IMG/VR virus record: IMGVR_UViG_3300024346_000003
Source: a virus
Lineage: Duplodnaviria; Caudoviricetes
DNA length: 64,000 nt
Strand: one strand, 5' to 3'
Part shown: positions 1 through 64,000 of the stretch, piece after piece
Numbering within the stretch: the stretch's first letter is position 1
Layout: every line of letters starts with the position of its first letter
Program-made: the position numbers and the translations under genes
Notes under the pieces: model-generated
Seen by the model: only the letters and a program-made list of their open reading frames with translations
Databases searched by the model: none
Told to the model about the DNA's origin: nothing

Positions 1-4
1 ACCA

Positions 5-223
5 ATGGGTGATATATTTGGTGATGGACCAAATGCAATATCCTCAGCAATGCTAATACAAGCACAGGAACAAATTTCACATATACAAACTAAAGCTAAA
101 GTTACAACTGTAATTAAACCTGGCGCAGTTCAAATAACAGCTGTTGGTGGTAACGCTGGTGGACCAATCGTAGTTCAAGGTTCAAACGTATCATTAACAC
201 AAAATTCAGGAATACTACAATAA
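5..223 (+). CDS. hypothetical structural-region protein (probably 5'-truncated by window edge)
   Basis: ORF at window start, Gly/Val-rich; co-oriented with baseplate-like genes. Confidence 0.45.
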   Translation: MGDIFGDGPNAISSAMLIQAQEQISHIQTKAKVTTVIKPGAVQITAVGGNAGGPIVVQGSNVSLTQNSGILQ

Positions 224-224
224 T

Positions 225-407
225 ATGAAAACAGATTGGGAAGACAAAGGTAATAATGAGATATTATTAGAAATTAAACAATTACAATTAGACCACGAAG
301 CTCTAAAAATGAAAATAGCTAGAGAATTTGATAAATTAGTTGAAATTGAAAATAAATTTTATGATGCTAGTAAAATAATAAAAGAAAGATTAAGTGGTAA
401 AAAATAA
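225..407 (+). CDS. small coiled-coil hypothetical protein
   Basis: 60 aa helical ORF; TAATG stop/start overlap with next gene. Confidence 0.6.
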   Translation: MKTDWEDKGNNEILLEIKQLQLDHEALKMKIAREFDKLVEIENKFYDASKIIKERLSGKK

Positions 408-1483
408 TGAATACATCTAATTATAATACTGGCCGTCCTAGTTCATTTGATTTAGGAACAAAAACATTTAAAACTATGCAACTTGGTGAAGTTGTGTTAG
501 TTGACCCTATAAGTGTAAATCAAACAGACGCTAATCAAAAAAATCAGGATTTAGTTTATAATTCAGACCCTTATATCATTAGATGTAGAATAGCTGGTGG
601 TGAGTATGATAATAATAACGGAACCAATTCAACATTACCAAACTGTTTTCCACTTATGCCAAAAATGTTATCACCAATACCAAAATTAGGTGAAACTGTT
701 TTAATATTCATGTATGGTGAAGAAGATAGATATAGTGATAGGTTTTATATCGGACCAATAACCTCTAATCTAAATTTAATAAACAAACAAACATTAACTG
801 CTGGTTCAACCGCAAATTTATCTACTGGATTTTATTTACCACAAAAAGACTTATCAAAAGTTGAATCAGTAAAAGGCGTATATGCAGAATATGATAGTAA
901 TAACACATTCACTTTAAATGGTAGAGATAATGCTGATATTGTATTTAAACCAAGTGAAGTGTTAATAAGAGGTGGTAAATTTATTCAAAATAACCCACTA
1001 GAATTTAATCAATTAAACCCAGCGTATATACAAGTTAAAAATGGTTTTAATTATACTGATAATATTAACAACGCAATAACTACTATAACATCTTACTATG
1101 GTGTTGGTGGGCCAATATACGCACCAGCAACTAAAAAAATAAGTGTTAATAATATTGTGGCTGATAAAATTAATTTATTGACTTATAATGGCAGTCCTAA
1201 TTTTAATTTAACAGAAAGGGATTTATTAAATAGTACAACACCATATATTACAGACGATGAGCTTAATACAATACTATCAACTGCACACCCATTAGTATTT
1301 GGTGATGTATTAATAGAATATTTAAAAGCGCTGAGAGCAGCATTTGATACACATGTTCATAACCGCTTTGGCGCTGCACCACCAACTGATAATAAAACAA
1401 TAGGTAATGCTGTAAGTGATTTTAAAATTTTAGCACCTAAATTAGAGTCAGTAATGTTATCTAAAAATGTGAGAACTAATTAA
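407..1483 (+). CDS. putative baseplate hub/spike protein (gp5/VgrG-like N-terminal OB fold)
   Basis: GEVVLVDP...IRCRI...CFPLMP...IPKLGETVLIF...RFYIG pattern typical of gp5 OB-fold domains; C-terminal HxH (HVHN) typical of spike tips. Confidence 0.55.
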   Translation: MNTSNYNTGRPSSFDLGTKTFKTMQLGEVVLVDPISVNQTDANQKNQDLVYNSDPYIIRCRIAGGEYDNNNGTNSTLPNCFPLMPKMLSPIPKLGETVLIFMYGEEDRYSDRFYIGPITSNLNLINKQTLTAGSTANLSTGFYLPQKDLSKVESVKGVYAEYDSNNTFTLNGRDNADIVFKPSEVLIRGGKFIQNNPLEFNQLNPAYIQVKNGFNYTDNINNAITTITSYYGVGGPIYAPATKKISVNNIVADKINLLTYNGSPNFNLTERDLLNSTTPYITDDELNTILSTAHPLVFGDVLIEYLKALRAAFDTHVHNRFGAAPPTDNKTIGNAVSDFKILAPKLESVMLSKNVRTN

Positions 1484-1513
1484 TATTTCTAGATATTTAT
1501 TAATAAAAGGAAA

Positions 1514-2956
1514 ATGGTAATTAGAACATATTTCGATAGAAATAACACAATTATATTAGATGGTTACGCTAATACAGGTAGAAACCCTGTTTCTGAATTA
1601 TACTATGGTGGTGGTTCAACAAACAAATCTTATAGTAGATTTTTATTTCATTTTGATGAAACTAGATTAAAAAATCTACACAATGGTGGTACTTTTCCTA
1701 ATTTAGGGTTATTAAAACATACATTAATAATGACAAATACTGGCGCATTTGATTTAAACTTATTAGGTCGTGATACACCATATGGTAAACAAAGAGCATC
1801 ATCATTTGATTTAGTTGTTTTTAAATTACCACAAAATTGGGATGAAGGTGTTGGTTATGATTATAATATCGATGTACCATTACAAGAACCTAGTTATCAA
1901 AATACAAATGGGGCTGGAATCACAGTATACTCAACAAATCCATCAAACTGGACTTACGCACAAACAAATTTACCATGGAATAATGGACCTGGAACCTATA
2001 CTGGGTCACCAACACCTATAATGGTCGGTACGCAACACTTTGAACAAGGTAATGAAAATCTTGAAATTGATATTACTGACATTGTAAATACATATTTAAC
2101 TGGTGCAACAAATTATGGTTTAGGTATAGCATTCCCATATAGTTACGAACAAACAGTAACAACTGATTACCAAGCTGTCGGATTCTTTACCAGACATACA
2201 CAAACATTTTATGAACCATATGTTGAAACAACATATTCTTGTCATATAAAAGATGATAGAACTGATTTTTATCTGGATAAACCAAATAGAATATATCTAT
2301 ATGTTAACATAAATGGTACACCAACAAATTTAGATGAATTACCAACTGTTAATGTTTATGATAATTGTGGTACTATAATATCAAGTTATACTCAAAATGA
2401 TATAGCACATTGCACAAAAGGTGTTTACTATATTGATTTGCTTGTCCAAACAGGTGGAAATAACGAGCCTGGGGTGATTATAAATGATGTTTGGGGGAAT
2501 ATTATGATTAATGGTATAAACAGACCTGATATCGAATTATCTGTTGAATTAAAAGATTCATTAGATTATTATAATATTGGTGACGCTGATGACTTACCTA
2601 AAAAAGTTGGATTTAATATTTCTGGTATAAATCATAATGAAAAAATAAAGAGAGGTGATATTAGAAAAGTATTGGTTAGTACAAGAATACCATATACAGT
2701 AAATCAAACTCAAAAAATTGATAGATTGGATTATCGATTATATGTCAAAGAAGGTAAAAATGAATTCACAGTGATTGATTACCAACCATTAGAAATGACA
2801 CCAAATACTAATTATTTTTTATTGGATACTGCTAGTTTAATACCTAACACTTATTATTTAGATGTGAAATATGAATCTAATTTAGAGGTATCAACAAATA
2901 GAGAAGTTTTAAAATTTGATATTATATCTCAAGTTGAATTAAGAATTAGTCAGTAA
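1514..2956 (+). CDS. putative virion structural protein
   Basis: 480 aa beta-rich ORF in structural cluster, preceded by TATTTAT motif at 1494. Confidence 0.55.
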   Translation: MVIRTYFDRNNTIILDGYANTGRNPVSELYYGGGSTNKSYSRFLFHFDETRLKNLHNGGTFPNLGLLKHTLIMTNTGAFDLNLLGRDTPYGKQRASSFDLVVFKLPQNWDEGVGYDYNIDVPLQEPSYQNTNGAGITVYSTNPSNWTYAQTNLPWNNGPGTYTGSPTPIMVGTQHFEQGNENLEIDITDIVNTYLTGATNYGLGIAFPYSYEQTVTTDYQAVGFFTRHTQTFYEPYVETTYSCHIKDDRTDFYLDKPNRIYLYVNINGTPTNLDELPTVNVYDNCGTIISSYTQNDIAHCTKGVYYIDLLVQTGGNNEPGVIINDVWGNIMINGINRPDIELSVELKDSLDYYNIGDADDLPKKVGFNISGINHNEKIKRGDIRKVLVSTRIPYTVNQTQKIDRLDYRLYVKEGKNEFTVIDYQPLEMTPNTNYFLLDTASLIPNTYYLDVKYESNLEVSTNREVLKFDIISQVELRISQ

Positions 2957-3240
2957 TGAAAGAATTTATAAAAAATAGATTAAGAGAAAGTATATCAAAC
3001 CCAATATGTAATATAATGACAGTAAATACCTATGAAGAAGGTATTGAACACTTAAGAAAACATATTGGGACACCAGAAGAAAATCCAGAAGCTTGGGCTC
3101 AAATAACAAAACCACTTAAAATGTGGAAAGATATTACAATCCAAATTAGAAAAGAATTAGCTAGTGGTGCCACTGGTGATTCAGAAGTTGATGAATCAGA
3201 TACCTGGTGGTCAGCAATTATTAGTAGGTTTTGTAGATAA
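2956..3240 (+). CDS. hypothetical protein with MKxFIKxxLRES N-terminal tag
   Basis: TAATG overlap; N-terminus shared with several other ORFs in window. Confidence 0.65.
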   Translation: MKEFIKNRLRESISNPICNIMTVNTYEEGIEHLRKHIGTPEENPEAWAQITKPLKMWKDITIQIRKELASGATGDSEVDESDTWWSAIISRFCR

Positions 3241-3388
3241 TATAAAATACCTATTTACAATTTTTTATTTTACCGTATATTTATTAACAGTTAAACTCCG
3301 TATTAGTTTTGAGTCAAATTTGACTTTAGAGTTGTTTAGGCAACAAAGAAATTAGTACATTAATAACAAAAATTAAAAAGTTAAAAAA

Positions 3389-4210
3389 ATGAAAATTAGT
3401 GTAAACAGAGAGGTTTCTACCCCTCAAGCATTTATTGCTGTAAACAAAAGTAGAATTAAACAATATAATAAGTTAAATGAGACCCCAACTTATTATCTTC
3501 AAAAGGGGCAAGAATTCCAATTAGAATTATTTAATCCAACAACTGGGACTATTTTAGCTAAAATATTCTTAAATGGTAATGCTATATCACAAGGTGGACT
3601 TGTTTTAAAGCCAGGACAGCGTATTTTCCTTGATAGATACATCGATGTAGCCAAAAAGTTTTTATTTGATACCTACGAGGTCTCAAATACAAATGAAGTT
3701 AAAAAAGCTATTGAAGATAATGGTGATTTTAAAGTTGAATTCTATAAAGAATTTGTATTACAAGTTAAACCTAACTATTTTAGTGGTAATATTGGGACTA
3801 CAACTATTACTTACGTAAATAATAATCTAACAGATGGTACTTATAATCTTCCAGTTAATAATAATACTTTAGGGTTTTATGATACCCAATCACTATACTC
3901 AAATACAAAATTAAATGCAAATATAAATTTAAATTCTTTTAAGGGACCAAATATTAGAAGTAAAAAAAGTTTAACTAGGTCAATTGAAACTGGTAGAGTT
4001 GAACAAGGTTCACAATCAAGTCAAAAACTAACAACTGTTAATATGAATTGGGAAATTTATCCTTTCCATACCTTGGAGTATAAAATGCTACCATTATCTC
4101 AAAAAATAAACACATCTGAAGATATCAATATAAAACGATATTGTACAAACTGTGGTGCTAAACTAAGTAAGGGACATAAATTTTGTTCTAGTTGTGGCAC
4201 AAAAGCTTAA
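3389..4210 (+). CDS. hypothetical protein with C-terminal zinc ribbon
   Basis: CTNCG...KFCSSCG double CxxC at C-terminus. Confidence 0.75.
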   Translation: MKISVNREVSTPQAFIAVNKSRIKQYNKLNETPTYYLQKGQEFQLELFNPTTGTILAKIFLNGNAISQGGLVLKPGQRIFLDRYIDVAKKFLFDTYEVSNTNEVKKAIEDNGDFKVEFYKEFVLQVKPNYFSGNIGTTTITYVNNNLTDGTYNLPVNNNTLGFYDTQSLYSNTKLNANINLNSFKGPNIRSKKSLTRSIETGRVEQGSQSSQKLTTVNMNWEIYPFHTLEYKMLPLSQKINTSEDINIKRYCTNCGAKLSKGHKFCSSCGTKA

Positions 4211-4238
4211 ATAAATAAAAAGGAGTTAACTACAAAAC

Positions 4239-4269
4239 AAAAAAGGCCACCGTTAGGTAGCCTTTTTTT
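4239..4269. terminator. bidirectional intrinsic terminator
   Basis: AAAAAAGGC..GCCTTTTTT inverted repeat between convergent genes. Confidence 0.75.
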
Positions 4270-4286
4270 ATGAATTAGATTTTTAT

Positions 4287-4820
4287 TTAACTATTTTGTA
4301 TTTGATTGATTCGCTCTTTTTTTCTAACTATCTCTTCTTTATTCTGTGCTATAACACCAAAACGGTCCGCATATGTCCCATTTTTAAACTCTACTTCCAG
4401 AGAAGCAGTTTCTTTTTCTAATTGTTTAATTTGACGCTGTAATGATTTAATAGTCTTAATATCTTCTGGACGTAGGATACCTACCTCTTTACGTTCCCAA
4501 TATAATTCTGGTGGATTACCTACTTCAACTTTTGTAATACCTTTATCATCATAATACGCAAAATAAGGCCTACCATGTTCTGTATGACCTATTAACCCTT
4601 CACTTCGGTTGATTATAGATTTTAAAAAAGAAGCTTGTTTTTCACTTTTAAACATACCATTATTATTTTTAGCCAACCCTAATACAGACATTTTTAAATC
4701 AGTAAAATTTTCGGATAAAACATCTTTACTATTTTGAACCAACCCTTTTGATTCTAAATATCTTTGTTCAGCTAATAAATTTACTTTTTCTATATTAGTT
4801 GTTTTATCAAATCTTCTCAT
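4287..4820 (-). CDS. hypothetical protein, putative head-internal
   Basis: 177 aa ORF, MRRFDK...LLAEQRYLES N-terminus, TATTTATA motif upstream (4833-4840). Confidence 0.65.
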   Translation of the reverse strand: MRRFDKTTNIEKVNLLAEQRYLESKGLVQNSKDVLSENFTDLKMSVLGLAKNNNGMFKSEKQASFLKSIINRSEGLIGHTEHGRPYFAYYDDKGITKVEVGNPPELYWERKEVGILRPEDIKTIKSLQRQIKQLEKETASLEVEFKNGTYADRFGVIAQNKEEIVRKKERINQIQNS

Positions 4821-4849
4821 ATTCTTTTTAATTATAAATATCTAAAAAT

Positions 4850-5533
4850 TTATAAAAGTTTTGTCCCCTTGCTCAAATTATCTGACTCCCACAATGGTTG
4901 AAGATTATCCAAACACCAACATAATTTAAACTCTCTATCATCTGTAGTTTCAAAATTAAAACTAGTCATCGGTATCTTATGGTCAACGTGCCACTCACCG
5001 TAATTATCCCATGTCATCCCCTCTGTAAATTGTTTTTCTAAATGAGACATCAATTCCTCTAACGTGTAACCTAACAATTCAAATGTGGAACGATACTTAG
5101 CAACATTACGTTCTTTTAAACATGTCCACACAGCTGTTCGTGTCCTTACACCTAAACGATATTTTGGGTCAACACGTCTACGATTACGCTCATAATCACG
5201 TTTGTATTTATCAACATGTACCTTATTCAACTCTCGCCAATTACTATGTGTTTTACGCAGATGTTCTCTATTTTCTTTAGACCACTCTTTATGGTATTCA
5301 CTGAGTTTATCTTTATTCTTAGTTATATATCGTTTATCAGCTGCTGATTTACCGCCAATATTTCTTCGACCAGATTGACCCATTACAATACCATTCTCCT
5401 TTAGTGTTCTATTGATAACAGCTTTATGTACTTTAAATGCTTCACCAATTGATGGTGTACCCATTTTTTCCTCTACATACATTCTGATTATCTCTTTTGT
5501 ATCTTCTTCGTTAAATACTATTTTCTTACTCAT
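4850..5533 (-). CDS. free-standing HNH endonuclease
   Basis: WHVDHKIP...CWCLDNLQPLWESDNLSKG HNH motif; basic N-terminal DNA-binding region; directly downstream of capsid gene. Confidence 0.85.
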   Translation of the reverse strand: MSKKIVFNEEDTKEIIRMYVEEKMGTPSIGEAFKVHKAVINRTLKENGIVMGQSGRRNIGGKSAADKRYITKNKDKLSEYHKEWSKENREHLRKTHSNWRELNKVHVDKYKRDYERNRRRVDPKYRLGVRTRTAVWTCLKERNVAKYRSTFELLGYTLEELMSHLEKQFTEGMTWDNYGEWHVDHKIPMTSFNFETTDDREFKLCWCLDNLQPLWESDNLSKGTKLL

Positions 5534-5631
5534 ACCTTATATTTTATACAAATATACTAATAATATTTTAAATAGTCAATACAAAATAACCATAAAATCT
5601 ATTATTTATATAAAAAAGTTTATAACAACAA

Positions 5632-5659
5632 AAAAGGCTAGAAGTTAATCTAGCCTTTT
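5632..5659 (-). terminator. intrinsic terminator after major capsid gene
   Basis: AAAAGGCTAGA-loop-TCTAGCCTTTT perfect stem. Confidence 0.8.
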
Positions 5660-5680
5660 ATGTTATTGATTTATAAGATA

Positions 5681-7462
5681 TTATCTTAATTCATTGATGT
5701 TAAATGTTGGTACACCATCAACTCTTACATGTCCGTAAAAACGGTTGTTCACAACTTTTTTTGCATATCTCGTCATAATTCCCTTTACTGGTGCAAAGTT
5801 GAACGGGTTATACATTGTAGGTGTAAGTTGCATTGGCACGTATGGTGCGTAGATGTAACCTGTATCTAACAATGATTTTCCTTTATGACCGATAATCATT
5901 GAGTAGAAAGGTGCATATGGGTCACGGTACACTTGGTAACGACCTGACAATGAACCTACTCTTTCAATACCCATGTTGTATTGGTCTTGCTCTGGGTTAG
6001 CATCACTTACGTGGAAGTACTCTAAATCATCCATGATTGCAGATATTTCAGAAGAAATTACGATAAAGTTAGCACCACCTCTAAGGGTTGATTTGTGAAT
6101 TTGTGCTGAAATTTGGTTAACTTTAGTAATTAAAGTTTGATTCCAGTCTTTTTGCGTGTATGGACTAGCAGCTGAAGAAGCTTTTCTCCATCCGTTATAA
6201 TCCCAACGTAATTGCCATGCAGCAGCTTTTCTTAAGTCTCTTAAGATTTCACGGTCAATTTCAGCAGCAACTTGCTCAGAAAGCATAGCTGTTAATTCTG
6301 CCTCAGCATCGATGTTGTGGAATGCACTAACATCTTGAGCTAATTCTGGAGACCATGTAGCTCTTAGTTTTCTTTCTTCTACAGAAACAACAACTTCATC
6401 CAATTTGAATGATACTTCACCCATTTCAGTTTCTAATTCTAATGAATCATAACGTCCCCAAGCGATTGAGAAATCAAGAGCCGTTGTAGTTGTACCAGTA
6501 ACACCAACATAACCATCGTAAGTTGGAGTAGTAACAGCTGGGTGAGTTAAATCTAATTCAACATACATAACACCAACAGCGTCACAGATATCACCATAAG
6601 AAACGATACCTTTACCATATTTTTGTGTTACTAATCTGAATGGAACTGAACCATTAGCAGCAACAACTGCAAAACCATCTTGGTCAAGTAATGTATTGTC
6701 AGAAACAATGATTAATGATGCTAAGAAAGCTTCAGTATCCATTTCGTTTCCGTCTGGACCTGTTAATCTACCAGCTCTAACGTCAGAGAAACCAGAGATT
6801 GCAATAATTGCATTTCTAATTGAACCATCAGTTGCAGTAGGTAGGAAAGAAAAATCAGCAACTGTATTAAAGTTACCATTAGTACCTAAAGTTTTCAATA
6901 CACCATCACCAACTGCGATAGTCAATGTACCTTTAGAGTTATCAAACATACCATCGTTGTAGAAAATATCGTACAAGTTTTTAGCTTGGTATGGAGTTAC
7001 TGTACAACCGTCAACTGGTTGAACACAACTTGGTAATTGGTCACCCATACCTGTGTGTGCAGAGTAAGTAGTACCGTAAGGTGTTGTAGCGTAATTATCA
7101 CCAGCGTTTCCGTTAGCATCAACTCTTGAAGAAGTTTGAGGTACGAAGAAAAACAATTTACCGATTGGCATGTTCATAGCTTGTACAGATACTACATCAT
7201 TAGCTAATAATTTAGAGAAAACTCTTCTTACGATTGGGAAAACTACAGTTTCGAAAGAACCTGAAGACGTAGAGTCTGTAGCTTCAGTTAAAATTGAAGA
7301 AGCTTGGTTCTCATATAACTGAGCAACGTTTTCCTTAATGTGGCCCTTAAGACCTTCCAAGAATCCTAAAGATTCCCATTTAGATTGTGTTTGTCTACGG
7401 ATTTCCTTCATGTGGTTTAATCCGATGTTTCCAACTTGTCCTGAGTTTAAAAATTGTGACAT
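5681..7462 (-). CDS. major capsid protein (T4 gp23-like)
   Basis: KW..LG.LEGL..ENQ N-arm, VVSVQAMNMPIGKLFF, RKLRATWSPELAQD, AEIDREI, YAPYVP, GIMTRYA motifs. Confidence 0.96.
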   Translation of the reverse strand: MSQFLNSGQVGNIGLNHMKEIRRQTQSKWESLGFLEGLKGHIKENVAQLYENQASSILTEATDSTSSGSFETVVFPIVRRVFSKLLANDVVSVQAMNMPIGKLFFFVPQTSSRVDANGNAGDNYATTPYGTTYSAHTGMGDQLPSCVQPVDGCTVTPYQAKNLYDIFYNDGMFDNSKGTLTIAVGDGVLKTLGTNGNFNTVADFSFLPTATDGSIRNAIIAISGFSDVRAGRLTGPDGNEMDTEAFLASLIIVSDNTLLDQDGFAVVAANGSVPFRLVTQKYGKGIVSYGDICDAVGVMYVELDLTHPAVTTPTYDGYVGVTGTTTTALDFSIAWGRYDSLELETEMGEVSFKLDEVVVSVEERKLRATWSPELAQDVSAFHNIDAEAELTAMLSEQVAAEIDREILRDLRKAAAWQLRWDYNGWRKASSAASPYTQKDWNQTLITKVNQISAQIHKSTLRGGANFIVISSEISAIMDDLEYFHVSDANPEQDQYNMGIERVGSLSGRYQVYRDPYAPFYSMIIGHKGKSLLDTGYIYAPYVPMQLTPTMYNPFNFAPVKGIMTRYAKKVVNNRFYGHVRVDGVPTFNINELR

Positions 7463-7495
7463 AATTTTATTTTTTTTTTGTTTTTTTTATTATTA

Positions 7496-8845
7496 TTATC
7501 TTTTTTCGACTCTATTCATCAAATCTTTGATTCTTTGAGTTTCTTTGTCGATATAAGCGGTAGACTCATTTAATTGTTTTGATACACCACTTGTAACATC
7601 TTTATTTAATTTTCTATCGATTGATTCGGTCATTGGTTTTCTAGAAGACAATTCACTAACAATCGTTTTGTATAACCTTTTTGATTCTTTAAGAGTTGAA
7701 ACTTCTTCATCAAATCTTTTTAAGATTACTTGTTTCTCATCTTTAGTTGTAGTTTGTTCCATAAACAACTTAGTTACGTAAGTTAAATTAGAATTGAATA
7801 CAACTGTTTCTGCTAACATAGTTCTGAATTGTTTAAGAGCTTCTTTGTATTCTTCATTTTTACCTCTTAAATCTTTAGTTTCAGCTAACAGATTATTATA
7901 TTTGTTCGCAACTTCATTAATAGACATTGTTGATTTCTTAGACTCTTTTAAGTTATCAGCACCAGCACCTTTAGGTTGACCAATATTAGCTTTACCTGGT
8001 AATCTGTGTGCTTGACCAGAACCAACTGGAATTGATTCTTCCAAAGTTTCTTCTTCTTCAGTTTCTTCTTCTTCTTCAGATTCTGACATAACCATATCAC
8101 CTTCAGCTTTCGCATGAGCCATATCGTCATCAAATCCACCTTCTAAATTATCACCAGCCCAGTTATCGTCATTTTCATTACCCAACGGAGCTTTAATACC
8201 ATCAATGTTTTCCATCTCATCAAGTGCGATTTCATACATAACTTCGTCAACTTCTTCAGTTTCTTCTTCACCACCACCAAATGCATCAGCAGAAAATTCA
8301 TCAGTATCAACATCAGCTGTAAAATCATCAGCATCACCTTCAGGTTCTACTCCAGATTCTTCAGCGCCAGTTTTGATAATAAATTTCCCTGGTTCATTTA
8401 CAGATAGTTTAATGTCTCCTGTTTCATCGTCAACAACAACTTCAATTTCACTATCACCAGTAAGTTCTTTATAAACTCTGATAACAGCATCGTCAGACGC
8501 TCCTGTCATATCAACCGTGTCTCCACCAAGCGGCTCAGCGCTCATACTCATTTCGTCATTACCTTCTAGGTCATCACCTTCTATTGAGTCATCAGTTGTA
8601 ACTACATCATCAGTATCCGTTTCTTCTTCAGTATCTTCTACTTCAGCTCCCACTTCAACGTCATCTGTCGTTTCATCAGCATCTTCTTCATCATAATCTT
8701 TTTCAAAAGATTCTTTCACTAATCCATCAATTTCTTCGATAGCTACACTTCGAAGTATTTCTTTTGTGTTGGCGTTAAGTGCCTCTTGGATTCTTTTCGC
8801 ATCCAATAGAGCGCTTTCAATAATAGATTTATTTTTTTCTGCCAT
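7496..8845 (-). CDS. prohead scaffolding/core protein (gp22-like)
   Basis: highly acidic middle, coiled-coil C-terminus, position between protease and capsid genes. Confidence 0.75.
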   Translation of the reverse strand: MAEKNKSIIESALLDAKRIQEALNANTKEILRSVAIEEIDGLVKESFEKDYDEEDADETTDDVEVGAEVEDTEEETDTDDVVTTDDSIEGDDLEGNDEMSMSAEPLGGDTVDMTGASDDAVIRVYKELTGDSEIEVVVDDETGDIKLSVNEPGKFIIKTGAEESGVEPEGDADDFTADVDTDEFSADAFGGGEEETEEVDEVMYEIALDEMENIDGIKAPLGNENDDNWAGDNLEGGFDDDMAHAKAEGDMVMSESEEEEETEEEETLEESIPVGSGQAHRLPGKANIGQPKGAGADNLKESKKSTMSINEVANKYNNLLAETKDLRGKNEEYKEALKQFRTMLAETVVFNSNLTYVTKLFMEQTTTKDEKQVILKRFDEEVSTLKESKRLYKTIVSELSSRKPMTESIDRKLNKDVTSGVSKQLNESTAYIDKETQRIKDLMNRVEKR

Positions 8846-8949
8846 TTTTAAATGTTTTTTTAAATATTATTAAAGGGATTTACCCCTCACTTCTTTATAA
8901 ATATGTTTATTTTATCAAAAAGTTAATTTTTGAAAAAATTATTTATTAT

Positions 8950-9648
8950 TTAATCTAATAAAAATTTATTTAATCCATCGATTAATAAATTCTTTTCTAT
9001 TTTAACTGATTCAACGAATGGTTTAGATTCAGCCCTATCTTTAAACATCCAAGAGCCAGGTGTGCTAGGTGCTGTTACAATATCCCAACAAATTATTTCA
9101 AAATCTTCTTGAACAATGTGGTCACCATTAACTTCTCTTAATGAACCAACACCTCTAGATGATACACCAATCATAATATTATTTCTTAAAAGATTTGCAA
9201 CTTCATCACCTTTAGTTGATACAATACCAAGGTTAATATAACCTGGAGTCATTAAGATTTCCATTTTACCCATTAAGGTTTTACCTTCCCACCACGTTTC
9301 AATAATATTATGTGATACTCTATCACCAGCTATAATTGAAGACTCTGGGTGGTCTAATTCACCTATTGCTCTTCTTTCTCTAATTAATTGTTGGTACCTA
9401 TCATTTTCTCTTTTAAGAATTGGTTCTGGATATATCCTACCATTTCTATTTTTAACACTATGTTTTTGTAAGACAACATAAACAACTAGTGGTTCATTGA
9501 TAGTAGGGTGTGAGTCAGAATTCAAACTTTTCATTTCAGTTATAAAAGGTTTGTTTCTAATATCACTAGGCGAAATATAGCCAGCATCAGATTCAACCAT
9601 GAATCCAAAACCAGTCTCACCAGCTTTTAATATTTTAATGTCTGACAT
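8950..9648 (-). CDS. prohead core protease (T4 gp21-like, peptidase S77)
   Basis: NRNGRIYP, AIGELDHP, VSHNI, IGVSSRGVGSL, WDIVTAPSTPG motifs; start moved to MSDIK ATG at 9648. Confidence 0.93.
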   Translation of the reverse strand: MSDIKILKAGETGFGFMVESDAGYISPSDIRNKPFITEMKSLNSDSHPTINEPLVVYVVLQKHSVKNRNGRIYPEPILKRENDRYQQLIRERRAIGELDHPESSIIAGDRVSHNIIETWWEGKTLMGKMEILMTPGYINLGIVSTKGDEVANLLRNNIMIGVSSRGVGSLREVNGDHIVQEDFEIICWDIVTAPSTPGSWMFKDRAESKPFVESVKIEKNLLIDGLNKFLLD

Positions 9649-9712
9649 ATTACTTTTTATTAATAAATATGCCATATAAAACAAAAAACCCCGAACTTAA
9701 TTCGGGGCTTTA

Positions 9713-10150
9713 TTATTTTTTAGTTTTATGGAATTCAAAGTATTCCGATTCATCAAAAACACTTTCAATTATATTAGTGATAATTTCACTTATATGTTCT
9801 TTTATTTTTTTATCTTGTATTTTGAAGTTATTTAATTTAAACAATGTAATTTCACAATTCATATAACTTTTCTTGTCAAAGGATATTCCAGAATTTCGCA
9901 TATCTAAATCTACAATTGACCTACCTGATTCAAATAACCCTTTATCCAGATTATCAAATAGTTTTGATTTTATTTGTTTGTTTATTTTTCTGATTACATC
10001 AGAATAATTGATTTCACCATCAACCTTTGGTTTACCCCAAGCAGAAATAGTAATATACATTGCCTTTGGGTTTTTATTATCTATAGTTCCTGTGGTTATT
10101 TTATAATTTTTAAATAATTCTAGTTTCATTTGTTTTCCTGTTTTAAGCAT
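9713..10150 (-). CDS. hypothetical protein in head module
   Basis: 145 aa ORF followed by terminator-like AAAAAACCCGAA..TTCGGGG. Confidence 0.65.
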   Translation of the reverse strand: MLKTGKQMKLELFKNYKITTGTIDNKNPKAMYITISAWGKPKVDGEINYSDVIRKINKQIKSKLFDNLDKGLFESGRSIVDLDMRNSGISFDKKSYMNCEITLFKLNNFKIQDKKIKEHISEIITNIIESVFDESEYFEFHKTKK

Positions 10151-10192
10151 ATTTTAAATTTTTAATAATTATACTTAAAATAATCCAATAAG

Positions 10193-10588
10193 TCAACCCC
10201 TAGTAACCCTACCAATAAATACTAAACCATTAATTTCTGGGAAATATTTACCCTTCCAAGATACGGATATTAGATTACCATCTTTTTTGTATAAAGTTGA
10301 TTTAAACCCATCAAAATATTGACCACCTTTTTTAATAGTATCTATATGATTCATAACTGATGTTAATTCGTGTTTTGGTACTATATTCTCCCATCCTTTA
10401 TCAACGCAACTATATTCCATAATACCTGTTAGAAGCTCCCAATCACCATTTACAGCAATAAACTTATCCGTAGTGGATGATTGGATTAATCTAATAACAT
10501 AATCATTATGTCTTTCTGATAGTTTCTCAACTAATTCTAGTTGTTTTAATTCTAGTTTTGCAACTGTAATCTGTAACTGATTATTCAT
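10193..10588 (-). CDS. PAS-domain protein
   Basis: FIAVNGDWELLTG...KGWENIVPKHE...STLYKKDGNLISVSWKG...VFIGR PAS/PAC pattern; start reassigned to MNNQLQ. Confidence 0.7.
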   Translation of the reverse strand: MNNQLQITVAKLELKQLELVEKLSERHNDYVIRLIQSSTTDKFIAVNGDWELLTGIMEYSCVDKGWENIVPKHELTSVMNHIDTIKKGGQYFDGFKSTLYKKDGNLISVSWKGKYFPEINGLVFIGRVTRG

Positions 10589-10598
10589 AACTATAATA

Positions 10599-10907
10599 TT
10601 ATTTAATATCTTTATTATTACATTTAGATGATAGCATTGAAATGCTATCATCAATATGTTTTATTATGGTTTCAATTACTTCTTGATTTTTATTATCATT
10701 TGTTTTAATGACATCTTGTAAACCTTTTGATGCATCATTTAGTAACGGTAACATCTCTTTCAATTCTTTTATTCTATTCTCTTGCTCAAGTTCTAACTTA
10801 TTAATTATTCCCTTTTTCTCAAGTTGAATACTTTGAAGCCAAAGCCACATAACATAAAATGTGACACCAGCGCTACCAAATATTTGTACTAGTGAATTAA
10901 TTTCCAT
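10599..10907 (-). CDS. single-TM coiled-coil protein (holin-like candidate)
   Basis: N-terminal hydrophobic helix followed by charged coiled coil. Confidence 0.45.
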   Translation of the reverse strand: MEINSLVQIFGSAGVTFYVMWLWLQSIQLEKKGIINKLELEQENRIKELKEMLPLLNDASKGLQDVIKTNDNKNQEVIETIIKHIDDSISMLSSKCNNKDIK

Positions 10908-10909
10908 TT

Positions 10910-11686
10910 TTAATTTTGGGTTAGATTGTTTTTTAATTCTATAATTTTTGAAACATCTGAAATAAAAGTTTCTTTATTATAGTTTCTATTTAAAAGATTT
11001 TCTTTAGTTGCTAATAACTTTTCTTTAATATCACCAGATGACTCTGTTAATTTGTTATTAATAATTTCTAAACACTCTTTTATTGATGATTTATATAACA
11101 CTTCTTTTTCAGATTCATTAACACCCATAATAACTGAAACCACCTTCATTTCCGATTCAGTTAAATCAGAATATTGTTCATTAAATTTCTCAACCGCAAT
11201 TTCTGAAATAATACTATTAGGCAAACCATTCCATTCGTTAACTTCTGCTTTTTTATTGTTTAGTATATAATCAACGATTCCACTTTTTGCATTAACAATT
11301 TTATCGATATTCGTTGATGATTTCTTAGTGAAAATTAATGTATTAATATCTTCATATAATTTTGACTTAGCATCATCCAGCGTAATTTTAATAGTACCAA
11401 AGATTTTGTTTTCAGTTAATTTTAAATTAACGTCTTTAATTTCTTTTTTTGAAAAACCATCCAATAATGAAATACATTCATTAACGAATTCTGAAGCTTT
11501 AAATTTATCAGACTCAATTTTGTTCTCAATAGAATAATAAACATCGAATTGAGTTTTCAATGCTTTGTTTTCTTTTATTGTTCTAATATAATTCTTAAAT
11601 GCTACTTTACCATCACTAGTTTTTTTAGCAATACCTTCAGCTAATAGAATATTGTATGTTGATTTTATCGTACCAAAATTATTCAT
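10910..11686 (-). CDS. hypothetical head-module protein
   Basis: 258 aa ORF downstream of portal; TATTTATA upstream; multiple LxE/IxE motifs. Confidence 0.65.
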   Translation of the reverse strand: MNNFGTIKSTYNILLAEGIAKKTSDGKVAFKNYIRTIKENKALKTQFDVYYSIENKIESDKFKASEFVNECISLLDGFSKKEIKDVNLKLTENKIFGTIKITLDDAKSKLYEDINTLIFTKKSSTNIDKIVNAKSGIVDYILNNKKAEVNEWNGLPNSIISEIAVEKFNEQYSDLTESEMKVVSVIMGVNESEKEVLYKSSIKECLEIINNKLTESSGDIKEKLLATKENLLNRNYNKETFISDVSKIIELKNNLTQN

Positions 11687-11729
11687 AATTCTTTTTTATT
11701 ATAAATATGGTAAAATAGTTTAAAAAATT

Positions 11730-13757
11730 CTATTCTTCCAACATTCTATCAATGTCTTTAATCACATTATTTATATCTTCGTTTATTCTTAAGCTTTTAT
11801 CATAAACTTTAACCCTCTCATTTAATATAACATCATCTTCCACTTTACTTATTGAATTGACTAGATTATTAAAAAGTTTAGTATTTTGTTTTTTATTTTT
11901 AGGTTTAATTTTACCATTATCATCATGCTCGATGATTAAATTACCTTTATTTTTAATAGATTCGGCTGCTGGTTCTGGTGCTTCAACTGCATCTTCAGCT
12001 GGCACTTCTTCCGCTGGCGCTTCTTCACCACCTTCAGCTGGCGCTTCTTCACCTTCAGCTGGCACTTCTTCATCACCAAAATCTAATGCACCGCCACCGA
12101 AGCCGCCGCCACCGCCTCCACCACCAGTAGGTCCACCTTCAGATTCTTCACCACCTTCACCACCTTCACCACCAGATAATGCAGCATCCATATCACCATA
12201 TATAGAATCAACCTTATCAAACATACCTGTATGCTTAATAACTTGACCAGTATTCTCAAGTTCAGCAGCAGCCGCTTTTTCTATTCTTTGCTCAAGTAAA
12301 TCTTGTTTGATTTCATCATCACTCCAACCTAATATTTCTCTATGAGCTCTTGTCATAGACATTGGGGCAAATCCATTACCAGCATCAGACACTGCATCCT
12401 TATATAATGTCATCTTCAACTGTAATTGTTCAATCTTAAGTATTTCAGCTTGAGTTGATGGGTTATTAAGTGTAAGTGTAAAATTATCTAAATCATCCTC
12501 AAAACCTAAAAGGTATAAATGTATTATTGCAATTTTATTTAATTCAGCTAACATCGCTTGTTGGATTCTATTTATTGTTCTAGAAAATCTAACGTCTTGT
12601 AATGATAAATTTTTACCTTCACCTTGAGCTTCATCAAAGTTTAAGAATTGTTTAGGAACTCTTAACGCTGTAAATAATTTTCTTTGTAAATATTGAATAT
12701 CTGCAATTTGGTCTAAGTTTGCCGCACCAGCTAATGTATCAATTGGATTTGGGGCATTCTCATCTCTAACAGGAATAAAGTAATCCTGGTCATTTGCTAA
12801 TGTATTGTATCTTAAATCCACTTGACCTGTTTGTGGGTCAACAATTGGAGTTCTTTTAAATCTATTAGCAATTTCATCAACGTATGCTGGTACATCTTCT
12901 TCATCAATATTACCAACAAATATTTTATATACTCTTCTTTCTGGTGCTCTCGTTACACGATAAACAAGCATCGCATCTTCAGATAATTGTAATTGTTTCC
13001 AGATTCTTCTCGCTTTTTCTAGCATTGAAGTACCATATGGTAATCGTCTATCATCACCTAATAATCTAAAGTGAGCAATTTGCCATGAATTAAATTCAAT
13101 ATCTCTACCTCTCCAGAAGAATTTAATCTTACCAGAAGTATCCTTTGTATCCTCAACATTGATTCTGTTTCTACCACTAATCATTGCTTCGATAATATCA
13201 CCTTCTCTTCTTTCAAGCTCAAAATTAGGTAATTGTCTAGCACTAGTGATACCATAGTTATCATCTATATTTAATAATACAAAATTATCACCGTATTTAC
13301 ATGTATTTCTAGTCCACATCGGTAATGATACGTGAATATCTAATCTATTGAAAAATAAATCTTCTAATACACCTTTAATTCTATCACTATCTGAATAAAC
13401 ATTTAATATCTTACCCTTATCATTTACGGTTGTTGATTCTTCCATAAAAATATCTAAAGATGCAGCTATTTCTGGGTAAAATTCCATACTTTCAAAGTCA
13501 GTATATGAACCAATTCTTGTTGTTTCATAATGGATTGATTGTTGAAATAATTCACCATCAACTTTTCTCCAAACATTTCTTAAATATTTGTTTTGTTGAC
13601 CCTGTAATTTAACAGCATCAAAATCTTCCTTTGATTGAGTCTTAATTAAAACATCATTATTAATTGAATATTTATTAGATTGTGTTTGAGCCTGTGGTCT
13701 AACACCCTCTGGTCCAAATATCGCATTCAATCTTTGAAATACAGTCCTTTTTGCCAT
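11730..13757 (-). CDS. portal protein (T4 gp20-like)
   Basis: YPEIAASLD, HFRL, YGTSMLEKARRIWKQL, EDAMLVYRVTRAPERRVYKIFVGN, EDY-like QDYFIPVR, KLFTALRVP motifs. Confidence 0.96.
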   Translation of the reverse strand: MAKRTVFQRLNAIFGPEGVRPQAQTQSNKYSINNDVLIKTQSKEDFDAVKLQGQQNKYLRNVWRKVDGELFQQSIHYETTRIGSYTDFESMEFYPEIAASLDIFMEESTTVNDKGKILNVYSDSDRIKGVLEDLFFNRLDIHVSLPMWTRNTCKYGDNFVLLNIDDNYGITSARQLPNFELERREGDIIEAMISGRNRINVEDTKDTSGKIKFFWRGRDIEFNSWQIAHFRLLGDDRRLPYGTSMLEKARRIWKQLQLSEDAMLVYRVTRAPERRVYKIFVGNIDEEDVPAYVDEIANRFKRTPIVDPQTGQVDLRYNTLANDQDYFIPVRDENAPNPIDTLAGAANLDQIADIQYLQRKLFTALRVPKQFLNFDEAQGEGKNLSLQDVRFSRTINRIQQAMLAELNKIAIIHLYLLGFEDDLDNFTLTLNNPSTQAEILKIEQLQLKMTLYKDAVSDAGNGFAPMSMTRAHREILGWSDDEIKQDLLEQRIEKAAAAELENTGQVIKHTGMFDKVDSIYGDMDAALSGGEGGEGGEESEGGPTGGGGGGGGFGGGALDFGDEEVPAEGEEAPAEGGEEAPAEEVPAEDAVEAPEPAAESIKNKGNLIIEHDDNGKIKPKNKKQNTKLFNNLVNSISKVEDDVILNERVKVYDKSLRINEDINNVIKDIDRMLEE

Positions 13758-13807
13758 AATTTTTTTTATTTACTTAATTATAATGAAATAAGATTTAAAT
13801 TAAATAC

Positions 13808-14074
13808 TTATTGCACATAATTACACTCTACATAAGCTAGATGTTGTAATATACCATTTACAACAATCATCTCATATACATATCCTGTTATATTATCAAT
13901 CCCTTGCGAACCCTTTTTAGCATCACAAAAGACTTTAGGTCCAATACCTTTACCTAGATTCATTGAAGATTGTTTATCGATACTATCATCAACACACCAA
14001 GTATATAATTGGGTCACATTCTTACCAACATTGGTATTTCTAGTAAAACACTTTCTATCTCTAACTCTAGCCAT
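13808..14074 (-). CDS. small hypothetical protein between terminase and portal
   Basis: 88 aa ORF with 4 Cys, co-oriented. Confidence 0.55.
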   Translation of the reverse strand: MARVRDRKCFTRNTNVGKNVTQLYTWCVDDSIDKQSSMNLGKGIGPKVFCDAKKGSQGIDNITGYVYEMIVVNGILQHLAYVECNYVQ

Positions 14075-14086
14075 TTTTTTATATTT

Positions 14087-15841
14087 TTATTTTAATCCAC
14101 TGAATAACCATAAATATTCACCCTTTGGGTCTTGCATATTTTTTGCAACCTGGGTGTTAAAATTTGGTTTACCAGTATTTGTTTTATTTCTTTGATTTTT
14201 AGGAACAAACCCTGTATTATATGTATCATCAGTAGCTTTATTAGAACCACCAACTTGCCAAGCTGATAATATCGCTTTAGTTTGTTTCTCAAGCTTCTTT
14301 AATTTCTTAAATGATGATTCCAATATCCATAAAGCCATACCTAATGATAGTAAACAATCATCATGATACCCTTCCATGTGGTCAGGTCTACCATTTTTAT
14401 AGATAAATGTCTTCATTTCATTTATAACACGCTTAGATTTAATCTTTATAGTGTTAGTTCTAACTGCAATCTCCAAATGTGATATTAATTGAAGTCTAAC
14501 ACCATTGATATTAAATCCAGCTACCTTTTTACCATTTTCTGTTTTAATTGAATCGTAATGTAAGTTAGGATATTTTAATTCCACAAGTTTTGATGTAGTA
14601 GTATTACCAACACCAACATTATCAACAACCAAATAAGCACTATACTTAGTACCATATACATTAAGTATTTCAGCAAATGTATCTGGTGGTACTTTACCCT
14701 GGAATTCAGCAACCTGTTCCATTGTCGTAAAATCAATGATTTGGAAACATGAAAAGTCAGCCCCATCACCACGAGCAACATCGGCTGCTAATATGTATTG
14801 ATGTTCAGCCTCAGGTTCATTCCAAATCCAAACTAAACCACTATTACCATCATAATACGTATCATCAATATATTTAGGTTTTTCAACATTCTGAGTATCA
14901 TGCATATTGATATACTCATCATCTATTACGTTACCCCCAGAACCTAGGAATGATACGTCAAGCTCTTGTGCAATTTTCTTCTTATCATTGTTCATCCCCT
15001 TACACATATCACGATACCAAGTGGAAGTAGGTTTATAACCTTTCTTAACCATTTCTTCAAATGAATCTAAAGTGAATTCAACTTCAGTAATAATTTCATC
15101 AGCTTTTAACCACTGTAAATCTTTATTATATCTAGGGTCTTGATACCATTTTAATTCAATAACATTGTAGTCATTATCACCCTTCTCAGATTGTTCGTAT
15201 GTTTTATAATACAATGGGTCATAACCATTAGGTGTTGAAATTAATATTGCACCACCCCCAGTACCTAATGATGTAATTGCCGCAGAATATAATTCAGCAC
15301 CATTTACAATAAAGGCTGCCTCATCAAAAATAAGTAATGTTGGGGTATATCCACGAAGTGCATCTGTTGATGTTGCTACCGCAATGATTTTACTACCATT
15401 AGGTAACTCAATCTCAATTTGGGAATCTTTTATAAATATAGATTTCTTTTCTTTCTCATCAGTACCATAGTAGTCTGGACCCCAAACCCATCTAGGTAAT
15501 TGTGAACAATAATCTTTAATACCTTTAGTAAATTTTTTAGCTAAATTTAATTTATTGGCAATTACAATTATAGTTTCTGGATTTTTAGAATCAGCAAATG
15601 CACATTTAATTGCACTATATGCTTGTGTTGTCGTTGAGATACCAGCCTGTCTAGGTTTTGTTACGATATTAAAACGATATTTTTGATAACAATCTACTAT
15701 ATATTGTTGTCTAATGAATAAGTTGAATGGAACAAACCCTTCTTGAGTTTTATCAAATGTTGATAAATACGTTCCTATTGCGTATTTTGGGTCAATCACA
15801 CATTTTGCATATTCATTTAATATTTCACCGCTTGTTAGCAT
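14087..15841 (-). CDS. terL: terminase large subunit (T4 gp17-like)
   Basis: KPRQAGIST Walker A, RGYT...IFDEAAF Walker B, ISTPNG, ADVARGDGAD and HDD nuclease motifs. Confidence 0.96.
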   Translation of the reverse strand: MLTSGEILNEYAKCVIDPKYAIGTYLSTFDKTQEGFVPFNLFIRQQYIVDCYQKYRFNIVTKPRQAGISTTTQAYSAIKCAFADSKNPETIIVIANKLNLAKKFTKGIKDYCSQLPRWVWGPDYYGTDEKEKKSIFIKDSQIEIELPNGSKIIAVATSTDALRGYTPTLLIFDEAAFIVNGAELYSAAITSLGTGGGAILISTPNGYDPLYYKTYEQSEKGDNDYNVIELKWYQDPRYNKDLQWLKADEIITEVEFTLDSFEEMVKKGYKPTSTWYRDMCKGMNNDKKKIAQELDVSFLGSGGNVIDDEYINMHDTQNVEKPKYIDDTYYDGNSGLVWIWNEPEAEHQYILAADVARGDGADFSCFQIIDFTTMEQVAEFQGKVPPDTFAEILNVYGTKYSAYLVVDNVGVGNTTTSKLVELKYPNLHYDSIKTENGKKVAGFNINGVRLQLISHLEIAVRTNTIKIKSKRVINEMKTFIYKNGRPDHMEGYHDDCLLSLGMALWILESSFKKLKKLEKQTKAILSAWQVGGSNKATDDTYNTGFVPKNQRNKTNTGKPNFNTQVAKNMQDPKGEYLWLFSGLK

Positions 15842-15912
15842 AGGTTTTTATTAATAAATATGTGAAAACACGCAAAAACAAAAAAGGATGACTTTCGCCA
15901 CCCTTTTATAAA

Positions 15913-17052
15913 TTAGAATAAATCCTCTATCTCAAATAAATCATCACCCATTGATTCATTATATTCATCTTCTTTTATTTCTCGTTTTATTTCATTTAAT
16001 AATTCTGAAATAATTTCTTTACCTCTTTTAGTACCCCCTAGTATCTCTCTCATCGTATGAGCATATTCCTTAGGTTCCAATTGTGAAATATCAGCATATA
16101 CATGATGCTTTAAATTAAAATCACCAGCTGGTATCATAGCACAGAATTTACCCCATAAACCAGGACCAATTCTCATATCCCATGGTTCAGCTTGTACAAA
16201 ATCTGATTTGTTAATAACATACTCAGCTATATTTTTTTTATTTGGTAAACCAGGTGCTGATAGAATTTCCATACAACCTTTAACCAATTCATGTATTAAT
16301 ACTGGGAAAACCATTGCTTTAGCATTTAATGTTGTTGGTTTGTTTTTTTCTTTTGAACCAAACTCAACTTCACATTTACCAGCATTTGTTGAACTCTCTA
16401 AAGTTGGCTGCAAATAATACATGTAATCAGCGGCAGTCATCATTTTTTTATAATTGTTAATCAATTTAGGATTCATATTAGTTAATTCAGCATCAGCTAA
16501 ATGATACATATGATTAACTTTTTTTGCAGCACCTTGATTCATTGCATTTACAAATCTTCTTTTATATACACTATCATTTGCATACTCCATTTCATCGTGG
16601 TCATCAAATTCAGTGATGGTTTCTTGGTCAGGTACTAAATTTGTACCATTTAAATCAATATAAGGTGTTAATTCAGCATTTATAATAACTTCTTCTGGTA
16701 TATCGAATTCTTCTCTAACCATTTTAACAGCTAATTCTACTAATTCTTTTTTGTGTTTTTCTTCTAAAGACATTGTATCATTAACTAAAGGCATCATTTC
16801 CATCATTAAAGACATATTATCTATCTCCTCAACATTAAATGCTTTTTTAACTTCATTAACAACATCTTTAAATCTTTCACCAACAATTGCTGTTGCAAAA
16901 TTTCGTTCATTACCAACTGGAAAACAAGGACTTTCACCTAAAGAAGTTTTATTACTTAATAAATCTTCCTCAAGTTTTGGGTGCATTCTTTCTTTTAAAT
17001 CTTTTGGGTAAATAAGACTTTCAGCTAATATGTTTTTAGTTCTTCTACTCAT
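15913..17052 (-). CDS. conserved-looking hypothetical protein, head module
   Basis: 379 aa ORF with VLIHELVKG motif, followed by terminator-like hairpin at ~15880. Confidence 0.7.
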   Translation of the reverse strand: MSRRTKNILAESLIYPKDLKERMHPKLEEDLLSNKTSLGESPCFPVGNERNFATAIVGERFKDVVNEVKKAFNVEEIDNMSLMMEMMPLVNDTMSLEEKHKKELVELAVKMVREEFDIPEEVIINAELTPYIDLNGTNLVPDQETITEFDDHDEMEYANDSVYKRRFVNAMNQGAAKKVNHMYHLADAELTNMNPKLINNYKKMMTAADYMYYLQPTLESSTNAGKCEVEFGSKEKNKPTTLNAKAMVFPVLIHELVKGCMEILSAPGLPNKKNIAEYVINKSDFVQAEPWDMRIGPGLWGKFCAMIPAGDFNLKHHVYADISQLEPKEYAHTMREILGGTKRGKEIISELLNEIKREIKEDEYNESMGDDLFEIEDLF

Positions 17053-17498
17053 TATTTTAAATCTTTAACTTTTATTGTTTTTATAACTTTTCTTTTATTT
17101 TTTACAGATTCATCTATAGAACCTAATTTAGACATATAATCTTGACCTTCAGGTGAATTTAACCAGTCATTATAGTCTTCTCTATTTCTATCATCTCTAT
17201 CCGCAAGATTCTCAATATCTGAAGGACCTAAATCACCAAAATCTTCACCAGTTCCAGGATGATTATTTTCACTCACACCATCACCCTTTATAAATGTACC
17301 CATTGGTCCGTCTATAATATCTTTATTTGTTTTAGCCACTTTCTTATCCAAATCCTCAAGTGCTTTTTTAGATTTTTCAATATCTTCAGGCTTTATTAAT
17401 TTTGATTTATCATTTTGTTGGTTAACATCAGTTGTATTGCTAGTATTTACAACAGCATTTGCAGCTGCTTCAAGTATACTTATTTTTTTAATTCTCAT
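17052..17498 (-). CDS. hypothetical protein
   Basis: 148 aa ORF with overlapping stop/start. Confidence 0.65.
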   Translation of the reverse strand: MRIKKISILEAAANAVVNTSNTTDVNQQNDKSKLIKPEDIEKSKKALEDLDKKVAKTNKDIIDGPMGTFIKGDGVSENNHPGTGEDFGDLGPSDIENLADRDDRNREDYNDWLNSPEGQDYMSKLGSIDESVKNKRKVIKTIKVKDLK

Positions 17499-17499
17499 A

Positions 17500-17898
17500 T
17501 TACTTAACTTTTTTTTCTTTGTTATATTCTAAAACTAAATCACGTTCATAAAGTTTATCATTAACTTCAGCTATGTCTAAACCAAATGAGAACCAAAGTC
17601 TAGATTCTGGATATTCTTCATAACCATCAATATCTTCCCAAGCCAATGCAACAATTTTATCAACCGCATCCCAAACAGCAAACGTATCACTATCTTGAAC
17701 TAAATTGAATTTTATATCGGTACTTAATTTACCAACTGATTTAACAAATTCAGAATGTGGTGGCTCTGGTCTACCAGAAGCTGGAACCGCATCCCAATTA
17801 TCACCATCAACATTATCAATATCAGATGAGAAGAGAAATTCATAAATGAAATCACCTTCCCAACCTTTACCAACTTTATTTATGTAAATTAATTTCAT
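17500..17898 (-). CDS. hypothetical protein
   Basis: 132 aa ORF translationally coupled to neighbours. Confidence 0.7.
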   Translation of the reverse strand: MKLIYINKVGKGWEGDFIYEFLFSSDIDNVDGDNWDAVPASGRPEPPHSEFVKSVGKLSTDIKFNLVQDSDTFAVWDAVDKIVALAWEDIDGYEEYPESRLWFSFGLDIAEVNDKLYERDLVLEYNKEKKVK

Positions 17899-19706
17899 TA
17901 ATAGTCCATTTTAGGTTTTGGTGCATGTGCTGGCTCAGCTTCCCAAATTCTTTTTCTTCTTGGTGAAGGTTGTGCTGGTTTTGTTTCTGGAATTACCACA
18001 GGTTCTTTAACTGGGTTATTCAATGTAATAGAATCTAACATATCTTGCATTTCGTTTAATTTTTCAATTATAACATCGTTATTTGCAAATATACTATTTT
18101 TTTTCAAATTATCCAAAGATTCACTTATTTTAACACATTTATCTTTACCATTTTCAGTACCAGCGTACTTATAACCTTTCCAACATGCTTTACCATCAAC
18201 ACCTTTTATTTTATCTTCACCAACTATTTTAGATACTGGTGTTCTAGACCACATTTTACATGACCAATATTTAGGTGTAGTTCTATCTTTTGCTTGAGCA
18301 CATTTGTGTCTAGCTCTGAATGATTTTCTTCTTTTTGGGTCATCTCTTTTAATTTCCATATTTGGGTCACCAAAATTAACTTTAACCACATTACCTTTTT
18401 TATTTTTAACGTAAACTTTAAATTTCTTAACATCACCCTTTGTCGGTTTACCTAATGTAACTTTTCTACCTTGGTATTCAGCTTCATTAATCCCATTCCC
18501 AACAAATAATTGCGCAATATCACTTTCTGGCGATTCAACTGAACCATGATTATCTTCATATCCAGCTTCAGTATCACCGTCATAACCAAGTTGACCAGTT
18601 AAAAAATGATAAACTTCTTCAATATCATCTTTTGAAGTTGCTGCTAGATTTGAAATCCATTCACCATGGTTTAAAATCTCATTATCAACCATAAACACAT
18701 CCATATTTAATATTTCATGTGTTGCATGTTTTATCGTTTTCAAATTTTGAAATAACATATAATTATTAGATTCAGACTCTTCAGTCATTCTTTCTTGACC
18801 TTCTAAATAATGGTAAATGTGCTCAATATCATGAGTTGCTGTTGCAACATGGTCTAAAGCCCAACCATGACCATTATCTAATAAAGCACTAACTTCATTC
18901 ATATCCATACTCAATAATTCACAAGCATCTTCATATATTGAATAGATATCATTAAAAAACATTCCATTTTTTAATTCTTCACCACCTTGATTATCGTTAT
19001 TTTCATGTACTTCAAAATCATCACCAAATGCGACAACATTATCACTTAATAAATCATCAGACTCCCACATTTGATTTTCAGCACCTGGTGCAAATCTAGC
19101 ATCATTTGCAAAATATGATTTGTCAGCATTACCAGGTTGAAAACCTAAATCACCAGCTTCATCTAAAGGCTCTTCAGTTTCAGAATCAACATCTACTTCA
19201 TCATCACCCATATTTGCTTCTTCATCATCACCAGTATCAACATTAACATCAACATTAACATCTTTACCTTCATCACCAGAAGATTTAATTTTTTTGATTA
19301 TATCTTTTTGGTCTTCTTCATCCATTTCAGCAGTATGAGTCGCTGAAATTACAGAATTAATTGCAAATTTTTCTAAATCAAAATCAGGTTGACCTTTATC
19401 TTCACTATATTTTCTAAGTGTAGTACCTAATTTACCAGCAAGTTGCTGTATATATTTTTCTGGGTCCTCAGTTTCATCAGCTTCAATACCAGCATCGAAA
19501 GGTGTATCATCAAATGGTTTATCATCACCAGGTGCAGCTTCAGGTACCTCAGCATCCAAACCCATATCAGCTTCCTCACCACCAGTTACAGGAGGTGTAG
19601 AAACGTCCAAAGCTGGCGTACTAGGTGCAGCCAGCTTTAGTTTATATTTTACTTCTTCTTCTAGATTATACCCTTCCTCTTCATCAGCGAAAAGACCAGT
19701 AGACAT
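17898..19706 (-). CDS. acidic putative head-associated protein; possibly the -1 frame extension of 19727..20512
   Basis: KKFKVYV..VKVNFGDPNM..RRKSFRARHKC and CWKGY..G...GKDKCVK motifs seen in T4-like virion proteins; frame open upstream to a slippery site. Confidence 0.7.
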   Translation of the reverse strand: MSTGLFADEEEGYNLEEEVKYKLKLAAPSTPALDVSTPPVTGGEEADMGLDAEVPEAAPGDDKPFDDTPFDAGIEADETEDPEKYIQQLAGKLGTTLRKYSEDKGQPDFDLEKFAINSVISATHTAEMDEEDQKDIIKKIKSSGDEGKDVNVDVNVDTGDDEEANMGDDEVDVDSETEEPLDEAGDLGFQPGNADKSYFANDARFAPGAENQMWESDDLLSDNVVAFGDDFEVHENNDNQGGEELKNGMFFNDIYSIYEDACELLSMDMNEVSALLDNGHGWALDHVATATHDIEHIYHYLEGQERMTEESESNNYMLFQNLKTIKHATHEILNMDVFMVDNEILNHGEWISNLAATSKDDIEEVYHFLTGQLGYDGDTEAGYEDNHGSVESPESDIAQLFVGNGINEAEYQGRKVTLGKPTKGDVKKFKVYVKNKKGNVVKVNFGDPNMEIKRDDPKRRKSFRARHKCAQAKDRTTPKYWSCKMWSRTPVSKIVGEDKIKGVDGKACWKGYKYAGTENGKDKCVKISESLDNLKKNSIFANNDVIIEKLNEMQDMLDSITLNNPVKEPVVIPETKPAQPSPRRKRIWEAEPAHAPKPKMDY

Positions 19707-19726
19707 CCCATCTACTTTAGTTTCAA

Positions 19727-20512
19727 TTAAGCTTTTTTTTTTAAAGTATTTAACAATGCTTCTTTTTCAGATTCAGTTAATGAATTTAAAATACCACTTA
19801 CTTTATCAGAAGTATCTTCACCAATAATTGAATCCATTCTAGCCATTGCAGTTTCAATACTAAAACCTTTTTTAGATTCAGGTATATTTATTTCTTTTGG
19901 TGGGTTAGGTAGTTGATTAGGGTCATCTTCATTTCCCATAGTGTAATCAACATCATCTAACATTTCATCGATAGCCATTTCATTTTCAGATAATTTAACA
20001 GCTTCAAATTCATCATCAGCATCTTTGTTAGCAAGATTATCACCAAATTGACCTTCTTCCTTACCTTCTTTAGAATCGTAAGATAATTTTTCACCAGATT
20101 TATCTAAAATATCTTTAGATGCATCATTTTCAGCTAACAAATTGTCATCTACAAATGCATTGTAGCTACTAATTTTACCATGAGCTTCATTTAAACTCAT
20201 TAATTTTAAATTCAAATGTTTAATAGCTTTTGCGTATGATGGGTATACTTCAGATGTCTTATTCATCAAACCACCAATGTAATTGAAATCTTCAGTTACT
20301 AAATTTGATTGTTTGTCAGTTATTTTAATAAAATAATTGTGACCTTCTCTAACCACACCATAAACCTTACCATCAGGTCCTAATTTAGTCAATTCAACAA
20401 CAGAATTTTTAACGTCTTCATTTAATTGGGATTGACCCATTAATTCTCGCATTCTGTTAAGCTTATCATTACCTTTTAACCCTGTAGGTTTAACTATAAA
20501 TGGATTCTTCAT
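19727..20512 (-). CDS. hypothetical head-region protein ending in TTTAAAAAAAAAA slippery run
   Basis: 261 aa ORF; many LxE motifs. Confidence 0.75.
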   Translation of the reverse strand: MKNPFIVKPTGLKGNDKLNRMRELMGQSQLNEDVKNSVVELTKLGPDGKVYGVVREGHNYFIKITDKQSNLVTEDFNYIGGLMNKTSEVYPSYAKAIKHLNLKLMSLNEAHGKISSYNAFVDDNLLAENDASKDILDKSGEKLSYDSKEGKEEGQFGDNLANKDADDEFEAVKLSENEMAIDEMLDDVDYTMGNEDDPNQLPNPPKEINIPESKKGFSIETAMARMDSIIGEDTSDKVSGILNSLTESEKEALLNTLKKKA

Positions 20513-20538
20513 TTTATATTGTTTTTTTAATTTTTTAT

Positions 20539-20796
20539 TTATAAGCTAATTGACCCCAAATATGGGCTACCATTAGTGACATCTTTATTAACACCAAGTA
20601 CATAACAACCAACACCACCAGATAGTGTATTAATACCTATGAATATACTAGAACTACTACCCATATCAATGCTATACCCATTAACAGTAATGGTGCAACC
20701 TGTTGGTCCACCATATATTTCATTATAAGTGTATGCTGTTAAGTTAGCATCAGCAATTGTATGACATACTGCACTTACTTCATTTATTTTTGCCAT
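20539..20796 (-). CDS. small hypothetical (structural-like) protein
   Basis: 85 aa ORF, TATTTATA upstream at 20811. Confidence 0.6.
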   Translation of the reverse strand: MAKINEVSAVCHTIADANLTAYTYNEIYGGPTGCTITVNGYSIDMGSSSSIFIGINTLSGGVGCYVLGVNKDVTNGSPYLGSISL

Positions 20797-20891
20797 AATA
20801 TATTATAGTTTATAAATATAAATATGCGAAAAGTCTAAAAAAGATATTTTTATAAAATAAAAATGGGATACTTTCATACCCCATTTATTTT

Positions 20892-21302
20892 TTATTTTGA
20901 TTGACTGTCGGCAATTAACTTATTAATTCTATTTCTACCTTTCTCTCCGATTGGTATTGGATTACCTTCTTCATCAATTTGTACAAATTTTATATGTGTT
21001 TTTAAAACTAAAACTTGTTTCCCAGTATAAACATTATGGGCCCTGGCTTCCATGTATAACGTTACAGATGAATTACCAACTTGCGTTGGGTAACCATAGA
21101 TTTTAAGTAACTGACTTTCTCTAGCTGGCTTCTCAAAGATACATTTATCAATTGATACAGTCACCATTCTAGGTGTATCACACAATTGCATTGAATATGC
21201 AGCAGCTGCCGCATCAATCCAAGCCAATAGTTTACCACCGAACAAATTACCATGGAAACCTAAGTCTGATTTTTTAATTGGGTGTTGGTTTAATTGTTCC
21301 AT
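20892..21302 (-). CDS. acyl-CoA thioesterase (HotDog fold, YciA-like)
   Basis: HGNLFGGKLLAWIDAAA...VTVSID...VGNSSV...FVQIDEEG motif set. Confidence 0.88.
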   Translation of the reverse strand: MEQLNQHPIKKSDLGFHGNLFGGKLLAWIDAAAAAYSMQLCDTPRMVTVSIDKCIFEKPARESQLLKIYGYPTQVGNSSVTLYMEARAHNVYTGKQVLVLKTHIKFVQIDEEGNPIPIGEKGRNRINKLIADSQSK

Positions 21303-21805
21303 TATTTTAACACTTGTTTTATTTTATTAACATACCCCTCTAGTAATACAATCTTTCTTCTAATACTAATCTTATCCATATCCGCCAACATTCTTAAGTA
21401 ATCGTTTAATTCATCTAATTGGTTAAATTCTTCTTTTAAAAGTTTAGATGCTTCACTTTCCATTAATTCTGCCATATTGAGTTTATCTGAAATGTTTAAT
21501 TTTTTATCCCATTTTTCAACAACTTCAGGAAATGTGTTTTTAATTGCGTTCTGTTGTCTGATTGGTATATCACTTTCCATTAATCCTGATAAATTTACCT
21601 TTTGTGTTTTGAAAGTCATATCTTTATCTAACCCATCTAATAACCCAGTAGCTTCCCATTTTTTTATGGTTTTCTCTCGTTCCCATATTTTTATAAATGA
21701 CTCAATTGTGGGTGTATATATTCTTCTCTCCCACTCTTCAAAACTTATATGTGGTTCTTGATTTACAAATAAGTAATTTTCATATTGTGTTCTTAATGTT
21801 GCCAT
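21302..21805 (-). CDS. protein with similarity to major-capsid N-terminal arm
   Basis: KKWEATGLLDGL and NMAELMESEASKLL resemble MCP SKWESLGFLEGL and NVAQLYENQASSIL. Confidence 0.6.
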   Translation of the reverse strand: MATLRTQYENYLFVNQEPHISFEEWERRIYTPTIESFIKIWEREKTIKKWEATGLLDGLDKDMTFKTQKVNLSGLMESDIPIRQQNAIKNTFPEVVEKWDKKLNISDKLNMAELMESEASKLLKEEFNQLDELNDYLRMLADMDKISIRRKIVLLEGYVNKIKQVLK

Positions 21806-21808
21806 AAT

Positions 21809-22006
21809 TTATTTTTTATTTTGATTGACTGTCAATTGTTGGGGTCTTTCCACCCATTCTTTATATGAATAATCATATATAGAACCGTCACTAGATTCTA
21901 GTATAAATCTAGTACTAGATTTAAATCTTTCAATATCTGTCCAATCAGATATTTCAATATCTTTAAGGATATCACCTACTGGGTTTAATAATTTTAATTT
22001 AATCAT
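21809..22006 (-). CDS. hypothetical protein
   Basis: 65 aa ORF in thyA operon. Confidence 0.55.
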   Translation of the reverse strand: MIKLKLLNPVGDILKDIEISDWTDIERFKSSTRFILESSDGSIYDYSYKEWVERPQQLTVNQNKK

Positions 22007-22009
22007 AAT

Positions 22010-23263
22010 TTAATTGCTTAGTGGTGCTTTAATTGTTGGGTGTGATTGGTAGTCTTTTAAGATAAATCCATCTAACTCGTAATTATCAATATATGTTTCT
22101 TTTTCATATTTGAAAAATAATTTTGGTAGTGTATATGGTTCTCTTGTTCGTGTTGGTATATTCCATTGGTCAATTTCAGAATGCGATAATGTACTACTGT
22201 CTCCACCGTTATAAATTTGATTAAACATTTCTTGATTAACCATCGCTCTTCGTTCATCTAAAGTTAACTCTCTACCAATCTGTTCCTTTGCTTGTTCAAC
22301 ATGATTCAAATACAAATGTGTATCACCCAAGTTACCAATCAATTCATCAGGAACCATATTGACTTCCTTAGCAATGATTTCTAATAACAAACCATAAGAT
22401 GCAATATTGAATGGTAAACCTAAGAATGTATCTACTGAACGTTGATTCCACATTAAAGAGATTGCTCGTTTAGGAATGTTAAATGAGTTTAGTTTTTTAT
22501 GACCTTCATAACTTTCTACATAATCAATCTCCCACATTCCTCGTTTGCCTGTTTCATTTTGATTTTGTTGATACCATAGTTCAATACGTTCTTCCAAACT
22601 CAACACTCTTGTAAAAAACTGAAAATCTGTATGACAAGGGGGTAATACCATTTCATTTAATTCACCAACATTCCAAGCAGAAACTCTATTGCGTCTGGAG
22701 TCTGGGTCTGTTTTAAGTAAATTGATTGCGTTTTGTATTTGGTCTGTTCCTTTAATACCGTAACCTCTTTCTTCAGTTTGAGGCTCATAACCCCAATTTC
22801 TCCATTGTTTACCATACACTGGACCTAATTCACCCCACTTGTTAGCAAACTCATCATTAGTTTTTATTTTATTAATAAATTCTTCTTGTGTTAATAATCT
22901 TGAAGTTGCATTATAAATAGGTCCTTCTACAATAACTATATCTTTATTAATTTCTAAATTAAGATTTATGTTTTGATTTTTGTTAATAAAATTTTTATAC
23001 GCATCACCATCCCAAATGTGACAATTATTATCAATAAGATATTTAATGTTTGTATCACCACGTAAAAACCACAACAATTCTGTTACAATTCCTTTGAAAT
23101 ACATCTTTTTTGATGTAATCAGTGGAAAACCATCTGACATCTTGTGTCTGATTTGCCTTCCGAATACAGATATCGTACCTGTTCCAGTACGGTCTTGCTT
23201 GGTTACTCCGTTATCTAGGATATCTTGGAGTAGGTCTGTGTATTGTTTATCTAGTTTGTTCAT
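22010..23263 (-). CDS. thyA: thymidylate synthase with large insertions
   Basis: DRTGTGT, ELLWFLRG, LGPVYGKQWR, LPPCH, QRSVDTFLGLPFNIASY, GDTHLYLNH motifs. Confidence 0.96.
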   Translation of the reverse strand: MNKLDKQYTDLLQDILDNGVTKQDRTGTGTISVFGRQIRHKMSDGFPLITSKKMYFKGIVTELLWFLRGDTNIKYLIDNNCHIWDGDAYKNFINKNQNINLNLEINKDIVIVEGPIYNATSRLLTQEEFINKIKTNDEFANKWGELGPVYGKQWRNWGYEPQTEERGYGIKGTDQIQNAINLLKTDPDSRRNRVSAWNVGELNEMVLPPCHTDFQFFTRVLSLEERIELWYQQNQNETGKRGMWEIDYVESYEGHKKLNSFNIPKRAISLMWNQRSVDTFLGLPFNIASYGLLLEIIAKEVNMVPDELIGNLGDTHLYLNHVEQAKEQIGRELTLDERRAMVNQEMFNQIYNGGDSSTLSHSEIDQWNIPTRTREPYTLPKLFFKYEKETYIDNYELDGFILKDYQSHPTIKAPLSN

Positions 23264-23389
23264 TTTAAATATTTTGTTTTATAGTCTAGCACTATTAATA
23301 TTGCTTCTCTTATTTTTTCATCATGTGTTGATTCATGTAGTAATTTTAACGTCTTATCAAAATCATCTATAAGATATGTATCGTATTGT

Positions 23390-23623
23390 TTATCTAGGCT
23401 GTTCATTGTATTTTTTTATAAACCATTTAATTCCTGTTATTTTATGAAGGTAGTATAAAACAATCTTTTTCTTATTTTTAGTCCATATTTTTCTTGTTCC
23501 ATTCTTATCTGAAAATATCATATATGGTGTTTCAATTAGGATATAAGGTGTATAGACTATTTTAGATTCGACAATCCTTTCCTCCATCGTAATATTAATA
23601 GTCGGTATTTCTTCTTTATTCAT
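23390..23623 (-). CDS. hypothetical protein
   Basis: 77 aa ORF coupled to KTSC gene. Confidence 0.5.
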   Translation of the reverse strand: MNKEEIPTINITMEERIVESKIVYTPYILIETPYMIFSDKNGTRKIWTKNKKKIVLYYLHKITGIKWFIKKYNEQPR

Positions 23624-24047
23624 TAGTTGGGTTAAAATATTTTTCTATTTTATTAACTAAATTCATTAGTTTTGTTTCTTTGAATTCAGAATTGGTGTCA
23701 AAATCAGTAATGATTAATTCCATATCATCGATTATGGATTGTTGTTTTAATCTAAGTTCTTCTTGTTTAAGTTTATCAATTTCTTCTTCAATAACTTTAG
23801 CATCAACAACATCACCTTTTTCAACTGAGTGTAATTTTATATGTGAATTTAGAATAATACCCTGACTTTCTGCGGTTTCAAATCGTAAATAATCAGATGG
23901 TGAAACATCCATGTAGGTATATTGTGCACCACGCTTGAATGTAATTGTTAATCTTTTAGATTCTTTATCATACTTTGATGATAAAATATTTGATGAGTCA
24001 TAAGTTGCCTCAATCAAATTTTCAGTTTGTTTTCTTTTTAATAGCAT
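23616..24047 (-). CDS. KTSC-domain protein
   Basis: DSSNILSSKYD...LTITFKRGAQYTYMDV...F..AESQG motif plus helical C-terminus. Confidence 0.85.
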   Translation of the reverse strand: MLLKRKQTENLIEATYDSSNILSSKYDKESKRLTITFKRGAQYTYMDVSPSDYLRFETAESQGIILNSHIKLHSVEKGDVVDAKVIEEEIDKLKQEELRLKQQSIIDDMELIITDFDTNSEFKETKLMNLVNKIEKYFNPTNE

Positions 24048-24253
24048 AATTTATTACTTGTTTTATAAGCTTTTATTTCTGATAAATTAAATACGTTATG
24101 GACATTATCTCCGTCAGCAGTAATAATTACAATTAAAAATCCATTACTTAAAAATATTCTAGCATCATAATATTTGATATTCGTTATCGATACCCTCTGA
24201 CTATCATTATATTTTAAAATTTCAACTGATTTGTAATACACTCCATTTTCCAT
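24038..24253 (-). CDS. hypothetical protein
   Basis: ORF with TATATTTG promoter upstream (~24285). Confidence 0.55.
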   Translation of the reverse strand: MENGVYYKSVEILKYNDSQRVSITNIKYYDARIFLSNGFLIVIITADGDNVHNVFNLSEIKAYKTSNKLCY

Positions 24254-24360
24254 AATTATCATTTAAACTTTACTTACGTGCAAATATACTGATATTTATT
24301 TAAAAAAACAATAGTTGATTTTTACAAAAAAAATAAGTACTTTTAACAAAATTTTTTAAT

Positions 24361-26880
24361 ATGAATAGAGAGATTATACCAAAATTAAAAATCATTATCG
24401 GTGAAGCTGTTAAAGAAGCTCGATTGATGGATGATACACTAGTAAAGCCAGAACACATACTAATTTCAATAATTAATGACAATGATAATGCGTGTTCAGA
24501 TACATTAAAAAGTCTAGGACTTAATTTAGTATTACTTAATGATTGTTTAATTCTTGAAGTTAGAAATTCAAATCTAACACCTAGAATTGATAATAGCACT
24601 AAAGTAACCGTACCTTTTAGTAAAGAAAGTAAATTATTATTTAAAGCTGTTGATTTTGAATCTAAAAGTTTAGGTGATAACCACATAGACACAACACACA
24701 TCATGATGGCTATGTTAAATACAAATAACAAATTAAATATTAGAAAATTATTAAATAGTACTGGGATTTATTATGATAAATTTATAAGCGCAGTTAAACA
24801 AATACGAGATATGTTGAATGAAGAAAATAATTCATCAGATGATGAAAGTGAATTTGATTATTCTAATAGTGAGAATGATAGAAAAGATAAAAAACCAAAA
24901 AGAAGTGCACCTAGTAAAACACCAGTTCTAGATAATTTCTGTACCGATATTACAAAATTAGTTGATGAAAATAAAATTGACCCAGTTGTTGGTAGAAATA
25001 AAGAAATTAAAAGAGTTACTCAGATTTTATCAAGGAGAAAGAAAAATAATCCAGTATTAATCGGTGAAGCTGGTGTTGGTAAAAGTAGTATTGTTGAGGG
25101 TATCGCATTATTAATTAAAAGTGGGTCAGTACCCAGAACATTAATGGGTAAAAAAATCTATTCATTAGATTTGGCATCAGTTGTTGCTGGTACTAAATAC
25201 CGAGGTCAATTTGAAGAGCGAATTATAGCTATTTTAGATGAACTAAAAGTTAATACTGATATAATCTTATTCATTGACGAATTACACACCTTTATAGGTG
25301 CTGGAAATGCATCAGGTTCGCTAGATGCATCAAACATATTCAAACCAGCATTGGCTAGAGGTGAAATTCAAGTAATTGGTGCAACAACATTAGATGAATT
25401 TAGAGAGCACATCGAAAAAGATAGTGCATTAACTAGAAGATTCCAACAAGTATTGGTCGAAGCAACTACCGTAGAAGAAACTAAAATTATCTTAAATAAT
25501 ATTAAAGATAAATATGAAAAATACCATAAAGTAACTTATACACCTGAAGCTATTGACGAATGTGTTAAAATGGCTGATAGATATATTACCGATAGAGCTA
25601 TGCCAGATAAAGCAATTGATGTTTTAGATGAAGCTGGTGCAAGTACAAATATTGCACATGAACTTCCAGAAAATATTAAAAAACTAGAACTTAAAAAAGA
25701 TGACATATTAAAAAAGAAATTAGAGGTTGTCCAAAAACAAAAATACGAAGAAGCTGCTGAACTTAGAGATGAGGAAAGAAAGGTGAATGAAGATTTAGAC
25801 AAAGCTAAAAAGAATTGGATAGAATCTTTAGATAAAAAAAGAACAATAATTGATGTTAATTTAATTGCTGAAACAGTATCAACAATGACTGGAATTCCAT
25901 TAAGTAAAATCTCCTCACAAGAGAATAAAAAACTTATGTCAATGGATAAGGATTTGATGGGTAAAGTAATTGGTCAAGATGATGCAGTACTTAAAGTGAT
26001 TAAAGCTATCAAAAGAAATCGTTTAGGTATTAGAAATAGAAATAAACCAATCGGTTCATTTATTTTCTTAGGACCAACTGGTGTTGGTAAAACACATTTA
26101 AGTAAATTATTAACTGAAGAGATATTTGGTGATTCAGATGCATTAATTCGTATTGATATGAGTGAATACATGGAAAAACATTCAGTATCTAAATTAATTG
26201 GTTCACCTCCAGGATATGTTGGGTTTGAACAAGGTGGTCAATTAACTGAAAAAGTTAGAAGAAAACCATATTCAGTTATTTTATTTGATGAAATTGAAAA
26301 GGCACATGATGATGTATTCAATATCTTACTACAATTACTAGATGAAGGTCAATTAACTGATAGTTTTGGTAGAAAAATAAACTTCAAAAATTGTCTAATA
26401 ATACTTACATCAAATGTTGGTGCTAAAGAATTGACTAGCTTTGGTAAATCTATGGGGTTCCAAACTGATTCTGTTATTTCTAATGAAGAAGAAAGAACTC
26501 GTTCAATTATTGAAAAAGCACTTAAAAAGAAATTCAAACCAGAATTCTTAAATAGACTTGATGAAATTATAGTCTTTAATAGCTTAAAAGAGGAAGATAT
26601 TCATAAAATAATCTATAACGAACTTGATAAATTAAAAGAACGTGTATTAGAAATGGGTTATAATATTAAAATAAATAAATCAGCTATAGAATTTGTTGCT
26701 AAAAATGGGTATGATGAAGCTTATGGTGCCAGACCATTAAATAGAGCAATCCAAAGATACATTGAGGACCCAATTGCTGATGAAATTTTAAGTGGTAATT
26801 TCAAGGAAGGTGAAACTATAAACATAACCTTAGATAAAACCAAAAACGAAATAGTAATCAAAGGAGATAAAACTAAATAA
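24361..26880 (+). CDS. clpC: ClpC-type AAA+ chaperone/protease ATPase subunit
   Basis: Clp N repeats, GEAGVGKS and GPTGVGKT Walker A, UVR-like KYEEAAELRDEE linker, MGF ClpP-docking loop, YGARPL. Confidence 0.93.
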   Translation: MNREIIPKLKIIIGEAVKEARLMDDTLVKPEHILISIINDNDNACSDTLKSLGLNLVLLNDCLILEVRNSNLTPRIDNSTKVTVPFSKESKLLFKAVDFESKSLGDNHIDTTHIMMAMLNTNNKLNIRKLLNSTGIYYDKFISAVKQIRDMLNEENNSSDDESEFDYSNSENDRKDKKPKRSAPSKTPVLDNFCTDITKLVDENKIDPVVGRNKEIKRVTQILSRRKKNNPVLIGEAGVGKSSIVEGIALLIKSGSVPRTLMGKKIYSLDLASVVAGTKYRGQFEERIIAILDELKVNTDIILFIDELHTFIGAGNASGSLDASNIFKPALARGEIQVIGATTLDEFREHIEKDSALTRRFQQVLVEATTVEETKIILNNIKDKYEKYHKVTYTPEAIDECVKMADRYITDRAMPDKAIDVLDEAGASTNIAHELPENIKKLELKKDDILKKKLEVVQKQKYEEAAELRDEERKVNEDLDKAKKNWIESLDKKRTIIDVNLIAETVSTMTGIPLSKISSQENKKLMSMDKDLMGKVIGQDDAVLKVIKAIKRNRLGIRNRNKPIGSFIFLGPTGVGKTHLSKLLTEEIFGDSDALIRIDMSEYMEKHSVSKLIGSPPGYVGFEQGGQLTEKVRRKPYSVILFDEIEKAHDDVFNILLQLLDEGQLTDSFGRKINFKNCLIILTSNVGAKELTSFGKSMGFQTDSVISNEEERTRSIIEKALKKKFKPEFLNRLDEIIVFNSLKEEDIHKIIYNELDKLKERVLEMGYNIKINKSAIEFVAKNGYDEAYGARPLNRAIQRYIEDPIADEILSGNFKEGETINITLDKTKNEIVIKGDKTK

Positions 26881-26882
26881 TT

Positions 26883-26908
26883 AAAAACCCACAATTGTGG
26901 GTTTTTTT
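26883..26908 (+). terminator. intrinsic terminator
   Basis: AAAAACCCACAATTGTGGGTTTTT perfect palindrome. Confidence 0.8.
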
Positions 26909-26922
26909 ATATATTTATAATT

Positions 26923-27312
26923 ATGATTGAAGAAATTCTAAATAATAAGTTTTCAGACTATTTAACAGGTCTAGATATATACGAAGATGGTAAGAGTATA
27001 AAACTAGCTAGAATCGTAATTAAAGATGAATTTAGAGGTAGTGGTGTTGGGTCAGATATAATGAGTGACTTAATAAATTACGCTGATAATAATAAAAAGA
27101 TTATAACCTTAACACCATCATCTGATTTTGGTGGTAATAAAAATCGACTTATTCAATTTTATAAAAGATTCGGATTTAAACCGAATAAAGGTGTTCATAA
27201 AAGTTATGAATATATGGATGTGATGATTAGGTGGCCTAAAATAAACGAAGGGTCCCCAACGAAGACCCTTATCAAAGATTTACTTAGAGAAAGTTTAATT
27301 AATTTTAGATAA
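26923..27312 (+). CDS. GNAT-family acetyltransferase
   Basis: IVIKDEFRGSGVGS motif A and FYKRFGF motif B. Confidence 0.85.
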   Translation: MIEEILNNKFSDYLTGLDIYEDGKSIKLARIVIKDEFRGSGVGSDIMSDLINYADNNKKIITLTPSSDFGGNKNRLIQFYKRFGFKPNKGVHKSYEYMDVMIRWPKINEGSPTKTLIKDLLRESLINFR

Positions 27313-27990
27313 TTTATTTTTAATACCCACTATATAATGGTGATTACTAATTTTATGACCAGAATTGATGTAACTTTGATACCCACCTGGCCCAGCATTA
27401 TATTTAACTAGTGCATTTTCAGGTAAACCAGATTTCATATTTCTATTCATCATATAACCCCAAAACACTAAATTATTATTTTTATTTGATAACCATTTAA
27501 CTGATTGTGAATATGTAGTAGGTTTAACTAAGGTTGAATCACCACTCAAATATCTAAATACTTTGATATCATTATCAGTAACTAATTTAGTCATTATTGC
27601 TAGACCAGATTTAGGTGATATTTGAGCAATACCAATATGACCACCACTACCAACATTTACCACACCATTTTTATAATGCTTTGAACCAGACTCAATGATT
27701 ATTTGACCGACAAATAATTTAAATCCTATCTGAGTGGTATCCAGATTATAAAATTCACAAACCTTTATAAATTGTGTTACAGTTTGCGAATCAATTTCTG
27801 GATTGTAATGACTAAATGCTTTATATGCAAAAGTATAATTAGGGTCAATTGTGATAATACTATCTTTTGATTCTTTAGTACTATCAAAATCATAACTTTT
27901 ATTAGTTAAAATTGTTGGCTTACCATTAGGTATAATTAAACTTGTTGATACAAAAATCGCTAAAAATAATAGTTTATTTAAATTTTTCAT
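27295..27990 (-). CDS. lytic transglycosylase (SLT-like) with N-terminal signal/anchor
   Basis: QIIIESG catalytic Glu, GIAQI, ALVKYNAGPG motifs; hydrophobic N-terminus. Confidence 0.75.
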   Translation of the reverse strand: MKNLNKLLFLAIFVSTSLIIPNGKPTILTNKSYDFDSTKESKDSIITIDPNYTFAYKAFSHYNPEIDSQTVTQFIKVCEFYNLDTTQIGFKLFVGQIIIESGSKHYKNGVVNVGSGGHIGIAQISPKSGLAIMTKLVTDNDIKVFRYLSGDSTLVKPTTYSQSVKWLSNKNNNLVFWGYMMNRNMKSGLPENALVKYNAGPGGYQSYINSGHKISNHHYIVGIKNKLSKIN

Positions 27991-28118
27991 ATATTTTTTT
28001 TTACAAATATACTAATTAATTATCATATTTGCAAATATATCAGATACTTGAGGTATATACAATAAAATAGCCGTGGATATAAATACCCACAGCTATAGTT
28101 TTAATTTAAAATTAAATA

Positions 28119-28319
28119 TTACTTATTACCTTTAGCGATTTCTGAAATCGTTTTTTCTAATTTAGCGATTTTAGATTCTAACAAACTAGCTTTTTTAGCT
28201 TCTTGCTCAGCAATCCATTCACCTTTCTTTTTCTCAACCGCTTCTTTTACGATGTTATCGATTAAATCAACTAACGCTGATTCTTTGATTTGTACTGTTT
28301 TGTTTGTGTTTTTTGACAT
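28119..28319 (-). CDS. small coiled-coil protein, putative head-internal
   Basis: QIKESALVDLIDNIVKE; TATTTATA upstream. Confidence 0.6.
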   Translation of the reverse strand: MSKNTNKTVQIKESALVDLIDNIVKEAVEKKKGEWIAEQEAKKASLLESKIAKLEKTISEIAKGNK

Positions 28320-28403
28320 GTCTTAAAGTTTATAAAAATTTTTATTACTCTTGTATATTATAAATATAACATTTTTAACAAAAAGACAAAATAAAAATAA
28401 AAA

Positions 28404-28928
28404 TTAGCACAATTTATCAGCACCCTTGGTTGCAGCCCACGCATCAGGTTTAACTTTAAAATCATACCCCATACCTAACATATAACCAACCGCTTCACTT
28501 AACGCTTTATTAGAATCAAATCTAACATCTGGATTTATATCAGCATGTATCTCAAGTTTAATATCATATAAATCTAATAACGGTGAAATTTCACAAGCAA
28601 TCTCAATTGTTTTAGCAACTTCCTTCATCATTCGTTCCTTAACACCTTCTTTACCTTTCTTTTGTGTTGCATCAAAATATGCACCACCGATTACCATACC
28701 ACCTTTACCTTGGTGAATATCTCTACCAAATTTATCTTTACCAATATTTTCAGTTAATGCAACAACTATAGCTGTCGCAAATTGGTATCCAACACCTCTT
28801 CTTTTTGAGTCAGTACCAATACATACTTTTATCCCATAACCTTTTGCCATTTCTTCTTCAAATATTTTTTCTAAATATTCAACTATTGGTTCATTAATAA
28901 ACCCTTTTGAAACTCTCTTCCATTTCAT
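28404..28928 (-). CDS. RNase H-like protein (YkuK/DUF458-like)
   Basis: CIGTDS...FATAIV...EV...EIHADIN...G...KPDAWAA..AD pattern. Confidence 0.75.
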   Translation of the reverse strand: MKWKRVSKGFINEPIVEYLEKIFEEEMAKGYGIKVCIGTDSKRRGVGYQFATAIVVALTENIGKDKFGRDIHQGKGGMVIGGAYFDATQKKGKEGVKERMMKEVAKTIEIACEISPLLDLYDIKLEIHADINPDVRFDSNKALSEAVGYMLGMGYDFKVKPDAWAATKGADKLC

Positions 28929-28972
28929 AACTTTTAATTTTTAATTTTTTTATCAATAAAAAACCCCCAGTG

Positions 28973-30373
28973 TTATTGGGGGTTCGTTATAATTGTATTC
29001 GGTAGTAACCGCCTCAATTTATTATAATTCTCATCCCCTATATCTTTTATGCTAACCGCAACTCTATGTAACTTCCCACCATTCGACTTATCTAAATATT
29101 TAATCGTATCTGGAATATCAATAATTCTATTACCCAAAATATTTAAAAATATTAAATTTTTAAGATTACCAATCTCTCTGGGTATCGTGGTTAGTTTATT
29201 ATCTCTAACCACCATGACCTCAAGATTTGGTAATGAACACACCGATGGGTGTATAGATACCAAATTGGTATTATGCATCTCCAGTGTCTCCAAATTTTTA
29301 AATCTACTTAAATCTCCCATTTTAGGTACTTCTCTATCTCTAAATATTATTATAGGTGTAGTATCTTCGATTACCTCAAATAAACTATCACTAAATCCAA
29401 ATTTAATTAAATGGTTTAAATATGTATTATTACCGATAGACCTAACCATCTTTGACAAGTTAATTAACTCATCATGGAAATAATTACTTAAACCATCACT
29501 ATGCATCAAAACAGAATCAAATATTCCACTATTTTGAATTGTGTTTTTTCTATTCTTAACCTGGTTACTTTCAAAATGTATCTGATACAATGTATCATCA
29601 TTTAATTCACCATTAAAAAACTCATTGTTAATAATTATGTAGATTTTCGATTTTTTACCATTTGGTGTCTTATAATTTGTTGTATAATTCTGAAACATAC
29701 CATTCCCAGATTTACACGTACACCAATTGGCAAATGAATCAAATACTACACTAGCATCCCTAGTTAAAGGGATATAAACTGTGTATTTCCTATCTCTAAC
29801 ACCTATTTCAGCTTGACCAGAGTCAACAAATTTATATAATAATCGTTCAATACCAGAAGCATCCCTAACAATAAATGGGTCAACAGCATCAAATAATTGA
29901 CTTAATGATTTATACTGATTTATATCAGTTGGGTCACTTAAATCTTTTAATATATAACTACCACTACATAAATTTTTAAATTTTTGTTTTCTTTTATTCC
30001 CTTCAAATATTTCTAAATATTCTTTAGCCAATGGCAAATCTTCAACAACAAATCTAATAGCCTCAATTATTTTATCTGATTTTAATAACCTATTAAAAGT
30101 TGTTAACATCCATTGAGTATACATCTTGTTTAGTGTTGGGTCTGAATCAATCATAACATCAAAAATGTGTTTTGATATGCTAAAATTCTTCTTTACCTTA
30201 TCACCAACCTCAATAGAAGATATCAATGCTAAACAGATTTCATCATCAGACTTAACTTTAGTAACATCATAACCATTACCATTAAGTTTCACAATCTTTG
30301 TCTCTAAAATTTTAGTGTCAAAAATGTCAAACTTATCTGATAAAAATTGTAACCTATCTGTTATTGATGTCAT
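28973..30373 (-). CDS. leucine-rich-repeat protein
   Basis: LxxLxxLxLxxNxLxxIPxxIxxL repeats at C-terminus; WCT...YIII...QIHFES central domain. Confidence 0.8.
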   Translation of the reverse strand: MTSITDRLQFLSDKFDIFDTKILETKIVKLNGNGYDVTKVKSDDEICLALISSIEVGDKVKKNFSISKHIFDVMIDSDPTLNKMYTQWMLTTFNRLLKSDKIIEAIRFVVEDLPLAKEYLEIFEGNKRKQKFKNLCSGSYILKDLSDPTDINQYKSLSQLFDAVDPFIVRDASGIERLLYKFVDSGQAEIGVRDRKYTVYIPLTRDASVVFDSFANWCTCKSGNGMFQNYTTNYKTPNGKKSKIYIIINNEFFNGELNDDTLYQIHFESNQVKNRKNTIQNSGIFDSVLMHSDGLSNYFHDELINLSKMVRSIGNNTYLNHLIKFGFSDSLFEVIEDTTPIIIFRDREVPKMGDLSRFKNLETLEMHNTNLVSIHPSVCSLPNLEVMVVRDNKLTTIPREIGNLKNLIFLNILGNRIIDIPDTIKYLDKSNGGKLHRVAVSIKDIGDENYNKLRRLLPNTIITNPQ

Positions 30374-30425
30374 TTATTTAAATTTAAAAACAAATATACT
30401 AAATCTAAAGTAAAATATCAAGTAA

Positions 30426-30761
30426 TTATATAAATCTATTTATTAAATCTTCCTCCAGAAAAGTTTCAATCTGTGGTTTAATTACCCAAAATAGGTGATT
30501 ATCTGTACAAAACTTATCGATTATATCAAGCATAACTAAATTAGGATTTTCACCATCAGTAATTCTATATTTAACTTCCTCAAAAGAATTATATTTTCCA
30601 ATACTAACCAAACCATTCATAATTATATTGTATATTTCCCATCTATCCATATCTTTCTCATTCGAGTCCCACATGGAGTTTATTGCAAAATTTCTATATA
30701 GCTTGTCAAGCCTACTAAATTTGCCAGAACTAGTTTTAATTGTTAAATTAAATTCTTTCAT
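30426..30761 (-). CDS. hypothetical protein (paralog of 30843..31163)
   Basis: shared W..YN.I..L...Y..TD..PN pattern. Confidence 0.6.
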   Translation of the reverse strand: MKEFNLTIKTSSGKFSRLDKLYRNFAINSMWDSNEKDMDRWEIYNIIMNGLVSIGKYNSFEEVKYRITDGENPNLVMLDIIDKFCTDNHLFWVIKPQIETFLEEDLINRFI

Positions 30762-30842
30762 CTGTCTACTATTTTAGTGTTTGTTATTAATGATAAATAT
30801 CAACACACACTAGCTAAATCTATAAAATTGATTATATTTTCT

Positions 30843-31163
30843 TTAGAAATTGTTAATTTTATTATACAATCTATAAAGTTCTGGACTTAAGTTTTTTAAC
30901 TCATTTAAAACCTGGATACATGCCTCATTTGGTGGGATATTATCGGTTAATTTATATTGCAATTCCTTAACCTTAAGGGCATCTTTTATATTATATTTTA
31001 ATTCTAAAATAACTTGATTGTAAGTGGCCCATTCATTTTTGGTTTTTAAATCACCATTGAATAAATTTTCAGTTATTTTATCTTCATATGCATGCTCTAA
31101 ATAAGTATCAAATGGGCCATATACTTCCCTTAATTTTTCCCTTATTTTGGCGTTAATGTTCAC
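30843..31163 (-). CDS. hypothetical protein (paralog of 30426..30761)
   Basis: same pattern; KIREKLREV N-terminus. Confidence 0.6.
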   Translation of the reverse strand: MNINAKIREKLREVYGPFDTYLEHAYEDKITENLFNGDLKTKNEWATYNQVILELKYNIKDALKVKELQYKLTDNIPPNEACIQVLNELKNLSPELYRLYNKINNF

Positions 31164-31173
31164 AACATCTATC

Positions 31174-31518
31174 TTACTTTAGTGTTATATTTTTAGATAA
31201 CATACCATCTTTAATTTCATCACGGTACCAATCATCAATTACTTGCTTAAGAAATTCTTCACCACAAATTCCATGGTAGGTATACTTAAAATAATCTAAA
31301 AGGTCTTTAGCGTTAATTATGCTATCATCAGCTTTGACTTTAAATCTAGGTTGTTCATTATAGTCATGATAATCTTTCACTATAGCAGTTACCTTTTCGT
31401 AGTTGTTATTTAAGTTATCTAAAACTTCATCCAATACAATATGATAATCCCCTTCCTTAATCAAGGGTTTTATAATTTTATTATACTGCGATTCCGTTAT
31501 TATAATTTTCTTTATCAT
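31174..31518 (-). CDS. hypothetical protein with KIIITESQ tag
   Basis: start reassigned to MIKK; TATTTATA directly upstream. Confidence 0.6.
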   Translation of the reverse strand: MIKKIIITESQYNKIIKPLIKEGDYHIVLDEVLDNLNNNYEKVTAIVKDYHDYNEQPRFKVKADDSIINAKDLLDYFKYTYHGICGEEFLKQVIDDWYRDEIKDGMLSKNITLK

Positions 31519-31570
31519 TATAATATAAATATCAGTATAAAACAAAAAAAGCGGGAAAACCCGCTTTAAA

Positions 31571-31879
31571 TTATTCTATAAAAATCCTTAAACCCTCAAG
31601 GGTTTGTGAACCAGATATTCGTCTATCAACATTACCACCCTTAAATAATACTAATGTTGGGATACTCCTAATTTGATACTGTAATGCTAATGAGTTATTA
31701 TCATCAACGTTAAGCTTTACGACCACAACTGAGTCAGTTTCATTTGCTAGGTCTTCTAATAATGGACCAATCGTTTTACAAGGTCCACACCATGGGGCCC
31801 AAAAATCTACTAAAACTGGTTTAGCTGATTTCAACACTAATTCTTCAAAATTAGTTAAATTTACTTCTTGTACTTTCAT
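31571..31879 (-). CDS. trxA: thioredoxin
   Basis: VLVDFWAPWCGPCK active site, IRSIPTL. Confidence 0.95.
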   Translation of the reverse strand: MKVQEVNLTNFEELVLKSAKPVLVDFWAPWCGPCKTIGPLLEDLANETDSVVVVKLNVDDNNSLALQYQIRSIPTLVLFKGGNVDRRISGSQTLEGLRIFIE

Positions 31880-31892
31880 AACTTTTTATTTA

Positions 31893-32240
31893 TTAAATAT
31901 TTTTAGATGCACTAAAAACTGTATTTACTAAAGATATTGATTCATAAGATTTTTCCCAAACCTTATCATTTAAAAAATCATACATATAATTTGCTGATTC
32001 TTCATTTGTCAAACCAAAAAAAATTGATAACCTACCCAAAACCTTATTTAATATTAAATTATCAGTTTTACTAAATGGTAAACTAAATATCATTTTATCA
32101 GATAATGATTTACACATATTTCTAAATGTTTGGTAACCCAAAGCACGAGTAGACCTGTTAATCGATGTTGAACTAAATCTAAACTCATCGTATAAAAAAT
32201 CACAAATATGGTATAAAACAATCTTGTCAAACTTATTCAT
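31893..32240 (-). CDS. hypothetical protein
   Basis: 115 aa ORF upstream of trx. Confidence 0.55.
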   Translation of the reverse strand: MNKFDKIVLYHICDFLYDEFRFSSTSINRSTRALGYQTFRNMCKSLSDKMIFSLPFSKTDNLILNKVLGRLSIFFGLTNEESANYMYDFLNDKVWEKSYESISLVNTVFSASKNI

Positions 32241-32326
32241 TAGGTTGATATTTTTATTTTTTTAAAATTACTATTTAAAATTTAAAAAAACATATTTATT
32301 TAAGTAAAATGTTATAATTAAAATGG

Positions 32327-32638
32327 ATGAGGAAGTTAAGACCACAGAAAAAGACGAATGGGAAGAGTTTGGTGACCATACCATCACTAGTTTCTGATAA
32401 TATAATAAATAATCTGGTATTTAAATACCTGAAAAATGTTTATCCAATATTACGAATAAAAATAGATGGAAAGTTTAAAAGAGCTATAATGGTTAACAGT
32501 ATTTGTTATTCAGTATCCCAACATAAAAATAGTTTTATCCCAACGATAGTTAACGACATATCTAGAACATTCGATTTAGAACATATCGATTCCAAATCAG
32601 TTGTATTCGATTACTTCAAATTTAAAACTTACCTGTAG
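32327..32638 (+). CDS. hypothetical basic protein
   Basis: 103 aa ORF. Confidence 0.5.
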   Translation: MRKLRPQKKTNGKSLVTIPSLVSDNIINNLVFKYLKNVYPILRIKIDGKFKRAIMVNSICYSVSQHKNSFIPTIVNDISRTFDLEHIDSKSVVFDYFKFKTYL

Positions 32639-32773
32639 TGTTATAAAGGTATAAAGACCTTAAATAATATAGGAAGAATAAAATTCCAGCCATAAAGGAA
32701 AACGTTGTTTTAGCTGAATAGATAACATATAATGATATTATTATCATCGTGTGGTAAAATAATTTGTTCATAA

Positions 32774-33349
32774 TCACCAAGATTCTATTTTTTTAAATTT
32801 TAACTCTGAAATGTATGTGTAATTTTGGTTGTCTATTGACGTATAACCCTCTTGAATATAGAAATACACAGTCGAATCAGAATAGTCGCATATAGTGGCT
32901 GTAATTGGCCTAGAAGAACCACCCATTTGCATATTAGCAGATGTTGATTGTGGATTTTCCATAATTGTCCAGTTATTATTAGTTACATAAAAACCATATG
33001 GGTTTTGAGTGTCACCATTCAATACAAAATCACCATAACCTGGAACACTTGGTGGTTGATAAAAAGACCAAGTAGTTACATTAATCTCAATAGCTTCAAT
33101 GTCAAATAATGAACCATCATAATTTAAACTACTTGTGGTTTTACCTGGACCAAAATGGTCATATTTTGTTTTTTGACCAGTTTCCATGTTTTCAACGTAC
33201 ATAGAACCACCAACTAATACCCATTTTCCATATATACCAATTTCTTGATTAACTTCAGTTGGTACTTGAGAGTTTGGTTGAATATCTTCCTTCTTACAAG
33301 AAGTTAAAACCAAAAATGATGCGATAATTAAATAAATTAAACTTTTCAT
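32774..33349 (-). CDS. Bacteroidota-type lipoprotein
   Basis: signal peptide II FLVLTS-C followed by KKED; TATATTTG promoter upstream. Confidence 0.75.
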   Translation of the reverse strand: MKSLIYLIIASFLVLTSCKKEDIQPNSQVPTEVNQEIGIYGKWVLVGGSMYVENMETGQKTKYDHFGPGKTTSSLNYDGSLFDIEAIEINVTTWSFYQPPSVPGYGDFVLNGDTQNPYGFYVTNNNWTIMENPQSTSANMQMGGSSRPITATICDYSDSTVYFYIQEGYTSIDNQNYTYISELKFKKIESW

Positions 33350-33411
33350 ATTATGTATTTTTTAATGTTTATATTACAAATATAAGTATAATTTATTAAT
33401 CTACCAAATTT

Positions 33412-33855
33412 TTAATCTAAATTTATTGATTCAATATCTGAAAACACTTCTTTAGTCTTTTCATTATCGTCAACAAAATTACCTAAATCATTTATTATTG
33501 TTAATAACACATTTATTTTATCCATATTTTTGTAGTATACTTTCTCTAAAGCATTATGCGTTGGTTCCCACTTATCATAATAAGTATCCTCATCAAATGA
33601 TTTAAAATATTGCTCAAATTCAGCAGATATTTTTGAATTTTGAGCATCTAACGAATAAACCATATTATAAACAGGGTTAATTTCAACCTCACCATTTATT
33701 AGTTCAGCAACGTTAATAAAACTAATACTATTATATGTCTTATTTAATTGATTTGTTATATTAACTAATCTACTATTATAATCAGCAATAGTATTTTCAC
33801 CTTCCTTTAATAATTCCAGCATCTTAAGTTGTGCTTCAGTAATAATAATCTTCAT
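33412..33855 (-). CDS. hypothetical protein with KIIITEAQ tag
   Basis: 147 aa; TATTTAT upstream. Confidence 0.65.
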   Translation of the reverse strand: MKIIITEAQLKMLELLKEGENTIADYNSRLVNITNQLNKTYNSISFINVAELINGEVEINPVYNMVYSLDAQNSKISAEFEQYFKSFDEDTYYDKWEPTHNALEKVYYKNMDKINVLLTIINDLGNFVDDNEKTKEVFSDIESINLD

Positions 33856-33902
33856 AAAAATATTTTATTGATAAATATCAAGCAATTATCATATGTTTAA
33901 AT

Positions 33903-34391
33903 TTATTTTGTTAAACTTTTAGGAATCACCCTAACCTTAAAATATTTTTTAAATTGATATCTAGGTATTAAATACCCTTTTGTATTACTACCTAAATCAC
34001 CACTATCATTGTGCACTTTAAATTCATTTTCAGAAATTAACTCACGTAACTTGTCTGATTTAATATACCACATCTCACGAAAGTGCTTAAAATATGTTAC
34101 AAACCATTCAGCTTTTGTTACAGTAATACCACTATCCTTACCCCTAGATGCAAATTCAATGAATATATTACCAGTATCAAAATCAGGTCTACAAAATACA
34201 TCAGTTTTAATTTCATAACTAACTAATTTATAAGTTGATGAGCCCCTAATGGGCATTTTCATTATTAAATCATGTGAATTATCTTTATTATCTTCAACAA
34301 ACTCACCACCAACTGATTCCAAGTCTAATCTAACTCGATATTCACCTTCTTCACCCAGTTCAATATCTTTTTCAAAATTATAATTTGCCAT
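33903..34391 (-). CDS. PD-(D/E)xK restriction-endonuclease-like protein
   Basis: GEEGE...HDL...YEIKTD...TGNIFIEF..RGK.SGI. Confidence 0.7.
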   Translation of the reverse strand: MANYNFEKDIELGEEGEYRVRLDLESVGGEFVEDNKDNSHDLIMKMPIRGSSTYKLVSYEIKTDVFCRPDFDTGNIFIEFASRGKDSGITVTKAEWFVTYFKHFREMWYIKSDKLRELISENEFKVHNDSGDLGSNTKGYLIPRYQFKKYFKVRVIPKSLTK

Positions 34392-34444
34392 AAATGCAAA
34401 GATATGTGAATTTTATTAATAAAGCAAATATTTATTGATGTATT

Positions 34445-35200
34445 ATGAAAGATTTTATTCAAAATAGATTAAGAATATTAATAGAAGATGTATCTGATAG
34501 AGATAGTGACTTAAATGTACCACCAATTATTAAATATGGTGGCCCTTCCCATGGGTATGAAGCTGAAGATATATATTTTATGTTAAATGCTGCAACTCAA
34601 CTAGCTAATCAAATGCCACCAGAAACTATAGCAATTACATATGGTAATGGTGGATATGAATATATGCTATCACAAACCAGAGATGGTAATTTTATATTTA
34701 GAGGTAAACCAACAACAAAATATTTTGAACCTGGTGATTTTAAATTATCAGATAATGGTAAAACATTATACATGTATACTATGGCATGTTCAAAATATTC
34801 AGATACACCATGTACAACAATATACAATCCAATGGTTGATTCAAAAATAAAAGTATTAGTTGACCCAAGTATGAAACAAGCTATTATTGATTTCGTTAAA
34901 GGCGGTTCTAGTTATTTAGATGATAAAGGTGTTGAAATACAAGCAGCTAAAATGTCACCAGATGAATTAGAAAGATTAGCTGGTAAAGAAGATTTATATG
35001 CAAAACGAGGTCAACAACAAAAAAGCTTCGATGATACTGAACTTGAACTTAGGGAAAAACTGAATGATTTGAAACTAGCTAGACTAAATTCAAAAGACCA
35101 ATCAGAAGTTAAAAAAATTAGAGGTATTGAAGGTCAGTTAATGGTTCAATTAAAAGCAATTGAAAAAGAAAAAAATAAAAGAAGAAGCAGTAATATATGA
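34445..35200 (+). CDS. hypothetical protein with MKDFIQNRLR tag
   Basis: 251 aa; TATTTAT upstream. Confidence 0.65.
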   Translation: MKDFIQNRLRILIEDVSDRDSDLNVPPIIKYGGPSHGYEAEDIYFMLNAATQLANQMPPETIAITYGNGGYEYMLSQTRDGNFIFRGKPTTKYFEPGDFKLSDNGKTLYMYTMACSKYSDTPCTTIYNPMVDSKIKVLVDPSMKQAIIDFVKGGSSYLDDKGVEIQAAKMSPDELERLAGKEDLYAKRGQQQKSFDDTELELREKLNDLKLARLNSKDQSEVKKIRGIEGQLMVQLKAIEKEKNKRRSSNI

Positions 35201-35595
35201 AATCATTTATAAAACAATTACTTAATGAAGAATTTGAAACAATGCCAAAAAAAGCAATTGTCCAAAAATTCATGGATTTTGTTATTGACCATCTAGGTAT
35301 TAATGATAAGGTAAATGCTATTCTAACAAATGAAAAAGATGGTATCAAAACTACCGCAGTTTACGATAGTTCAGATGGTTCCATAAAAATCTATATTAAA
35401 AATAGAGCAATTGTTGATATATTAAGGTCACTAGCACATGAAATGGTTCACCATAAACAAAGACAACGTGGTGACCTTGAAAATAACCCAACAGCTGGTG
35501 ATGACGGTTCGCCAGAAGAAAATGAAGCAAACGCTAAAGCTGGTGAATTAATTAGAATATTTGGTAAACAAAATCCTGAAATTTACGAATCTTAA
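35197..35595 (+). CDS. HExxH zinc metallopeptidase (ImmA/IrrE-like)
   Basis: LAHEMVHHKQ...ENEANAKAG; MKSFIKQLLNEE tag. Confidence 0.75.
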   Translation: MKSFIKQLLNEEFETMPKKAIVQKFMDFVIDHLGINDKVNAILTNEKDGIKTTAVYDSSDGSIKIYIKNRAIVDILRSLAHEMVHHKQRQRGDLENNPTAGDDGSPEENEANAKAGELIRIFGKQNPEIYES

Positions 35596-36737
35596 AAGAT
35601 ATCATTTAAATTAAAAATGTCATCTAACATTACACTATTAGATAGTTCACCTAAATCTTTATATACACTCTTATTACATTTATCTAGTTCAGATATTACT
35701 AAATCATACAACTCTTTAGGTGCTTCACAATTTTTATAACCCCTAAATTGTCCTATAATTAACTCTAAATTACCCTTAACCCACTTGTGTCTTAATTCTA
35801 ACGTGTAACCATCGATATGATATATAGCACAGCTACCGTTTTCAACCTTACTTATGTATGTGGCAACACAATGGTTATTAACCCTACCTTCATGAGCCAT
35901 TTCTTTAGATGTTTTTAAAATTTTAAATCCACTTTTTTCTGAAAAATCCAAATATTTCTCAGAAATGCTAAGCTCCCTATCACCATCAATAAAAACAACA
36001 TCAGTTATCTCCCTGGCCCAAGTATCATGCTCTAATTTCAAACGCTTTGCTGACCAAGAACAATTAACTTTCTTATTTAATGTTTTGGCCATTTTAACTG
36101 TATCGTAAAATAACCCAAAATCATATTTAGGTAATGTGTTATGTAAGTTATCAATATTAATCATATATTCAACGTAAAATCTTAAATAAATTACACGACT
36201 ATCACTTTTAGTCAACTCATATAAAATTTTAGCACAAGGTAATGGAACTTTATACTGATATCTTAGTGCTTTATCAAGTGAAAATAGTTTTTTACTATAT
36301 ATAGTACTTAATGAAGTGCTATGAATAACATTATGTTCAGTTAAATACCTAAGCCATGGTAATCGCTTAATCATTTCGGTTATTACAATATTACTATTTT
36401 GACAACTTAATAGATTTGCGAAAACTAAAGGTTTTATATTCTTACCACTTTTGTAATAAAACTTATTAGCCCTTTTCATAATAGAAAATTCACGACTTTC
36501 TCTATTATACATTTTATCAGTTTTACTAATACCATACTTCCTTACAAATTGTACAATATCAAAATCACCATTTGGTTCATCAAAAACTACTAATCTGGTA
36601 CTTTTAAAAATATGTGAATCGTCATTCATATAGTAAACCCTAGCCTTAAATTTATCCTTCGCATAAATCCTAAACAATGTATCAACAACTGGTGATTGAT
36701 GCGAATATAATTCTGTATAAACAAATTCTTTACTCAT
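35592..36737 (-). CDS. PcfJ-like domain protein
   Basis: EMAHEGRVNNHCVATY...IYHI...TLE...QFRG..N C-terminal pattern. Confidence 0.65.
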   Translation of the reverse strand: MSKEFVYTELYSHQSPVVDTLFRIYAKDKFKARVYYMNDDSHIFKSTRLVVFDEPNGDFDIVQFVRKYGISKTDKMYNRESREFSIMKRANKFYYKSGKNIKPLVFANLLSCQNSNIVITEMIKRLPWLRYLTEHNVIHSTSLSTIYSKKLFSLDKALRYQYKVPLPCAKILYELTKSDSRVIYLRFYVEYMINIDNLHNTLPKYDFGLFYDTVKMAKTLNKKVNCSWSAKRLKLEHDTWAREITDVVFIDGDRELSISEKYLDFSEKSGFKILKTSKEMAHEGRVNNHCVATYISKVENGSCAIYHIDGYTLELRHKWVKGNLELIIGQFRGYKNCEAPKELYDLVISELDKCNKSVYKDLGELSNSVMLDDIFNLNDIF

Positions 36738-36755
36738 AATAATAATTTTTAGTCT

Positions 36756-36835
36756 TGCAAATATACAAATAATTTATTCATAAACAAAATTATTTTTATT
36801 TTTTTTGCATAATTGAAAAATAAATACTATATTTG
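36756..36835. promoter_or_regulatory. divergent pair of Bacteroidota-type promoters
   Basis: TATATTTG on minus (~36757-36764) and on plus (36828-36835). Confidence 0.65.
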
Positions 36836-36853
36836 TATCCTAAATTAAATGTT

Positions 36854-37111
36854 ATGCCAGATTTTTATGTAGATAGTCTTGATATAAGCCCATCAGATTT
36901 TATCGAGGAGTGCTCAAGTAGTGAAATTACCCAATTAATTGAAATATTAATTGAAGACGGTTATATTGATACTAAAACAGTTATCAAAGGTGATAACCAA
37001 AACCCTGATGATGAATTATTTGCACAATCATTACTCAAAATATCAGAATATAAATACCGATTAACTAATGAGGAAGAAGAACTTATTAATAAAATTGCAA
37101 ATAGACTATGA
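36854..37111 (+). CDS. hypothetical acidic protein
   Basis: first gene of plus-strand operon; start reassigned to MPDF. Confidence 0.6.
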   Translation: MPDFYVDSLDISPSDFIEECSSSEITQLIEILIEDGYIDTKTVIKGDNQNPDDELFAQSLLKISEYKYRLTNEEEELINKIANRL

Positions 37112-37455
37112 AAATATCATTTGACTTTGATTCAACCCTTACTGAGGAAAACAATCAGAAATTAGCAAAGAAATTTATTGATGATGGTCATGAAGTGTGG
37201 ATTACAACATCCAGATTATCATCAGACCATGGTAGGTCAAAAGGGTGGCCATGGATTATCACCCAAAATGATAAATTATTTGCAATTGCTAAAGACTTAG
37301 GAATTCCAGAAGATAAAATTAAATTCACAGAAGGTGATGATAAATGGAAATCTTTATATACCTTTGACATTCACTTTGATGATGATGATGTGGAAATTGA
37401 ACTAATCAATGAAAACCTACCTGATTGTTGTGGTATATTATTGTATAAAAAATAA
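37108..37455 (+). CDS. HAD-superfamily hydrolase-like protein
   Basis: ISFDFDSTL motif I, ITTSR motif II, HFDDD motif IV. Confidence 0.75.
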   Translation: MKISFDFDSTLTEENNQKLAKKFIDDGHEVWITTSRLSSDHGRSKGWPWIITQNDKLFAIAKDLGIPEDKIKFTEGDDKWKSLYTFDIHFDDDDVEIELINENLPDCCGILLYKK

Positions 37456-37462
37456 ATTAACT

Positions 37463-37675
37463 ATGAGGGATACAAAATATAAAACAATAACGATTACGGT
37501 GGAATTATCTGAATTTGCGTATACACATAGGCATGAAATCGATGAATTAACTACAAGATTAATTAGAGAGACTAGTAGAAAAATAAATAGAACTATCAAA
37601 TCACATAATAGATTTAAAGATTATAAAATTAATGCTGATAGTATAACAATTAAAACATTTCCAAATAATATATAG
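37463..37675 (+). CDS. hypothetical protein
   Basis: start reassigned to MRDTK. Confidence 0.5.
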   Translation: MRDTKYKTITITVELSEFAYTHRHEIDELTTRLIRETSRKINRTIKSHNRFKDYKINADSITIKTFPNNI

Positions 37676-37676
37676 T

Positions 37677-38543
37677 ATGTTAGAATTAAATTTAGTAAAT
37701 CAAGAAGCAAGTGATATTAAATATAAAATATCCAAATTCCCAGATGGTCAACAAGATGTTACCATCATAAACTTAGGTATCACAAATGAAGTTATGATTA
37801 AATCAGAATTCAATAACTTTAAAGATTTGGAGTTAATCTTATGTGCAACAAAAGCACTTAAAAATATGCAAGTTGAAAGAATTCACTTATATATCCCATA
37901 TATTCTTGGGGCTAGAAGTGATAGACAATTTGTTCATGGTGGCACATCCTACTTAAGAGATATAATCGCACCAATATTAAATGCTCAAAATTATATAACA
38001 GTTACATGCATAGATGCACATAGTGATGTTGCAGCAGCTTGTATCAATAATTTAACAGTTAATGATAATTCTTGGTTCGTTAAAACAGCATTAAATAAAA
38101 ATGGTAAAAATATTAATGAATTTACATTAGTATCACCAGATGCTGGAGCCCTTAAAAAAATCTATAATTTAGGTGAAAAATTAGATTATAAAAAAGAGAT
38201 GTTAATAGCATCTAAACATAGGGATATTGAAAGTGGTCAAATCATTAGTACATATGTACCACTTAAAGCTGGTGAACACACACATAATAATTTCTTAATC
38301 GTTGACGATATCTGTGACGGTGGTAGAACATTTATTGAAATTGCAAAAGCAATCCACGAAATGAGACCAGATGCTAAAGTATCACTAGCAGTAACACATG
38401 GCATCTTCTCAAAAAACCTTTTGGAATTAAGTCACCATATTGAACATATCTATTGTACAGACTCAGTTAAAGAGATTAATGTTGATTCATATTCTGACTA
38501 TACTGTTGATAATAGTTTCATGACTCAAATTAACGTATATTAA
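37677..38543 (+). CDS. prs: ribose-phosphate pyrophosphokinase homolog (candidate NARP1 Adps)
   Basis: KFPDGQ, PYILGARSDR, DAHSDVA, VSPDAGALKK, IVDDICDGGRTF, VTHGIFS. Confidence 0.9.
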   Translation: MLELNLVNQEASDIKYKISKFPDGQQDVTIINLGITNEVMIKSEFNNFKDLELILCATKALKNMQVERIHLYIPYILGARSDRQFVHGGTSYLRDIIAPILNAQNYITVTCIDAHSDVAAACINNLTVNDNSWFVKTALNKNGKNINEFTLVSPDAGALKKIYNLGEKLDYKKEMLIASKHRDIESGQIISTYVPLKAGEHTHNNFLIVDDICDGGRTFIEIAKAIHEMRPDAKVSLAVTHGIFSKNLLELSHHIEHIYCTDSVKEINVDSYSDYTVDNSFMTQINVY

Positions 38544-38544
38544 T

Positions 38545-39024
38545 ATGAAGGAAATTAAACCACCACACTCAATAATGAAAAACTCAGAAAAAAATTATAC
38601 AAAGATTTTTTTAGCTGGGACTATTGAGATGGGTAATTCTGAAGATTGGCAAACCAAAATATCGGAACTGTTATCCGATAAACCCTTCACAATACTAAAC
38701 CCAAGACGTGTTGATTGGGACTCATCATGGTCTCAAGAATTTGAGAACCCACAGTTCTACCAACAAGTTACCTGGGAATTAAATGCCCTAGATAAAGCTG
38801 ATATTATTATCTTATACCTATTGCCAGACTCAAAATCACCAATATCATTACTAGAACTAGGCCTATATGCCGCTAGTGGTAAATTATTAGTGTGTTGCCC
38901 TAAAGGATTCTGGAGAAAAGGTAATGTAGACATCGTTTGTGAACGATTTAATATACCAATTTACGATAATATCGGCGAATTGTTGCATAATAACTTTTTT
39001 ATTACTAACTTTGAAGAAAAATAA
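38545..39024 (+). CDS. nucleoside 2-deoxyribosyltransferase-like protein
   Basis: IFLAGTI...WQ...ILNPRR...QVTWE...AD...SPISLLELG...GNVDIVC. Confidence 0.8.
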   Translation: MKEIKPPHSIMKNSEKNYTKIFLAGTIEMGNSEDWQTKISELLSDKPFTILNPRRVDWDSSWSQEFENPQFYQQVTWELNALDKADIIILYLLPDSKSPISLLELGLYAASGKLLVCCPKGFWRKGNVDIVCERFNIPIYDNIGELLHNNFFITNFEEK

Positions 39025-39030
39025 ATAAAT

Positions 39031-40539
39031 ATGAGAATTAATCCTTTATTACTTACTGATGGGTATAAAACTGCACATCATAATATGTACCCAAAAGGTA
39101 CAACACTAGTTTATTCAAACTTTACACCAAGAACCAATAAATACGCACCAAAAGGTTGTGACCAAGTTATGTCATTTGGTCAACAAATGATTATGAAAAT
39201 TATCCATGAAGCATTTCAAGATGATTTCTTCTCACAACCAAAAGATGTGGTATGCGGTGAAATGAAACGTGAATTATCAATGTATTTAAATACAGATTAT
39301 GATGTATCACACTTTGAAGACCTTTGGGACTTGCAATACTTACCAATTAATGTAAAATCAATCGAAGAAGGTACTTTAGTGGGTATTAAAATTCCAGTAT
39401 TGACAATTTATAATACACATCCAGATTTTTATTGGATTACAAATTACTTGGAAACAATAATATCAAATCTATTGTGGAAACCAATAACTTCAGCATCAAT
39501 TGCACATACATACCGTAAAGTGTTAACCAAATGGCAAGAAAAAACCGATTCTGAAAAATCATGGTTCATTGATTGGCAAGGACACGATTTCTCAATGAGA
39601 GGTATGGACTCAATCGATGCAACAATCTCATCTGGCCTTGGACACCTAACATCATTCTCAGGTTCCGATAGCTTACCAGCAATCTATGGTGCAAGAAAAT
39701 ACTATAATGAAACTGGATTTATCTCTGGCTCAGTTAATGCAACAGAACACTCCGTAATGTGCGCTGGAACTAAAGATGATGAAATTGGAACATTCCGCAA
39801 CCTTATGGAAACTTACCCAACTGGTATCCTATCTATAGTATCAGATACTTGGGACTTGTGGAAAGTATGTACAGAACATATTGTTACTTTAAAAGAAGAA
39901 ATTTTGGCTCGTGACGGTAAATTAGTTATTCGTCCTGACTCTGGTGACCCAGTGGATATTCTTTGTGGTTGGGGCATACCTAATCAAACGTATAGTTTTA
40001 CACCAGGTGAAAAAGTAGACCCAGCATTTAAAGGAGTTATCGAATTGCTTTGGGATGTATTCGGTGGAACAATCAACGAACAAGGTTATAAAGTTCTTGA
40101 CCCACACATTGGTGCAATCTATGGTGATTCAATCACAATCGATAGAGCAGATGAAATCTGTGCTAGATTAGAAGCAAAAGGTTTCGCATCAACAAACGTA
40201 GTATTAGGTATCGGTTCATTCACTTATCAATACAACACTAGAGATACTTTCGGATTTGCAATGAAAGCAACATACGTTGAAGTTAATAAACCTAAGTTTG
40301 ATGGTGACTTTAACCCTGAAGGTAGAGAAATCTTCAAAGACCCAATCACAGATGATGGAACCAAGAAATCAGCAACTGGATTATTGTACGTTACAAAAAT
40401 ATTGAATGAGTATTTTTTAGTTGATAGAGTAACTTGGGGCGAAGAAGAAGGTGGTGAATTACAAACAATCTACAAAGATGGTGAATTCTTAAATCAAACA
40501 ACACTTACCGAAATTAGAAATAGAACCAAAAACTTATGA
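39031..40539 (+). CDS. nadV: nicotinamide phosphoribosyltransferase homolog (candidate NARP1 Namat)
   Basis: TDGYKTAH, NYLET, HDFSMRG, ATEHSVM, SIVSDTWD, VIRPDSGDP, IYGDSIT, KKSATG. Confidence 0.93.
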   Translation: MRINPLLLTDGYKTAHHNMYPKGTTLVYSNFTPRTNKYAPKGCDQVMSFGQQMIMKIIHEAFQDDFFSQPKDVVCGEMKRELSMYLNTDYDVSHFEDLWDLQYLPINVKSIEEGTLVGIKIPVLTIYNTHPDFYWITNYLETIISNLLWKPITSASIAHTYRKVLTKWQEKTDSEKSWFIDWQGHDFSMRGMDSIDATISSGLGHLTSFSGSDSLPAIYGARKYYNETGFISGSVNATEHSVMCAGTKDDEIGTFRNLMETYPTGILSIVSDTWDLWKVCTEHIVTLKEEILARDGKLVIRPDSGDPVDILCGWGIPNQTYSFTPGEKVDPAFKGVIELLWDVFGGTINEQGYKVLDPHIGAIYGDSITIDRADEICARLEAKGFASTNVVLGIGSFTYQYNTRDTFGFAMKATYVEVNKPKFDGDFNPEGREIFKDPITDDGTKKSATGLLYVTKILNEYFLVDRVTWGEEEGGELQTIYKDGEFLNQTTLTEIRNRTKNL

Positions 40540-40730
40540 AAAAATATTATCTACAAGTGATAGGTGGTGGTGTATATAAGTATGAAGTTTATGCAACATC
40601 ATTTCACACACAAACAGCTGGCTCAACATCATTAGGGTATTATGCATTTTATGATGGTAAGAGCTTGGTGGCATGCTACCCAATTGATAGAACACTAATT
40701 GTAAGAATAGATGAAGACGCTGAAGTTTAA
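40536..40730 (+). CDS. hypothetical protein
   Basis: 64 aa, coupled. Confidence 0.55.
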   Translation: MKKYYLQVIGGGVYKYEVYATSFHTQTAGSTSLGYYAFYDGKSLVACYPIDRTLIVRIDEDAEV

Positions 40731-41055
40731 TAAAGAAAATGATAACCGTTGGTATGTGGACCTCCCAGAATGGGAAGGTCCCAAAGCCGACCTGGAAATG
40801 GTTAGCGGTGCTGACACCATGCTAGATATTATCGCACAAGGTGAAGGTACAACAACACTATACATGGACACCGAATATCATGACGGTTTCGAAACACTAC
40901 AGCTAAATAGATTAGCAACCGAATTAGGTAATGGTGCATACTACACAATGGAAAAATATCAAGGGATTGACTTTGACCTGGAAATGTGGCTATGCGATGT
41001 AACCAAATTTGTATTTGATGAATTCCCAACTAAAATATATTTTGTAAAATTATGA
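40711..41055 (+). CDS. hypothetical protein
   Basis: 114 aa, WYVDLPEW..DLEMVSGAD. Confidence 0.65.
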   Translation: MKTLKFNKENDNRWYVDLPEWEGPKADLEMVSGADTMLDIIAQGEGTTTLYMDTEYHDGFETLQLNRLATELGNGAYYTMEKYQGIDFDLEMWLCDVTKFVFDEFPTKIYFVKL

Positions 41056-41252
41056 AAGATTTAATAGAAGCACTTACAATATTCCTTAAATATAAGGATG
41101 AAGAACGACCAACACACTGCGAACATGATACCCTATATATTATGGGTGTCGAAGAAGATGAAGTGTCAGAAGAAGATAAAAAAAGACTAGATGAACTTGG
41201 ATTTTACTTTGGTGATGATTGCTGGGTATCATATAAATACGGCTCAGCCTAA
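41052..41252 (+). CDS. small hypothetical phage protein
   Basis: LIEALTIFLKY..PTHCEHD pattern. Confidence 0.65.
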   Translation: MKDLIEALTIFLKYKDEERPTHCEHDTLYIMGVEEDEVSEEDKKRLDELGFYFGDDCWVSYKYGSA

Positions 41253-41267
41253 ACTAAAATAAAAATT

Positions 41268-41660
41268 ATGGGATTAATAATAAACGCAGATAAAATAGAA
41301 AAAATATATATCACCAAAACTAGACAGTCACCTTATGTTAGGTTTTATAAAGCAACACCAGATAAATATATTTTTTTTGGTCTAATAAAAAGTGAAAGTG
41401 CTGAAAGTGAATATTGGAGATTAAATTGGGAAGGAAGATTCGAAACAAGACAAGATTTGGTAAATAATAACCCAAAAAAGTTTTATATAAATGATGACGC
41501 ATTATTTCACTGCTCAATATGGGAAAAACCAAATCTATATATCATAATGTCAAAAAGTGATAATGTCACAAGATACTATGACACAATTGAAGAACTAAAT
41601 AAATCAGTAGATGATATTATTAGGGCATCAAAAAACAACCTGATAGTTATAGAAGATTAA
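41268..41660 (+). CDS. hypothetical protein
   Basis: 130 aa ORF. Confidence 0.6.
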   Translation: MGLIINADKIEKIYITKTRQSPYVRFYKATPDKYIFFGLIKSESAESEYWRLNWEGRFETRQDLVNNNPKKFYINDDALFHCSIWEKPNLYIIMSKSDNVTRYYDTIEELNKSVDDIIRASKNNLIVIED

Positions 41661-41676
41661 TTATCGACCATTATAT

Positions 41677-41705
41677 AAAAAACCCAGATTAAGTCTGGGT
41701 TTTTT
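41677..41705. terminator. bidirectional intrinsic terminator
   Basis: AAAAAACCCAGA-TTAAG-TCTGGGTTTTTT between convergent operons. Confidence 0.85.
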
Positions 41706-41709
41706 ATTA

Positions 41710-42525
41710 TTACTTCAACGTATCCAATAAACTTATAATGGTGTCGTAATACTCAAAATCATTATTATTCCTGGCACCATAGTACATCTCATTGGCCAAT
41801 TTATACGCACCACCAAAATCTTCAATCTTAGGATTAGCCTGGAAAAATCCCCTCAATAAATCATACTTAGAATCATCAGGTATAGAATCAAATATCGAAA
41901 ACTTAACCTCCTTCTTCTCCTCACCATGGAAACTAGGAACATCATACCCAACAACCTTAACATACCTAGTATTACTTATCCTAAACTCCAACCCATAATT
42001 ACCATTCCAAACAATATTTAACTTGTTGTTCAAATCAGCTGGTATCAAACTAAATACAAACGTCCTCTGATTACCCTCACTATTATTATCCTCAATGTTT
42101 TTTAATATTCCCCTTAACTTATCTTCAGTCATACTAGGATTGGCCTTCTTAACCTCCTCAAAGAATGTAACAAAACCACCATAGAAATAATTCTCAACCT
42201 GAGTCTCCAAATGATAATCATTACCCAAAACAGATTTTGCAATATCCATATTCAAATATAAAAACCTATCAACACTGGTAATGTAAAACTTAATAATGAT
42301 TGGGTCATTCACTTCACCCTTTCTAGCATACCTAAACGCATGGTCATAATCGTAAAAACCATATAACCCCTTCCCTTGCATTGACCTTGAACCAATATTC
42401 AAACCACTCTGCTTTATAGACTCCAAATTTGACATAGAGGTAACATGATACCCAAATAATGAACTACCATCGTACTCCTCACCCAATAAACTCTCCCTTA
42501 ATAACTTTTTAATGTGATGCTTCAT
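41710..42525 (-). CDS. ADP-ribosyltransferase-like protein (H-Y-E type)
   Basis: GYHVT..NLESI..GL....QGKGLYG....A.RYA...GLEFRI. Confidence 0.65.
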   Translation of the reverse strand: MKHHIKKLLRESLLGEEYDGSSLFGYHVTSMSNLESIKQSGLNIGSRSMQGKGLYGFYDYDHAFRYARKGEVNDPIIIKFYITSVDRFLYLNMDIAKSVLGNDYHLETQVENYFYGGFVTFFEEVKKANPSMTEDKLRGILKNIEDNNSEGNQRTFVFSLIPADLNNKLNIVWNGNYGLEFRISNTRYVKVVGYDVPSFHGEEKKEVKFSIFDSIPDDSKYDLLRGFFQANPKIEDFGGAYKLANEMYYGARNNNDFEYYDTIISLLDTLK

Positions 42526-42527
42526 AA

Positions 42528-43145
42528 TTATTTTATATTATATATAACACTACCATATCTGGCATTGTCTAAATCTGTTCCCCTAACATCAACACCATCA
42601 AAGCCAATATACCTCATAAGCGTTGTTGATGGTGAATCATTATTATTTGAGTGAATTTTATTAATGATGTCTTTAATAATATTTTTATTATATGAACTAA
42701 TTTTAATATTATCATTAAACTCATCATTAAATTTTATCTTATCCTCATCACTTAAATTATTATAAGCATCGTTATTTCTAATATGACCAAAATTATCAAC
42801 CGATTTCTTTAATTTACCAAAATGACGCAAAACACTTTCAATTGAATAGTCTAAATCACTATCCGATGAAAAATTATTAACCCCAGATAATAAATCATGT
42901 AATTTATAATCACCCTTGGCTAAATTATACCCATCTAAATTAATAACACTAACACCCCTGTTGCCAGTAATTTTACTATACTCCTTAGCATCACCCTCAT
43001 TACCAAAAAAATAAAACCCAGTCCCAAAATGACCCGTACTCCTAATAGTATTACTAAACATTGATTTAACCTCAGCCTTATTAATTAAATCACCAGCCCT
43101 ATAACCAAAATTCTCCCTTAATAACTTTTTAATGTGATGCTTCAT
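42528..43145 (-). CDS. ADP-ribosyltransferase-like protein (ART-PolyVal-like)
   Basis: GYRAG...FGTGFYF..A.EY...GFDGV; no clear catalytic Glu; same first 11 aa as neighbour. Confidence 0.55.
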   Translation of the reverse strand: MKHHIKKLLRENFGYRAGDLINKAEVKSMFSNTIRSTGHFGTGFYFFGNEGDAKEYSKITGNRGVSVINLDGYNLAKGDYKLHDLLSGVNNFSSDSDLDYSIESVLRHFGKLKKSVDNFGHIRNNDAYNNLSDEDKIKFNDEFNDNIKISSYNKNIIKDIINKIHSNNNDSPSTTLMRYIGFDGVDVRGTDLDNARYGSVIYNIK

Positions 43146-43206
43146 ATAAGATAAATATATTAAAGAGTGTAAAAATTTTTTTTAATATTTATATATAAAA
43201 ATAGTT

Positions 43207-43611
43207 ATGATTGAAAAAAAATTTATAAGTTACGAACCTAAAACAAAAAATAGATTCGTTGTCGAATTCCCAACAGAATGTAATATACAAGAATTTACCG
43301 TAAAGACAATTACAAACCCTAAATACATTAATGGCGAATGGCAAGATATTCATATCACATTTTGTGACCCATTAGCGGCATCAACAACACTAGGGTTATA
43401 TAAATTAATAGAATATGTCCGCACCAATAATCAAAGATTCACAATCAAAATAAAATCATTGGACCCAACTGGTGTAAATGTTGAAACCTGGTTAATTATT
43501 GGTGGAGATACTTTCACAATAGACTTTGGAAACCTAGATTATTCAAGTGATGAAGTTCAAATAATAAAAATGAGTTTAACACCCATACATTGTCGTATAG
43601 AATCTAAATAA
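43207..43611 (+). CDS. tail tube protein-like paralog (T4 gp19-like)
   Basis: YEPKTKNRF...W..I.ITF.DP...LDPTG..VE.W...G..FGNLDYSSDE. Confidence 0.7.
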   Translation: MIEKKFISYEPKTKNRFVVEFPTECNIQEFTVKTITNPKYINGEWQDIHITFCDPLAASTTLGLYKLIEYVRTNNQRFTIKIKSLDPTGVNVETWLIIGGDTFTIDFGNLDYSSDEVQIIKMSLTPIHCRIESK

Positions 43612-43635
43612 TATAAGACCTTAATTTTTAACCCA

Positions 43636-43857
43636 AAATTTACCCAAAAAATTTTTTACATATAAGGGGGTCAAATATTACTGAGAGAAATTTGCCCAAA
43701 AAATTTTAGAGAGATATAAGAGACCTAAACATAGATGAAAAAATTTGCCAAAAAAATTTGCTTACAAATCCGAGTGCCCATATAGCACTCCGAACGGGGG
43801 GGGTGCAAAGAGGGTTCACGGAGGGGGGGCTATGGGGGGTATTTGCACCCCCTCCCC
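43636..43857. other. phased A-tract / G-rich inverted-repeat junction element
   Basis: AAATTT(A/G)CC(C)AAAAAATTT at 43636, 43688, 43741; 11-bp IR GGGGGTGCAAA/TTTGCACCCCC with G-runs. Confidence 0.6.
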
Positions 43858-43861
43858 TATG

Positions 43862-44077
43862 TTATACCTTAGCTTCGTTCTCAAGCACTTTCAAGCATTC
43901 AGGGCATCCTACTTCTTCTATACCTGAATAACTAGCGTGGTTGCTGCTTAATGCGGGTGTACCACATAAATTTCCAACTCCTGACTTGTAAGCGTGTGCC
44001 GTGTTTGACCATACGTTACCTTTATTTCCAAAAATTGAAAATTCGCTACCTAGTGTGTTGATGTTTACCTTTTCCAT
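43862..44077 (-). CDS. small Cys-containing cassette protein
   Basis: own promoter; NLCG...CPEC; start reassigned to MEKV. Confidence 0.65.
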   Translation of the reverse strand: MEKVNINTLGSEFSIFGNKGNVWSNTAHAYKSGVGNLCGTPALSSNHASYSGIEEVGCPECLKVLENEAKV

Positions 44078-44206
44078 AATTTCAATTGTTTTAATTAGAC
44101 AATACAAATATACAAATATTATTCTATATAAACAAATTATTTAGCAATAAAGTTATTAACAAAAAAAAGTCCCATTTAGGGACTTTCTAATTTGATTAGT
44201 TTCTAA

Positions 44207-44761
44207 TCAACCAAAGATTAATTCTTCGCCATTCATTTTGATAGCTAAAGTACTTGAAAGTTTGTATTGTGTAAACTTGTTTGACTTCAAATCTTTTTTA
44301 AGTTGATTTTTAGCCAATGTAAGCGCACGAGAATTAACGATTGGGTAAACACCTTGCTCGATAACAGTTTTGCTGTTACGTAAGCCGAAAATGTAAATTT
44401 CGCCAGTTTCGTTGTGTACCTTAATACCTTTCGCTACGATAGTGTAAGCGTCAATTTGTCCGTTAGAACGATTTTCGTTAGGGTTAACAAAAGAATTGAT
44501 TAATTCAACTCTAGCTTTCTCTAATAAGATAGAATTACCGCCTAAGGTAGTAACGTCTAAAGATTGTAACGTTTCAATATCTTTCAACTTTGCGTTAGAA
44601 AGACTTGCACCAACGTTAACAAGGTTGTTAGATACTTCACCGAAAGAATTTGTATATCCTTTGATAGATACGAAAGAAACGCCCGTAGGGGATTTAGCTA
44701 ATACTTTAGTAAGATTAGTAATAACTTGAAGTGCGATTGTTGACTTGTTGATAGTTTCCAT
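44207..44761 (-). CDS. hypothetical cassette protein
   Basis: 184 aa, own promoter. Confidence 0.7.
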   Translation of the reverse strand: METINKSTIALQVITNLTKVLAKSPTGVSFVSIKGYTNSFGEVSNNLVNVGASLSNAKLKDIETLQSLDVTTLGGNSILLEKARVELINSFVNPNENRSNGQIDAYTIVAKGIKVHNETGEIYIFGLRNSKTVIEQGVYPIVNSRALTLAKNQLKKDLKSNKFTQYKLSSTLAIKMNGEELIFG

Positions 44762-44958
44762 AATTAAAAATTTTAAGTTGTTTTAAATAGACAATACAAA
44801 TATAGGTATTTTATTTTGATTGTGCAAATTTTTGTGTAATTATTTTCGTGTAGTTATTAACATTTTTTTGTTGAAAAGTATATGTTAAATAATTAGGATA
44901 TGTTAAATATTATTTGTACCTTTGCAAAATTTTTCATATATGTATTTTTTTTTTATAA

Positions 44959-45001
44959 GGTAGGTCGGAGTCTACTCTCCTATTACTTTCGTACTAGCCC
45001 C
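44959..45001 (-). ncRNA. dispersed structured small RNA, copy 1
   Basis: GGGGCTAGTACGAAAGTAATAGGAGAGTAGACTCCGACCTACC after TATATTTG promoter, no ORF. Confidence 0.65.
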
Positions 45002-45069
45002 TTTCTTTGTTATAACAAATATAGGAATAAAAAATGGTACTACCAAATTATAGTACCATTATTTTTAAT

Positions 45070-45303
45070 TTATTTTGATAAAGTTTTTAGCTCAGCTTTT
45101 ATGCGTTTTGCCGTTTCACCTTTCCAAGTGTTAGCGTTACATAGGAAGTAAATAACGATACTTTTACCACTGTCCCAGCCGTACTTATCGTTAACCGATG
45201 TTAAGCTTTCCATAGCTTCTAAATAAGGTTTTGCGGCGTAATTAGGTTTAACCCAATCTTTTTTAATTTCACTTGCGATTTGATAAAGAGGTCTTGCGTT
45301 CAT
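45070..45303 (-). CDS. hypothetical cassette protein
   Basis: own promoter; MNARP start. Confidence 0.7.
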   Translation of the reverse strand: MNARPLYQIASEIKKDWVKPNYAAKPYLEAMESLTSVNDKYGWDSGKSIVIYFLCNANTWKGETAKRIKAELKTLSK

Positions 45304-45366
45304 AATATACATTGTTTTAAATTAGACAATACAAATATAAGTAATTTATTTCATATTTCCAAATAA

Positions 45367-45621
45367 TTACACAATTACTTTATTGTTATTTTCCCAAGCC
45401 CCCATATCTTTTGATTTATAGATTTTAAACCAATCGATATTTTGAATATCTTTTGAATCAACTAATTTACATGATAGATTAAATAATGAATGTGGCATTC
45501 TCCAATTAAGGGCATACCTAGATTTAATTGAATCTGATGCATTTTTAATCCATGTATGAAACAATTCTGTTCTTGTTTCAATATCATTAGCACCATTGAA
45601 TATTTCCTCTGCGTTAAACAT
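45367..45621 (-). CDS. hypothetical cassette protein
   Basis: own promoter; start reassigned. Confidence 0.55.
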   Translation of the reverse strand: MFNAEEIFNGANDIETRTELFHTWIKNASDSIKSRYALNWRMPHSLFNLSCKLVDSKDIQNIDWFKIYKSKDMGAWENNNKVIV

Positions 45622-45720
45622 AATATATTGTTTTAAATTAGACAATACAAATATAAGAATACTATTTCAATTATCCTAATTATTTAACAAAAAAAAAGGG
45701 ACTTTTTGTCCCCTTTAATT

Positions 45721-45996
45721 TTAGCTTTGTCCTTGTCGATAATTGTTACAATGGTTTCTATCAAATAGTTTATTTAATGTTTTGGTATGTTTTGTTTTTT
45801 TATGGTGTTTTTTATAGTTAAACCCATTTTTAGGTTTATCTTTTTTGATTTTAAAATTCTCAAAGATAATTGGTTTATCCTTTATTGAAATTTTGGTCAC
45901 TATTGAATTTTCGATTTTTGTAACGTTTAGCATTTCAGTTGCTAACAATTGTGTAGTAAAAAACGACACTAACAAGAACATAATTAAATTTTTCAT
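45721..45996 (-). CDS. secreted/basic hypothetical protein
   Basis: signal-peptide-like MKNLIMFLLVSFF; own promoter. Confidence 0.6.
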   Translation of the reverse strand: MKNLIMFLLVSFFTTQLLATEMLNVTKIENSIVTKISIKDKPIIFENFKIKKDKPKNGFNYKKHHKKTKHTKTLNKLFDRNHCNNYRQGQS

Positions 45997-46059
45997 TTTT
46001 AAACGATTTAAATTAGACATGAAACAAAGATAAGTAATTTATTTTAATCTACCAAACTT

Positions 46060-46230
46060 TTAGTAAGTTTTTTTTGATTTATTTTGACAATAAAAAGCAT
46101 CAATAAATGTAGTTAAACCTACAAGCATTCCAAATACTGAAATTGCACCAAGAATTGGTTCGTTAACATAAGCGCACAATGTGAACAAAGTTGTTGATAA
46201 TACTAAAGTAATTAAAGAGATAGTTTTCAT
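46060..46230 (-). CDS. small two-TM membrane peptide (56 aa, below ORF-track cutoff)
   Basis: hand-translated MKTISLITLVLSTTLFTLCAYVNEPILGAISVFGMLVGL...; own promoter. Confidence 0.55.
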   Translation of the reverse strand: MKTISLITLVLSTTLFTLCAYVNEPILGAISVFGMLVGLTTFIDAFYCQNKSKKTY

Positions 46231-46334
46231 AATGTATGTATTTTAATTAGACAATACAAATATAAGTAATTTATTTCAATCCACCAAATAAAATAGGATA
46301 ATTATTTTATTTATTTTAATCTTTTTTTTTATAA

Positions 46335-46382
46335 GGTAGGTCGGAGTCTACTCTTCTGCTACCTTTTTGAAGTATCAGCCCC
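46335..46382 (-). ncRNA. dispersed structured small RNA, copy 2
   Basis: GGGGCTGATACTTCAAAAAGGTAGCAGAAGAGTAGACTCCGACCTACC after TATCTTTG. Confidence 0.65.
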
Positions 46383-46450
46383 TTTTGTTAAAACAAAGAT
46401 AAGGATAAGTTTTCACTTATCCAAATCTTTTTTGATTTATTTTTGATTTT

Positions 46451-46720
46451 TTATTCAGCCACTAAAGTTAGTCTGTACTGCTCTAACTTTTCAGCGATGA
46501 CATCAGCGCCACCCTTAACCCCGAAGTAACGTTTAACGTCTGTTATCTTCCAAAATCTGTGAGGTTTGATACCTTTGCTATATAACTTGCAATCTCTAAT
46601 TGAAAGGATTAAGTTCCAATATGCTCTGCTAGTTTCAGCACCATTAACACTCAAACCATTTCCGAAGTCAGCTTCGAATTGCGTTCCTTTGATTTCCTTT
46701 AAAAATGTTTCCTTTTTCAT
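46451..46720 (-). CDS. hypothetical cassette protein
   Basis: own promoter; MKKETF start. Confidence 0.7.
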   Translation of the reverse strand: MKKETFLKEIKGTQFEADFGNGLSVNGAETSRAYWNLILSIRDCKLYSKGIKPHRFWKITDVKRYFGVKGGADVIAEKLEQYRLTLVAE

Positions 46721-46870
46721 AATACGTTGTTTTAAATAGACAATACAAATATAAGTAATCTTTTTCAATATTCCAAATAAAATAGGATAATTATTTTATT
46801 TATTTTTTTTACTTAAAAATTAGGTTATATCATTTATTATTCTTATCTTTGTTATGTACCAATAAGGTAA

Positions 46871-46917
46871 GGGGCTGAGCCGAGAGGAACAGAAGAGTAG
46901 ACTCCGTCACGTCTATA
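46871..46917 (+). ncRNA. dispersed structured small RNA, copy 3
   Basis: GGGGCTGAGCCGAGAGGAACAGAAGAGTAGACTCCGTCACGTCTATA after plus-strand TATCTTTG. Confidence 0.65.
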
Positions 46918-47003
46918 CTTTTCCTTTGGATAAAAATGTTAAATAATTAGGATATCTTATTTATTATTATTATATTTGTAGTATCAATTTAAAATCAACA
47001 ATT

Positions 47004-47222
47004 ATGAAAGTATTAAGAGAAGTTGGTGATGTTAAACTTAATGAAGGTCAACTAATGGCTAAAGGTTTAAATAATCTATACAACGAAAAAACAGGTCAAT
47101 TATCATTATGGTTTGATAATGAAGTTAAGGACTCCTTAATGAAATTACCCGATGATATATTTTTAGAAGTGGTTAGGGTTCATTTTGAACATGCCGAAGT
47201 TGGGCAATATAATCCAAACTAA
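47004..47222 (+). CDS. hypothetical protein
   Basis: plus-strand TATATTTG promoter upstream; GGGGGC..GCCCCC terminator downstream. Confidence 0.65.
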   Translation: MKVLREVGDVKLNEGQLMAKGLNNLYNEKTGQLSLWFDNEVKDSLMKLPDDIFLEVVRVHFEHAEVGQYNPN

Positions 47223-47275
47223 TATAAAAGTAGATTAAATAAATAAGGGGGCTAAATTGCCCCCTTTCTTTCGTG

Positions 47276-47297
47276 CGTATACACGAATGTGTACATA
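47276..47297. repeat. TACAC-N4-GTGTA palindrome, copy 1 (also 52511, 60174)
   Basis: CGTATACACG(AA/TT)TGTGTACATA in three intergenic sites. Confidence 0.7.
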
Positions 47298-47308
47298 GTG
47301 GGTGTATG

Positions 47309-47596
47309 CTATTGAGCACACAACCCCCAAGGTTCAATCTTATCAATGTTTCGCCCATTCAAATTAAGTTCCTTGCAAATGAATTTAGCAAGTTTCTTAT
47401 TTCCTGGTGTTCCTTCTGAAATTTCACCCGTTTTAATTTGTTGGACAACGTATGACGGTTCCATACCCAATACTCTTGAACAAAACTTAACGTCTTGCCC
47501 TAAATAAAAAGACTTAGTTTTTGTCTTTGTTGATACAACCAACGACCAATTGTGGTCGAATCCGTAATTGCTAGTAATCTTAATTTCTGCGTTCAT
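47309..47596 (-). CDS. hypothetical cassette protein
   Basis: own promoter; MNAEIK start. Confidence 0.7.
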   Translation of the reverse strand: MNAEIKITSNYGFDHNWSLVVSTKTKTKSFYLGQDVKFCSRVLGMEPSYVVQQIKTGEISEGTPGNKKLAKFICKELNLNGRNIDKIEPWGLCAQ

Positions 47597-47670
47597 AATA
47601 CTTTGTTTTAAAGTGACAATACAAATATAAGAAATAAAAACGACACTACCAAATGATAGTGCCATTATTT

Positions 47671-47901
47671 TTAAATTTCACAAATTCTTATTCCGAATTC
47701 CGTTTCAACATAAACTAGTTCTTCAATAGAACCACCTTTAACTTCATTAATAACGTAATCGAGTTCGTCTATTGGATAATCCCAAAGTGTTACATCTAAA
47801 ATTTCTTCTGCAAATTCTTGTATGTCTTCAAGTTTTAGGTTTTTGGTTTCTTCATAACCTATTCGCTTTGCATACTCTTGTAATGAAATAGTTTCTAACA
47901 T
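47671..47901 (-). CDS. hypothetical acidic cassette protein
   Basis: own promoter. Confidence 0.65.
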   Translation of the reverse strand: MLETISLQEYAKRIGYEETKNLKLEDIQEFAEEILDVTLWDYPIDELDYVINEVKGGSIEELVYVETEFGIRICEI

Positions 47902-48159
47902 ACTTTCTAAGTTTTAAAGTGACAATACAAAGATACAAATATAAAATGGTATTTCCTAATTTAATTCCACTTTTTTTGTTTATGTTTATCTTTTCTTGTA
48001 TAAGCTTTTTTTGACTTATGAACAGAATGACGCATTGCTTGTTGCAATTCGTGTTGAGTAATTTCGATAGTTTGAAGTTTCATAACTTATATTGTTTTAA
48101 TTAGACAATACAAAGATAAGGATAACTTTTCAATTATCCAAATCTTTTGTTAATTATTT

Positions 48160-48477
48160 TTACATTGTATGAACATCATCTGTTATACTAAACGATATAT
48201 CTCCATTTGCATCAACCTTGTTAGACACTAAACGAACAAGTGAGCTTTGCAAGTTACTTAATGAATTATACTTTTCGTATTTAATTCCTTTTGGTGTTCG
48301 TGCCCAAAGATTAGCACCCCATGAAGAAATTTTGCAATCAGGTTTACCACTTCTATCTGCCAATACAACGTGAAACGTGTAAGGCTTATCAGATAAGTGA
48401 ATGATAATTTGTTTTGCACCATTATATAATTGGTCCAAAGTTACCTCTAATGATTTTAATGTGTTTAACGTTTTCAT
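48160..48477 (-). CDS. hypothetical cassette protein
   Basis: own promoter. Confidence 0.7.
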   Translation of the reverse strand: MKTLNTLKSLEVTLDQLYNGAKQIIIHLSDKPYTFHVVLADRSGKPDCKISSWGANLWARTPKGIKYEKYNSLSNLQSSLVRLVSNKVDANGDISFSITDDVHTM

Positions 48478-48565
48478 ATCTTATTGTTTTAAAGTGACAA
48501 TACAAATATACAAAATAAAAATGACACTACCAAATGATAGTGCCACTTTTTTTGTCAATCTAAAA

Positions 48566-48958
48566 CTAATCTAAGGTATTAAAGTAATCGTGTTTCATAT
48601 TTGAAAGTGCTGAATATATGGTTTGGGAACCAATATCTTTACCTTCTTCATTTTTAATGGGTGTATTTCGTTTCAATATTTCCTTATATTCTTTATCATC
48701 GTAAATAAAACTTAAAAAGTCTATAATATGTCGTTTGCGATAATATTCAATTTGACTTGAAATGAATTTTTCAATAACTCTAGCAATTTGATAACTAGCT
48801 ACTGTTGAAATAACACCAATAATAATAACTAAACTTAACATAGCAAAAGTTGAGCTAAGTTCTATAAAAATTGGTGCGAACGATACTATTGTAATCGTTG
48901 TTGAAAATACAGCGATTATCGCTTTAAGTAATTTTGATTTTTCTACAAAGTTTAACAT
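48566..48958 (-). CDS. two-TM membrane protein
   Basis: two hydrophobic helices; own promoter. Confidence 0.65.
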   Translation of the reverse strand: MLNFVEKSKLLKAIIAVFSTTITIVSFAPIFIELSSTFAMLSLVIIIGVISTVASYQIARVIEKFISSQIEYYRKRHIIDFLSFIYDDKEYKEILKRNTPIKNEEGKDIGSQTIYSALSNMKHDYFNTLD

Positions 48959-49312
48959 AATTTTCTGTTTTAATTGGTTAAGACAAATATACAAATATAA
49001 AATGATATTTCCTAATTTATTTTAAAGTATTATTCATTTCCGTAGCCAGTTATTGATGCAATAATAAAAACCAACCCCATTACGATATAATCAAGTGCTT
49101 TTTTCATAATTATCTTTTTAATTCAATTATTAATGCTCCCACCAATACTGCAATAACTACTATTACTATTGCTGCAATAAAACCTACTACCATAACTTAA
49201 GATTTTCTAATTTTAGTATCAAATGCTAAAACCACTGCGAATAAAAATATAACTGCTAATGCGCTCATAACTTTTTGTTTTAAAGTGACAATACAAATAT
49301 AGGTAAAATATT

Positions 49313-49789
49313 CTACACTTCCAAATGTTTTACCAATATTTTTTTAATTTGTTTATTGTCACTTCTATCAAACGTATTATTCCATCTACCTTTGTATTTT
49401 GACTTAAGCATACTATCTAAAATAGTAAACGGCATATCAACAGAATGACAATGACTAAAAATTGGGTGCATTGTTAAATCATCGAAAAATCCTTTGCTAT
49501 CAATATAAAACACTTTCTTTGATGTTTTAATTGTTACCATTACGTGTGACCAATCTGTTTTGAACAAATCAATTATAGCCTTATTTGCAATATGTCTGTT
49601 ACTTTCGTAAACGCTATGTTCACGAACTAATAAAACCAATTCAGGTTTAAACCCTTTCTTAGTCAATACATTGTAAATGTGTTTTGCAACGAAACCACAA
49701 CCACCACTATTAACATATCTAACTGAATTATCAATCTCATCGAATGATGATAATAAAGACTTTTTAATTTTAGCATTTAAGAATCCCAT
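49313..49789 (-). CDS. papain/transglutaminase-like fold protein (Cys-His-Asp)
   Basis: NSGGCG..A, WSHVMV, YIDSKG spaced like a catalytic triad. Confidence 0.45.
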   Translation of the reverse strand: MGFLNAKIKKSLLSSFDEIDNSVRYVNSGGCGFVAKHIYNVLTKKGFKPELVLLVREHSVYESNRHIANKAIIDLFKTDWSHVMVTIKTSKKVFYIDSKGFFDDLTMHPIFSHCHSVDMPFTILDSMLKSKYKGRWNNTFDRSDNKQIKKILVKHLEV

Positions 49790-49918
49790 AACTATTTGTT
49801 TTAAAGTGACAATACAAATATAAGAATATAAAACGATATAACCTAATTTTTAATTAAAATAATTTATCTTATTTTATTAGGATATATCAAATATTTTCCT
49901 TACCTTTGTTTTGTCGAT

Positions 49919-49967
49919 GGGGCTGACACGAGAGTGGTAGTAGAGTAGACTCCTTGGGATACCTACT
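49919..49967 (+). ncRNA. dispersed structured small RNA, copy 4
   Basis: GGGGCTGACACGAGAGTGGTAGTAGAGTAGACTCCTTGGGATACCTACT after TACCTTTG at 49901. Confidence 0.65.
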
Positions 49968-50038
49968 ACAAATTTGAGCCAACAAATAAAAAAGAGGGAT
50001 TTCTCCCTCTTCTCATCAACCAACTTAAAACAACAACT

Positions 50039-50296
50039 TTATACTGCGATAACCCAATCAGTAACCTCCCAATTCACGCTTGATGATACGCTATACCCTT
50101 TCTCTCTCAATCTTTGAGCAACAATAGGCATATACATATACTCTTCAACACTCCAACCATAGCTTGGTGCACATTGTGCCGTTTCAAACTTGGTAGTTAA
50201 ATACTCACCCCCTAATCGGCTTTCAATTCGAGCCATTAATTCATTAATGAATAACTCTTTTCTTTCTTGCGGTGTTAATGTTTTTGTTTCTGACAT
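50039..50296 (-). CDS. hypothetical cassette protein
   Basis: own promoter. Confidence 0.65.
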   Translation of the reverse strand: MSETKTLTPQERKELFINELMARIESRLGGEYLTTKFETAQCAPSYGWSVEEYMYMPIVAQRLREKGYSVSSSVNWEVTDWVIAV

Positions 50297-50504
50297 AATA
50301 CTTTGTTTTAATTAGACAATACAAATATAAGAATATAAAACGATATAACCTAATTTTTATTTATCTTTTTCAAGTGAAACATTAAAAATAGTTCCAAATA
50401 TGTTTTCAAATATTGATTTAACATATAAGGTCTCTTTAATAGTTGTCTCATTATAGCACAACTCACCCTCATTATTGATATATAGATTTGAATTTTCCAT
50501 TTTA

Positions 50505-50822
50505 TTAATTGTTATAAGTTACCATTACTGAATCACTACAAAGAAAAACACTACAAGCAGTCAATTTCTCCATTGCCGTTTTAATAACGTATGTTCTAAC
50601 TAGAAAATAAGATTTGTCTTGCTCAACTTGGAATTGTGTTCTACCAACGAAGTCAAATAAGCCCTCCTCAATGATTGTATCCATTTTCTTAATGGAATTC
50701 ATTCCAAACAAATAATAAGCCATTAGGTTTGGGAAATCGTAGTTCTCTACTAATTGTCCGATTGAATACTGTCTTGAATAAAATTCAATTTCAGATTTTG
50801 GATAAGAATAATTTGCTTTCAT
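50505..50822 (-). CDS. hypothetical cassette protein
   Basis: own promoter. Confidence 0.65.
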   Translation of the reverse strand: MKANYSYPKSEIEFYSRQYSIGQLVENYDFPNLMAYYLFGMNSIKKMDTIIEEGLFDFVGRTQFQVEQDKSYFLVRTYVIKTAMEKLTACSVFLCSDSVMVTYNN

Positions 50823-50896
50823 AATGTATGTGTTTTAAATAGACAATACAAATATAAGTAATTTATTTCAATCTACCAAATATAAAACGATATTTT

Positions 50897-51121
50897 TTAT
50901 ATTGGTGAAATTTGATGTCCCTTTGCCCAATGACCATTATCAAGGTCAACGACAATTCTATCTGTATATTTCCAAAAAACTTGGTCTACAGGTTCCCCAT
51001 ACTTTTCACCAGCTTTGCATAGTTCAATACCCGTCACTTTCGCTTTGAGTGGTGCAGCACCACCAAATCCACCTCGCCACATTACTTGGTCACCAACCTT
51101 AAGTGTAATTTTATTTGCCAT
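50897..51121 (-). CDS. small SH3/KOW-like beta protein
   Basis: LKVGDQVMWRGGFG...AKVTGIE; start reassigned to MANK. Confidence 0.6.
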   Translation of the reverse strand: MANKITLKVGDQVMWRGGFGGAAPLKAKVTGIELCKAGEKYGEPVDQVFWKYTDRIVVDLDNGHWAKGHQISPI

Positions 51122-51206
51122 TTCGTTTCGTTTTAAATTAGACAATACAAATATAAAACAAAAAAATGACACTACCAAATTGTAGTGCCACTTTTTTTAA
51201 TTATTT

Positions 51207-51974
51207 TTACTTTACTGAAAATTCAGCTTTGTAAATTTTAACCAAGTGGTCATAAAACTCACCCTCATTTTCACTGAATTTCATGTGGGCAATTTTAAGT
51301 GCTTCTGACGTTTTTAAAATTGCTTCTGACATTCTATTGTAATCTTTACAAAGTCGCATAATTTTGTATAAACTTCTGCGAACAAATGCCTTGTCAGGTA
51401 TTGCATTTTTAACTAACATAACCGCATCCAATAATTCCATGCTATCAGCCTCATTAACAAAAGTCATCTCACCACTAGTGAATACTTTACGGTTATTTGA
51501 ACCAATAAAGATAAATAACAAGTCAGTCATAGTTAAACCTGTTTTTGTTTTTAATTCACTCATGATTATATATTCACGAATACCATTTGATTGGTATGAA
51601 TCCATGTAGATTTTTGGTGACCAACCCGCAGATGTATTATTTAATGTAGCAATGTACTTTGTTAAATTCAATTTTGAGTCAGATAACAACTCAACAATCA
51701 AAACATGAATAGGTAGTTCAAGTCGTTGTGCTGCTAAAAATCGATGTTGACCGTCAGCAATATAGTATTCAATTTTACCACTAATTGATTTAGTTTTAAC
51801 TACTGTAATAACCACAGAACCCGAACCAAACTTTTTAAAACTATCAACAAGTTTATTTACGTGTGATTCACGTGTGTTTCTGTTTGTACCTTTAAGTAGT
51901 TTGTACTTTGAAAAGTCAGTACAATTTGAAATAAATTCAACAAATACCGATAATGGAAGATTTTTGTTACTCAT
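51207..51974 (-). CDS. ParB/Srx-like (DGQHR) domain protein
   Basis: NR...HVNKL..S...YYIADGQHRFLAA. Confidence 0.7.
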   Translation of the reverse strand: MSNKNLPLSVFVEFISNCTDFSKYKLLKGTNRNTRESHVNKLVDSFKKFGSGSVVITVVKTKSISGKIEYYIADGQHRFLAAQRLELPIHVLIVELLSDSKLNLTKYIATLNNTSAGWSPKIYMDSYQSNGIREYIIMSELKTKTGLTMTDLLFIFIGSNNRKVFTSGEMTFVNEADSMELLDAVMLVKNAIPDKAFVRRSLYKIMRLCKDYNRMSEAILKTSEALKIAHMKFSENEGEFYDHLVKIYKAEFSVK

Positions 51975-52126
51975 AACGTTTATGTTTTAATAATTAGACA
52001 ATACAAATATAAGTAAACTATTTCAATCTACCAAATAAAATAGGATAATTATTTATTTATTTTTTTGTATAAAAATTAGGATATATCATTTATTATCCTT
52101 ACCTTTGTTATGTACCCGATAGGTAT

Positions 52127-52175
52127 GGGCTGACACTCACAAGGTGGTAGTAGAGTAGACTCCGTCACGTCTATA
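52127..52175 (+). ncRNA. dispersed structured small RNA, copy 5
   Basis: GGGCTGACACTCACAAGGTGGTAGTAGAGTAGACTCCGTCACGTCTATA after TACCTTTG at 52100. Confidence 0.65.
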
Positions 52176-52250
52176 TATGACCTGGACCAAAAAATACATT
52201 ACAGTAAACTATTTAGTGTAAACTAAATTAGGAAATATGGTTTTATATTA

Positions 52251-52448
52251 TTATCTTTGTGACAATCTAATAAGTTGGCGTTGTATGAAATCAACATCTT
52301 TCTGACCATCATCAACCGATTGTTCATCTTTTCGCTTATAAGCATTGAATAGTTTAGTCTGTGCTTTTTTAAGCATACTTAACCAACCTTCATACTCACT
52401 CATTCCTGAGTTTTGTAGTCCAACATTTTTATCTATTAATTTATCCAT
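52251..52448 (-). CDS. hypothetical protein
   Basis: 65 aa helical ORF. Confidence 0.5.
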   Translation of the reverse strand: MDKLIDKNVGLQNSGMSEYEGWLSMLKKAQTKLFNAYKRKDEQSVDDGQKDVDFIQRQLIRLSQR

Positions 52449-52611
52449 CTTAAATAATAATATAATATAAATATACGAATAATATATTAAATATGCAAAT
52501 TATACACGCACGTATACACGAATGTGTACATAACAACAAAGGAGATATCTCTATCTCCCTTGCTGTTCTTTGTCTGTCTATTAAAACAACCTTACACGTT
52601 GTATCTTTGTC

Positions 52612-53061
52612 TTATTCGACCAAATCAAAGATTAATTCTGTATATCCTTTTGGAATGTCAGCTTTTCTACTTTCAATTGAAATAGTATCTCTAGCCCAAC
52701 TTCCAACTAAATCACTTTCACCTCTAAAGTCACCACCACCTCGACCATTACCCTCGCAAGTTAACAATGGTAGTGGGTGAATTTTCCAACCGTCACCATC
52801 TGCTGGTACCTTTGTTTTATCAACAAATTGTTTTTTGTCGTGGTTAACAATGTACTTCGCTTTTGCAATTGGTAATATTTTAAAGTCTCTAGTGTTTGGA
52901 CTTAACTTTGGCGCTGAACATTCAGCAATACTTTGTGTATTCGCACCCGATTTTTCCAAATCTTCCAAACTGAAACCTTGCTCAACTAGCATAGGGATTA
53001 CTTCTTTAGGTATGTTTTCAAACGGTTCCTCATCTGCTTTATTCCAACTAAAACTTCCCAT
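52612..53061 (-). CDS. hypothetical cassette protein
   Basis: YIVNHDKKQFVD...HPLPLLTCEGNGRGGGDF; own promoter. Confidence 0.75.
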   Translation of the reverse strand: MGSFSWNKADEEPFENIPKEVIPMLVEQGFSLEDLEKSGANTQSIAECSAPKLSPNTRDFKILPIAKAKYIVNHDKKQFVDKTKVPADGDGWKIHPLPLLTCEGNGRGGGDFRGESDLVGSWARDTISIESRKADIPKGYTELIFDLVE

Positions 53062-53136
53062 AGGATATATTTTTTGTTTGTTTTAACAAAGATAAGGATA
53101 ATATTTCAATTATCCAAATCTTTTGTTAATTATTTT

Positions 53137-53436
53137 TTACCACTGAAATTCAGTTTTAAACGATACCTTTGACTCAATCCAATCCAATACCTCACCAGCA
53201 TAGTAAGACGTTGTTAAATCGAATAAAAACCAATCAACTTTGCTTCTAGCATCAGGTTCGTCAGTCATCACTTCCAAACGTGTAAATTCTTTTGCTTTAC
53301 TTTGGTCGCTACCTTTAGTACTACCTTTTGAATAGTCCCATACTTTACCAATAACTGTTACTTTCTTTGCAGTCGTTTCAACGGTAATAATACCTCCTTT
53401 GCAGTATTCACCAATCTTAAATGTTTTTGTTGCCAT
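53137..53436 (-). CDS. hypothetical cassette protein
   Basis: own promoter; MATK start. Confidence 0.7.
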   Translation of the reverse strand: MATKTFKIGEYCKGGIITVETTAKKVTVIGKVWDYSKGSTKGSDQSKAKEFTRLEVMTDEPDARSKVDWFLFDLTTSYYAGEVLDWIESKVSFKTEFQW

Positions 53437-53509
53437 GTTATATGTTTTTAAATTAGACAATACAAATATAAAACAATATAATGATATATCCTAATTATTC
53501 TTTAAATAA

Positions 53510-53773
53510 TTATTTTTCGTTGGTGCAAATAGTATCACCATTACCGTTGTATAACTCAACTGTTGATTGATTACCATTTTCTTCAATTGTCATTTGTTCG
53601 GAAGTTTCAAGTAATAATTCACTATCATGTGCAATTCTATCTTCAAATTCTGTAAACATATCCTCAGAACTAGATACTATACCATTCTTTATTTTTTCGG
53701 AAACCTTATCAATATTTTCATCATCGAAATATACTCGTTCCCAAATCGTAACTTTAAAATCTACATAAGCCAT
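53510..53773 (-). CDS. hypothetical cassette protein
   Basis: own promoter. Confidence 0.65.
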   Translation of the reverse strand: MAYVDFKVTIWERVYFDDENIDKVSEKIKNGIVSSSEDMFTEFEDRIAHDSELLLETSEQMTIEENGNQSTVELYNGNGDTICTNEK

Positions 53774-53813
53774 AATAATACGTTTTTAAATTAGACAATA
53801 CAAATATAAGAAT

Positions 53814-54074
53814 TTAATTTGGCAAATCCAAATTTATATGAATATAAGACATAAAATAATCATGAGCGTTAATAAATTGGTTATTATATTCGTCCATAAA
53901 ATCACTCAAACGTAATATCGTTATTTTATCATAAAGTGAAATATTATCGTTCAATTTTTGATTAATAGTTTCTACAACCCCAACTCTGCTATCAAATTTT
54001 TGATTTTCAATTTCCTCACAAGTTTTTCTTGCTCTATAACATTTAACCGAAATAAGTACCACACAAGTTTCCAT
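53814..54074 (-). CDS. hypothetical protein
   Basis: second gene of two-gene cassette. Confidence 0.6.
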   Translation of the reverse strand: METCVVLISVKCYRARKTCEEIENQKFDSRVGVVETINQKLNDNISLYDKITILRLSDFMDEYNNQFINAHDYFMSYIHINLDLPN

Positions 54075-54086
54075 AATAATATCCTT

Positions 54087-54287
54087 TTAAATAATAGTTA
54101 AAATGTCTTGTGGAACAATATCAATCAATCCACCTTCATATTGAACATAAACCAATTCTTCATCATCACTTGGTTCTGAACATACAATAGCAATTGAACT
54201 CATTTCACTACGGAAAGGTTCTGTACATTCGTCAGTTAAATAACATTCAGCTATCTCAACTTTAATACCCTCTTTAAACTCGCTCAT
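54087..54287 (-). CDS. hypothetical cassette protein
   Basis: own promoter. Confidence 0.6.
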   Translation of the reverse strand: MSEFKEGIKVEIAECYLTDECTEPFRSEMSSIAIVCSEPSDDEELVYVQYEGGLIDIVPQDILTII

Positions 54288-54345
54288 AATATTTTGTTTT
54301 AATTAGACAATACAAATATAATAATATAAAATGATATATCCTAAT

Positions 54346-54645
54346 TTATTCTGAAATTTTATACAACATTAAAGTATATTCTTCTGTACTAGCATACCAA
54401 CCTCTTTTGTTGCACCATTTGTCAAATTTGATATAAACATCAATATCGTAATTCTTGTTATTGTATATGCGATTATCCAATGCACTCAAAGGGTTTGTAT
54501 CTTTGTCTGTGTATGGTACACTAGAGCCATTACGCAACCATATAGATTGATTAGGTTTATAATCTTTACTAAACTCACTACCACATTTAATTTCTAAGGT
54601 AGGAAATCGTTTTTGTAATTCAAATATAATTTCAGTGAAGTTCAT
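54346..54645 (-). CDS. hypothetical cassette protein
   Basis: own promoter. Confidence 0.65.
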   Translation of the reverse strand: MNFTEIIFELQKRFPTLEIKCGSEFSKDYKPNQSIWLRNGSSVPYTDKDTNPLSALDNRIYNNKNYDIDVYIKFDKWCNKRGWYASTEEYTLMLYKISE

Positions 54646-54822
54646 AATACTTTGTTTTAATTAGACAATACAAATATAAAACAATATAATGATATATCCA
54701 AATTATTTAACAAAAAAAAATGGAAACATTTCTGCTCCCATTTCTTTGTTCTTTGTTTGTCAACTTAAAACTCACCATTATGGTTTGCTTATCTTTAATT
54801 TCTATTATATAAATACTTTAGT

Positions 54823-55268
54823 AAAAGAATATGGGAGGTGGTTGTACATCCACCCCCCATTACTCCTTGTTCCATACCAAGTGCGCACCCGATACTTTAT
54901 TTTCCGCTGAACAAAGCGTTTCCATTTAAGTCCCATAATCGGCAACCAAGAGCACTCATCTTGTTAGAGTTACGCTTCAAGAGGTCATCTCGTTAGAGTT
55001 ACGCATTGAGACTATCTCATCTCGTTAGAGTTACGCATAACACTTATCATCTTACCCCACACAGAATGTGGTTACGAATCAATCCATTTCCTTTACTTAC
55101 GTAAAACAGTGATGGGTGTGTCAGAGGCTGTATCTCGTCTTGTTAGGTCTAAGAGGCTGTATCTCGAACCTGTTACATTATCGCTAGGCTGTTCTCATCT
55201 TGTTAATGATTGAAGCTACCGAGGACTTAAACTTCTACTATAGTATGTTAAAGAACGTTTTCCTTTTG
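54823..55268 (-). ncRNA. ~440-nt internally repeated ncRNA candidate
   Basis: TATCTTTG promoter at 55274-55281; no ORF of 60 aa or more on this strand; six TAAC(A/G)AGA(T/C)GAG-like repeats; GC-rich terminator hairpin 54833-54858. Confidence 0.6.
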
Positions 55269-55336
55269 TTTAACAAAGATAAGTAATTTATTTTAAACTA
55301 CCAAATCTTTTTGCAATTATTTTTAATTTTTTTTTG

Positions 55337-55439
55337 TAGTCAGGACAGGATTCGAACCTGTGAATCCTCGGACTAAATACTAGACTACCACCTGAGGACC
55401 TCTTTCTAGTTAGCGTTAATCCATCTCCGCCACCTGACT
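55337..55439 (-). ncRNA. tRNA-like RNA A with 20-nt expanded anticodon loop
   Basis: AGTCAGG/CCTGACT acceptor, GCG/CGC D-arm, ACAGG-TTCGAAT-CCTGT T-arm. Confidence 0.7.
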
Positions 55440-55526
55440 ATTTGTTATTCAAAGAACTTTAACAAAGATAAGTAATTTATTTTAAACTACCAAATCTTTT
55501 TGCAATTATTTTTAATTTTTTTTTTG

Positions 55527-55601
55527 TAGTCAAAATAGGATTCGAACCTATGTAACGATGTCTCTAATAGGACATCTGCTTTGCCACTCGGCCACTTGAC
55601 T
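55527..55601 (-). ncRNA. tRNA-like RNA B with non-canonical 8-nt anticodon loop
   Basis: AGTCAAG/TTTGACT acceptor, GATGTC-CTATTAGA-GACATC arm, ATAGG-TTCGAAT-CCTAT. Confidence 0.65.
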
Positions 55602-55688
55602 ATTTGTTATTCAAAGAACTTTAACAAAGATAAGTATTTTATTTCAATCTACCAAATCTTTTTGCAATTATTTTTAATTTATTTTTTG

Positions 55689-55746
55689 TGAGCGTTATGG
55701 AATCGAACCATACCGTATGACTCGCCATTGCTAACCCTAGACGCTC
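55689..55746 (-). ncRNA. minimal tRNA-like RNA (acceptor + T arm)
   Basis: GAGCGT/ACGCTC stem stacked on TATGG-TTCGATT-CCATA; under 30 nt between them. Confidence 0.5.
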
Positions 55747-55769
55747 TAGGCGTGCACACCTATTTGTAG

Positions 55770-55890
55770 TAGTCAGGACAGGATTCGAACCTGTATCAAC
55801 AGAATGTGTAACTACCTGTTATATTAAGCATTGTAGATTCGAACCACTCACTCTCTAGGCCTGTTGACTTACCAATTTGTCCACCTGACT
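55770..55890 (-). ncRNA. tRNA-like RNA C with 58-nt insert containing a second T-loop
   Basis: AGTCAGG/CCTGACT, GAC/GTC D-arm, AACAG/CTGTT stem enclosing GTGG-TTCGAAT-CTAC. Confidence 0.7.
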
Positions 55891-55976
55891 ATTTGTTATT
55901 CAAAGAACTTTAACAAAGATAAGTAAACTTTTCCAATCTACCAAATATTTTTGTAATTATTTTTAATTTATTTTTG

Positions 55977-56048
55977 TGACCCGACCAAGATTCGAACTTG
56001 GAATAGAAGATTAGAAATCTTCTGTGATATCCCTTTCACCATCGGGCC
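55977..56048 (-). tRNA. tRNA-Arg(TCT)
   Basis: GGCCCGA/TCGGGTC acceptor, GAAGA-TT-TCT-AA-TCTTC anticodon arm, CCAAG-TTCGAAT-CTTGG. Confidence 0.92.
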
Positions 56049-56111
56049 AAATAAGGGTTGTTCGAACTCCCTAAAAACCTCACCTAAGTTTTTTCTATGG
56101 ATATAGAAAAA

Positions 56112-56188
56112 TGGTGGTCCAACTTGGACTCGAACCAAGGACTTCAACATTATGAGTGTTGCACTCTAACCAACTGAGTTATAAGACC
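56112..56188 (-). tRNA. tRNA with CAT anticodon (elongator Met or Ile2), encoded CCA
   Basis: ACTC/GAGT D stem, CAACA-CT-CAT-AA-TGTTG, CTTGG-TTCGAGT-CCAAG, ACCA 3' end. Confidence 0.92.
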
Positions 56189-56294
56189 GTTTGAGTCTTA
56201 CCCCTCTAAACATTGATGCATTATCTAGAGGGGTTTTTATTAAGCGAAGACCACCGCTATACAAATATAGTAATAAATATTTAATCTTGCAAAT

Positions 56295-56810
56295 TTATTT
56301 AAACATAATTGTTGCAATTGTTAAAGGTGTTCTTGGAATTGGTGTTGAACCACAATTAAACCCAATGATTTCAAACTGTGCAATATCTTTACTTCCATTG
56401 CTAATCGGTTCAATTGGTGAATCGTGGAAAGCAATATCAGCACAATTAGCCATTTCAATTACAGAAATTGTAATTCTTTTACCACCCTTTGTTCTAATCG
56501 AAATTGTTTCATTCGAATTCTCACATTGAATAAATTGGTGTGGAAATTCTCTATTGAATATTGCGAACCCTTTGAACGCATAAATGATTTGCATCATCTG
56601 TGGTAAGAATTTTTCACTATTCACATCGTTTGACTTGTTAGTCACGATACCGAAATTTTCATCAGGGTTGCAGTTGTTGATTGCCCAAATGAATGAAGCT
56701 AAATCTCTAACTGTTGCGGTGTAATTGTTATTCATTTTTACATAATAACCATCAGACAAAATAATGTCCTTAACATTGCTTGGAATCTCGTACTCAAATT
56801 GCTTGTTCAT
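56295..56810 (-). CDS. hypothetical cassette protein
   Basis: 171 aa; own promoter. Confidence 0.7.
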   Translation of the reverse strand: MNKQFEYEIPSNVKDIILSDGYYVKMNNNYTATVRDLASFIWAINNCNPDENFGIVTNKSNDVNSEKFLPQMMQIIYAFKGFAIFNREFPHQFIQCENSNETISIRTKGGKRITISVIEMANCADIAFHDSPIEPISNGSKDIAQFEIIGFNCGSTPIPRTPLTIATIMFK

Positions 56811-56884
56811 AATGTATGTGTTTTAATTAGACAAAACAAAGATAAGGATAAGTTTTCACTTATCCAAATCTTTTTTCAACTTTT

Positions 56885-57094
56885 TTAAATTGCTCTTGAT
56901 TGCTCAATAAGTTTCAAAATTTCCTCAACTGATTCAGCAACCTGATAACCACCATTGTTATGTGAATCGTGCTTTAATCTCGTACTTATACCATCTTCAA
57001 GTGGATACATACCTTGAATACCATTGACACTTAAAACCATTTTTGTTTTTTTACGGTAATTGTTGGTTACTGAGATAAATCTAATGTTGCTCAT
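56885..57094 (-). CDS. hypothetical cassette protein
   Basis: own promoter. Confidence 0.65.
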   Translation of the reverse strand: MSNIRFISVTNNYRKKTKMVLSVNGIQGMYPLEDGISTRLKHDSHNNGGYQVAESVEEILKLIEQSRAI

Positions 57095-57170
57095 AGTATA
57101 TTGTTTTAATTATTAGACAAAACAAAGATAAGGATAACTTTCCAATTATCCAAATCTTTTTACAATTATT

Positions 57171-57638
57171 TTAAAACTTTTTTGAAACGTGTTCGTGGTC
57201 AAGTATTCTTGTAATATCTCTAATAATATCCATTAGGTTTGCACTAACTTCTGTAAAGTTAATTACTACCTCAATATGCCCATGACAATGGTTTGGATTT
57301 TCAATACTCATAAATGCTTTATCTCCTTTGCAAGTATCGTACTTATCAGTTATCCAACCCAAGTTCCATTCGGGTCTTGCACCCTTTCTGTAACCCAACA
57401 TTTTTGTTCTGAATCTACAACCATTCTCATCAGCAGTAAAAAATATAGTATCAATGTAGTTACTTTGTTTTTTAATACGATAGGTTGTACTATTCTCATC
57501 ATCACGATTAGATACATACAAAGTATATACTTGACCCAAATCATTGATAAGTCGTCTTAAGAACTCTTTGTTCTTTTTGATTCTGTTGATTTTTTCAACT
57601 TCTGTGTTCCCGATTGCTTGTAATACTAAATTTTCCAT
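57171..57638 (-). CDS. hypothetical cassette protein
   Basis: own promoter. Confidence 0.65.
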   Translation of the reverse strand: MENLVLQAIGNTEVEKINRIKKNKEFLRRLINDLGQVYTLYVSNRDDENSTTYRIKKQSNYIDTIFFTADENGCRFRTKMLGYRKGARPEWNLGWITDKYDTCKGDKAFMSIENPNHCHGHIEVVINFTEVSANLMDIIRDITRILDHEHVSKKF

Positions 57639-57726
57639 TTTCGTTTGTTTTAATTAGACAATACAAATATAAGAAAAAAAAATGACACTACCAAATGATA
57701 GTGCCACTTTTTTTTAAATTAATTTT

Positions 57727-58086
57727 TTAACATTCAGCTTCAAAACTACATTGTCCGTTTTCAATGATACAATCACGAATCTGTTTGCCCAAACCTAAAT
57801 CTGCATAATCACGCAATTCATCTTGAGTAATTCCAGCTTCTTCCAACATTTTGTCGTTGTAACCATTTCGTTCCTCAAAGAACTTATCAATTAGTTGCAA
57901 CTTGTCACCCAAACTTTCCTCAATGTTTTTGATTTCTTCCTCAACACCCTCAAGGTCTTCCTCACCAAAATAATAAGTTATAATGTTTGGTTGTTCACCT
58001 GTAACACCAAATCTGTCTGCGGCATCACTATCTTGCAATGCAAACCAAAACTTTCCGTCAATGTCACCACTATAATAACGTCCCAT
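57727..58086 (-). CDS. hypothetical cassette protein
   Basis: MGRYYSGDIDGKFWF; own promoter. Confidence 0.75.
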   Translation of the reverse strand: MGRYYSGDIDGKFWFALQDSDAADRFGVTGEQPNIITYYFGEEDLEGVEEEIKNIEESLGDKLQLIDKFFEERNGYNDKMLEEAGITQDELRDYADLGLGKQIRDCIIENGQCSFEAEC

Positions 58087-58144
58087 AATAATATGTTTTT
58101 AAATTAGATTACAAATATAAGTATTTTATTTCAATCTACCAAAT

Positions 58145-58390
58145 TTATTTTGAACAATCTTTACATAAATCTTGGTCATTTATATCAAATACCATTTCAC
58201 CCTTGATAAAACCACCACCACAATTATCACAACAATACTCATTCTCATATTGTACCCATTCCTCCTCAGGTAAATATCCTATAAGGTATTTTCTTGGTAC
58301 AAATGATAATAGTTCGTCTATTACAGTAAAATCACCACCATTAATATCGTTTTGTATTACCTCAATTACTCTATCAATTAATTTGCTCAT
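58145..58390 (-). CDS. hypothetical protein with CxxC...CxxC
   Basis: CDNC...CKDC; start reassigned to MSKL. Confidence 0.65.
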   Translation of the reverse strand: MSKLIDRVIEVIQNDINGGDFTVIDELLSFVPRKYLIGYLPEEEWVQYENEYCCDNCGGGFIKGEMVFDINDQDLCKDCSK

Positions 58391-58539
58391 AATATATTGT
58401 TTTAAAGTTATACCACAAAGATAAGGATAACTAATTACCCACACAACATACTATAGTTAGCATTTAAAATAATATAAAATAATATTAAATAAATTAGGAT
58501 ATGTCATTTATTATCCCTACATTTGTTTTGTCGATGGAC

Positions 58540-58584
58540 GGGCTGACACTCACAAGGTGGTAGTAGAGTAGACTCCGACCTACC
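58540..58584 (+). ncRNA. dispersed structured small RNA, copy 6
   Basis: GGGCTGACACTCACAAGGTGGTAGTAGAGTAGACTCCGACCTACC after TACATTTG at 58518. Confidence 0.65.
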
Positions 58585-58708
58585 TTATATTTTTTTTTAA
58601 ATATATAAAAAAAATTTGCAAAGGTACAAAATAAAATCGACCTATGCAAATTTTTAATGAAAAAGTTATTAACAAAATGGTGGGGGTATTTTTCAACCCC
58701 CTTTCCAT

Positions 58709-59596
58709 TTATGCCATTACCAAGCCTAACTTGTCAAGGGCAAACTGTAACCCTTGTTCGTTAGTTCGGTAGTTAGTACCCGTCATCATGCTTTCCTCAC
58801 GTCCATTCTCTCTACGTGGTGCTGACTTTTCGTGTGTAGTCCATGAAGTAACCCCACTAAACAAACCAAACAAGTTGTCACCCTTCTGATTTGTCTCCTT
58901 CTTAATGTGACCATACAACGTCTCCATTGCATTCAAAGAACGTGTTGACAATTCACTTTCCGTCTTGATAGACATAGTCTTGTCAAACCCTAAAATGTGA
59001 CGTACCATTTCGTCCGCCAAACCTTTTGTCAAAGGTGTTGATTGGAAATGCTTATACGTTTCAGTCAATTTAAGACTCTCTAACAACGCCATTTCAATAA
59101 GGTAAGGTATTTCCTTAATACGTTGTGTTAAACTCGCTGTATGGCGAAGTTTTGACTGTCCACTTTTGTAGAACTTAAAGAACTGATTAGAACATGACAT
59201 AACCAATTCACCAATACCAACTGATAAACCCGTAGAACCGTCATTACTGTCGATAATAGTAACATATCTTTTGATACGTTCGTCACCAACTTTTGACATT
59301 CCGTCAATTCCCAATTGAAGGAACACTTTACGTCCTCCATTCAAAGCACCCGCTTTTGTTACAGATAACTCACCAAACCCTTTAATACCGTTAAGTACTA
59401 ATTCCACAATCTCATCGTTTTGAGACACTGTATACCCTTCTTTAACAGAATTGATACACTCACCCGTCTTGTCATTGAACAAGCCGAAAAATGGCGTTTC
59501 TTTGCCCGTAGCAGAAAGCAATCTTTCTTTCTCAATACGGAAATCCAAGTTGTGCGCTACTAAGATTTCATTCACTTTGTTGTTTACTTCGCTCAT
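58709..59596 (-). CDS. DUF932 (TIGR03299-like) family protein
   Basis: YTVSQN...AGALNGGRKVFLQ...YVTIIDSNDGS...CSNQ...LFGLFSGVTSWTTH. Confidence 0.75.
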   Translation of the reverse strand: MSEVNNKVNEILVAHNLDFRIEKERLLSATGKETPFFGLFNDKTGECINSVKEGYTVSQNDEIVELVLNGIKGFGELSVTKAGALNGGRKVFLQLGIDGMSKVGDERIKRYVTIIDSNDGSTGLSVGIGELVMSCSNQFFKFYKSGQSKLRHTASLTQRIKEIPYLIEMALLESLKLTETYKHFQSTPLTKGLADEMVRHILGFDKTMSIKTESELSTRSLNAMETLYGHIKKETNQKGDNLFGLFSGVTSWTTHEKSAPRRENGREESMMTGTNYRTNEQGLQFALDKLGLVMA

Positions 59597-59781
59597 AATA
59601 AAAAGTTTTAAATGATTAACAGTACAAATATAATAATACTATTCCATATAAACAAATAAAAAACAATATATTTTTAATTTTTTTTTCATACCTTAATAAT
59701 TGCGCACGCATGTATACAAAATAAAAATGATATATCCTAATTTTTTTTGTTAAATTATCGCATATCGCAATACGCAATAAT

Positions 59782-59828
59782 GGCCTACCAAGGAGTCTAC
59801 TCTCTCACATGCTTGCGACATGCGACCC
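59782..59828 (-). ncRNA. dispersed structured small RNA, copy 7 (divergent)
   Basis: GGGTCGCATGTCGCAAGCATGTGAGAGAGTAGACTCCTTGGTAGGCC after TATATTTG. Confidence 0.6.
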
Positions 59829-59917
59829 GTCTTATTGACAATACAAATATAAAACAAAAAAACCACATATCCTAATAATACATGGTTTTTTTATTAACTA
59901 TTTTATTCGTATCTTTG

Positions 59918-60121
59918 TTACTCAGATTCATCATCGAATGCTGGGTCATATGGACATTCTATATCATCCTCAATTTCTTCTAGATGTTCTGTTAACTCAT
60001 GCTGAATCTTTTCAGCAAGTTTAATACCCGCTAATTCTAATATTTCGGTCTCACTTGCATTCTCATCGACAATCACTCTAGTCATTAAACTAACTGAAAC
60101 TAATTTTGCTACCTTACCCAT
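59918..60121 (-). CDS. hypothetical protein
   Basis: 67 aa ORF. Confidence 0.6.
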   Translation of the reverse strand: MGKVAKLVSVSLMTRVIVDENASETEILELAGIKLAEKIQHELTEHLEEIEDDIECPYDPAFDDESE

Positions 60122-60203
60122 AATAATATTGTTTTATATTGTTATCAATCACTCAGGCGCTCGCTCGCCCGCCCGTATACACGTTTGTGTACATAGTGGT
60201 ATG

Positions 60204-60521
60204 TTACCACTCAATCTTAACCTCAAAGTCAAATGGTAAAGGCTCTTCTGATATTAAATACCCTATACGATTTACTATGTGGTAACCACTAACGTAATAC
60301 ATATTTGGTGCATACTCTCCCTCATCATCATCTGATTCACCGTCACCCTCAATGATTGTTATCACTCTATTTTGCTTTACCATTTCAGTAACAAAGTTAA
60401 CTTCCTCACCATATGTTTCAAACATATTTCCGTCAAATGACGCATTGTCATCAATGTGGTTAGGGATAAGAGTTACCAACTCATCAAAGGTATCCTCAGT
60501 AATTTGCTTGATTGTTTCCAT
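60204..60521 (-). CDS. hypothetical cassette protein
   Basis: FETYGEE...SGYHIVNRIGYLI; own promoter. Confidence 0.7.
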   Translation of the reverse strand: METIKQITEDTFDELVTLIPNHIDDNASFDGNMFETYGEEVNFVTEMVKQNRVITIIEGDGESDDDEGEYAPNMYYVSGYHIVNRIGYLISEEPLPFDFEVKIEW

Positions 60522-60577
60522 AATGTTTTATTTAATTAGACAATACAAATATAAGTATAATATTTGATATATCCAAA

Positions 60578-60874
60578 TTAATGTTTAACAAATCTATCCT
60601 CACTAACATAGAATGAAAACATATTCATATACGTTCCCGAAATTGTATTGTGAACATATACCTCAATGTTGATTAATCTATCAGGCATTATTGCTTTCAA
60701 TGTGCGTGACAAACGTCTCAGATTGAATTCCATATTTTCAGTAAGCATTTCAACATTGTAAGATATGTTATCAATCTTATTGCCGTCCTCATTTAGAATC
60801 ATGGCTCCATTTGAATCTCGAACTTCAATGTTAATTTTATAGTTCCCAAATTTGGATTTAATATTGTATTTCAT
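60578..60874 (-). CDS. hypothetical cassette protein
   Basis: own promoter. Confidence 0.65.
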   Translation of the reverse strand: MKYNIKSKFGNYKINIEVRDSNGAMILNEDGNKIDNISYNVEMLTENMEFNLRRLSRTLKAIMPDRLINIEVYVHNTISGTYMNMFSFYVSEDRFVKH

Positions 60875-60921
60875 ATTATTATGTTTTAATTATTAGACAA
60901 TACAAAGATAAGAATAATATT

Positions 60922-61233
60922 TTAATATACCAAATAATCATTCATAATTTTTTCCTCAGCCATCGCTTCAATATAGCAATCGCTCATACCTTCTTTAGTA
61001 TTCTTTTCCCAATACCCATCACGCTTAACTTCTTCACTTGCGTTTAAGAAACCTTGGATAATATTATTAAAGAAAATTTCTAATGCAATAGTAGGTATTG
61101 ATTCATCAGCACTCTCAATATTGTCTTGTGGCATTTCTTGGTATGGTTGTGCAATTCTAACTCGTTCCCAAGTTCTTGCCACATGTATTAAGATGGTGTT
61201 AAACATCCATCTGTCTTTCTTTTTGATTTTCAT
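60922..61233 (-). CDS. hypothetical cassette protein
   Basis: own promoter; start reassigned to MKIK. Confidence 0.6.
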   Translation of the reverse strand: MKIKKKDRWMFNTILIHVARTWERVRIAQPYQEMPQDNIESADESIPTIALEIFFNNIIQGFLNASEEVKRDGYWEKNTKEGMSDCYIEAMAEEKIMNDYLVY

Positions 61234-61295
61234 AATATATGTTTTAATAATTAGACAATACAAATATACAAATATAAAATGATATATCCTAATTT

Positions 61296-61790
61296 TTATA
61301 AATAAGATTCACATTCAATAAATCTTCTGAATGCAATTAGAACATCAGCATTGTTCCAATCAATTGGGTCTGCTGTTTCACAAACATCCTCATAACAAAA
61401 TTGAAGAATGTCCTCATAGTTACTGGGTGTTTGAATTCCTATTCTATCAAACATATCAATAAGAATAGTATTAATCTCATCTTTCTTTTCAACAGTCCAA
61501 TTCATTATAACTCTTTCAAGATATTTTCCATGAACAATTATGTCACCCAATCCAACACTATCAGTTGGTAATACGGTAGCTAAACAATAGTCTAAGATTT
61601 CTTGTCTATAATACTTTGCAATGTTTTCTTCGGTGTCAACCAAACGATAAACAAACGTTCTTACTTCATCATCAGGAACATCATTCTCAAATGCGTGAAT
61701 AAATTTTGTATTCACATCGTAGAATATATCAAACGTATTATCGTTTAATGTATTATCTTTCAATTCAATTTGTTCAAGTATTAAATTCAT
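61296..61790 (-). CDS. hypothetical acidic cassette protein
   Basis: own promoter. Confidence 0.65.
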   Translation of the reverse strand: MNLILEQIELKDNTLNDNTFDIFYDVNTKFIHAFENDVPDDEVRTFVYRLVDTEENIAKYYRQEILDYCLATVLPTDSVGLGDIIVHGKYLERVIMNWTVEKKDEINTILIDMFDRIGIQTPSNYEDILQFCYEDVCETADPIDWNNADVLIAFRRFIECESYL

Positions 61791-62030
61791 AGCTTTATTA
61801 TTTTAATTAGACAATACAAATATAAGTCTTTTTATTTACATTTCCAAGCAATTTAATACTTTTTTAGCATATTTATTGCTATGAATAGTGAAAATCGTAA
61901 GAAATACATGAAAGATTTCGATAAACTTAAGAAAAAATACGACATTGAATCAAAACAACGTAGTCATGATAAGTTAATTAATGAAATCAAAAAAGATAAT
62001 GAAAATGGATGTGGATGCAAAGGATGAGGA

Positions 62031-62897
62031 TTACTCCCCAACCTTTACACTATCTAACCCTTCTAACAAATTATTAATGTCAATTTTATTGTAAGGAAAC
62101 TTAACTTTTGGTGTTGAAAATATAACATCAACTAAATGGTTTTGGTAACCTTGAAATTCTAAGATAATACCATTGTCAAGTGTAACTGTAAATATATTAT
62201 TCTCAAATGAATAGTTGTTAACATACTTACTAAACTTAATTTTGAAATGGTCTTCAATTCTTTTGTTTTTTAAAACTTCTAACCTTTTGTATTCTATTTG
62301 TGCAAATTCATTAGCAACAATTTCAATAATCTTTGTATGAACATTTCTTGGATTAGTCATTTGACCTTTCTTGGAATAAGAATCTATGTTTGTACCACGA
62401 ACTAACATTTTGTATCCAATAATTCTATTGTTCCATCTTGACATTGCGTATTGCTCAATTGGTTGAATATAATATTCATGACCTTCGGGTACTGTTCCCG
62501 TATAAACAATCTTAAAAGTATAACTGTACGTATCAATTTCAACAATCTCATTTGGTGTTAACCATTCACGTTCACCGTCAATATCTGAATATCTAATTTC
62601 AGAACCATGTTCATCAATATTGAATAACTCAATTTTAATAACTTCAACAATTTTATTACAATCGAATCTGAAATCATTTGATACATGAATCAATTTGTTA
62701 AATAGTGACTCATACAATTCTTTTTTCTCCTCAGAAACTTTTTCTCGGTTTATATATCGTTCTGCTTCAGCATGAACTTTATTCCCCTTGTAGTAATCGT
62801 AAGACTTAAGCAATTCATTGTGCTTTGCTTGTTCCTCTGCTCTTCTCTCTTCGATTAGTGCAATCTCTTCTGCTGATAATTTCATCGTTTGTGACAT
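62031..62897 (-). CDS. hypothetical cassette protein
   Basis: 288 aa; own promoter. Confidence 0.7.
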   Translation of the reverse strand: MSQTMKLSAEEIALIEERRAEEQAKHNELLKSYDYYKGNKVHAEAERYINREKVSEEKKELYESLFNKLIHVSNDFRFDCNKIVEVIKIELFNIDEHGSEIRYSDIDGEREWLTPNEIVEIDTYSYTFKIVYTGTVPEGHEYYIQPIEQYAMSRWNNRIIGYKMLVRGTNIDSYSKKGQMTNPRNVHTKIIEIVANEFAQIEYKRLEVLKNKRIEDHFKIKFSKYVNNYSFENNIFTVTLDNGIILEFQGYQNHLVDVIFSTPKVKFPYNKIDINNLLEGLDSVKVGE

Positions 62898-62973
62898 AAC
62901 TTATATTGTTTTAAAGTGACAATACAAAGATAAGGATAACTTTTCAATTATCCAAATCTTTTTACAATTATTT

Positions 62974-63318
62974 TTAAATTGAACCTAAACTATCTGACGG
63001 ATAAGATTTCTCATCAATGAACGTTGATAGACTATCAGAAATACCACCGTCTTGGTCGATATATTCTTGCTTGGCTGACAATCTGTAACCTTTAACCATT
63101 GCAATTGCAGTCTTTTTGCTTTGCTGATTTCTCGCATCGGTGTATTGTTTACTAGCCATTTGTTCAATGAACAAACAAGCCAATCTCATTTTTGACTGTT
63201 GCAATGTTGGATGGTCTTGAGCCATTAACTCAACCAATTCTTTAACCTCATTCGAACTTGCACCATTAACGAAATCGCTAATCTCTCTTGCTAACTCATC
63301 TGCTTTCAATCTAGACAT
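62974..63318 (-). CDS. hypothetical cassette protein
   Basis: HPTLQQ motif; own promoter. Confidence 0.7.
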   Translation of the reverse strand: MSRLKADELAREISDFVNGASSNEVKELVELMAQDHPTLQQSKMRLACLFIEQMASKQYTDARNQQSKKTAIAMVKGYRLSAKQEYIDQDGGISDSLSTFIDEKSYPSDSLGSI

Positions 63319-63379
63319 AATATAAAGTTTTAATTATTAGACAATACAAATATAAGAATACTATTTCATATATCCTAAT

Positions 63380-63655
63380 TTATTCGAATATTTCTTCAAT
63401 AAATTCCATTTCAACATCTAAATGGTTTTCACAAATTTCTTTTGCGTCCAAGTCAATAACCTTATCTTCCACATAAAAATATATAGTGCAATCAATATCA
63501 TTTTCTTCTGTATCAAATACCTCTTTATCGTCACCCAAAGCTTCATCTAAACTTTCTGTTGCAATCGTAAAGATTTGTTCATCATCAAATTCATCTGAGA
63601 TTACTTTAAATGTACGTGTTGGATATTCTACCCCTTTAAAATTAATAACATTCAT
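63380..63655 (-). CDS. hypothetical acidic cassette protein
   Basis: own promoter. Confidence 0.65.
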   Translation of the reverse strand: MNVINFKGVEYPTRTFKVISDEFDDEQIFTIATESLDEALGDDKEVFDTEENDIDCTIYFYVEDKVIDLDAKEICENHLDVEMEFIEEIFE

Positions 63656-63739
63656 AACTTATTTTTTTAATTAGACAATACAAAGGTAAAACAAATAAAC
63701 CACAACTCCAAATAAATTGTGGTTTATTTTTACTATTTT

Positions 63740-64000
63740 TTACACATTTTCCTCTAATTCTACAACAAATTGCTCAAAATCAGCAGGTTTCCCCTCAAAT
63801 AATAACTTTTTTCCTTTACTATATTTACCTTTGCTATTAATGTAACCATTCTCAAAACACTTCAAAGTTACCTCTTTTGTATCAAAGTCAACAATAACTT
63901 CGTACTCATATTCTTGTCCGCAATCCTTTGCAGTAATTGGCTCAATGTAAAACCCACCCGCACCGTATTTGAAATGTGCAATCATCTGCGCTGCTAAACA
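63740..64000 (-). CDS. hypothetical protein (5' end probably beyond window)
   Basis: frame appears open to window edge. Confidence 0.55.
   Translation of the reverse strand, partial: CLAAQMIAHFKYGAGGFYIEPITAKDCGQEYEYEVIVDFDTKEVTLKCFENGYINSKGKYSKGKKLLFEGKPADFEQFVVELEENV

Follow-up and report, generated by a model that had tools for sequence, protein, structure and literature searches.

Length heterogeneity at homopolymeric runs is an established source of alternative gene products in bacteria. Transcriptional frameshifting has been described for tssM1 of Citrobacter rodentium and tssM3 of Yersinia pseudotuberculosis (Gueguen et al. 2014, PMC4256274); in tssM1, an A11 run gives rise to RNAs with 10-15 As, and both length variants, as well as the ratio between them, are needed (PMC4256274). 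The tau and gamma products of Thermus thermophilus dnaX arise through RNA polymerase slippage on a 9-base homopolymer, the RNA polymerase hybrid measuring 9-10 bp and slippage being efficient from 9 A/T residues upwards (PMC5009743). Among tailed phages, frameshifts in structural genes include the lambda G/GT tail chaperone, T7 10A/10B, and the major head protein of Lactobacillus phage A2 (PMC5009743). In phage T4, internal proteins, Alt, and core proteins carry capsid-targeting propeptides that are cut by gp21 (PMC5694885, PMC3012670). The slippage site that we describe here is a known device, but one found in a gene family for which we located no description: full-text literature searches and the Atkins 2016 review yielded no account of this family.

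Two head-region reading frames and the A10 run at their boundary

We analysed a 64,000-nucleotide stretch of DNA (64 kb, "the window") from an uncultured T4-like lake phage, in which the minus strand encodes two adjacent open reading frames—P1 (19727..20512; 261 aa, the short product) and P2 (17898..19706; 602 aa, very acidic), the latter in the -1 frame relative to P1. The preliminary description had P1 ending at a ten-adenine run and P2 following in the -1 frame, and both the sequence and the ORF list agree. The minus-strand junction reads ...AAT ACT TTA AAA AAA AAA GCT TAA TTG AAA CTA AAG TAG ATG GGA TGT CTA CTG G, with TTT (19743-19745) preceding A10 (19733-19742), which is phased in frame 0 as TT[A AAA AAA AAA] GCT TAA. 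The frame-0 stop (TAA, 19727-19729, minus strand) lies one codon (3 nt) past the run and overlaps the Leu codon TTA of the -1 frame. In that frame the final upstream stop is at 19767-19769, leaving it open from 19766 across the run to the P2 ATG at 19706, so the stop-free path into the 602-aa ORF noted earlier is borne out. Past A10 the -1 frame remains open for 609 codons, and the +1 frame is shut within 5. Nine -1-frame codons form a bridge from run to ATG (19707..19733, minus strand; AGC TTA ATT GAA ACT AAA GTA GAT GGG = S L I E T K V D G). A transframe product would thus comprise 260 + 9 + 602 = 871 aa, with the junction ..LKKK/SLIETKVDGMSTG.., and the tryptic peptides SLIETK and VDGMSTGLFADEEEGYNLEEEVK are predicted to be specific to the fusion. 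This run is the only sense-strand A-run of at least 10 within any ORF of at least 70 aa in the window; the remaining three A-runs of 10 are all intergenic.

The P1/P2 pair follows thyA and accessory genes and precedes TerL by three ORFs; genes for the portal, protease, and major capsid protein (MCP) come after TerL. The pair does not have the tail-chaperone G/GT arrangement of a short ORF pair in the gap between tail tube and tape measure, in keeping with the earlier placement outside that context. The sequence TATAAATA, the T4 late-promoter consensus, is found 24 nt upstream of the P1 ATG (20536..20543, minus strand) and is at most a weak pointer to a promoter; across the window this motif shows no enrichment (20 found, 20.8 expected).

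P1 opens with a conserved N-terminal "leader" domain (residues 1-130), which an acidic linker connects to a C-terminal helix that ends in ..LKKKA. It had no match in Pfam, PHROG, or the PDB by sequence profile, and a tblastn search of 50,697 phage records recovered neither a match nor a cultured relative with P1. A structural model (pLDDT 63) found nothing in the PDB at E<=0.001 with Foldseek; fold searches returned only uncharacterised myovirus proteins from BFVD and only unnamed viral clusters from the ESM Atlas. For P2, searches of Pfam and PHROGs gave no family match beyond phrog_7595, whose function is unassigned; this hit covers a basic, Lys/Arg-rich domain (residues 406-486; 18249..18491, minus strand), preceded by INE/AEY, that occurs as a small stand-alone gene in other aquatic phages. 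The most conserved core of P2 lies at residues ~60-140 (19287..19529, minus strand), with three helices predicted at 82-144 in a low-confidence model (pLDDT 55). A possible RNA run (X20) spans just 18441-18609, within P2 and away from the slip site.

A profile of the P1 N-terminal domain retrieved 1051 cluster representatives (E<=1e-3; clusters at 50% identity) in which the domain is nearly always N-terminal. The family is found in uncultured T4-like and giant phages of freshwater and the sea, and 71% of its best 144 members have a KKK C-terminus. Given the number of clusters, the frequency of the KKK end, and the spread across freshwater and marine phages, the slip may rank among the commoner recoding events in aquatic viromes.

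Conservation of the run and the -1 register among relatives

From the loci of 92 relatives on viral and metagenome contigs we obtained 65 distinct junctions. The run was A10 in 61 of these, A9 in three, and A12 in one, and the -1 register was retained at every junction except one, so that the conservation of slippery run and register in homologous phages, named earlier as a check, holds across this set. After the run, the relatives' -1 frame stays open for as many as ~760 codons (350-760 on contigs that include the stop), compared with 5 or fewer in the +1 frame, and the frame-0 stop sits 2-6 nt past the run in nearly all of them. On a tree of the leader domain, A10 and the -1 register are present in all major clades and deviants are tips. 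Rare relatives are in frame, through either A11 or an A10 with shifted phase; one A11 relative (P0029) encodes the predicted junction peptide in frame (..ALKKKSLTETKADGMSTGLF..). In distant relatives, the leader is joined directly to the P2 domain and the run is absent.

Homopolymers are prone to assembly error, and A11 does appear in the assemblies of two relatives; were the true run here A11, P1 and P2 would be one continuous ORF. We find this scarcely credible. Contigs from two independent lake metagenomes (X2, 6.7 kb, depth 15; X8, 1 kb) bridge the run without a gap, so A10 is not the peculiar error of a single assembly. These contigs are of the same phage and come from two further studies; dozens of independent and mostly short-read assemblies share A10, and A9 and A12 variants hold the -1 register via compensating changes (L042, L012). 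The lake contigs also carry natural variants of the bridge: GGG>GGA, which is synonymous, and ATT>ACT, which turns LIE into LTE.

Selection appears to act on the bases of the run rather than on the lysines that they encode. AAG is never used within it at any of the 65 junctions, though it makes up 26% of Lys codons; the codon before the run always ends in A (TTA, TCA, GTA, CTA, GGA, ATA), against an A3 usage of just 15-61%; and KKK elsewhere is encoded entirely by AAA in only 7 of 43 cases, where 17.7 would be expected. The phase also varies, with the run beginning a codon in five junctions, such that the run is kept as bases across codon phases and amino-acid contexts. Within the leader family the slip site is moreover not confined to one module boundary but is found at several, in both registers. 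Judged by this comparison, A10 is a putative programmed slippage signal conserved in hundreds of related phages, and some kind of recoding very probably takes place there.

The same comparison separates the run from the elements first proposed to accompany it. A T_TTA_AAA heptamer had been suggested as the slippery site; this is unsupported, since the bases ahead of the run differ among relatives (TTA, CTA, GTA, TCA, GGA, ATA, or a run that starts a codon). The described stem around the P2 ATG is present in the window (AGTAGA-TGGGATG-TCTACT, 19698-19716, minus strand; stem 19711-19716 / 19698-19703, ATG in the 7-nt loop), but as a stimulator it is unsupported, because downstream sequences differ by lineage and folding is unremarkable (mean z for the 60 nt downstream -1.1, window -0.96); the hairpin, 16 nt away from the site, is neither conserved nor significant, and these downstream sequences are unrelated between lineages. 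The conserved signal is the A run itself, not the heptamer or the hairpin.

Might P1 and P2 instead be separate genes with no recoding here, P2 being translated from ATG 19706 and the run merely encoding a conserved C-terminal KKK where the genome is rich in A? The window lineage does have an in-frame ATG, and a conserved Met (..DGMSTG..) could allow some independent P2 initiation; the genome has a G+C content of 30%, and AAA is the preferred Lys codon (74%). Several observations nevertheless make this reading very unlikely. A start codon (ATG, GTG, or TTG) is absent ahead of the conserved KYKLKL motif in 33 of 54 junctions, and relatives have K, E, or I in place of the Met at the P2 start. 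In the bridge, compared across 11 distinct relatives, the columns that vary number 3/3/7 at codon positions 1/2/3 of the -1 frame, by which measure this stretch, upstream of the ATG, is evolving as coding sequence in that frame. As first described, the context of ATG 19706 is not A/T-rich: it has 6 G/C in positions -15..-1, which is atypical against 69 ORFs (mean 1.9 +/- 1.4) and makes it the poorest start context of the window. Conservation of the run as bases, whatever the phase or amino-acid context, likewise argues against separate genes. Start-less relatives, bridge constraint, and the atypical ATG together strongly support the view that P2 would depend on the slip, and the comparative evidence favours the two products proposed earlier, of 261 aa and ~871 aa with a -1 junction.

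Two other routes to a fusion were considered and rejected. Stop-codon readthrough or reassignment does not join the ORFs, which lie in different frames, and frame 0 reaches a TAG five codons past the TAA. Nor does an odd tRNA whose anticodon loop has 8 nt (55527-55601) account for it, because quadruplet reading of TAAT at this stop would enter a frame that is shut at once by TGA.

Because most relatives have no start at all for the downstream module, its expression is invisible to standard annotation. Genes of the P1/P2 family are split or shortened by gene callers, and the 602-aa "gene" is annotated from an internal Met. The family also offers a natural series, in which one and the same site is out of frame (A9, A10, A12), in frame (A10, A11), or absent, and which could serve to study how slippage ratios are tuned.

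Probable slippage, by RNA polymerase or by the ribosome

In the model that we propose, A10 is a programmed slippage site where two modules of a phage polyprotein meet; standard decoding would halt at the TAA and give the 261-aa leader protein, and in a fraction of expression events a register change of -1 within the run would lead through KKK-SLIETKVDG into the 602-aa ORF, producing the ~871-aa fusion. The slip would happen mainly in transcription, host RNA polymerase adding a non-templated A on the T10 template to give A11 mRNA, with Citrobacter tssM1 and Thermus dnaX as precedents; ribosomal slipping on A_AAA_AAA may contribute. The molecular step and the product ratio at A10 are what we infer.

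We favour slippage by RNA polymerase over ribosomal -1 frameshifting, on account of the run length, the lack of A_AAA_AAG, and use in both registers, although on whether it is the main route our judgement is evenly poised. Run length is held at 10, all 65 junctions have an A-run of roughly 9 or more in coding sequence (A9-A12), and run and register are conserved beyond codon bias. A change of one nucleotide either way in the RNA would toggle between short and long product, with nearby stops in the unused frames.

A purely ribosomal mechanism, in which tandem tRNA-Lys slippage on A_AAA_AAA would yield the fusion from unedited A10 mRNA, is possible but in our estimate the less probable reading. 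Run length does not exclude it: A_AAA_AAA is a legitimate -1 site of the X_XXY_YYZ form, and each A10 holds two overlapping in-phase copies, available in both observed phases. Every out-of-frame junction except one requires -1; ribosomal shifting and sliding on A runs are documented, and some tailed-phage frameshifts need no stimulators (PMC5009743). Against this, the ribosome would need no more than seven As, whereas the phages preserve ten, down to the wobble position of the codon in front. A_AAA_AAG, which is more slip-prone and also more stable, occurs in none of the 65 junctions. Neither a stimulatory structure 5-9 nt from the site nor an upstream SD-like element conserved among relatives was found, GGAGG occurring upstream of the run in some lineages only, via synonymous GAG. 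The relatives that are in frame retain A10 or A11 although both other frames close within 1-5 codons (the layout of Thermus dnaX), which fits slippage by insertion and deletion better than a -1-only shift.

Changes at the DNA level must also be weighed, as a few assemblies with A11 or A9 alleles indicate that length changes of this kind do occur. If the locus were a contingency locus, replication slippage would interconvert A10 and A11 and the fusion would come from A11 genomes only. A11 in-frame alleles do sit on two separate terminal branches (L024/L025 and L026 site 1), and the A9 allele of L075 adjoins an A10 sister, L079. A10, however, is the assembled consensus at 61 of the 65 junctions in many samples, and in three independent assemblies of the window phage; A10 genomes without recoding would be defective if the P2 modules matter; and the lake contigs show no within-sample length polymorphism, although contigs hide minor variants. 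We consider DNA-level switching highly improbable as the source of the fusion.

A putative route into the head and comparison with known systems

Directly past the slip, the -1 frame encodes L-I-E (19722..19730, minus strand), a putative T4-type prohead-protease cleavage motif, and [LIV]xE is found at +1 (or +5/+8) past KKK-x in nearly all 65 junctions. The genome encodes homologues of gp21, gp23, and gp20, and so holds a gp21-family protease together with a T4-type MCP: ..ILTE/A of the MCP corresponds to ..FLTE/A of T4 gp23, and the gp21-like protease (8950..9684, minus strand; phrog_207, 1.9e-39; BLASTP against T4 gp21, 2e-20) is a candidate trans-acting partner. The motif suggests a Gag-Pol-like delivery of cargo, in which the leader would carry the fusion into a T4-type prohead core and the gp21-like protease would cut at L-x-E just past the junction, freeing acidic and basic cargo inside the head. 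From motif and context we put forward this sequence of delivery and cleavage tentatively, being slightly more inclined to doubt it than to accept it. P1 has eight [L/I]-x-E motifs against 3.6 +/- 1.6 expected, four of the eight at conserved columns, the motif alone being no proof of cleavage. The overlapping frame-0 stop (NTA+R) also puts a constraint on the hydrophobic residue of L-x-E, the junction Glu could instead be part of a conserved ETKYKLKL motif and mark no cleavage site, and relatives do not always have the motif next to their second site (L079: REVSK..). If it operates, this could give phages a testable means of loading low-copy cargo into heads.

A broader, speculative reading, which we think rather unlikely, is that poly-A runs serve as "module-boundary rheostats", open to evolutionary change, within a phage polyprotein that is packaged into the head. 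An A10 slip site and a prohead-protease site would sit together at every boundary, and one-base changes (A10 to A11 or back, or a phase shift) would flip the boundary from "mostly stop" to "mostly continue" or the reverse. Cargo modules that lack a start, some of which are independent genes in other phages, would enter the capsid on a common N-terminal leader in Gag-Pol fashion, at ratios set by polymerase slippage.

Among described systems, tssM1 shares with this locus a poly-A run (A11 there) directly before a premature stop, a start-less downstream domain in another frame, and no SD-like element or structure nearby. It is, however, a bacterial secretion-system gene whose mechanism was established via RNA mass spectrometry, whereas here a phage late gene with A10 is known from sequence comparison, and the phage family carries its site at several boundaries between modules and in either register. 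Thermus dnaX resembles it in having a homopolymer of about the length of the RNA-DNA hybrid, close stops in the alternative frames, and a long and a short product in a set ratio. In Thermus, decoding without slippage gives the long product and slippage shortens it, a layout shared by relatives L111, L110, and L079; in the window the arrangement is reversed, and slippage would extend the product.

With E. coli dnaX, IS3-family elements, and retroviral Gag-Pol, the locus shares the -1 register and the predicted pairing of an abundant short product with a rarer, C-terminally extended fusion. Unlike these, the phage site conserves no heptamer phase beyond the run, and it has no A_AAA_AAG and neither a stimulatory stem-loop or pseudoknot nor an SD-like element. 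Should the head model be right, the likeness to Gag-Pol would go further, with a structural leader bringing cargo into the capsid and a viral protease freeing it, although packaging and cleavage are here proposed from motif and context. Like lambda G/GT, T7 10A/10B, and the phage A2 head protein, P1 and P2 belong to a phage late/structural module and would give two related products in a fixed ratio; they differ in gene family, in lying upstream of the large terminase rather than between tube and tape measure, in a far longer extension (611 aa), and in the poly-A run as signal. P1 and P2, finally, resemble T4 internal proteins in being acidic or basic and of low complexity, and in their many conserved [L/I]-x-E motifs, which are similar to the site of MCP maturation. 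They have no sequence or fold similarity to any T4 head-internal protein, and what T4 encodes as separate genes would in this phage be a slip-joined polyprotein.

The A10 run and its genomic setting

On the minus strand of the window, the 261-aa ORF P1 (20512..19727) ends ..ACT TTA AAA AAA AAA GCT TAA TTG AAA CTA AAG TAG ATG GGA TG.., with its stop one codon past a run of ten As (19733-19742), and the 602-aa ORF P2 (19706..17898) follows in the -1 frame of P1. Because this frame is closed by its last upstream stop at 19767-19769 and open from 19766 onward, any shift must fall within the 37 nt that hold the run. Of the four runs of ten in the window (30% G+C), no other is situated in sense within an ORF; contigs from two further lake metagenome studies span the run gap-free and differ nearby by GGG>GGA, silent in the -1 frame, and by ATT>ACT (LIE>LTE). 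The P2 ATG has six G/C in its upstream 15 nt, the highest value among 69 ORFs (1.9 +/- 1.4). Elsewhere, an intergenic A8-C-A10 stretch (7470-7488, minus-strand sense), not a recoding site, forms a long A-rich leader immediately 5' of the major capsid protein start.

The window, part of an uncultured T4-like phage, encodes on the minus strand, downstream of P1-P2, the large terminase TerL (14087-15841), a T4-type portal (11730-13757), a gp21-like protease (8950-9684; BLASTP against T4 gp21, 2e-20), an acidic scaffold candidate of 449 aa, and a gp23-like major capsid protein (5681-7462; BLASTP against T4 gp23, 6e-28). Relatives retain the order thyA, P1-P2, TerL, portal. The motif TATAAATA lies 24 nt 5' of P1 and showed no enrichment in the A/T-rich DNA of the window. 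Also on the minus strand is a tRNA-like gene (55527-55601; Rfam tRNA, 43 bits), with stem GATGTC/GACATC around an 8-nt anticodon loop, CTATTAGA, and a 4-base anticodon 'atta' according to ARAGORN; candidate readings are a suppressor-like tRNA of ochre or quadruplet type and a decayed gene. An A10 run (55516-55525) directly follows this tRNA-like gene. A fourth tRNA (55770-55890, minus; 121 nt, Rfam 50 bits), missed by ARAGORN, probably contains an insertion or intron.

Conservation of the run, its register, and the fusion

Scans of viral and metagenome contigs yielded 105 loci encoding the N-terminal leader domain of P1 (the metagenome scan alone gave 437 relatives, 80 of them kept), and each ORF was followed to its stop and the A-run just 5' of that stop scored. 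A run directly preceded the stop at 92 loci, corresponding to 65 distinct junctions—61 with A10, three with A9, and one with A12. Past the run, the -1 frame stayed open over as many as ~760 codons, and over 350-760 in contigs that include its stop; the +1 frame closed within five. Departing from this pattern, L024/L025 and the first site of L026 have A11 and are in frame, L075, the sister of L079 (A10), has A9 and the +1 register, and the metagenome contig L050 has no run. The last, the single relative with an early P1 stop (..VDEILE*) and no run nearby, may be a nonsense allele or assembly error. In the leader-domain tree, every major clade has A10 with the -1 register, and deviants are tips or small clades, the two A11 alleles falling on separate terminal branches.

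Codon usage indicates that selection targets the bases of the run and not Lys-Lys-Lys. AAG, the codon for 26% of Lys residues in these genes, occurs in none of the 65 runs; KKK elsewhere in them is all-AAA in 7/43 cases (17.7 expected). In 60 junctions the run takes in the third position of the preceding codon, which is always A-ending (TTA, TCA, GTA, CTA, GGA, or ATA), although the A-ending share of those codon families is 15-61%; in the remaining five, a codon opens with the run and the tenth A is taken from the next codon.

Comparison of the junctions indicates that P2 depends on a slip at the run. In 33 of 54 junctions the stretch from the run to the conserved KYKLKL motif lacks ATG, GTG, and TTG alike, and the P2 Met of the window, conserved as an internal residue within one lineage (..DGMSTGLF..), is replaced by K, E, or I in others. 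Across the nine codons from run to ATG, variable columns number 3, 3, and 7 at -1-frame codon positions 1, 2, and 3. The relative P0029 carries the predicted junction peptide in frame (..ALKKKSLTETKADGMSTGLF..), encoded with A11, and more distant relatives (P0182/L112 and others) join the leader directly to the P2 domain without a run. The leader-P2 fusion is therefore a genuine arrangement within the family, and the central proposal of the preliminary description, a P1-P2 transframe fusion, holds; the product would be 871 aa (260 + 9 + 602).

The family is modular. Among 1051 cluster representatives (E<=1e-3) the leader is nearly always N-terminal, 102 of the best 144 have KKK within their last nine residues, and what comes after it varies in both make-up and arrangement. 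Leader and P2 N-domain share one frame in L026, L071, and L079, where a second A10 (..HLKKK..) leads by -1 into a module ending in a basic domain. In P2 this Lys/Arg-rich domain, with two conserved Cys (phrog_7595), occupies residues 406-486 (18249-18491, minus). Both it and the second-site module exist as separate genes in Flavobacterium phage immuto and Pelagibacter phage HTVC008M. As a small stand-alone gene, phrog_7595 occurs in Pelagibacter, Roseobacter, Flavobacterium, and Methylophilales phages, even in Nitrosopumilaceae spindle-shaped viruses; its depth in lake metagenomes is several-fold that of its flanks because other organisms carry it.

Proposed slippage by RNA polymerase or by the ribosome

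The T_TTA_AAA heptamer and downstream hairpin originally proposed do not describe the conserved signal. Bases 5' of the run vary, so the heptamer is not conserved, and sequence 3' of the stop is wholly unlike between lineages. No conserved stimulator was found among the junctions compared: folding gave a mean z of -1.1 for the 60 nt downstream (64 junctions; window, -0.96) and -0.6 for the 45 nt upstream, and an SD-like GGAGG was present only where Glu is GAG by chance.

The same protein would result from an mRNA with one additional A and from a -1 slip of the ribosome. We favor the former, at roughly balanced probability, with RNA polymerase slipping on the run to insert an A through which the P2 frame would be entered; a ribosomal -1 slip at the run is a possible but rather doubtful source of the fusion. 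Transcription is favored because no stimulator is conserved, because the run is kept at ten, matching the RNA-DNA hybrid in length, although seven would serve a ribosome, and because A_AAA_AAG, shiftier and mutationally safer, is used in no junction. Slippage by bacterial RNA polymerase is efficient from nine (PMC5009743). Furthermore, relatives with in-frame modules (L111, L110, L079/L071, L094/L097) preserve an A10 or A11 run at this boundary, and each of the other two frames meets a stop 1-5 codons away. Thermus dnaX is laid out in this way, slippage there being the truncating event; a mechanism able to add as well as remove bases accounts for use of the run in both registers. The distant relative L110 (638-2899, P0135) has a 753-aa ORF with two in-frame runs (A11 at residue 254, A10 at 417), each with stops in both other frames within 1-3 codons, so that one gene could give three nested products. 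Late genes of T4-like phages are transcribed by the host core polymerase, and the enzyme class would thus be that of the Thermus and tssM1 cases. Transcriptional slippage is also favored by tssM1 as the closest studied case—an A11 before a stop, without other signals, shown to yield RNAs with 10-15 As (PMC4256274).

Putative protease motifs and comparison with known systems

In nearly all junctions the -1 frame right after KKK-x reads [L/I/V]-x-E (LIE, LTE, INE, LKE, LAE, VTE, ITE, IAE, LSE, or LNE), displaced downstream by 5-8 residues in junctions with an insertion. T4 gp21 cleaves after [L/I]-x-E. Prohead protein processing in T4 has been reviewed (PMC5694885). The capsid protein of the window has ..ILTE|ATD.. 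at the place of ..FLTE|AEI.. in T4 gp23. P1 contains eight [L/I]-x-E motifs (3.6 +/- 1.6 expected), four of them at the conserved columns 30-32, 107-109, 126-128, and 174-176, and similar putative sites precede the basic domain: INE|AEY (window), PLEE|AEF (HTVC008M), and ELDE|GEY (immuto). The hydrophobic residue of the junction motif is also constrained by the overlapping frame-0 stop, and its Glu may instead be part of the ETKYKLKL motif.

These motifs, the place beside head genes, and an acidic, low-complexity make-up tentatively suggest that P1 and P2 are core or internal head proteins, with cargo freed by the protease. The ORF directly upstream of TerL (15913-17052, minus, 379 aa), for which no family match was found, is the most enriched of the head-region ORFs in [L/I]-x-E (14 motifs; 6.6 +/- 2.1 expected) and may encode another protease substrate.

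Slippage at poly-A runs is an established means of making two products at a set ratio. No description of it in the leader-domain family or in T4-like head-region genes was found in the literature searched, and P1 was not found in any cultured phage (tblastn, 50,697 phage records); what merits testing is that the run serves both registers and is paired with a putative protease site. In the proposed scheme the leader would carry the fusion to the inside of the prohead, where the prohead protease would cut it and free the cargo, an entry and release that, as proposed here from motifs and gene position, would resemble Gag-Pol.

Follow-up and report, generated by a model that had tools for sequence, protein, structure and literature searches.

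Seven copies of one repeat unit in the window

The window, i.e. the whole stretch of 64,000 nucleotides of phage DNA analysed here, contains seven dispersed units, 0.5–6 kb apart, in each of which a copy of the 12-mer AGAGTAGACTCC is preceded by GGG and a hairpin. The units and the features that adjoin or face them are listed below.

44893..44928, plus strand: full early-class promoter TTAGGATAT...TACCTTTG, head-on to unit 1
44951..45023, minus strand: unit 1; TATATTTG box (45016-45023), 14-nt leader, GGG, hairpin with a GAAA loop, AGAGTAGACTCC (44967-44978), CCTACCTTATA tail, then an A-run
46327..46401, minus strand: unit 2; TATCTTTG box (46394-46401), GGG, hairpin CTGATAC/GTAGCAG, 12-mer (46343-46354), CCTACCTTATA tail, A-run; another promoter precedes the next gene
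46844..46921, plus strand: unit 3; TATCTTTG box (46844-46851), 5′ hairpin GTACC/GGTA, GGG, GAGA-loop hairpin, 12-mer (46894-46905), GTCTATAC tail, T-rich run; next promoter motif at 46947
49901..49969, plus strand: unit 4; TACCTTTG box (49901-49908), GGG, GAGA-loop hairpin, 12-mer (49942-49953), CCTACTAC tail; the minus-strand gene 49313-49789 has its promoter back to back with this unit
49992..50014, no strand assigned: GC hairpin GAGGGA/TCCCTC, with an A-run and T-rich bases on its flanks, as read from the sequence
52100..52179, plus strand: unit 5; TACCTTTG box (52100-52107), 5′ hairpin GTACC/GGTA, GGG, hairpin CTGACAC/GTGGTAG, 12-mer (52152-52163), GTCTATAT tail
58518..58598, plus strand: unit 6; TACATTTG box (58518-58525), GGG, hairpin CTGACAC/GTGGTAG, 12-mer (58565-58576), CCTACCTTATA tail, T9; convergent with the DUF932 gene 58709-59596
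58615..58630, minus strand: TACCTTTG box facing unit 6, the counterpart of the convergent promoter at unit 1
59776..59851, minus strand: unit 7; TATATTTG box (59844-59851), GGG, GCAA-loop hairpin with the unrelated stem TCGCATG/CATGTGA, 12-mer (59792-59803), atypical tail; next promoter motif (59727-59740) before the DUF932 gene

The seven exact sites of AGAGTAGACTCC (44967−, 46343−, 46894+, 49942+, 52152+, 58565+ and 59792−) were not joined by an eighth in the window when up to 2 mismatches were allowed. Shuffled sequence contained 1.55 sites on average, and seven were reached in 0 of 100 shuffles. A covariance model recovered the same seven units in the window with E values of 1e-10 to 4e-18, the next-best match having an E value of 0.41; the seven-copy repeat put forward in the original prediction is demonstrated and lies far above chance. 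The GGG positions given there (46871, 49919, 52127 and 58540) also read as described. Each unit had been proposed to possess its own promoter, and a TAnnTTTG box of the host type was indeed found 14, 11, 19, 10, 19, 14 and 15 nt ahead of GGG in units 1–7, respectively. Open reading frames overlapping the units are all short and unconserved, in agreement with the proposed absence of coding capacity, and the loop lengths of different copies differ by non-multiples of three. The hairpin at 49992..50014 is likely a two-way terminator, which would stop the RNA of unit 4 as well as the convergent minus-strand gene.

The seven repeats are genuine copies of a previously undescribed small structured RNA gene, with one promoter each. 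No Rfam 15 model matched a position overlapping any copy, either at the gathering score or at E up to 10, in line with the original prediction, in which no known family was recognised; a literature search on the 12-mer returned unrelated primer matches only, and topic searches returned nothing on the motif. As to a tRNA or tmRNA, ARAGORN and Rfam called only the tRNAs at 55.5–56.2 kb. In our own reading, GGGGCUG...CAG...CUCC resembles an alanine acceptor stem.

A covarying hairpin beside an invariant segment

The variable hairpins of the window copies, their GNRA loops (GAAA, GAGA, GAGA and GCAA) and, in copies 3 and 5, the additional 5′ hairpin GUACC/GGUA were all found as originally described. 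In the hairpin, 6 of 7 pairs vary on both sides, and the observed score was matched in 0 of 500 shuffles, with the same result for model-fitted and MAFFT-only alignments. G-U pairs outnumber A-C pairs by 46 to 9, and GAGA, GAAA and GCAA are the dominant loops across the family. The strong covariation, the excess of G-U over A-C and the common GNRA loops show that selection acts on the transcribed RNA, as had been claimed, and the strand-specific wobble pairs demonstrate which strand this is. An integron attC-type single-strand DNA site was rejected because orientation is mixed, a promoter invariably lies upstream and G-U pairs exceed A-C pairs; a hammerhead or HDV-like core, a K-turn and a CRISPR repeat mimic were likewise unsupported and dropped.

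Family-wide, the invariant part is GUAGACUCC, after which NN-CCUACCUUAUA usually stands and often a U-run. A T-run was found 13 nt past the 12-mer in about 20 of the 47 viral-contig copies and a T-run also in 63 of the 147 metagenomic copies; some copies have an A-run in place of the U-run, and many are trailed by AT-rich T-run/A-run tracts. The tail has two possible partners, the GUAG within the 12-mer and the hairpin's 3′ strand, and covariation lent no support to these alternative pairings. A middle promoter formed by the 12-mer and a TATA sequence was considered, found unsupported and dropped.

The original prediction combined a GUAG:CUAC helix with pairing of CUCC to the 5′ GGG in a pseudoknot. 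The downstream CTAC or GTCTAT segments are present in six window copies as claimed, but GGG:CUCC received no covariation support, GGG or CUCC being altered in places without a compensating change. GGG is absent from other subfamilies, and this pairing is not family-wide. Each of the two proposed helices has one invariant strand, and GUAG:CUAC performed no better than a shuffled-tail composition control, since any U-rich tail will pair with the purine-rich strand. The GGG:CUCC pseudoknot is unproven.

Distribution among phages and placement between genes

As a description of the window, “seven-copy family” was accurate; as a description of the family it was an understatement, because the RNA gene is carried in multiple copies among the early genes of many Bacteroidota phages. 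It is present in more than 120 metagenome contigs and in two isolates, the siphoviruses Tenacibaculum phage Larrie and Cellulophaga phage phiST. Related uncultured phages have 6–13 copies per fragment; one stretch of 40 kb has 13 and another of 52 kb has 9, and in a complete 288-kb phage 9 copies lie within the initial 36 kb. T4-like jumbo phages are among the carriers, and megablast against deposited phages found no close relative. Across T4-like phages, siphoviruses and metagenome contigs the 12-mer stays constant and the hairpin diverges; half-pattern scans of the viral contigs for the 12-mer gave only loci already carrying it. Restriction to phages is demonstrated by the covariance model, which in 40 Flavobacteriales and 150 Bacteroidota genomes matched only one phage-like MAG contig. 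A host mimic or host copy of the motif was sought in these genomes and in three MAGs, and none was found.

Promoter linkage is likewise demonstrated beyond the window. TAnnTTT[GA] lies 41–64 nt 5′ of the 12-mer in every viral-contig copy checked, and among the 147 metagenomic copies 115 have this box and another 27 a CGTATAAT-type box, which, at least in contig L162, stands ahead of neighbouring small genes too. The head-on promoter seen at unit 1 recurs in several homologues, always at +42 nt. TerL is T4-like. The early-promoter module occurs about 22 times in the window, and in many phages 172–179 nt separate the 12-mer and the divergent start codon, a near-constancy which suggests that the module is copied whole. 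These last two observations would suit a passenger of mobile promoter cassettes of the PeSL kind, spread by recombination and with little function of its own, but we regard this as very improbable: the 12-mer is invariant beside a hairpin with compensated changes and is conserved across unrelated phage types, which points to purifying selection on the RNA itself. PeSL (promoter-early stem-loop) cassettes, reportedly described in T4-type phages by Arbiol et al. in 2010, are said to consist of a promoter and a terminator-like stem-loop. The family resembles them in that a T4-like phage bears repeated early promoters and hairpins at the borders of small early cassettes, with a spacing that suggests modular copying, whereas a transcribed hairpin followed by a 12-mer invariant across phage families is not part of the PeSL definition.

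The unit is self-contained and sits between gene cassettes in both orientations, usually without leading into a gene. Its position at cassette borders in either orientation, together with the AT-rich tracts after many copies, could be explained by a DNA-level element, either a module that serves as replication origin or makes primer RNA, or a recombination site in the form of a single-strand hairpin, marking the borders. In five siphovirus-like contigs (L019, L028, L035, L045 and L048) a palindrome and 4–8 iterons of about 19 bp were in fact found within about 50 nt downstream. However, no iterons adjoin the window copies, thirteen origins in 40 kb would be implausible, and the wobble asymmetry, the GNRA loops and a same-strand promoter ahead of every copy, in two dialects, point to RNA, so that we consider such an element quite unlikely.

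A cis-acting leader or attenuator is somewhat less improbable, although still unlikely. Here the fold would decide between a stop at the U-run and read-through, which would extend into the gene downstream or run antisense to a convergent gene, in the manner of a riboswitch or a protein-controlled terminator. The element directly follows the promoter in every copy, and the T-runs and the two possible partners of the tail would be in keeping with such a switch. In phiST the copies are 10–15 nt ahead of small paralogous ORFs and look leader-like, and in nine contigs GP88 lies downstream in the same orientation. On the other hand, most copies oppose both neighbouring genes, those co-oriented with the next gene usually have a second promoter in between, some copies have the A-run, and the alternative pairings have no covariation support. 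True 5′-leader placement (same strand, no promoter between element and gene) was seen in phiST only. GP88 and DUF932 are the commonest neighbours, near 28 and 22 of 140 contigs, respectively; as partner proteins they were rejected, being frequent but far from constant.

Possible roles of the RNA

To our knowledge, roles have been established for few phage small RNAs, and hardly any such RNAs have been described from Bacteroidota phages, a group that abounds in oceans, lakes and guts. The original interpretation is supported in part, but the roles it suggested, as a decoy, an anti-defence RNA or a ribozyme, are speculative. Our best guess, to which we give slightly less than an even chance, is that the element encodes an RNA made early and abundantly, which acts in trans and is recognised by its invariant segment. 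Each copy would be a self-contained small-RNA gene under a host-type early promoter, giving a transcript of about 50–75 nt that would often end at its own U-run or at the terminator of a neighbouring gene. In order, the RNA would comprise an optional 5′ hairpin, GGG, a variable hairpin, which has a GNRA cap and a conserved purine mismatch, and the invariant segment, (A)GA-GUAGACUCC, usually with NN-CCUACCUUAUA. We infer that the hairpins serve as scaffolding and that the invariant segment is the working surface. With many copies and strong early promoters, the infected cell would be flooded with trans-acting RNA, and a conserved partner would bind the segment, most likely a protein, to which the RNA may serve as cofactor, sponge or decoy; a short RNA target is a less likely partner. 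The leader-like placement in phiST, the iteron array in the five siphovirus-like contigs and the inconstancy of even the commonest neighbours, GP88 and DUF932, count against a trans-acting RNA.

The DNA of the window is present in about 20 metagenome runs, and no RNA run clearly contains the same sequence. Metatranscriptome contigs of relatives have a low depth of 3–5; one of them spans the promoter box and may thus be DNA.

If the invariant segment were instead to seed pairing with RNA targets of host or phage, the RNA would act by base-pairing, like FopS/GibS or lambda oop. The succession of a hairpin, a conserved unpaired segment and a U-run has the architecture of such an RNA, several copies face a convergent promoter, so that a fully complementary transcript would exist, and Bacteroides is known to have small-RNA families with multiple copies (PMC11697453). 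In five phage records, however, all exact and nearly all one-mismatch matches to the complement of the 12-mer were copies of the element itself, and the remaining weaker matches were near the control level. Complements were not above control in five host-order genomes (9-mer; no recurrent context) or in three MAGs (12-mer); short seeds may have escaped these comparisons. We consider a base-pairing role rather unlikely.

FopS and GibS of Bacteroides thetaiotaomicron are chromosomal multicopy small RNAs, FopS being in Rfam, with a copy observed in a phage as well; FopS has a single-stranded 5′ seed with a terminator hairpin directly after it (PMC11697453). The phage family shares with them many paralogous short RNA genes per genome, each with its own Bacteroidota-type promoter, and one conserved segment in an otherwise variable RNA. 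Unlike in FopS, the conserved segment is 3′ of a covarying GNRA hairpin, and unlike FopS/GibS the 12-mer family is found in phage DNA only and matches no Rfam model. Lambda oop is a single-copy RNA that acts by overlap with cII. Like it, the present RNA would be short, run from promoter to terminator against flanking genes and, in some relatives, lie near an iteron origin; unlike it, the family has many copies in both orientations, and any overlap with a coding sequence is putative.

Phage RNA decoys, such as RNA anti-CRISPRs and pseudo-ToxI, copy a known host repeat or antitoxin unit. Decoys are made in quantity, and the family resembles them in its small size, its promoters and its invariant recognition segment, but no host counterpart of the motif was found in the sampled genomes and MAGs and the copies are not in tandem. 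A type III antitoxin RNA of the ToxI kind (tandem repeats beside an endoribonuclease toxin gene) was rejected because the copies are dispersed without a tandem array. A bolder version of the trans-acting reading, which we rate as rather unlikely, is a new class of phage RNA effector common to very different Bacteroidota phages, in which a very small RNA, expressed early and massively, would use an invariant GUAGACUCC...CCUACCUU surface to seize a conserved factor of the host, for example a defence nuclease or a ribosomal protein of the 16S 3′-end region.

The family combines a clearly covarying structure with a conserved segment of unusual rigidity, in up to 13 copies per 40 kb, and the two cultured phage-host pairs, Larrie/Tenacibaculum and phiST/Cellulophaga, make bench testing directly possible.

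Copies and folding of the element

In the window, AGAGTAGACTCC has seven exact sites and no additional site at up to two mismatches, and this number was reached by 0 of 100 shuffles. When oriented, all seven copies share a common order of TAnnTTTG, 10–19 nt, GGG, a hairpin of 7–9 bp, one base, an invariant 12-mer and a tail. A covariance model built from homologues was run over the 64 kb and recovered exactly the seven units and nothing else. The original prediction of seven copies, each running from TAnnTTTG through GGG and the hairpin to the 12-mer, was thereby borne out by exact sites, shuffles and covariance model, and it had also correctly described the loops, the tails and the additional 5′ hairpins that copies 3 and 5 have.

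As judged from sequence variation, the element is an RNA whose transcribed sense is the strand given in that prediction. Both-side changes were found at 6 of 7 hairpin pairs among 69 distinct copies (for instance, C-G in 46 and U-A in 16 copies at one pair, U-A in 39 and C-G in 17 at another), the covariation score was reached in 0 of 500 shuffles, slid controls all collapsed, and a model-free alignment gave the same result, supporting the proposed selection on RNA structure. At the third hairpin pair, 32 copies have G-U and 30 have G-C, and overall G-U/U-G pairs outnumber A-C/C-A pairs by 46 to 9; therefore, the opposite strand would not fold, in agreement with the predicted strand. Most loops are of GAGA, GAAA or GCAA type, and a purine-purine mismatch is conserved at one hairpin position.

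The GGG is absent from other subfamilies, one of which reads AAAGCA-[ACC...GGU]-GAGAA-GUAGACUCC with compensation of ACC/GGU to AGG/CCU, and another of which has the hairpin followed by AGACCGA-GUAGACUCC; variants of the 12-mer change at its first three bases or at the A of GUAG. Because of these subfamilies and variant positions, the family-wide core consists of the hairpin, a purine-rich linker, GUAGACUCC and, in most cases, NN-CCUACCUUAUA. For the proposed GGG:CUCC helix no compensating change was found in deviant copies, and GUAG:CUAC pairing, for which two registers are possible, was not better than in shuffled tails.

Promoters and distribution

The module TTAGGATATATCAT...TAnnTTTG, which is of the Bacteroidota −33/−7 promoter type, has about 22 occurrences in the window, where 6 would be expected; those in 44–64 kb include one at 52076–52107. 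In viral contigs, every copy has the promoter box 41–64 nt 5′ of its 12-mer; among the metagenome matches listed, 115 of 147 copies have a Bacteroidota-type box and a further 27 of 147 a CGTATAAT-type box. In contig L162, which carries the element, a CGTATAAT-type box also stands ahead of each neighbouring small gene. Where checked, the element fills a cassette slot behind the promoter kind used by its neighbours; that it is a passive passenger of the cassette is the reading we rank fifth. PeSL cassettes account for the repeated promoter module but not for the invariant RNA.

In L162:4640–5220, a promoter-like block, ATTTACGTATAATCA, recurs 5′ of each small gene and is a second promoter dialect of the same cassette design. 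For units 1 and 2, a covarying hairpin (GGTACTA/TAGTACC, GGATAAG/CTTATCC) encloses the upstream −33 region, resembling the PeSL design. In Tenacibaculum phage Larrie, doubled TTTTGTTAAAA motifs about 90 nt 5′ of the element promoters (L060:999–1064, 2860–2882 and 3488–3510) may be a regulator site.

This is a large family. Scanning viral contigs for the pattern yielded about 30 true copies besides chance matches in GC-rich coding DNA. Model searches over whole records counted 13 copies within one 40-kb fragment, 9 within 52 kb, and 6 each within 18 kb and 119 kb; a complete 288-kb phage, which has terminal repeats, carries its 9 copies entirely inside the first 36 kb. At least 120 metagenome contigs from lakes, sea and sediment carry the motif. 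Among cultured phages, Larrie carries four copies, AGGGTAGACTCC being present in three of these, and Cellulophaga phage phiST carries three; single BLAST hits suggest that the phiST relatives phi19:2 and phi13:1 may also be carriers. All copies in these cultured phages lie in unannotated intergenic DNA or adjoin small hypothetical ORFs. The only bacterial genomes with the exact motif were three Bacteroidota MAGs, in which it is confined to short, phage-like contigs, and a model search of 40 Flavobacteriales and 150 Bacteroidota genomes found nothing. The nearest described multicopy small RNAs, FopS/GibS of Bacteroides, differ from the element in architecture and location (PMC11697453).

Genomic setting and mode of action

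The majority of copies are oriented against both flanking genes and stand back to back with the promoter of the following gene, the distance from 12-mer to start codon being constant at 172–179 nt, and gene-oriented copies usually have a second promoter 48–121 nt downstream. A T-run follows 13 nt 3′ of the 12-mer in about 40% of copies, and other copies run into the terminator hairpin of a convergent gene; units 1 and 6 are among several copies opposite which a convergent promoter stands at a fixed +42 nt.

The reading ranked first is an early RNA that would act in trans by binding a partner. No constant neighbour protein was found among the 140 contigs listed (GP88 is near 28 and DUF932 near 22). 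In RNA data, no clear sign of its expression was found beyond metatranscriptome contigs of relatives at a depth of 3–5. A cis attenuator, ranked second, would suit phiST, where the element lies 10–15 nt ahead of small paralogous ORFs, but copies in the window are mostly against both neighbours or have a second promoter in between, and a leader role there was rejected on these grounds. A small RNA acting by seed pairing is ranked third, with no 12-mer or 9-mer complement standing out in the phage or host-order genomes searched to speak for it. An element working at the DNA level, ranked fourth, draws on five siphovirus-like contigs where a palindrome lies 3′ of the element together with an array of 19-bp iterons. 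Both this iteron context and the small-ORF context of phiST point away from a trans-acting RNA.

Iteron arrays in the five siphovirus-like contigs
L019:4561–4708, iteron array
L035:6341–6513, iteron array
L045:938–1026, iteron array
L028:4619–4800, iteron array
L048:2429–2551, iteron array

These arrays comprise 4–8 iterons that repeat every 19 bp or so. They are located some 50 nt 3′ of the element, and likewise downstream of the large terminase gene, and may be an origin or packaging site. In many siphovirus-like contigs a TTTAGAATCATTCTAAA-type palindrome, which looks like an operator, follows within 10–25 nt of the element (for instance, L019 ~4545–4565 and L162:4722–4745). In phiST, a small ORF of ~15–47 codons comes after each copy (L101:1540–1600, L102:1540–1680, L104:1520–1600); these ORFs share an H-P/S-R/L-P/S-F-G/R motif, and one overlaps an opposite-strand CDS that is annotated as hypothetical.

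The phage behind the window

The window derives from a large phage, with genes for a major head protein, portal, T4-type large terminase, ClpB-like ATPase, NAMPT and ThyX as well as four tRNA genes. Its terminase has about 31% identity to those of Flavobacterium myophages and T4-like cyanophages, and no close relative was found among deposited phages. From 44 to 64 kb it is a succession of small unknown ORFs, the majority on the minus strand. Adjoining the tRNA cluster is a 32-nt tandem repeat (54955–55038, 2.7 copies, 83% match). Two tRNA calls, at 55526–55601 and 55770–55890, are unusual: ARAGORN assigns a four-base anticodon (atta) to one tRNA, and Rfam has a 121-nt tRNA match, absent from the ARAGORN output, that is possibly an interrupted tRNA.

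Follow-up and report, generated by a model that had tools for sequence, protein, structure and literature searches.

Locus of the candidate RNA gene

The window, by which we mean the whole 64,000-nt stretch of viral DNA analysed here, encodes terminase, portal, major head protein, thymidylate synthase and NAMPT and has a G+C content of about 30%. It carries 46 Bacteroidota-type promoter sites compared with 6.8 expected, and among the IMG/VR genomes with a related terminase are complete ones of 288 and 340 kb. Based on the structural genes, the base composition, the promoters and these large relatives, the window is attributed to a jumbo phage whose host is an aquatic member of the Bacteroidota. 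DNA of this phage was found in lake, freshwater and marine runs from some 15 studies, and INPHARED contains no close relative of it. A candidate RNA gene is located on the minus strand at 55266-54823, with a Bacteroidota-type promoter at one end and a GC-rich terminator at the other:

54823..55266, minus strand: primary transcript, ncRNA of about 440 nt; start inferred from the promoter, end taken as the T-run past the terminator
55274..55305, minus strand: promoter, with -33 element TTTG (55302-55305), N20 and -7 element TATCTTTG (55274-55281)
54823..54860, minus strand: 3' hairpin and U-tract resembling an intrinsic terminator; 11-bp hairpin (54860-54831), then ATTCTTTT

The hairpin at 54860-54831 followed by ATTCTTTT is the sole terminator-like site of the region. 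The ncRNA promoter, which is kept in the aligned homologues, is identical letter for letter over a 32-nt core to the promoter at 55463-55494 ahead of a tRNA-like gene. It is part of a 103-nt cassette (55236-55338) present in four copies within 55236-55978, the remaining three of which drive tRNA or tRNA-like genes. The sole match of the region in INPHARED, 75 nt at 81% identity (window 55258-55332 versus LR745206.1:420021-420094, a 635-kb uncultured phage), covers this promoter cassette and the leader just upstream of the RNA. An extra promoter cassette is found just upstream of the RNA copy in the homologous locus L213 (L213:4045-4140), where it drives about 90 nt lacking an ORF that look like another small RNA.

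There is no conserved ORF in the ncRNA. Every lineage has 3 to 14 stops per frame, and the repeat periods of 29-35 nt are mostly not multiples of three. The initial annotation had named translation into short peptides as an explanation that would undo its RNA reading; all frames contain stops and no ORF accounts for the repeats.

Detection in environmental RNA

RNA libraries of three metatranscriptome studies were mapped onto positions 54300-56300. The RNA contigs, which as assemblies give no RNA ends, strand or level, all lie wholly within the candidate gene: 54863-55232 (370 nt, one difference), 54890-55147 (no difference) and 54879-55029 together with 55082-55232. The flank at 54300-54835 has zero depth in all three RNA runs, yet is covered by a DNA run. 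Since DNA contamination would not spare the flanks, the contigs represent RNA. The proposal would likewise have fallen had the region been untranscribed, and the contigs from three studies inside the ncRNA settle this point. This locus thus encodes a stable, folded ncRNA, at least 370 nt of whose transcript of about 440 nt are seen as RNA, and its abundance suffices for assembly from environmental metatranscriptomes in which neighbouring phage genes go unseen.

The contigs of 151-370 nt span several repeat units and the borders between units, so a long form of the RNA exists; short products may exist alongside it. Contigs of two studies end exactly at 55232, the first base of helix P1 described below, which is a weak hint at a processed 5' end.

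Homologues and tRNA island context

Homologues were collected by one metagenome scan and two IMG/VR scans, filtered by blastn and nhmmer. They comprise the near-identical locus L117 and five diverged loci of about 73-75% identity or less, namely L146 (with L184), L148, L131, L213 and L214, all found in relatives of the same jumbo phage. The six aligned rows (window, L146, L148, L131, L213 and L214) represent five independent lineages of one phage group. A 20-nt part of the conserved 3' block of the RNA retrieved L213 and L214, and these two were also the only loci recovered from IMG/VR with T1 pair patterns, besides coding repeats. A T2 20-mer gave no match in IMG/VR and a two-core pattern gave five chance matches, while a 3' block pattern had nine matches in the genome collection, none of them related by nhmmer. 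The two complete relatives, G002 (288 kb) and G003 (340 kb), showed neither a BLAST hit nor the 3' block at up to 3 mismatches, and the RNA is therefore dispensable.

The diverged loci share the order tRNA-Met, tRNA-Arg, other cassettes, the RNA, tRNA-Leu(UAA) and a shared terminator. A position directly next to the tRNA-like cluster, as the initial annotation had described, thus holds as a tRNA-island position in all homologous loci. The class-II tRNA-Leu(UAA) genes (L146:1828-1913, L148:1451-1536, L131:1529-1615, L214:1617-1702 and L213:4807-4891) begin about 5 to 25 nt past the 3' hairpin in L146, L148, L214 and L131 and about 130 nt past it in L213. The RNA is co-transcribed with tRNA-Leu(UAA) in these relatives. 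The terminator closing this unit is retained in the window:

54710..54735, minus strand: second terminator, common to the homologues, where it closes the unit of RNA and tRNA-Leu (alignment columns 925-955)

Where the homologues have tRNA-Leu, an unrelated AT-rich sequence of about 95 nt is found in the window (54736-54830) and in L117; by sequence comparison, these two have lost the tRNA-Leu and kept the RNA. Three Leu-like tRNA-shaped genes are found upstream of the RNA in the window.

This arrangement could mean that the RNA acts in cis, as the 5' leader of a transcript carrying tRNA-Leu(UAA), controlling read-through at the 3' hairpin or guiding tRNA maturation. tRNA-Leu(UAA) lies downstream in 5/5 diverged homologues, and the U-tract after the 3' hairpin is weak in L146 and L148, absent in L131 and weak or absent in L214, with tRNA-Leu immediately next. 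However, the window and L117 keep the RNA with a good terminator despite the loss of the tRNA, L213 has a U7 terminator and 130 nt ahead of its tRNA, and the RNA contigs contain the RNA alone. We regard a leader function as quite improbable.

No neighbouring protein gene is conserved across the homologous loci, and a 171-aa neighbour protein has no relatives in IMG/VR. The cassette downstream of the RNA (promoter 54671-54702; 99-aa ORFan 54346-54645) is present in L117 and absent from all diverged loci. Several other small ORFs of the region (o86, o107, o149, o87, o155, o119 and o295) recur in shuffled order. The region is a mosaic of self-contained cassettes.

Conserved fold of the RNA

The predicted fold consists of an outer part closed by helices P0 and P1, an inner clamp P2 with a variable cap, and a conserved 3' portion:

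55252..55256, minus strand: P0 5' strand, GUUCU, pairing with GGAAC at 54869-54873
54869..54873, minus strand: P0 3' strand, GGAAC, from consensus and single-sequence folds
55236..55245, minus strand: leader palindrome of 10 nt, UACUAUAGUA; an 8-nt palindrome, UACUAGUA, in L131
55214..55232, minus strand: P1 5' strand, GUUUAAGUCC and UCGGUAGCU, outer clamp; six pairs changed on both sides
54924..54947, minus strand: P1 3' strand, GGUUGCCGA ... GGGACUUAAAU, from covariation
55118..55123, minus strand: P2 5' strand, UGACAC, inner clamp, pairing with GUGUUA at 55038-55043
55038..55043, minus strand: P2 3' strand, GUGUUA, from the consensus fold
55044..55117, minus strand: variable central domain capping P2, with hairpins P3 (55091-55106, GUAA loop) and P4 (55057-55071)
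54894..54923, minus strand: 3' block GGAAACGCUUUGUUCAGCGGAAAAUAAAGU, 30 nt, A-rich, near-invariant; only L131 differs, at 3 positions
54876..54893, minus strand: hairpin with palindromic loop UGCGCA, from folds and covariation

Six alignment helices (P0, the two parts of P1, two 3' hairpins and the 3' terminal hairpin) are paired in 92% of cells, compared with 39-59% in slid-partner controls. Nine pairs are changed on both sides versus 2.8 in shuffles, and 0/500 shuffles reach nine. Many invariant G-U pairs fit the minus strand only. The z-score of the single-sequence fold is unremarkable (-1.55 on the minus strand, -0.43 on the plus strand). Covariation and the RNA contigs together bear out the minus-strand ncRNA of about 440 nt, running from promoter to terminator beside a tRNA cluster, that was originally proposed.

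The window has UUUAAGUCC/GGACUUAAA as its P1 clamp, and L131 has UUUGUUUGC/GCAAACAAA. P2 reads UGACAC/GUGUUA in the window and UGCC/GGUA elsewhere and contains one compensatory pair (consensus 218-220 with 350-352), A-U in the window and C-G in the others. The 3' terminal hairpin (54831-54860) covaries as well. P0 is predicted in 6/6 single-sequence folds and in the consensus; it is near-invariant (one G-U change), and covariation neither supports nor refutes it. The hairpins of the central domain differ in sequence in every homologue and carry GNRA or UUCG loops. The leader palindrome could serve as a dimerisation site or as a DNA operator. In L214, an insertion of about 70 nt with its own long hairpin (L214:1195-1262) is located in the 5' leader between GUUCUUUGAAUAA and the conserved palindrome.

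These data also bear on whether the repeats act at the DNA level, as iterons or operator sites, or belong to a short-peptide gene. At least six copies of the 12-nt repeat core and a DNA palindrome just past the promoter, TACTATAGTA, would suit iterons. The RNA contigs, the compensatory pairs, the G-U pairs possible on one strand only, the stops in all frames and the periods that are not multiples of three argue against both versions, to which we assign hardly any probability.

Repeat units and their two matched arms

Two kinds of repeat unit are enclosed by the clamps:

55123..55205, minus strand: T1 array, with T1.1 at 55186-55205 (degenerate), T1.2 at 55152-55175 and T1.3 at 55123-55145
54955..55036, minus strand: T2 array, with T2.1 at 55016-55036, T2.2 at 54984-55004 and T2.3 at 54955-54975

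The T1 unit can be written as UAAC-N-GAYGAGA-(N)ACAGCCUCU in the window and as UAAC-N-GAYGAGA-NACAGCCUCU over the lineages, and the T2 unit as GCG-NNN-CUC-UAAY-N-GAYGAG-(CAC). Both contain a common core of 12-13 nt, UAAY-N-GAYGAG. The arrays are about 86 nt apart in the window, and the spacers between units vary in sequence and length. Two triplets of repeats had been reported previously. The second is fully recovered as a 27-nt unit that occurs three times, at 54956, 54985 and 55017, with spacings of 29 and 32 (TRF score 112). The first holds for two good copies, with ACAGCCTCT exact at 55123-55131 and 55152-55160, but its third copy, ending at 55186, is degenerate. The shared core reported for both is present, with the 12-nt core occurring four times, but it is better described as UAAY-N(2-5)-(G/U)AYGA(G/C), and the reported spacing of 29-33 nt is about right but the true period is 29-35 nt and varies by lineage. 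The five diverged homologues retain both unit types, with T1 units at 2, 3 or 4 copies, and the repeats therefore exceed chance.

Some T1 units can fold a small hairpin with an invariant ACAGCC in its loop, which lacks general support. It is extended in a few units only (4+4 bp in window T1.2, 6 bp in L131 T1.1 and 8 bp in L214 T1.1), and the unit hairpins never vary, so covariation is uninformative on them. At position 55148, the RNA contigs of two studies have C where the window and the compared DNA run have T, corresponding to A to G in the RNA strand. This difference is most likely a strain variant; it turns U-A into U-G in the T1.2 hairpin of the window, with the pair retained.

P1 and P2 clamp two antiparallel strands, of which the 5' strand carries the T1 units and the 3' strand the T2 units. 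The numbers of T1 and T2 units are equal in every row, being 2/2 in L214, 3/3 in the window, L146, L148 and L213, and 4/4 in L131. This matched-number rule rests on two independent changes, one to 2/2 and one to 4/4. The lengths of the two arms are matched as well:

Window: 5' arm 90 nt, 3' arm 90 nt
L146: 5' arm 97 nt, 3' arm 96 nt
L148: 5' arm 97 nt, 3' arm 96 nt
L213: 5' arm 90 nt, 3' arm 90 nt
L214: 5' arm 64 nt, 3' arm 64 nt
L131: 5' arm 123 nt, 3' arm 125 nt

Arm lengths correlate with r = 0.999 over the five independent lineages and differ by at most 2 nt everywhere. Canonical pairing between the arms was not detected by any of the measures used: T1:T2 duplex energies are no better than those of shuffles, in-register canonical pairing (0.34-0.41) is the same as in shifted registers, and the consensus fold of the T1 and T2 modules is about 0 kcal/mol under nested, forward and 30 random pairings. 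The window contains no complementary counterpart of either ACAGCCUCU or the T2 head. Nested or local pairing of T1 with T2 units was rejected, as forcing it costs 10-23 kcal/mol relative to the MFE. Energy models overlook non-canonical pairs and tertiary contacts, either of which the arms could make. Being conserved in sequence, number and length while lacking canonical pairing, the arms are most likely exposed docking sites.

Alternative readings of the repeats and palindromes

The main rival to a docking function is a self-assembling RNA-only particle of the ROOL/GOLLD/OLE type, forming oligomers via its palindromes with the arms as walls or contacts, which we consider rather unlikely. It would agree with the nature of the molecule as a phage RNA in a tRNA island, as are ROOL and GOLLD (10.1101/2024.12.08.627333), and with a leader palindrome that stays palindromic, at 8 nt, in L131. 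The loop of the hairpin at 54876-54893 is UGCGCA in four rows, or three independent lineages, and L131 contains GUGCAC within its loop; equal arms and a near-invariant A-rich block would also fit tertiary packing. However, the L213 loop is non-palindromic, about 0.4 10-nt palindromes are expected by chance in 440 nt by our estimate, and two studies have contigs whose end at 55232 lies downstream of the leader palindrome. The ROOL and GOLLD models are also unmatched.

The RNA could also imitate a type III antitoxin of the host, as a decoy of the pseudo-ToxI type, or another repeat RNA; its units would bind and neutralise a host endoribonuclease, and selection would alter their copy number. Phages are known to escape ToxIN via expanded ToxI-like repeats (PMC5086642), and units of about 30 nt in 2 to 4 copies behind a repeated promoter cassette would be in line with such a decoy. 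In contrast, the units found here are of two kinds, non-contiguous and separated by variable spacers, they are enclosed in a conserved clamp structure, and long RNA contigs cross their borders, leaving this explanation with a low probability. In 401 Bacteroidia genomes, a T2-like tandem pattern gave 30 matches in 24 genomes, not above a reversed-pattern control, and several of these matches are the antisense of tRNA D-arms. One chance match to the T2 pattern, unrelated to the phage RNA, falls in a Bacteroidia array (G272:C155:1093-1345) of at least 4 tandem 41-nt repeats without spacers, CTCTAATTTTCTC.GAGAGGT.TTCC.TT.CAA.GGAAGTG, which may encode a repeat RNA or represent an array of antitoxin type.

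Another candidate function is that of a decoy for the translation apparatus, in which T2 units would mimic 23S rRNA helix 69. The sequence CGUAACUAUAACG, which we take to be the 13-nt sequence of helix 69 (H69), differs from 8/18 T2 units at 1/13 positions. Mismatches number 2-4 in the other 10/18 units, the 3-bp stem survives in 11/18 units with no compensatory change, and by our estimate 4.4 kb of rRNA would yield one such 13-mer match at random. The CGU/ACG stem and 7-nt AACUNUA loop expected of a helix 69 mimic are not conserved across the units, which makes such mimicry highly improbable. Likenesses to the sarcin-ricin loop, the 16S helix 34 region, tRNA D-arms, the UAA/GAN loop motif and translation starts were rejected as chance-level or unconserved across units.

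Proposed function as a multivalent platform

We favour, at somewhat short of an even chance, the reading that the RNA is a multivalent platform, either a sponge or a scaffold, holding n copies of a hypothetical partner. A multivalent sponge had already been suggested initially; it still stands as the best functional guess and is made firmer by the matched number and length of the arms and by their lack of internal pairing. We hypothesize that the T1 and T2 arms would be sequence-specific docking sites acting in T1/T2 pairs. In the simplest case, the partner would be an RNA-binding protein, encoded by host or phage, that forms dimers and reads two facing cores per dimer, and the capacity of the platform would be tuned through the number of modules (n = 2, 3 or 4).

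It is conceivable, though unlikely, that the RNA is a modular molecular ruler in which n pseudo-symmetric core pairs, presented on equal and mostly unpaired arms, each capture one copy of a host factor. Such a factor might be a defence nuclease or a translation or RNA-decay protein, and the decoy capacity would be adjusted by the joint gain or loss of one T1 and one T2 unit. If true, tRNA islands would carry a new RNA device directed against the host and tunable by copy number.

Regardless of the partner, equal number and length in two arms that lack canonical pairing represent a strict rule begging a physical explanation. The RNA provides a small, tractable case with natural 2-, 3- and 4-module versions, and this module series lends itself to asking directly whether the number of bound partners rises with the number of modules.

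Comparison with known RNA systems

A cmscan of the window against Rfam 15 returned no family at the gathering threshold, and at E values of up to 10 the region 54500-56400 gave only tRNA and chance-level matches. The Infernal/Rfam check proposed in the initial annotation therefore places the RNA in no catalogued family, including ROOL and GOLLD.

Like the type III antitoxins (ToxI, CptI and TenpI) and pseudo-ToxI, which are arrays of units of about 30-45 nt, the RNA described here runs from promoter to terminator and has a variable copy number of its units. A hallmark of type III systems is a toxin endoribonuclease gene located directly downstream of the repeats, past a Rho-independent terminator, and their antitoxin units are uniform and form a contiguous array (PMC5086642). 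The present RNA differs in having no toxin gene, two unit types, variable spacers and a clamped fold, and unit-length processing is not evident from the assembled contigs. No toxin family of PADLOC, Pfam or PHROG was detected in 10 neighbouring ORFs; the downstream 99-aa ORF is missing from the homologous loci, where tRNA-Leu follows the RNA instead. The processing into short units that had been inferred by analogy with type III antitoxin arrays is not borne out, given the lack of a toxin gene and of a conserved downstream gene, the two kinds of units with variable spacers and the long contigs.

Phage tRNA islands keep yielding large folded RNAs of unexplained role, the best known being ROOL and GOLLD. 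Together with OLE, these have been shown to be self-assembling RNA-only particles, and GOLLD sometimes bears tRNAs in its linker region (10.1101/2024.12.08.627333). The RNA described here resembles ROOL and GOLLD as a large, highly folded phage RNA beside or within a tRNA island, and a similar context is found, with tRNA-Met, tRNA-Arg, the RNA and tRNA-Leu together and terminase, portal and capsid genes in the window. It differs in being smaller, in showing no sequence or structure match to either and in its occurrence in one aquatic jumbo phage group only. Clamped repeat arms of matched number and length have not been described for ROOL or GOLLD.

Phage T4 RNAs C and D (species 1 and 2) are stable non-tRNA RNAs of about 120-140 nt that are transcribed and processed with the phage tRNAs. 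They are likewise non-tRNA RNAs of a phage tRNA cluster, but are shorter and have no internal repeat arrays. CsrB and RsmY/Z titrate CsrA dimers through many copies of a short GGA motif, and 3'ETS-leuZ, derived from a tRNA-Leu operon transcript, is a tRNA-operon spacer that acts as a sponge for small RNAs. The present RNA shares with these the multi-copy short motif, which however is UAAY-N-GAYGAG rather than GGA and is displayed on two equal facing arms; CsrA and Hfq are, to our knowledge, not typical of Bacteroidota. Large folded RNAs are a known kind of molecule in phage tRNA islands; what is new here is the family itself and its design of repeats clamped in two equal arms.
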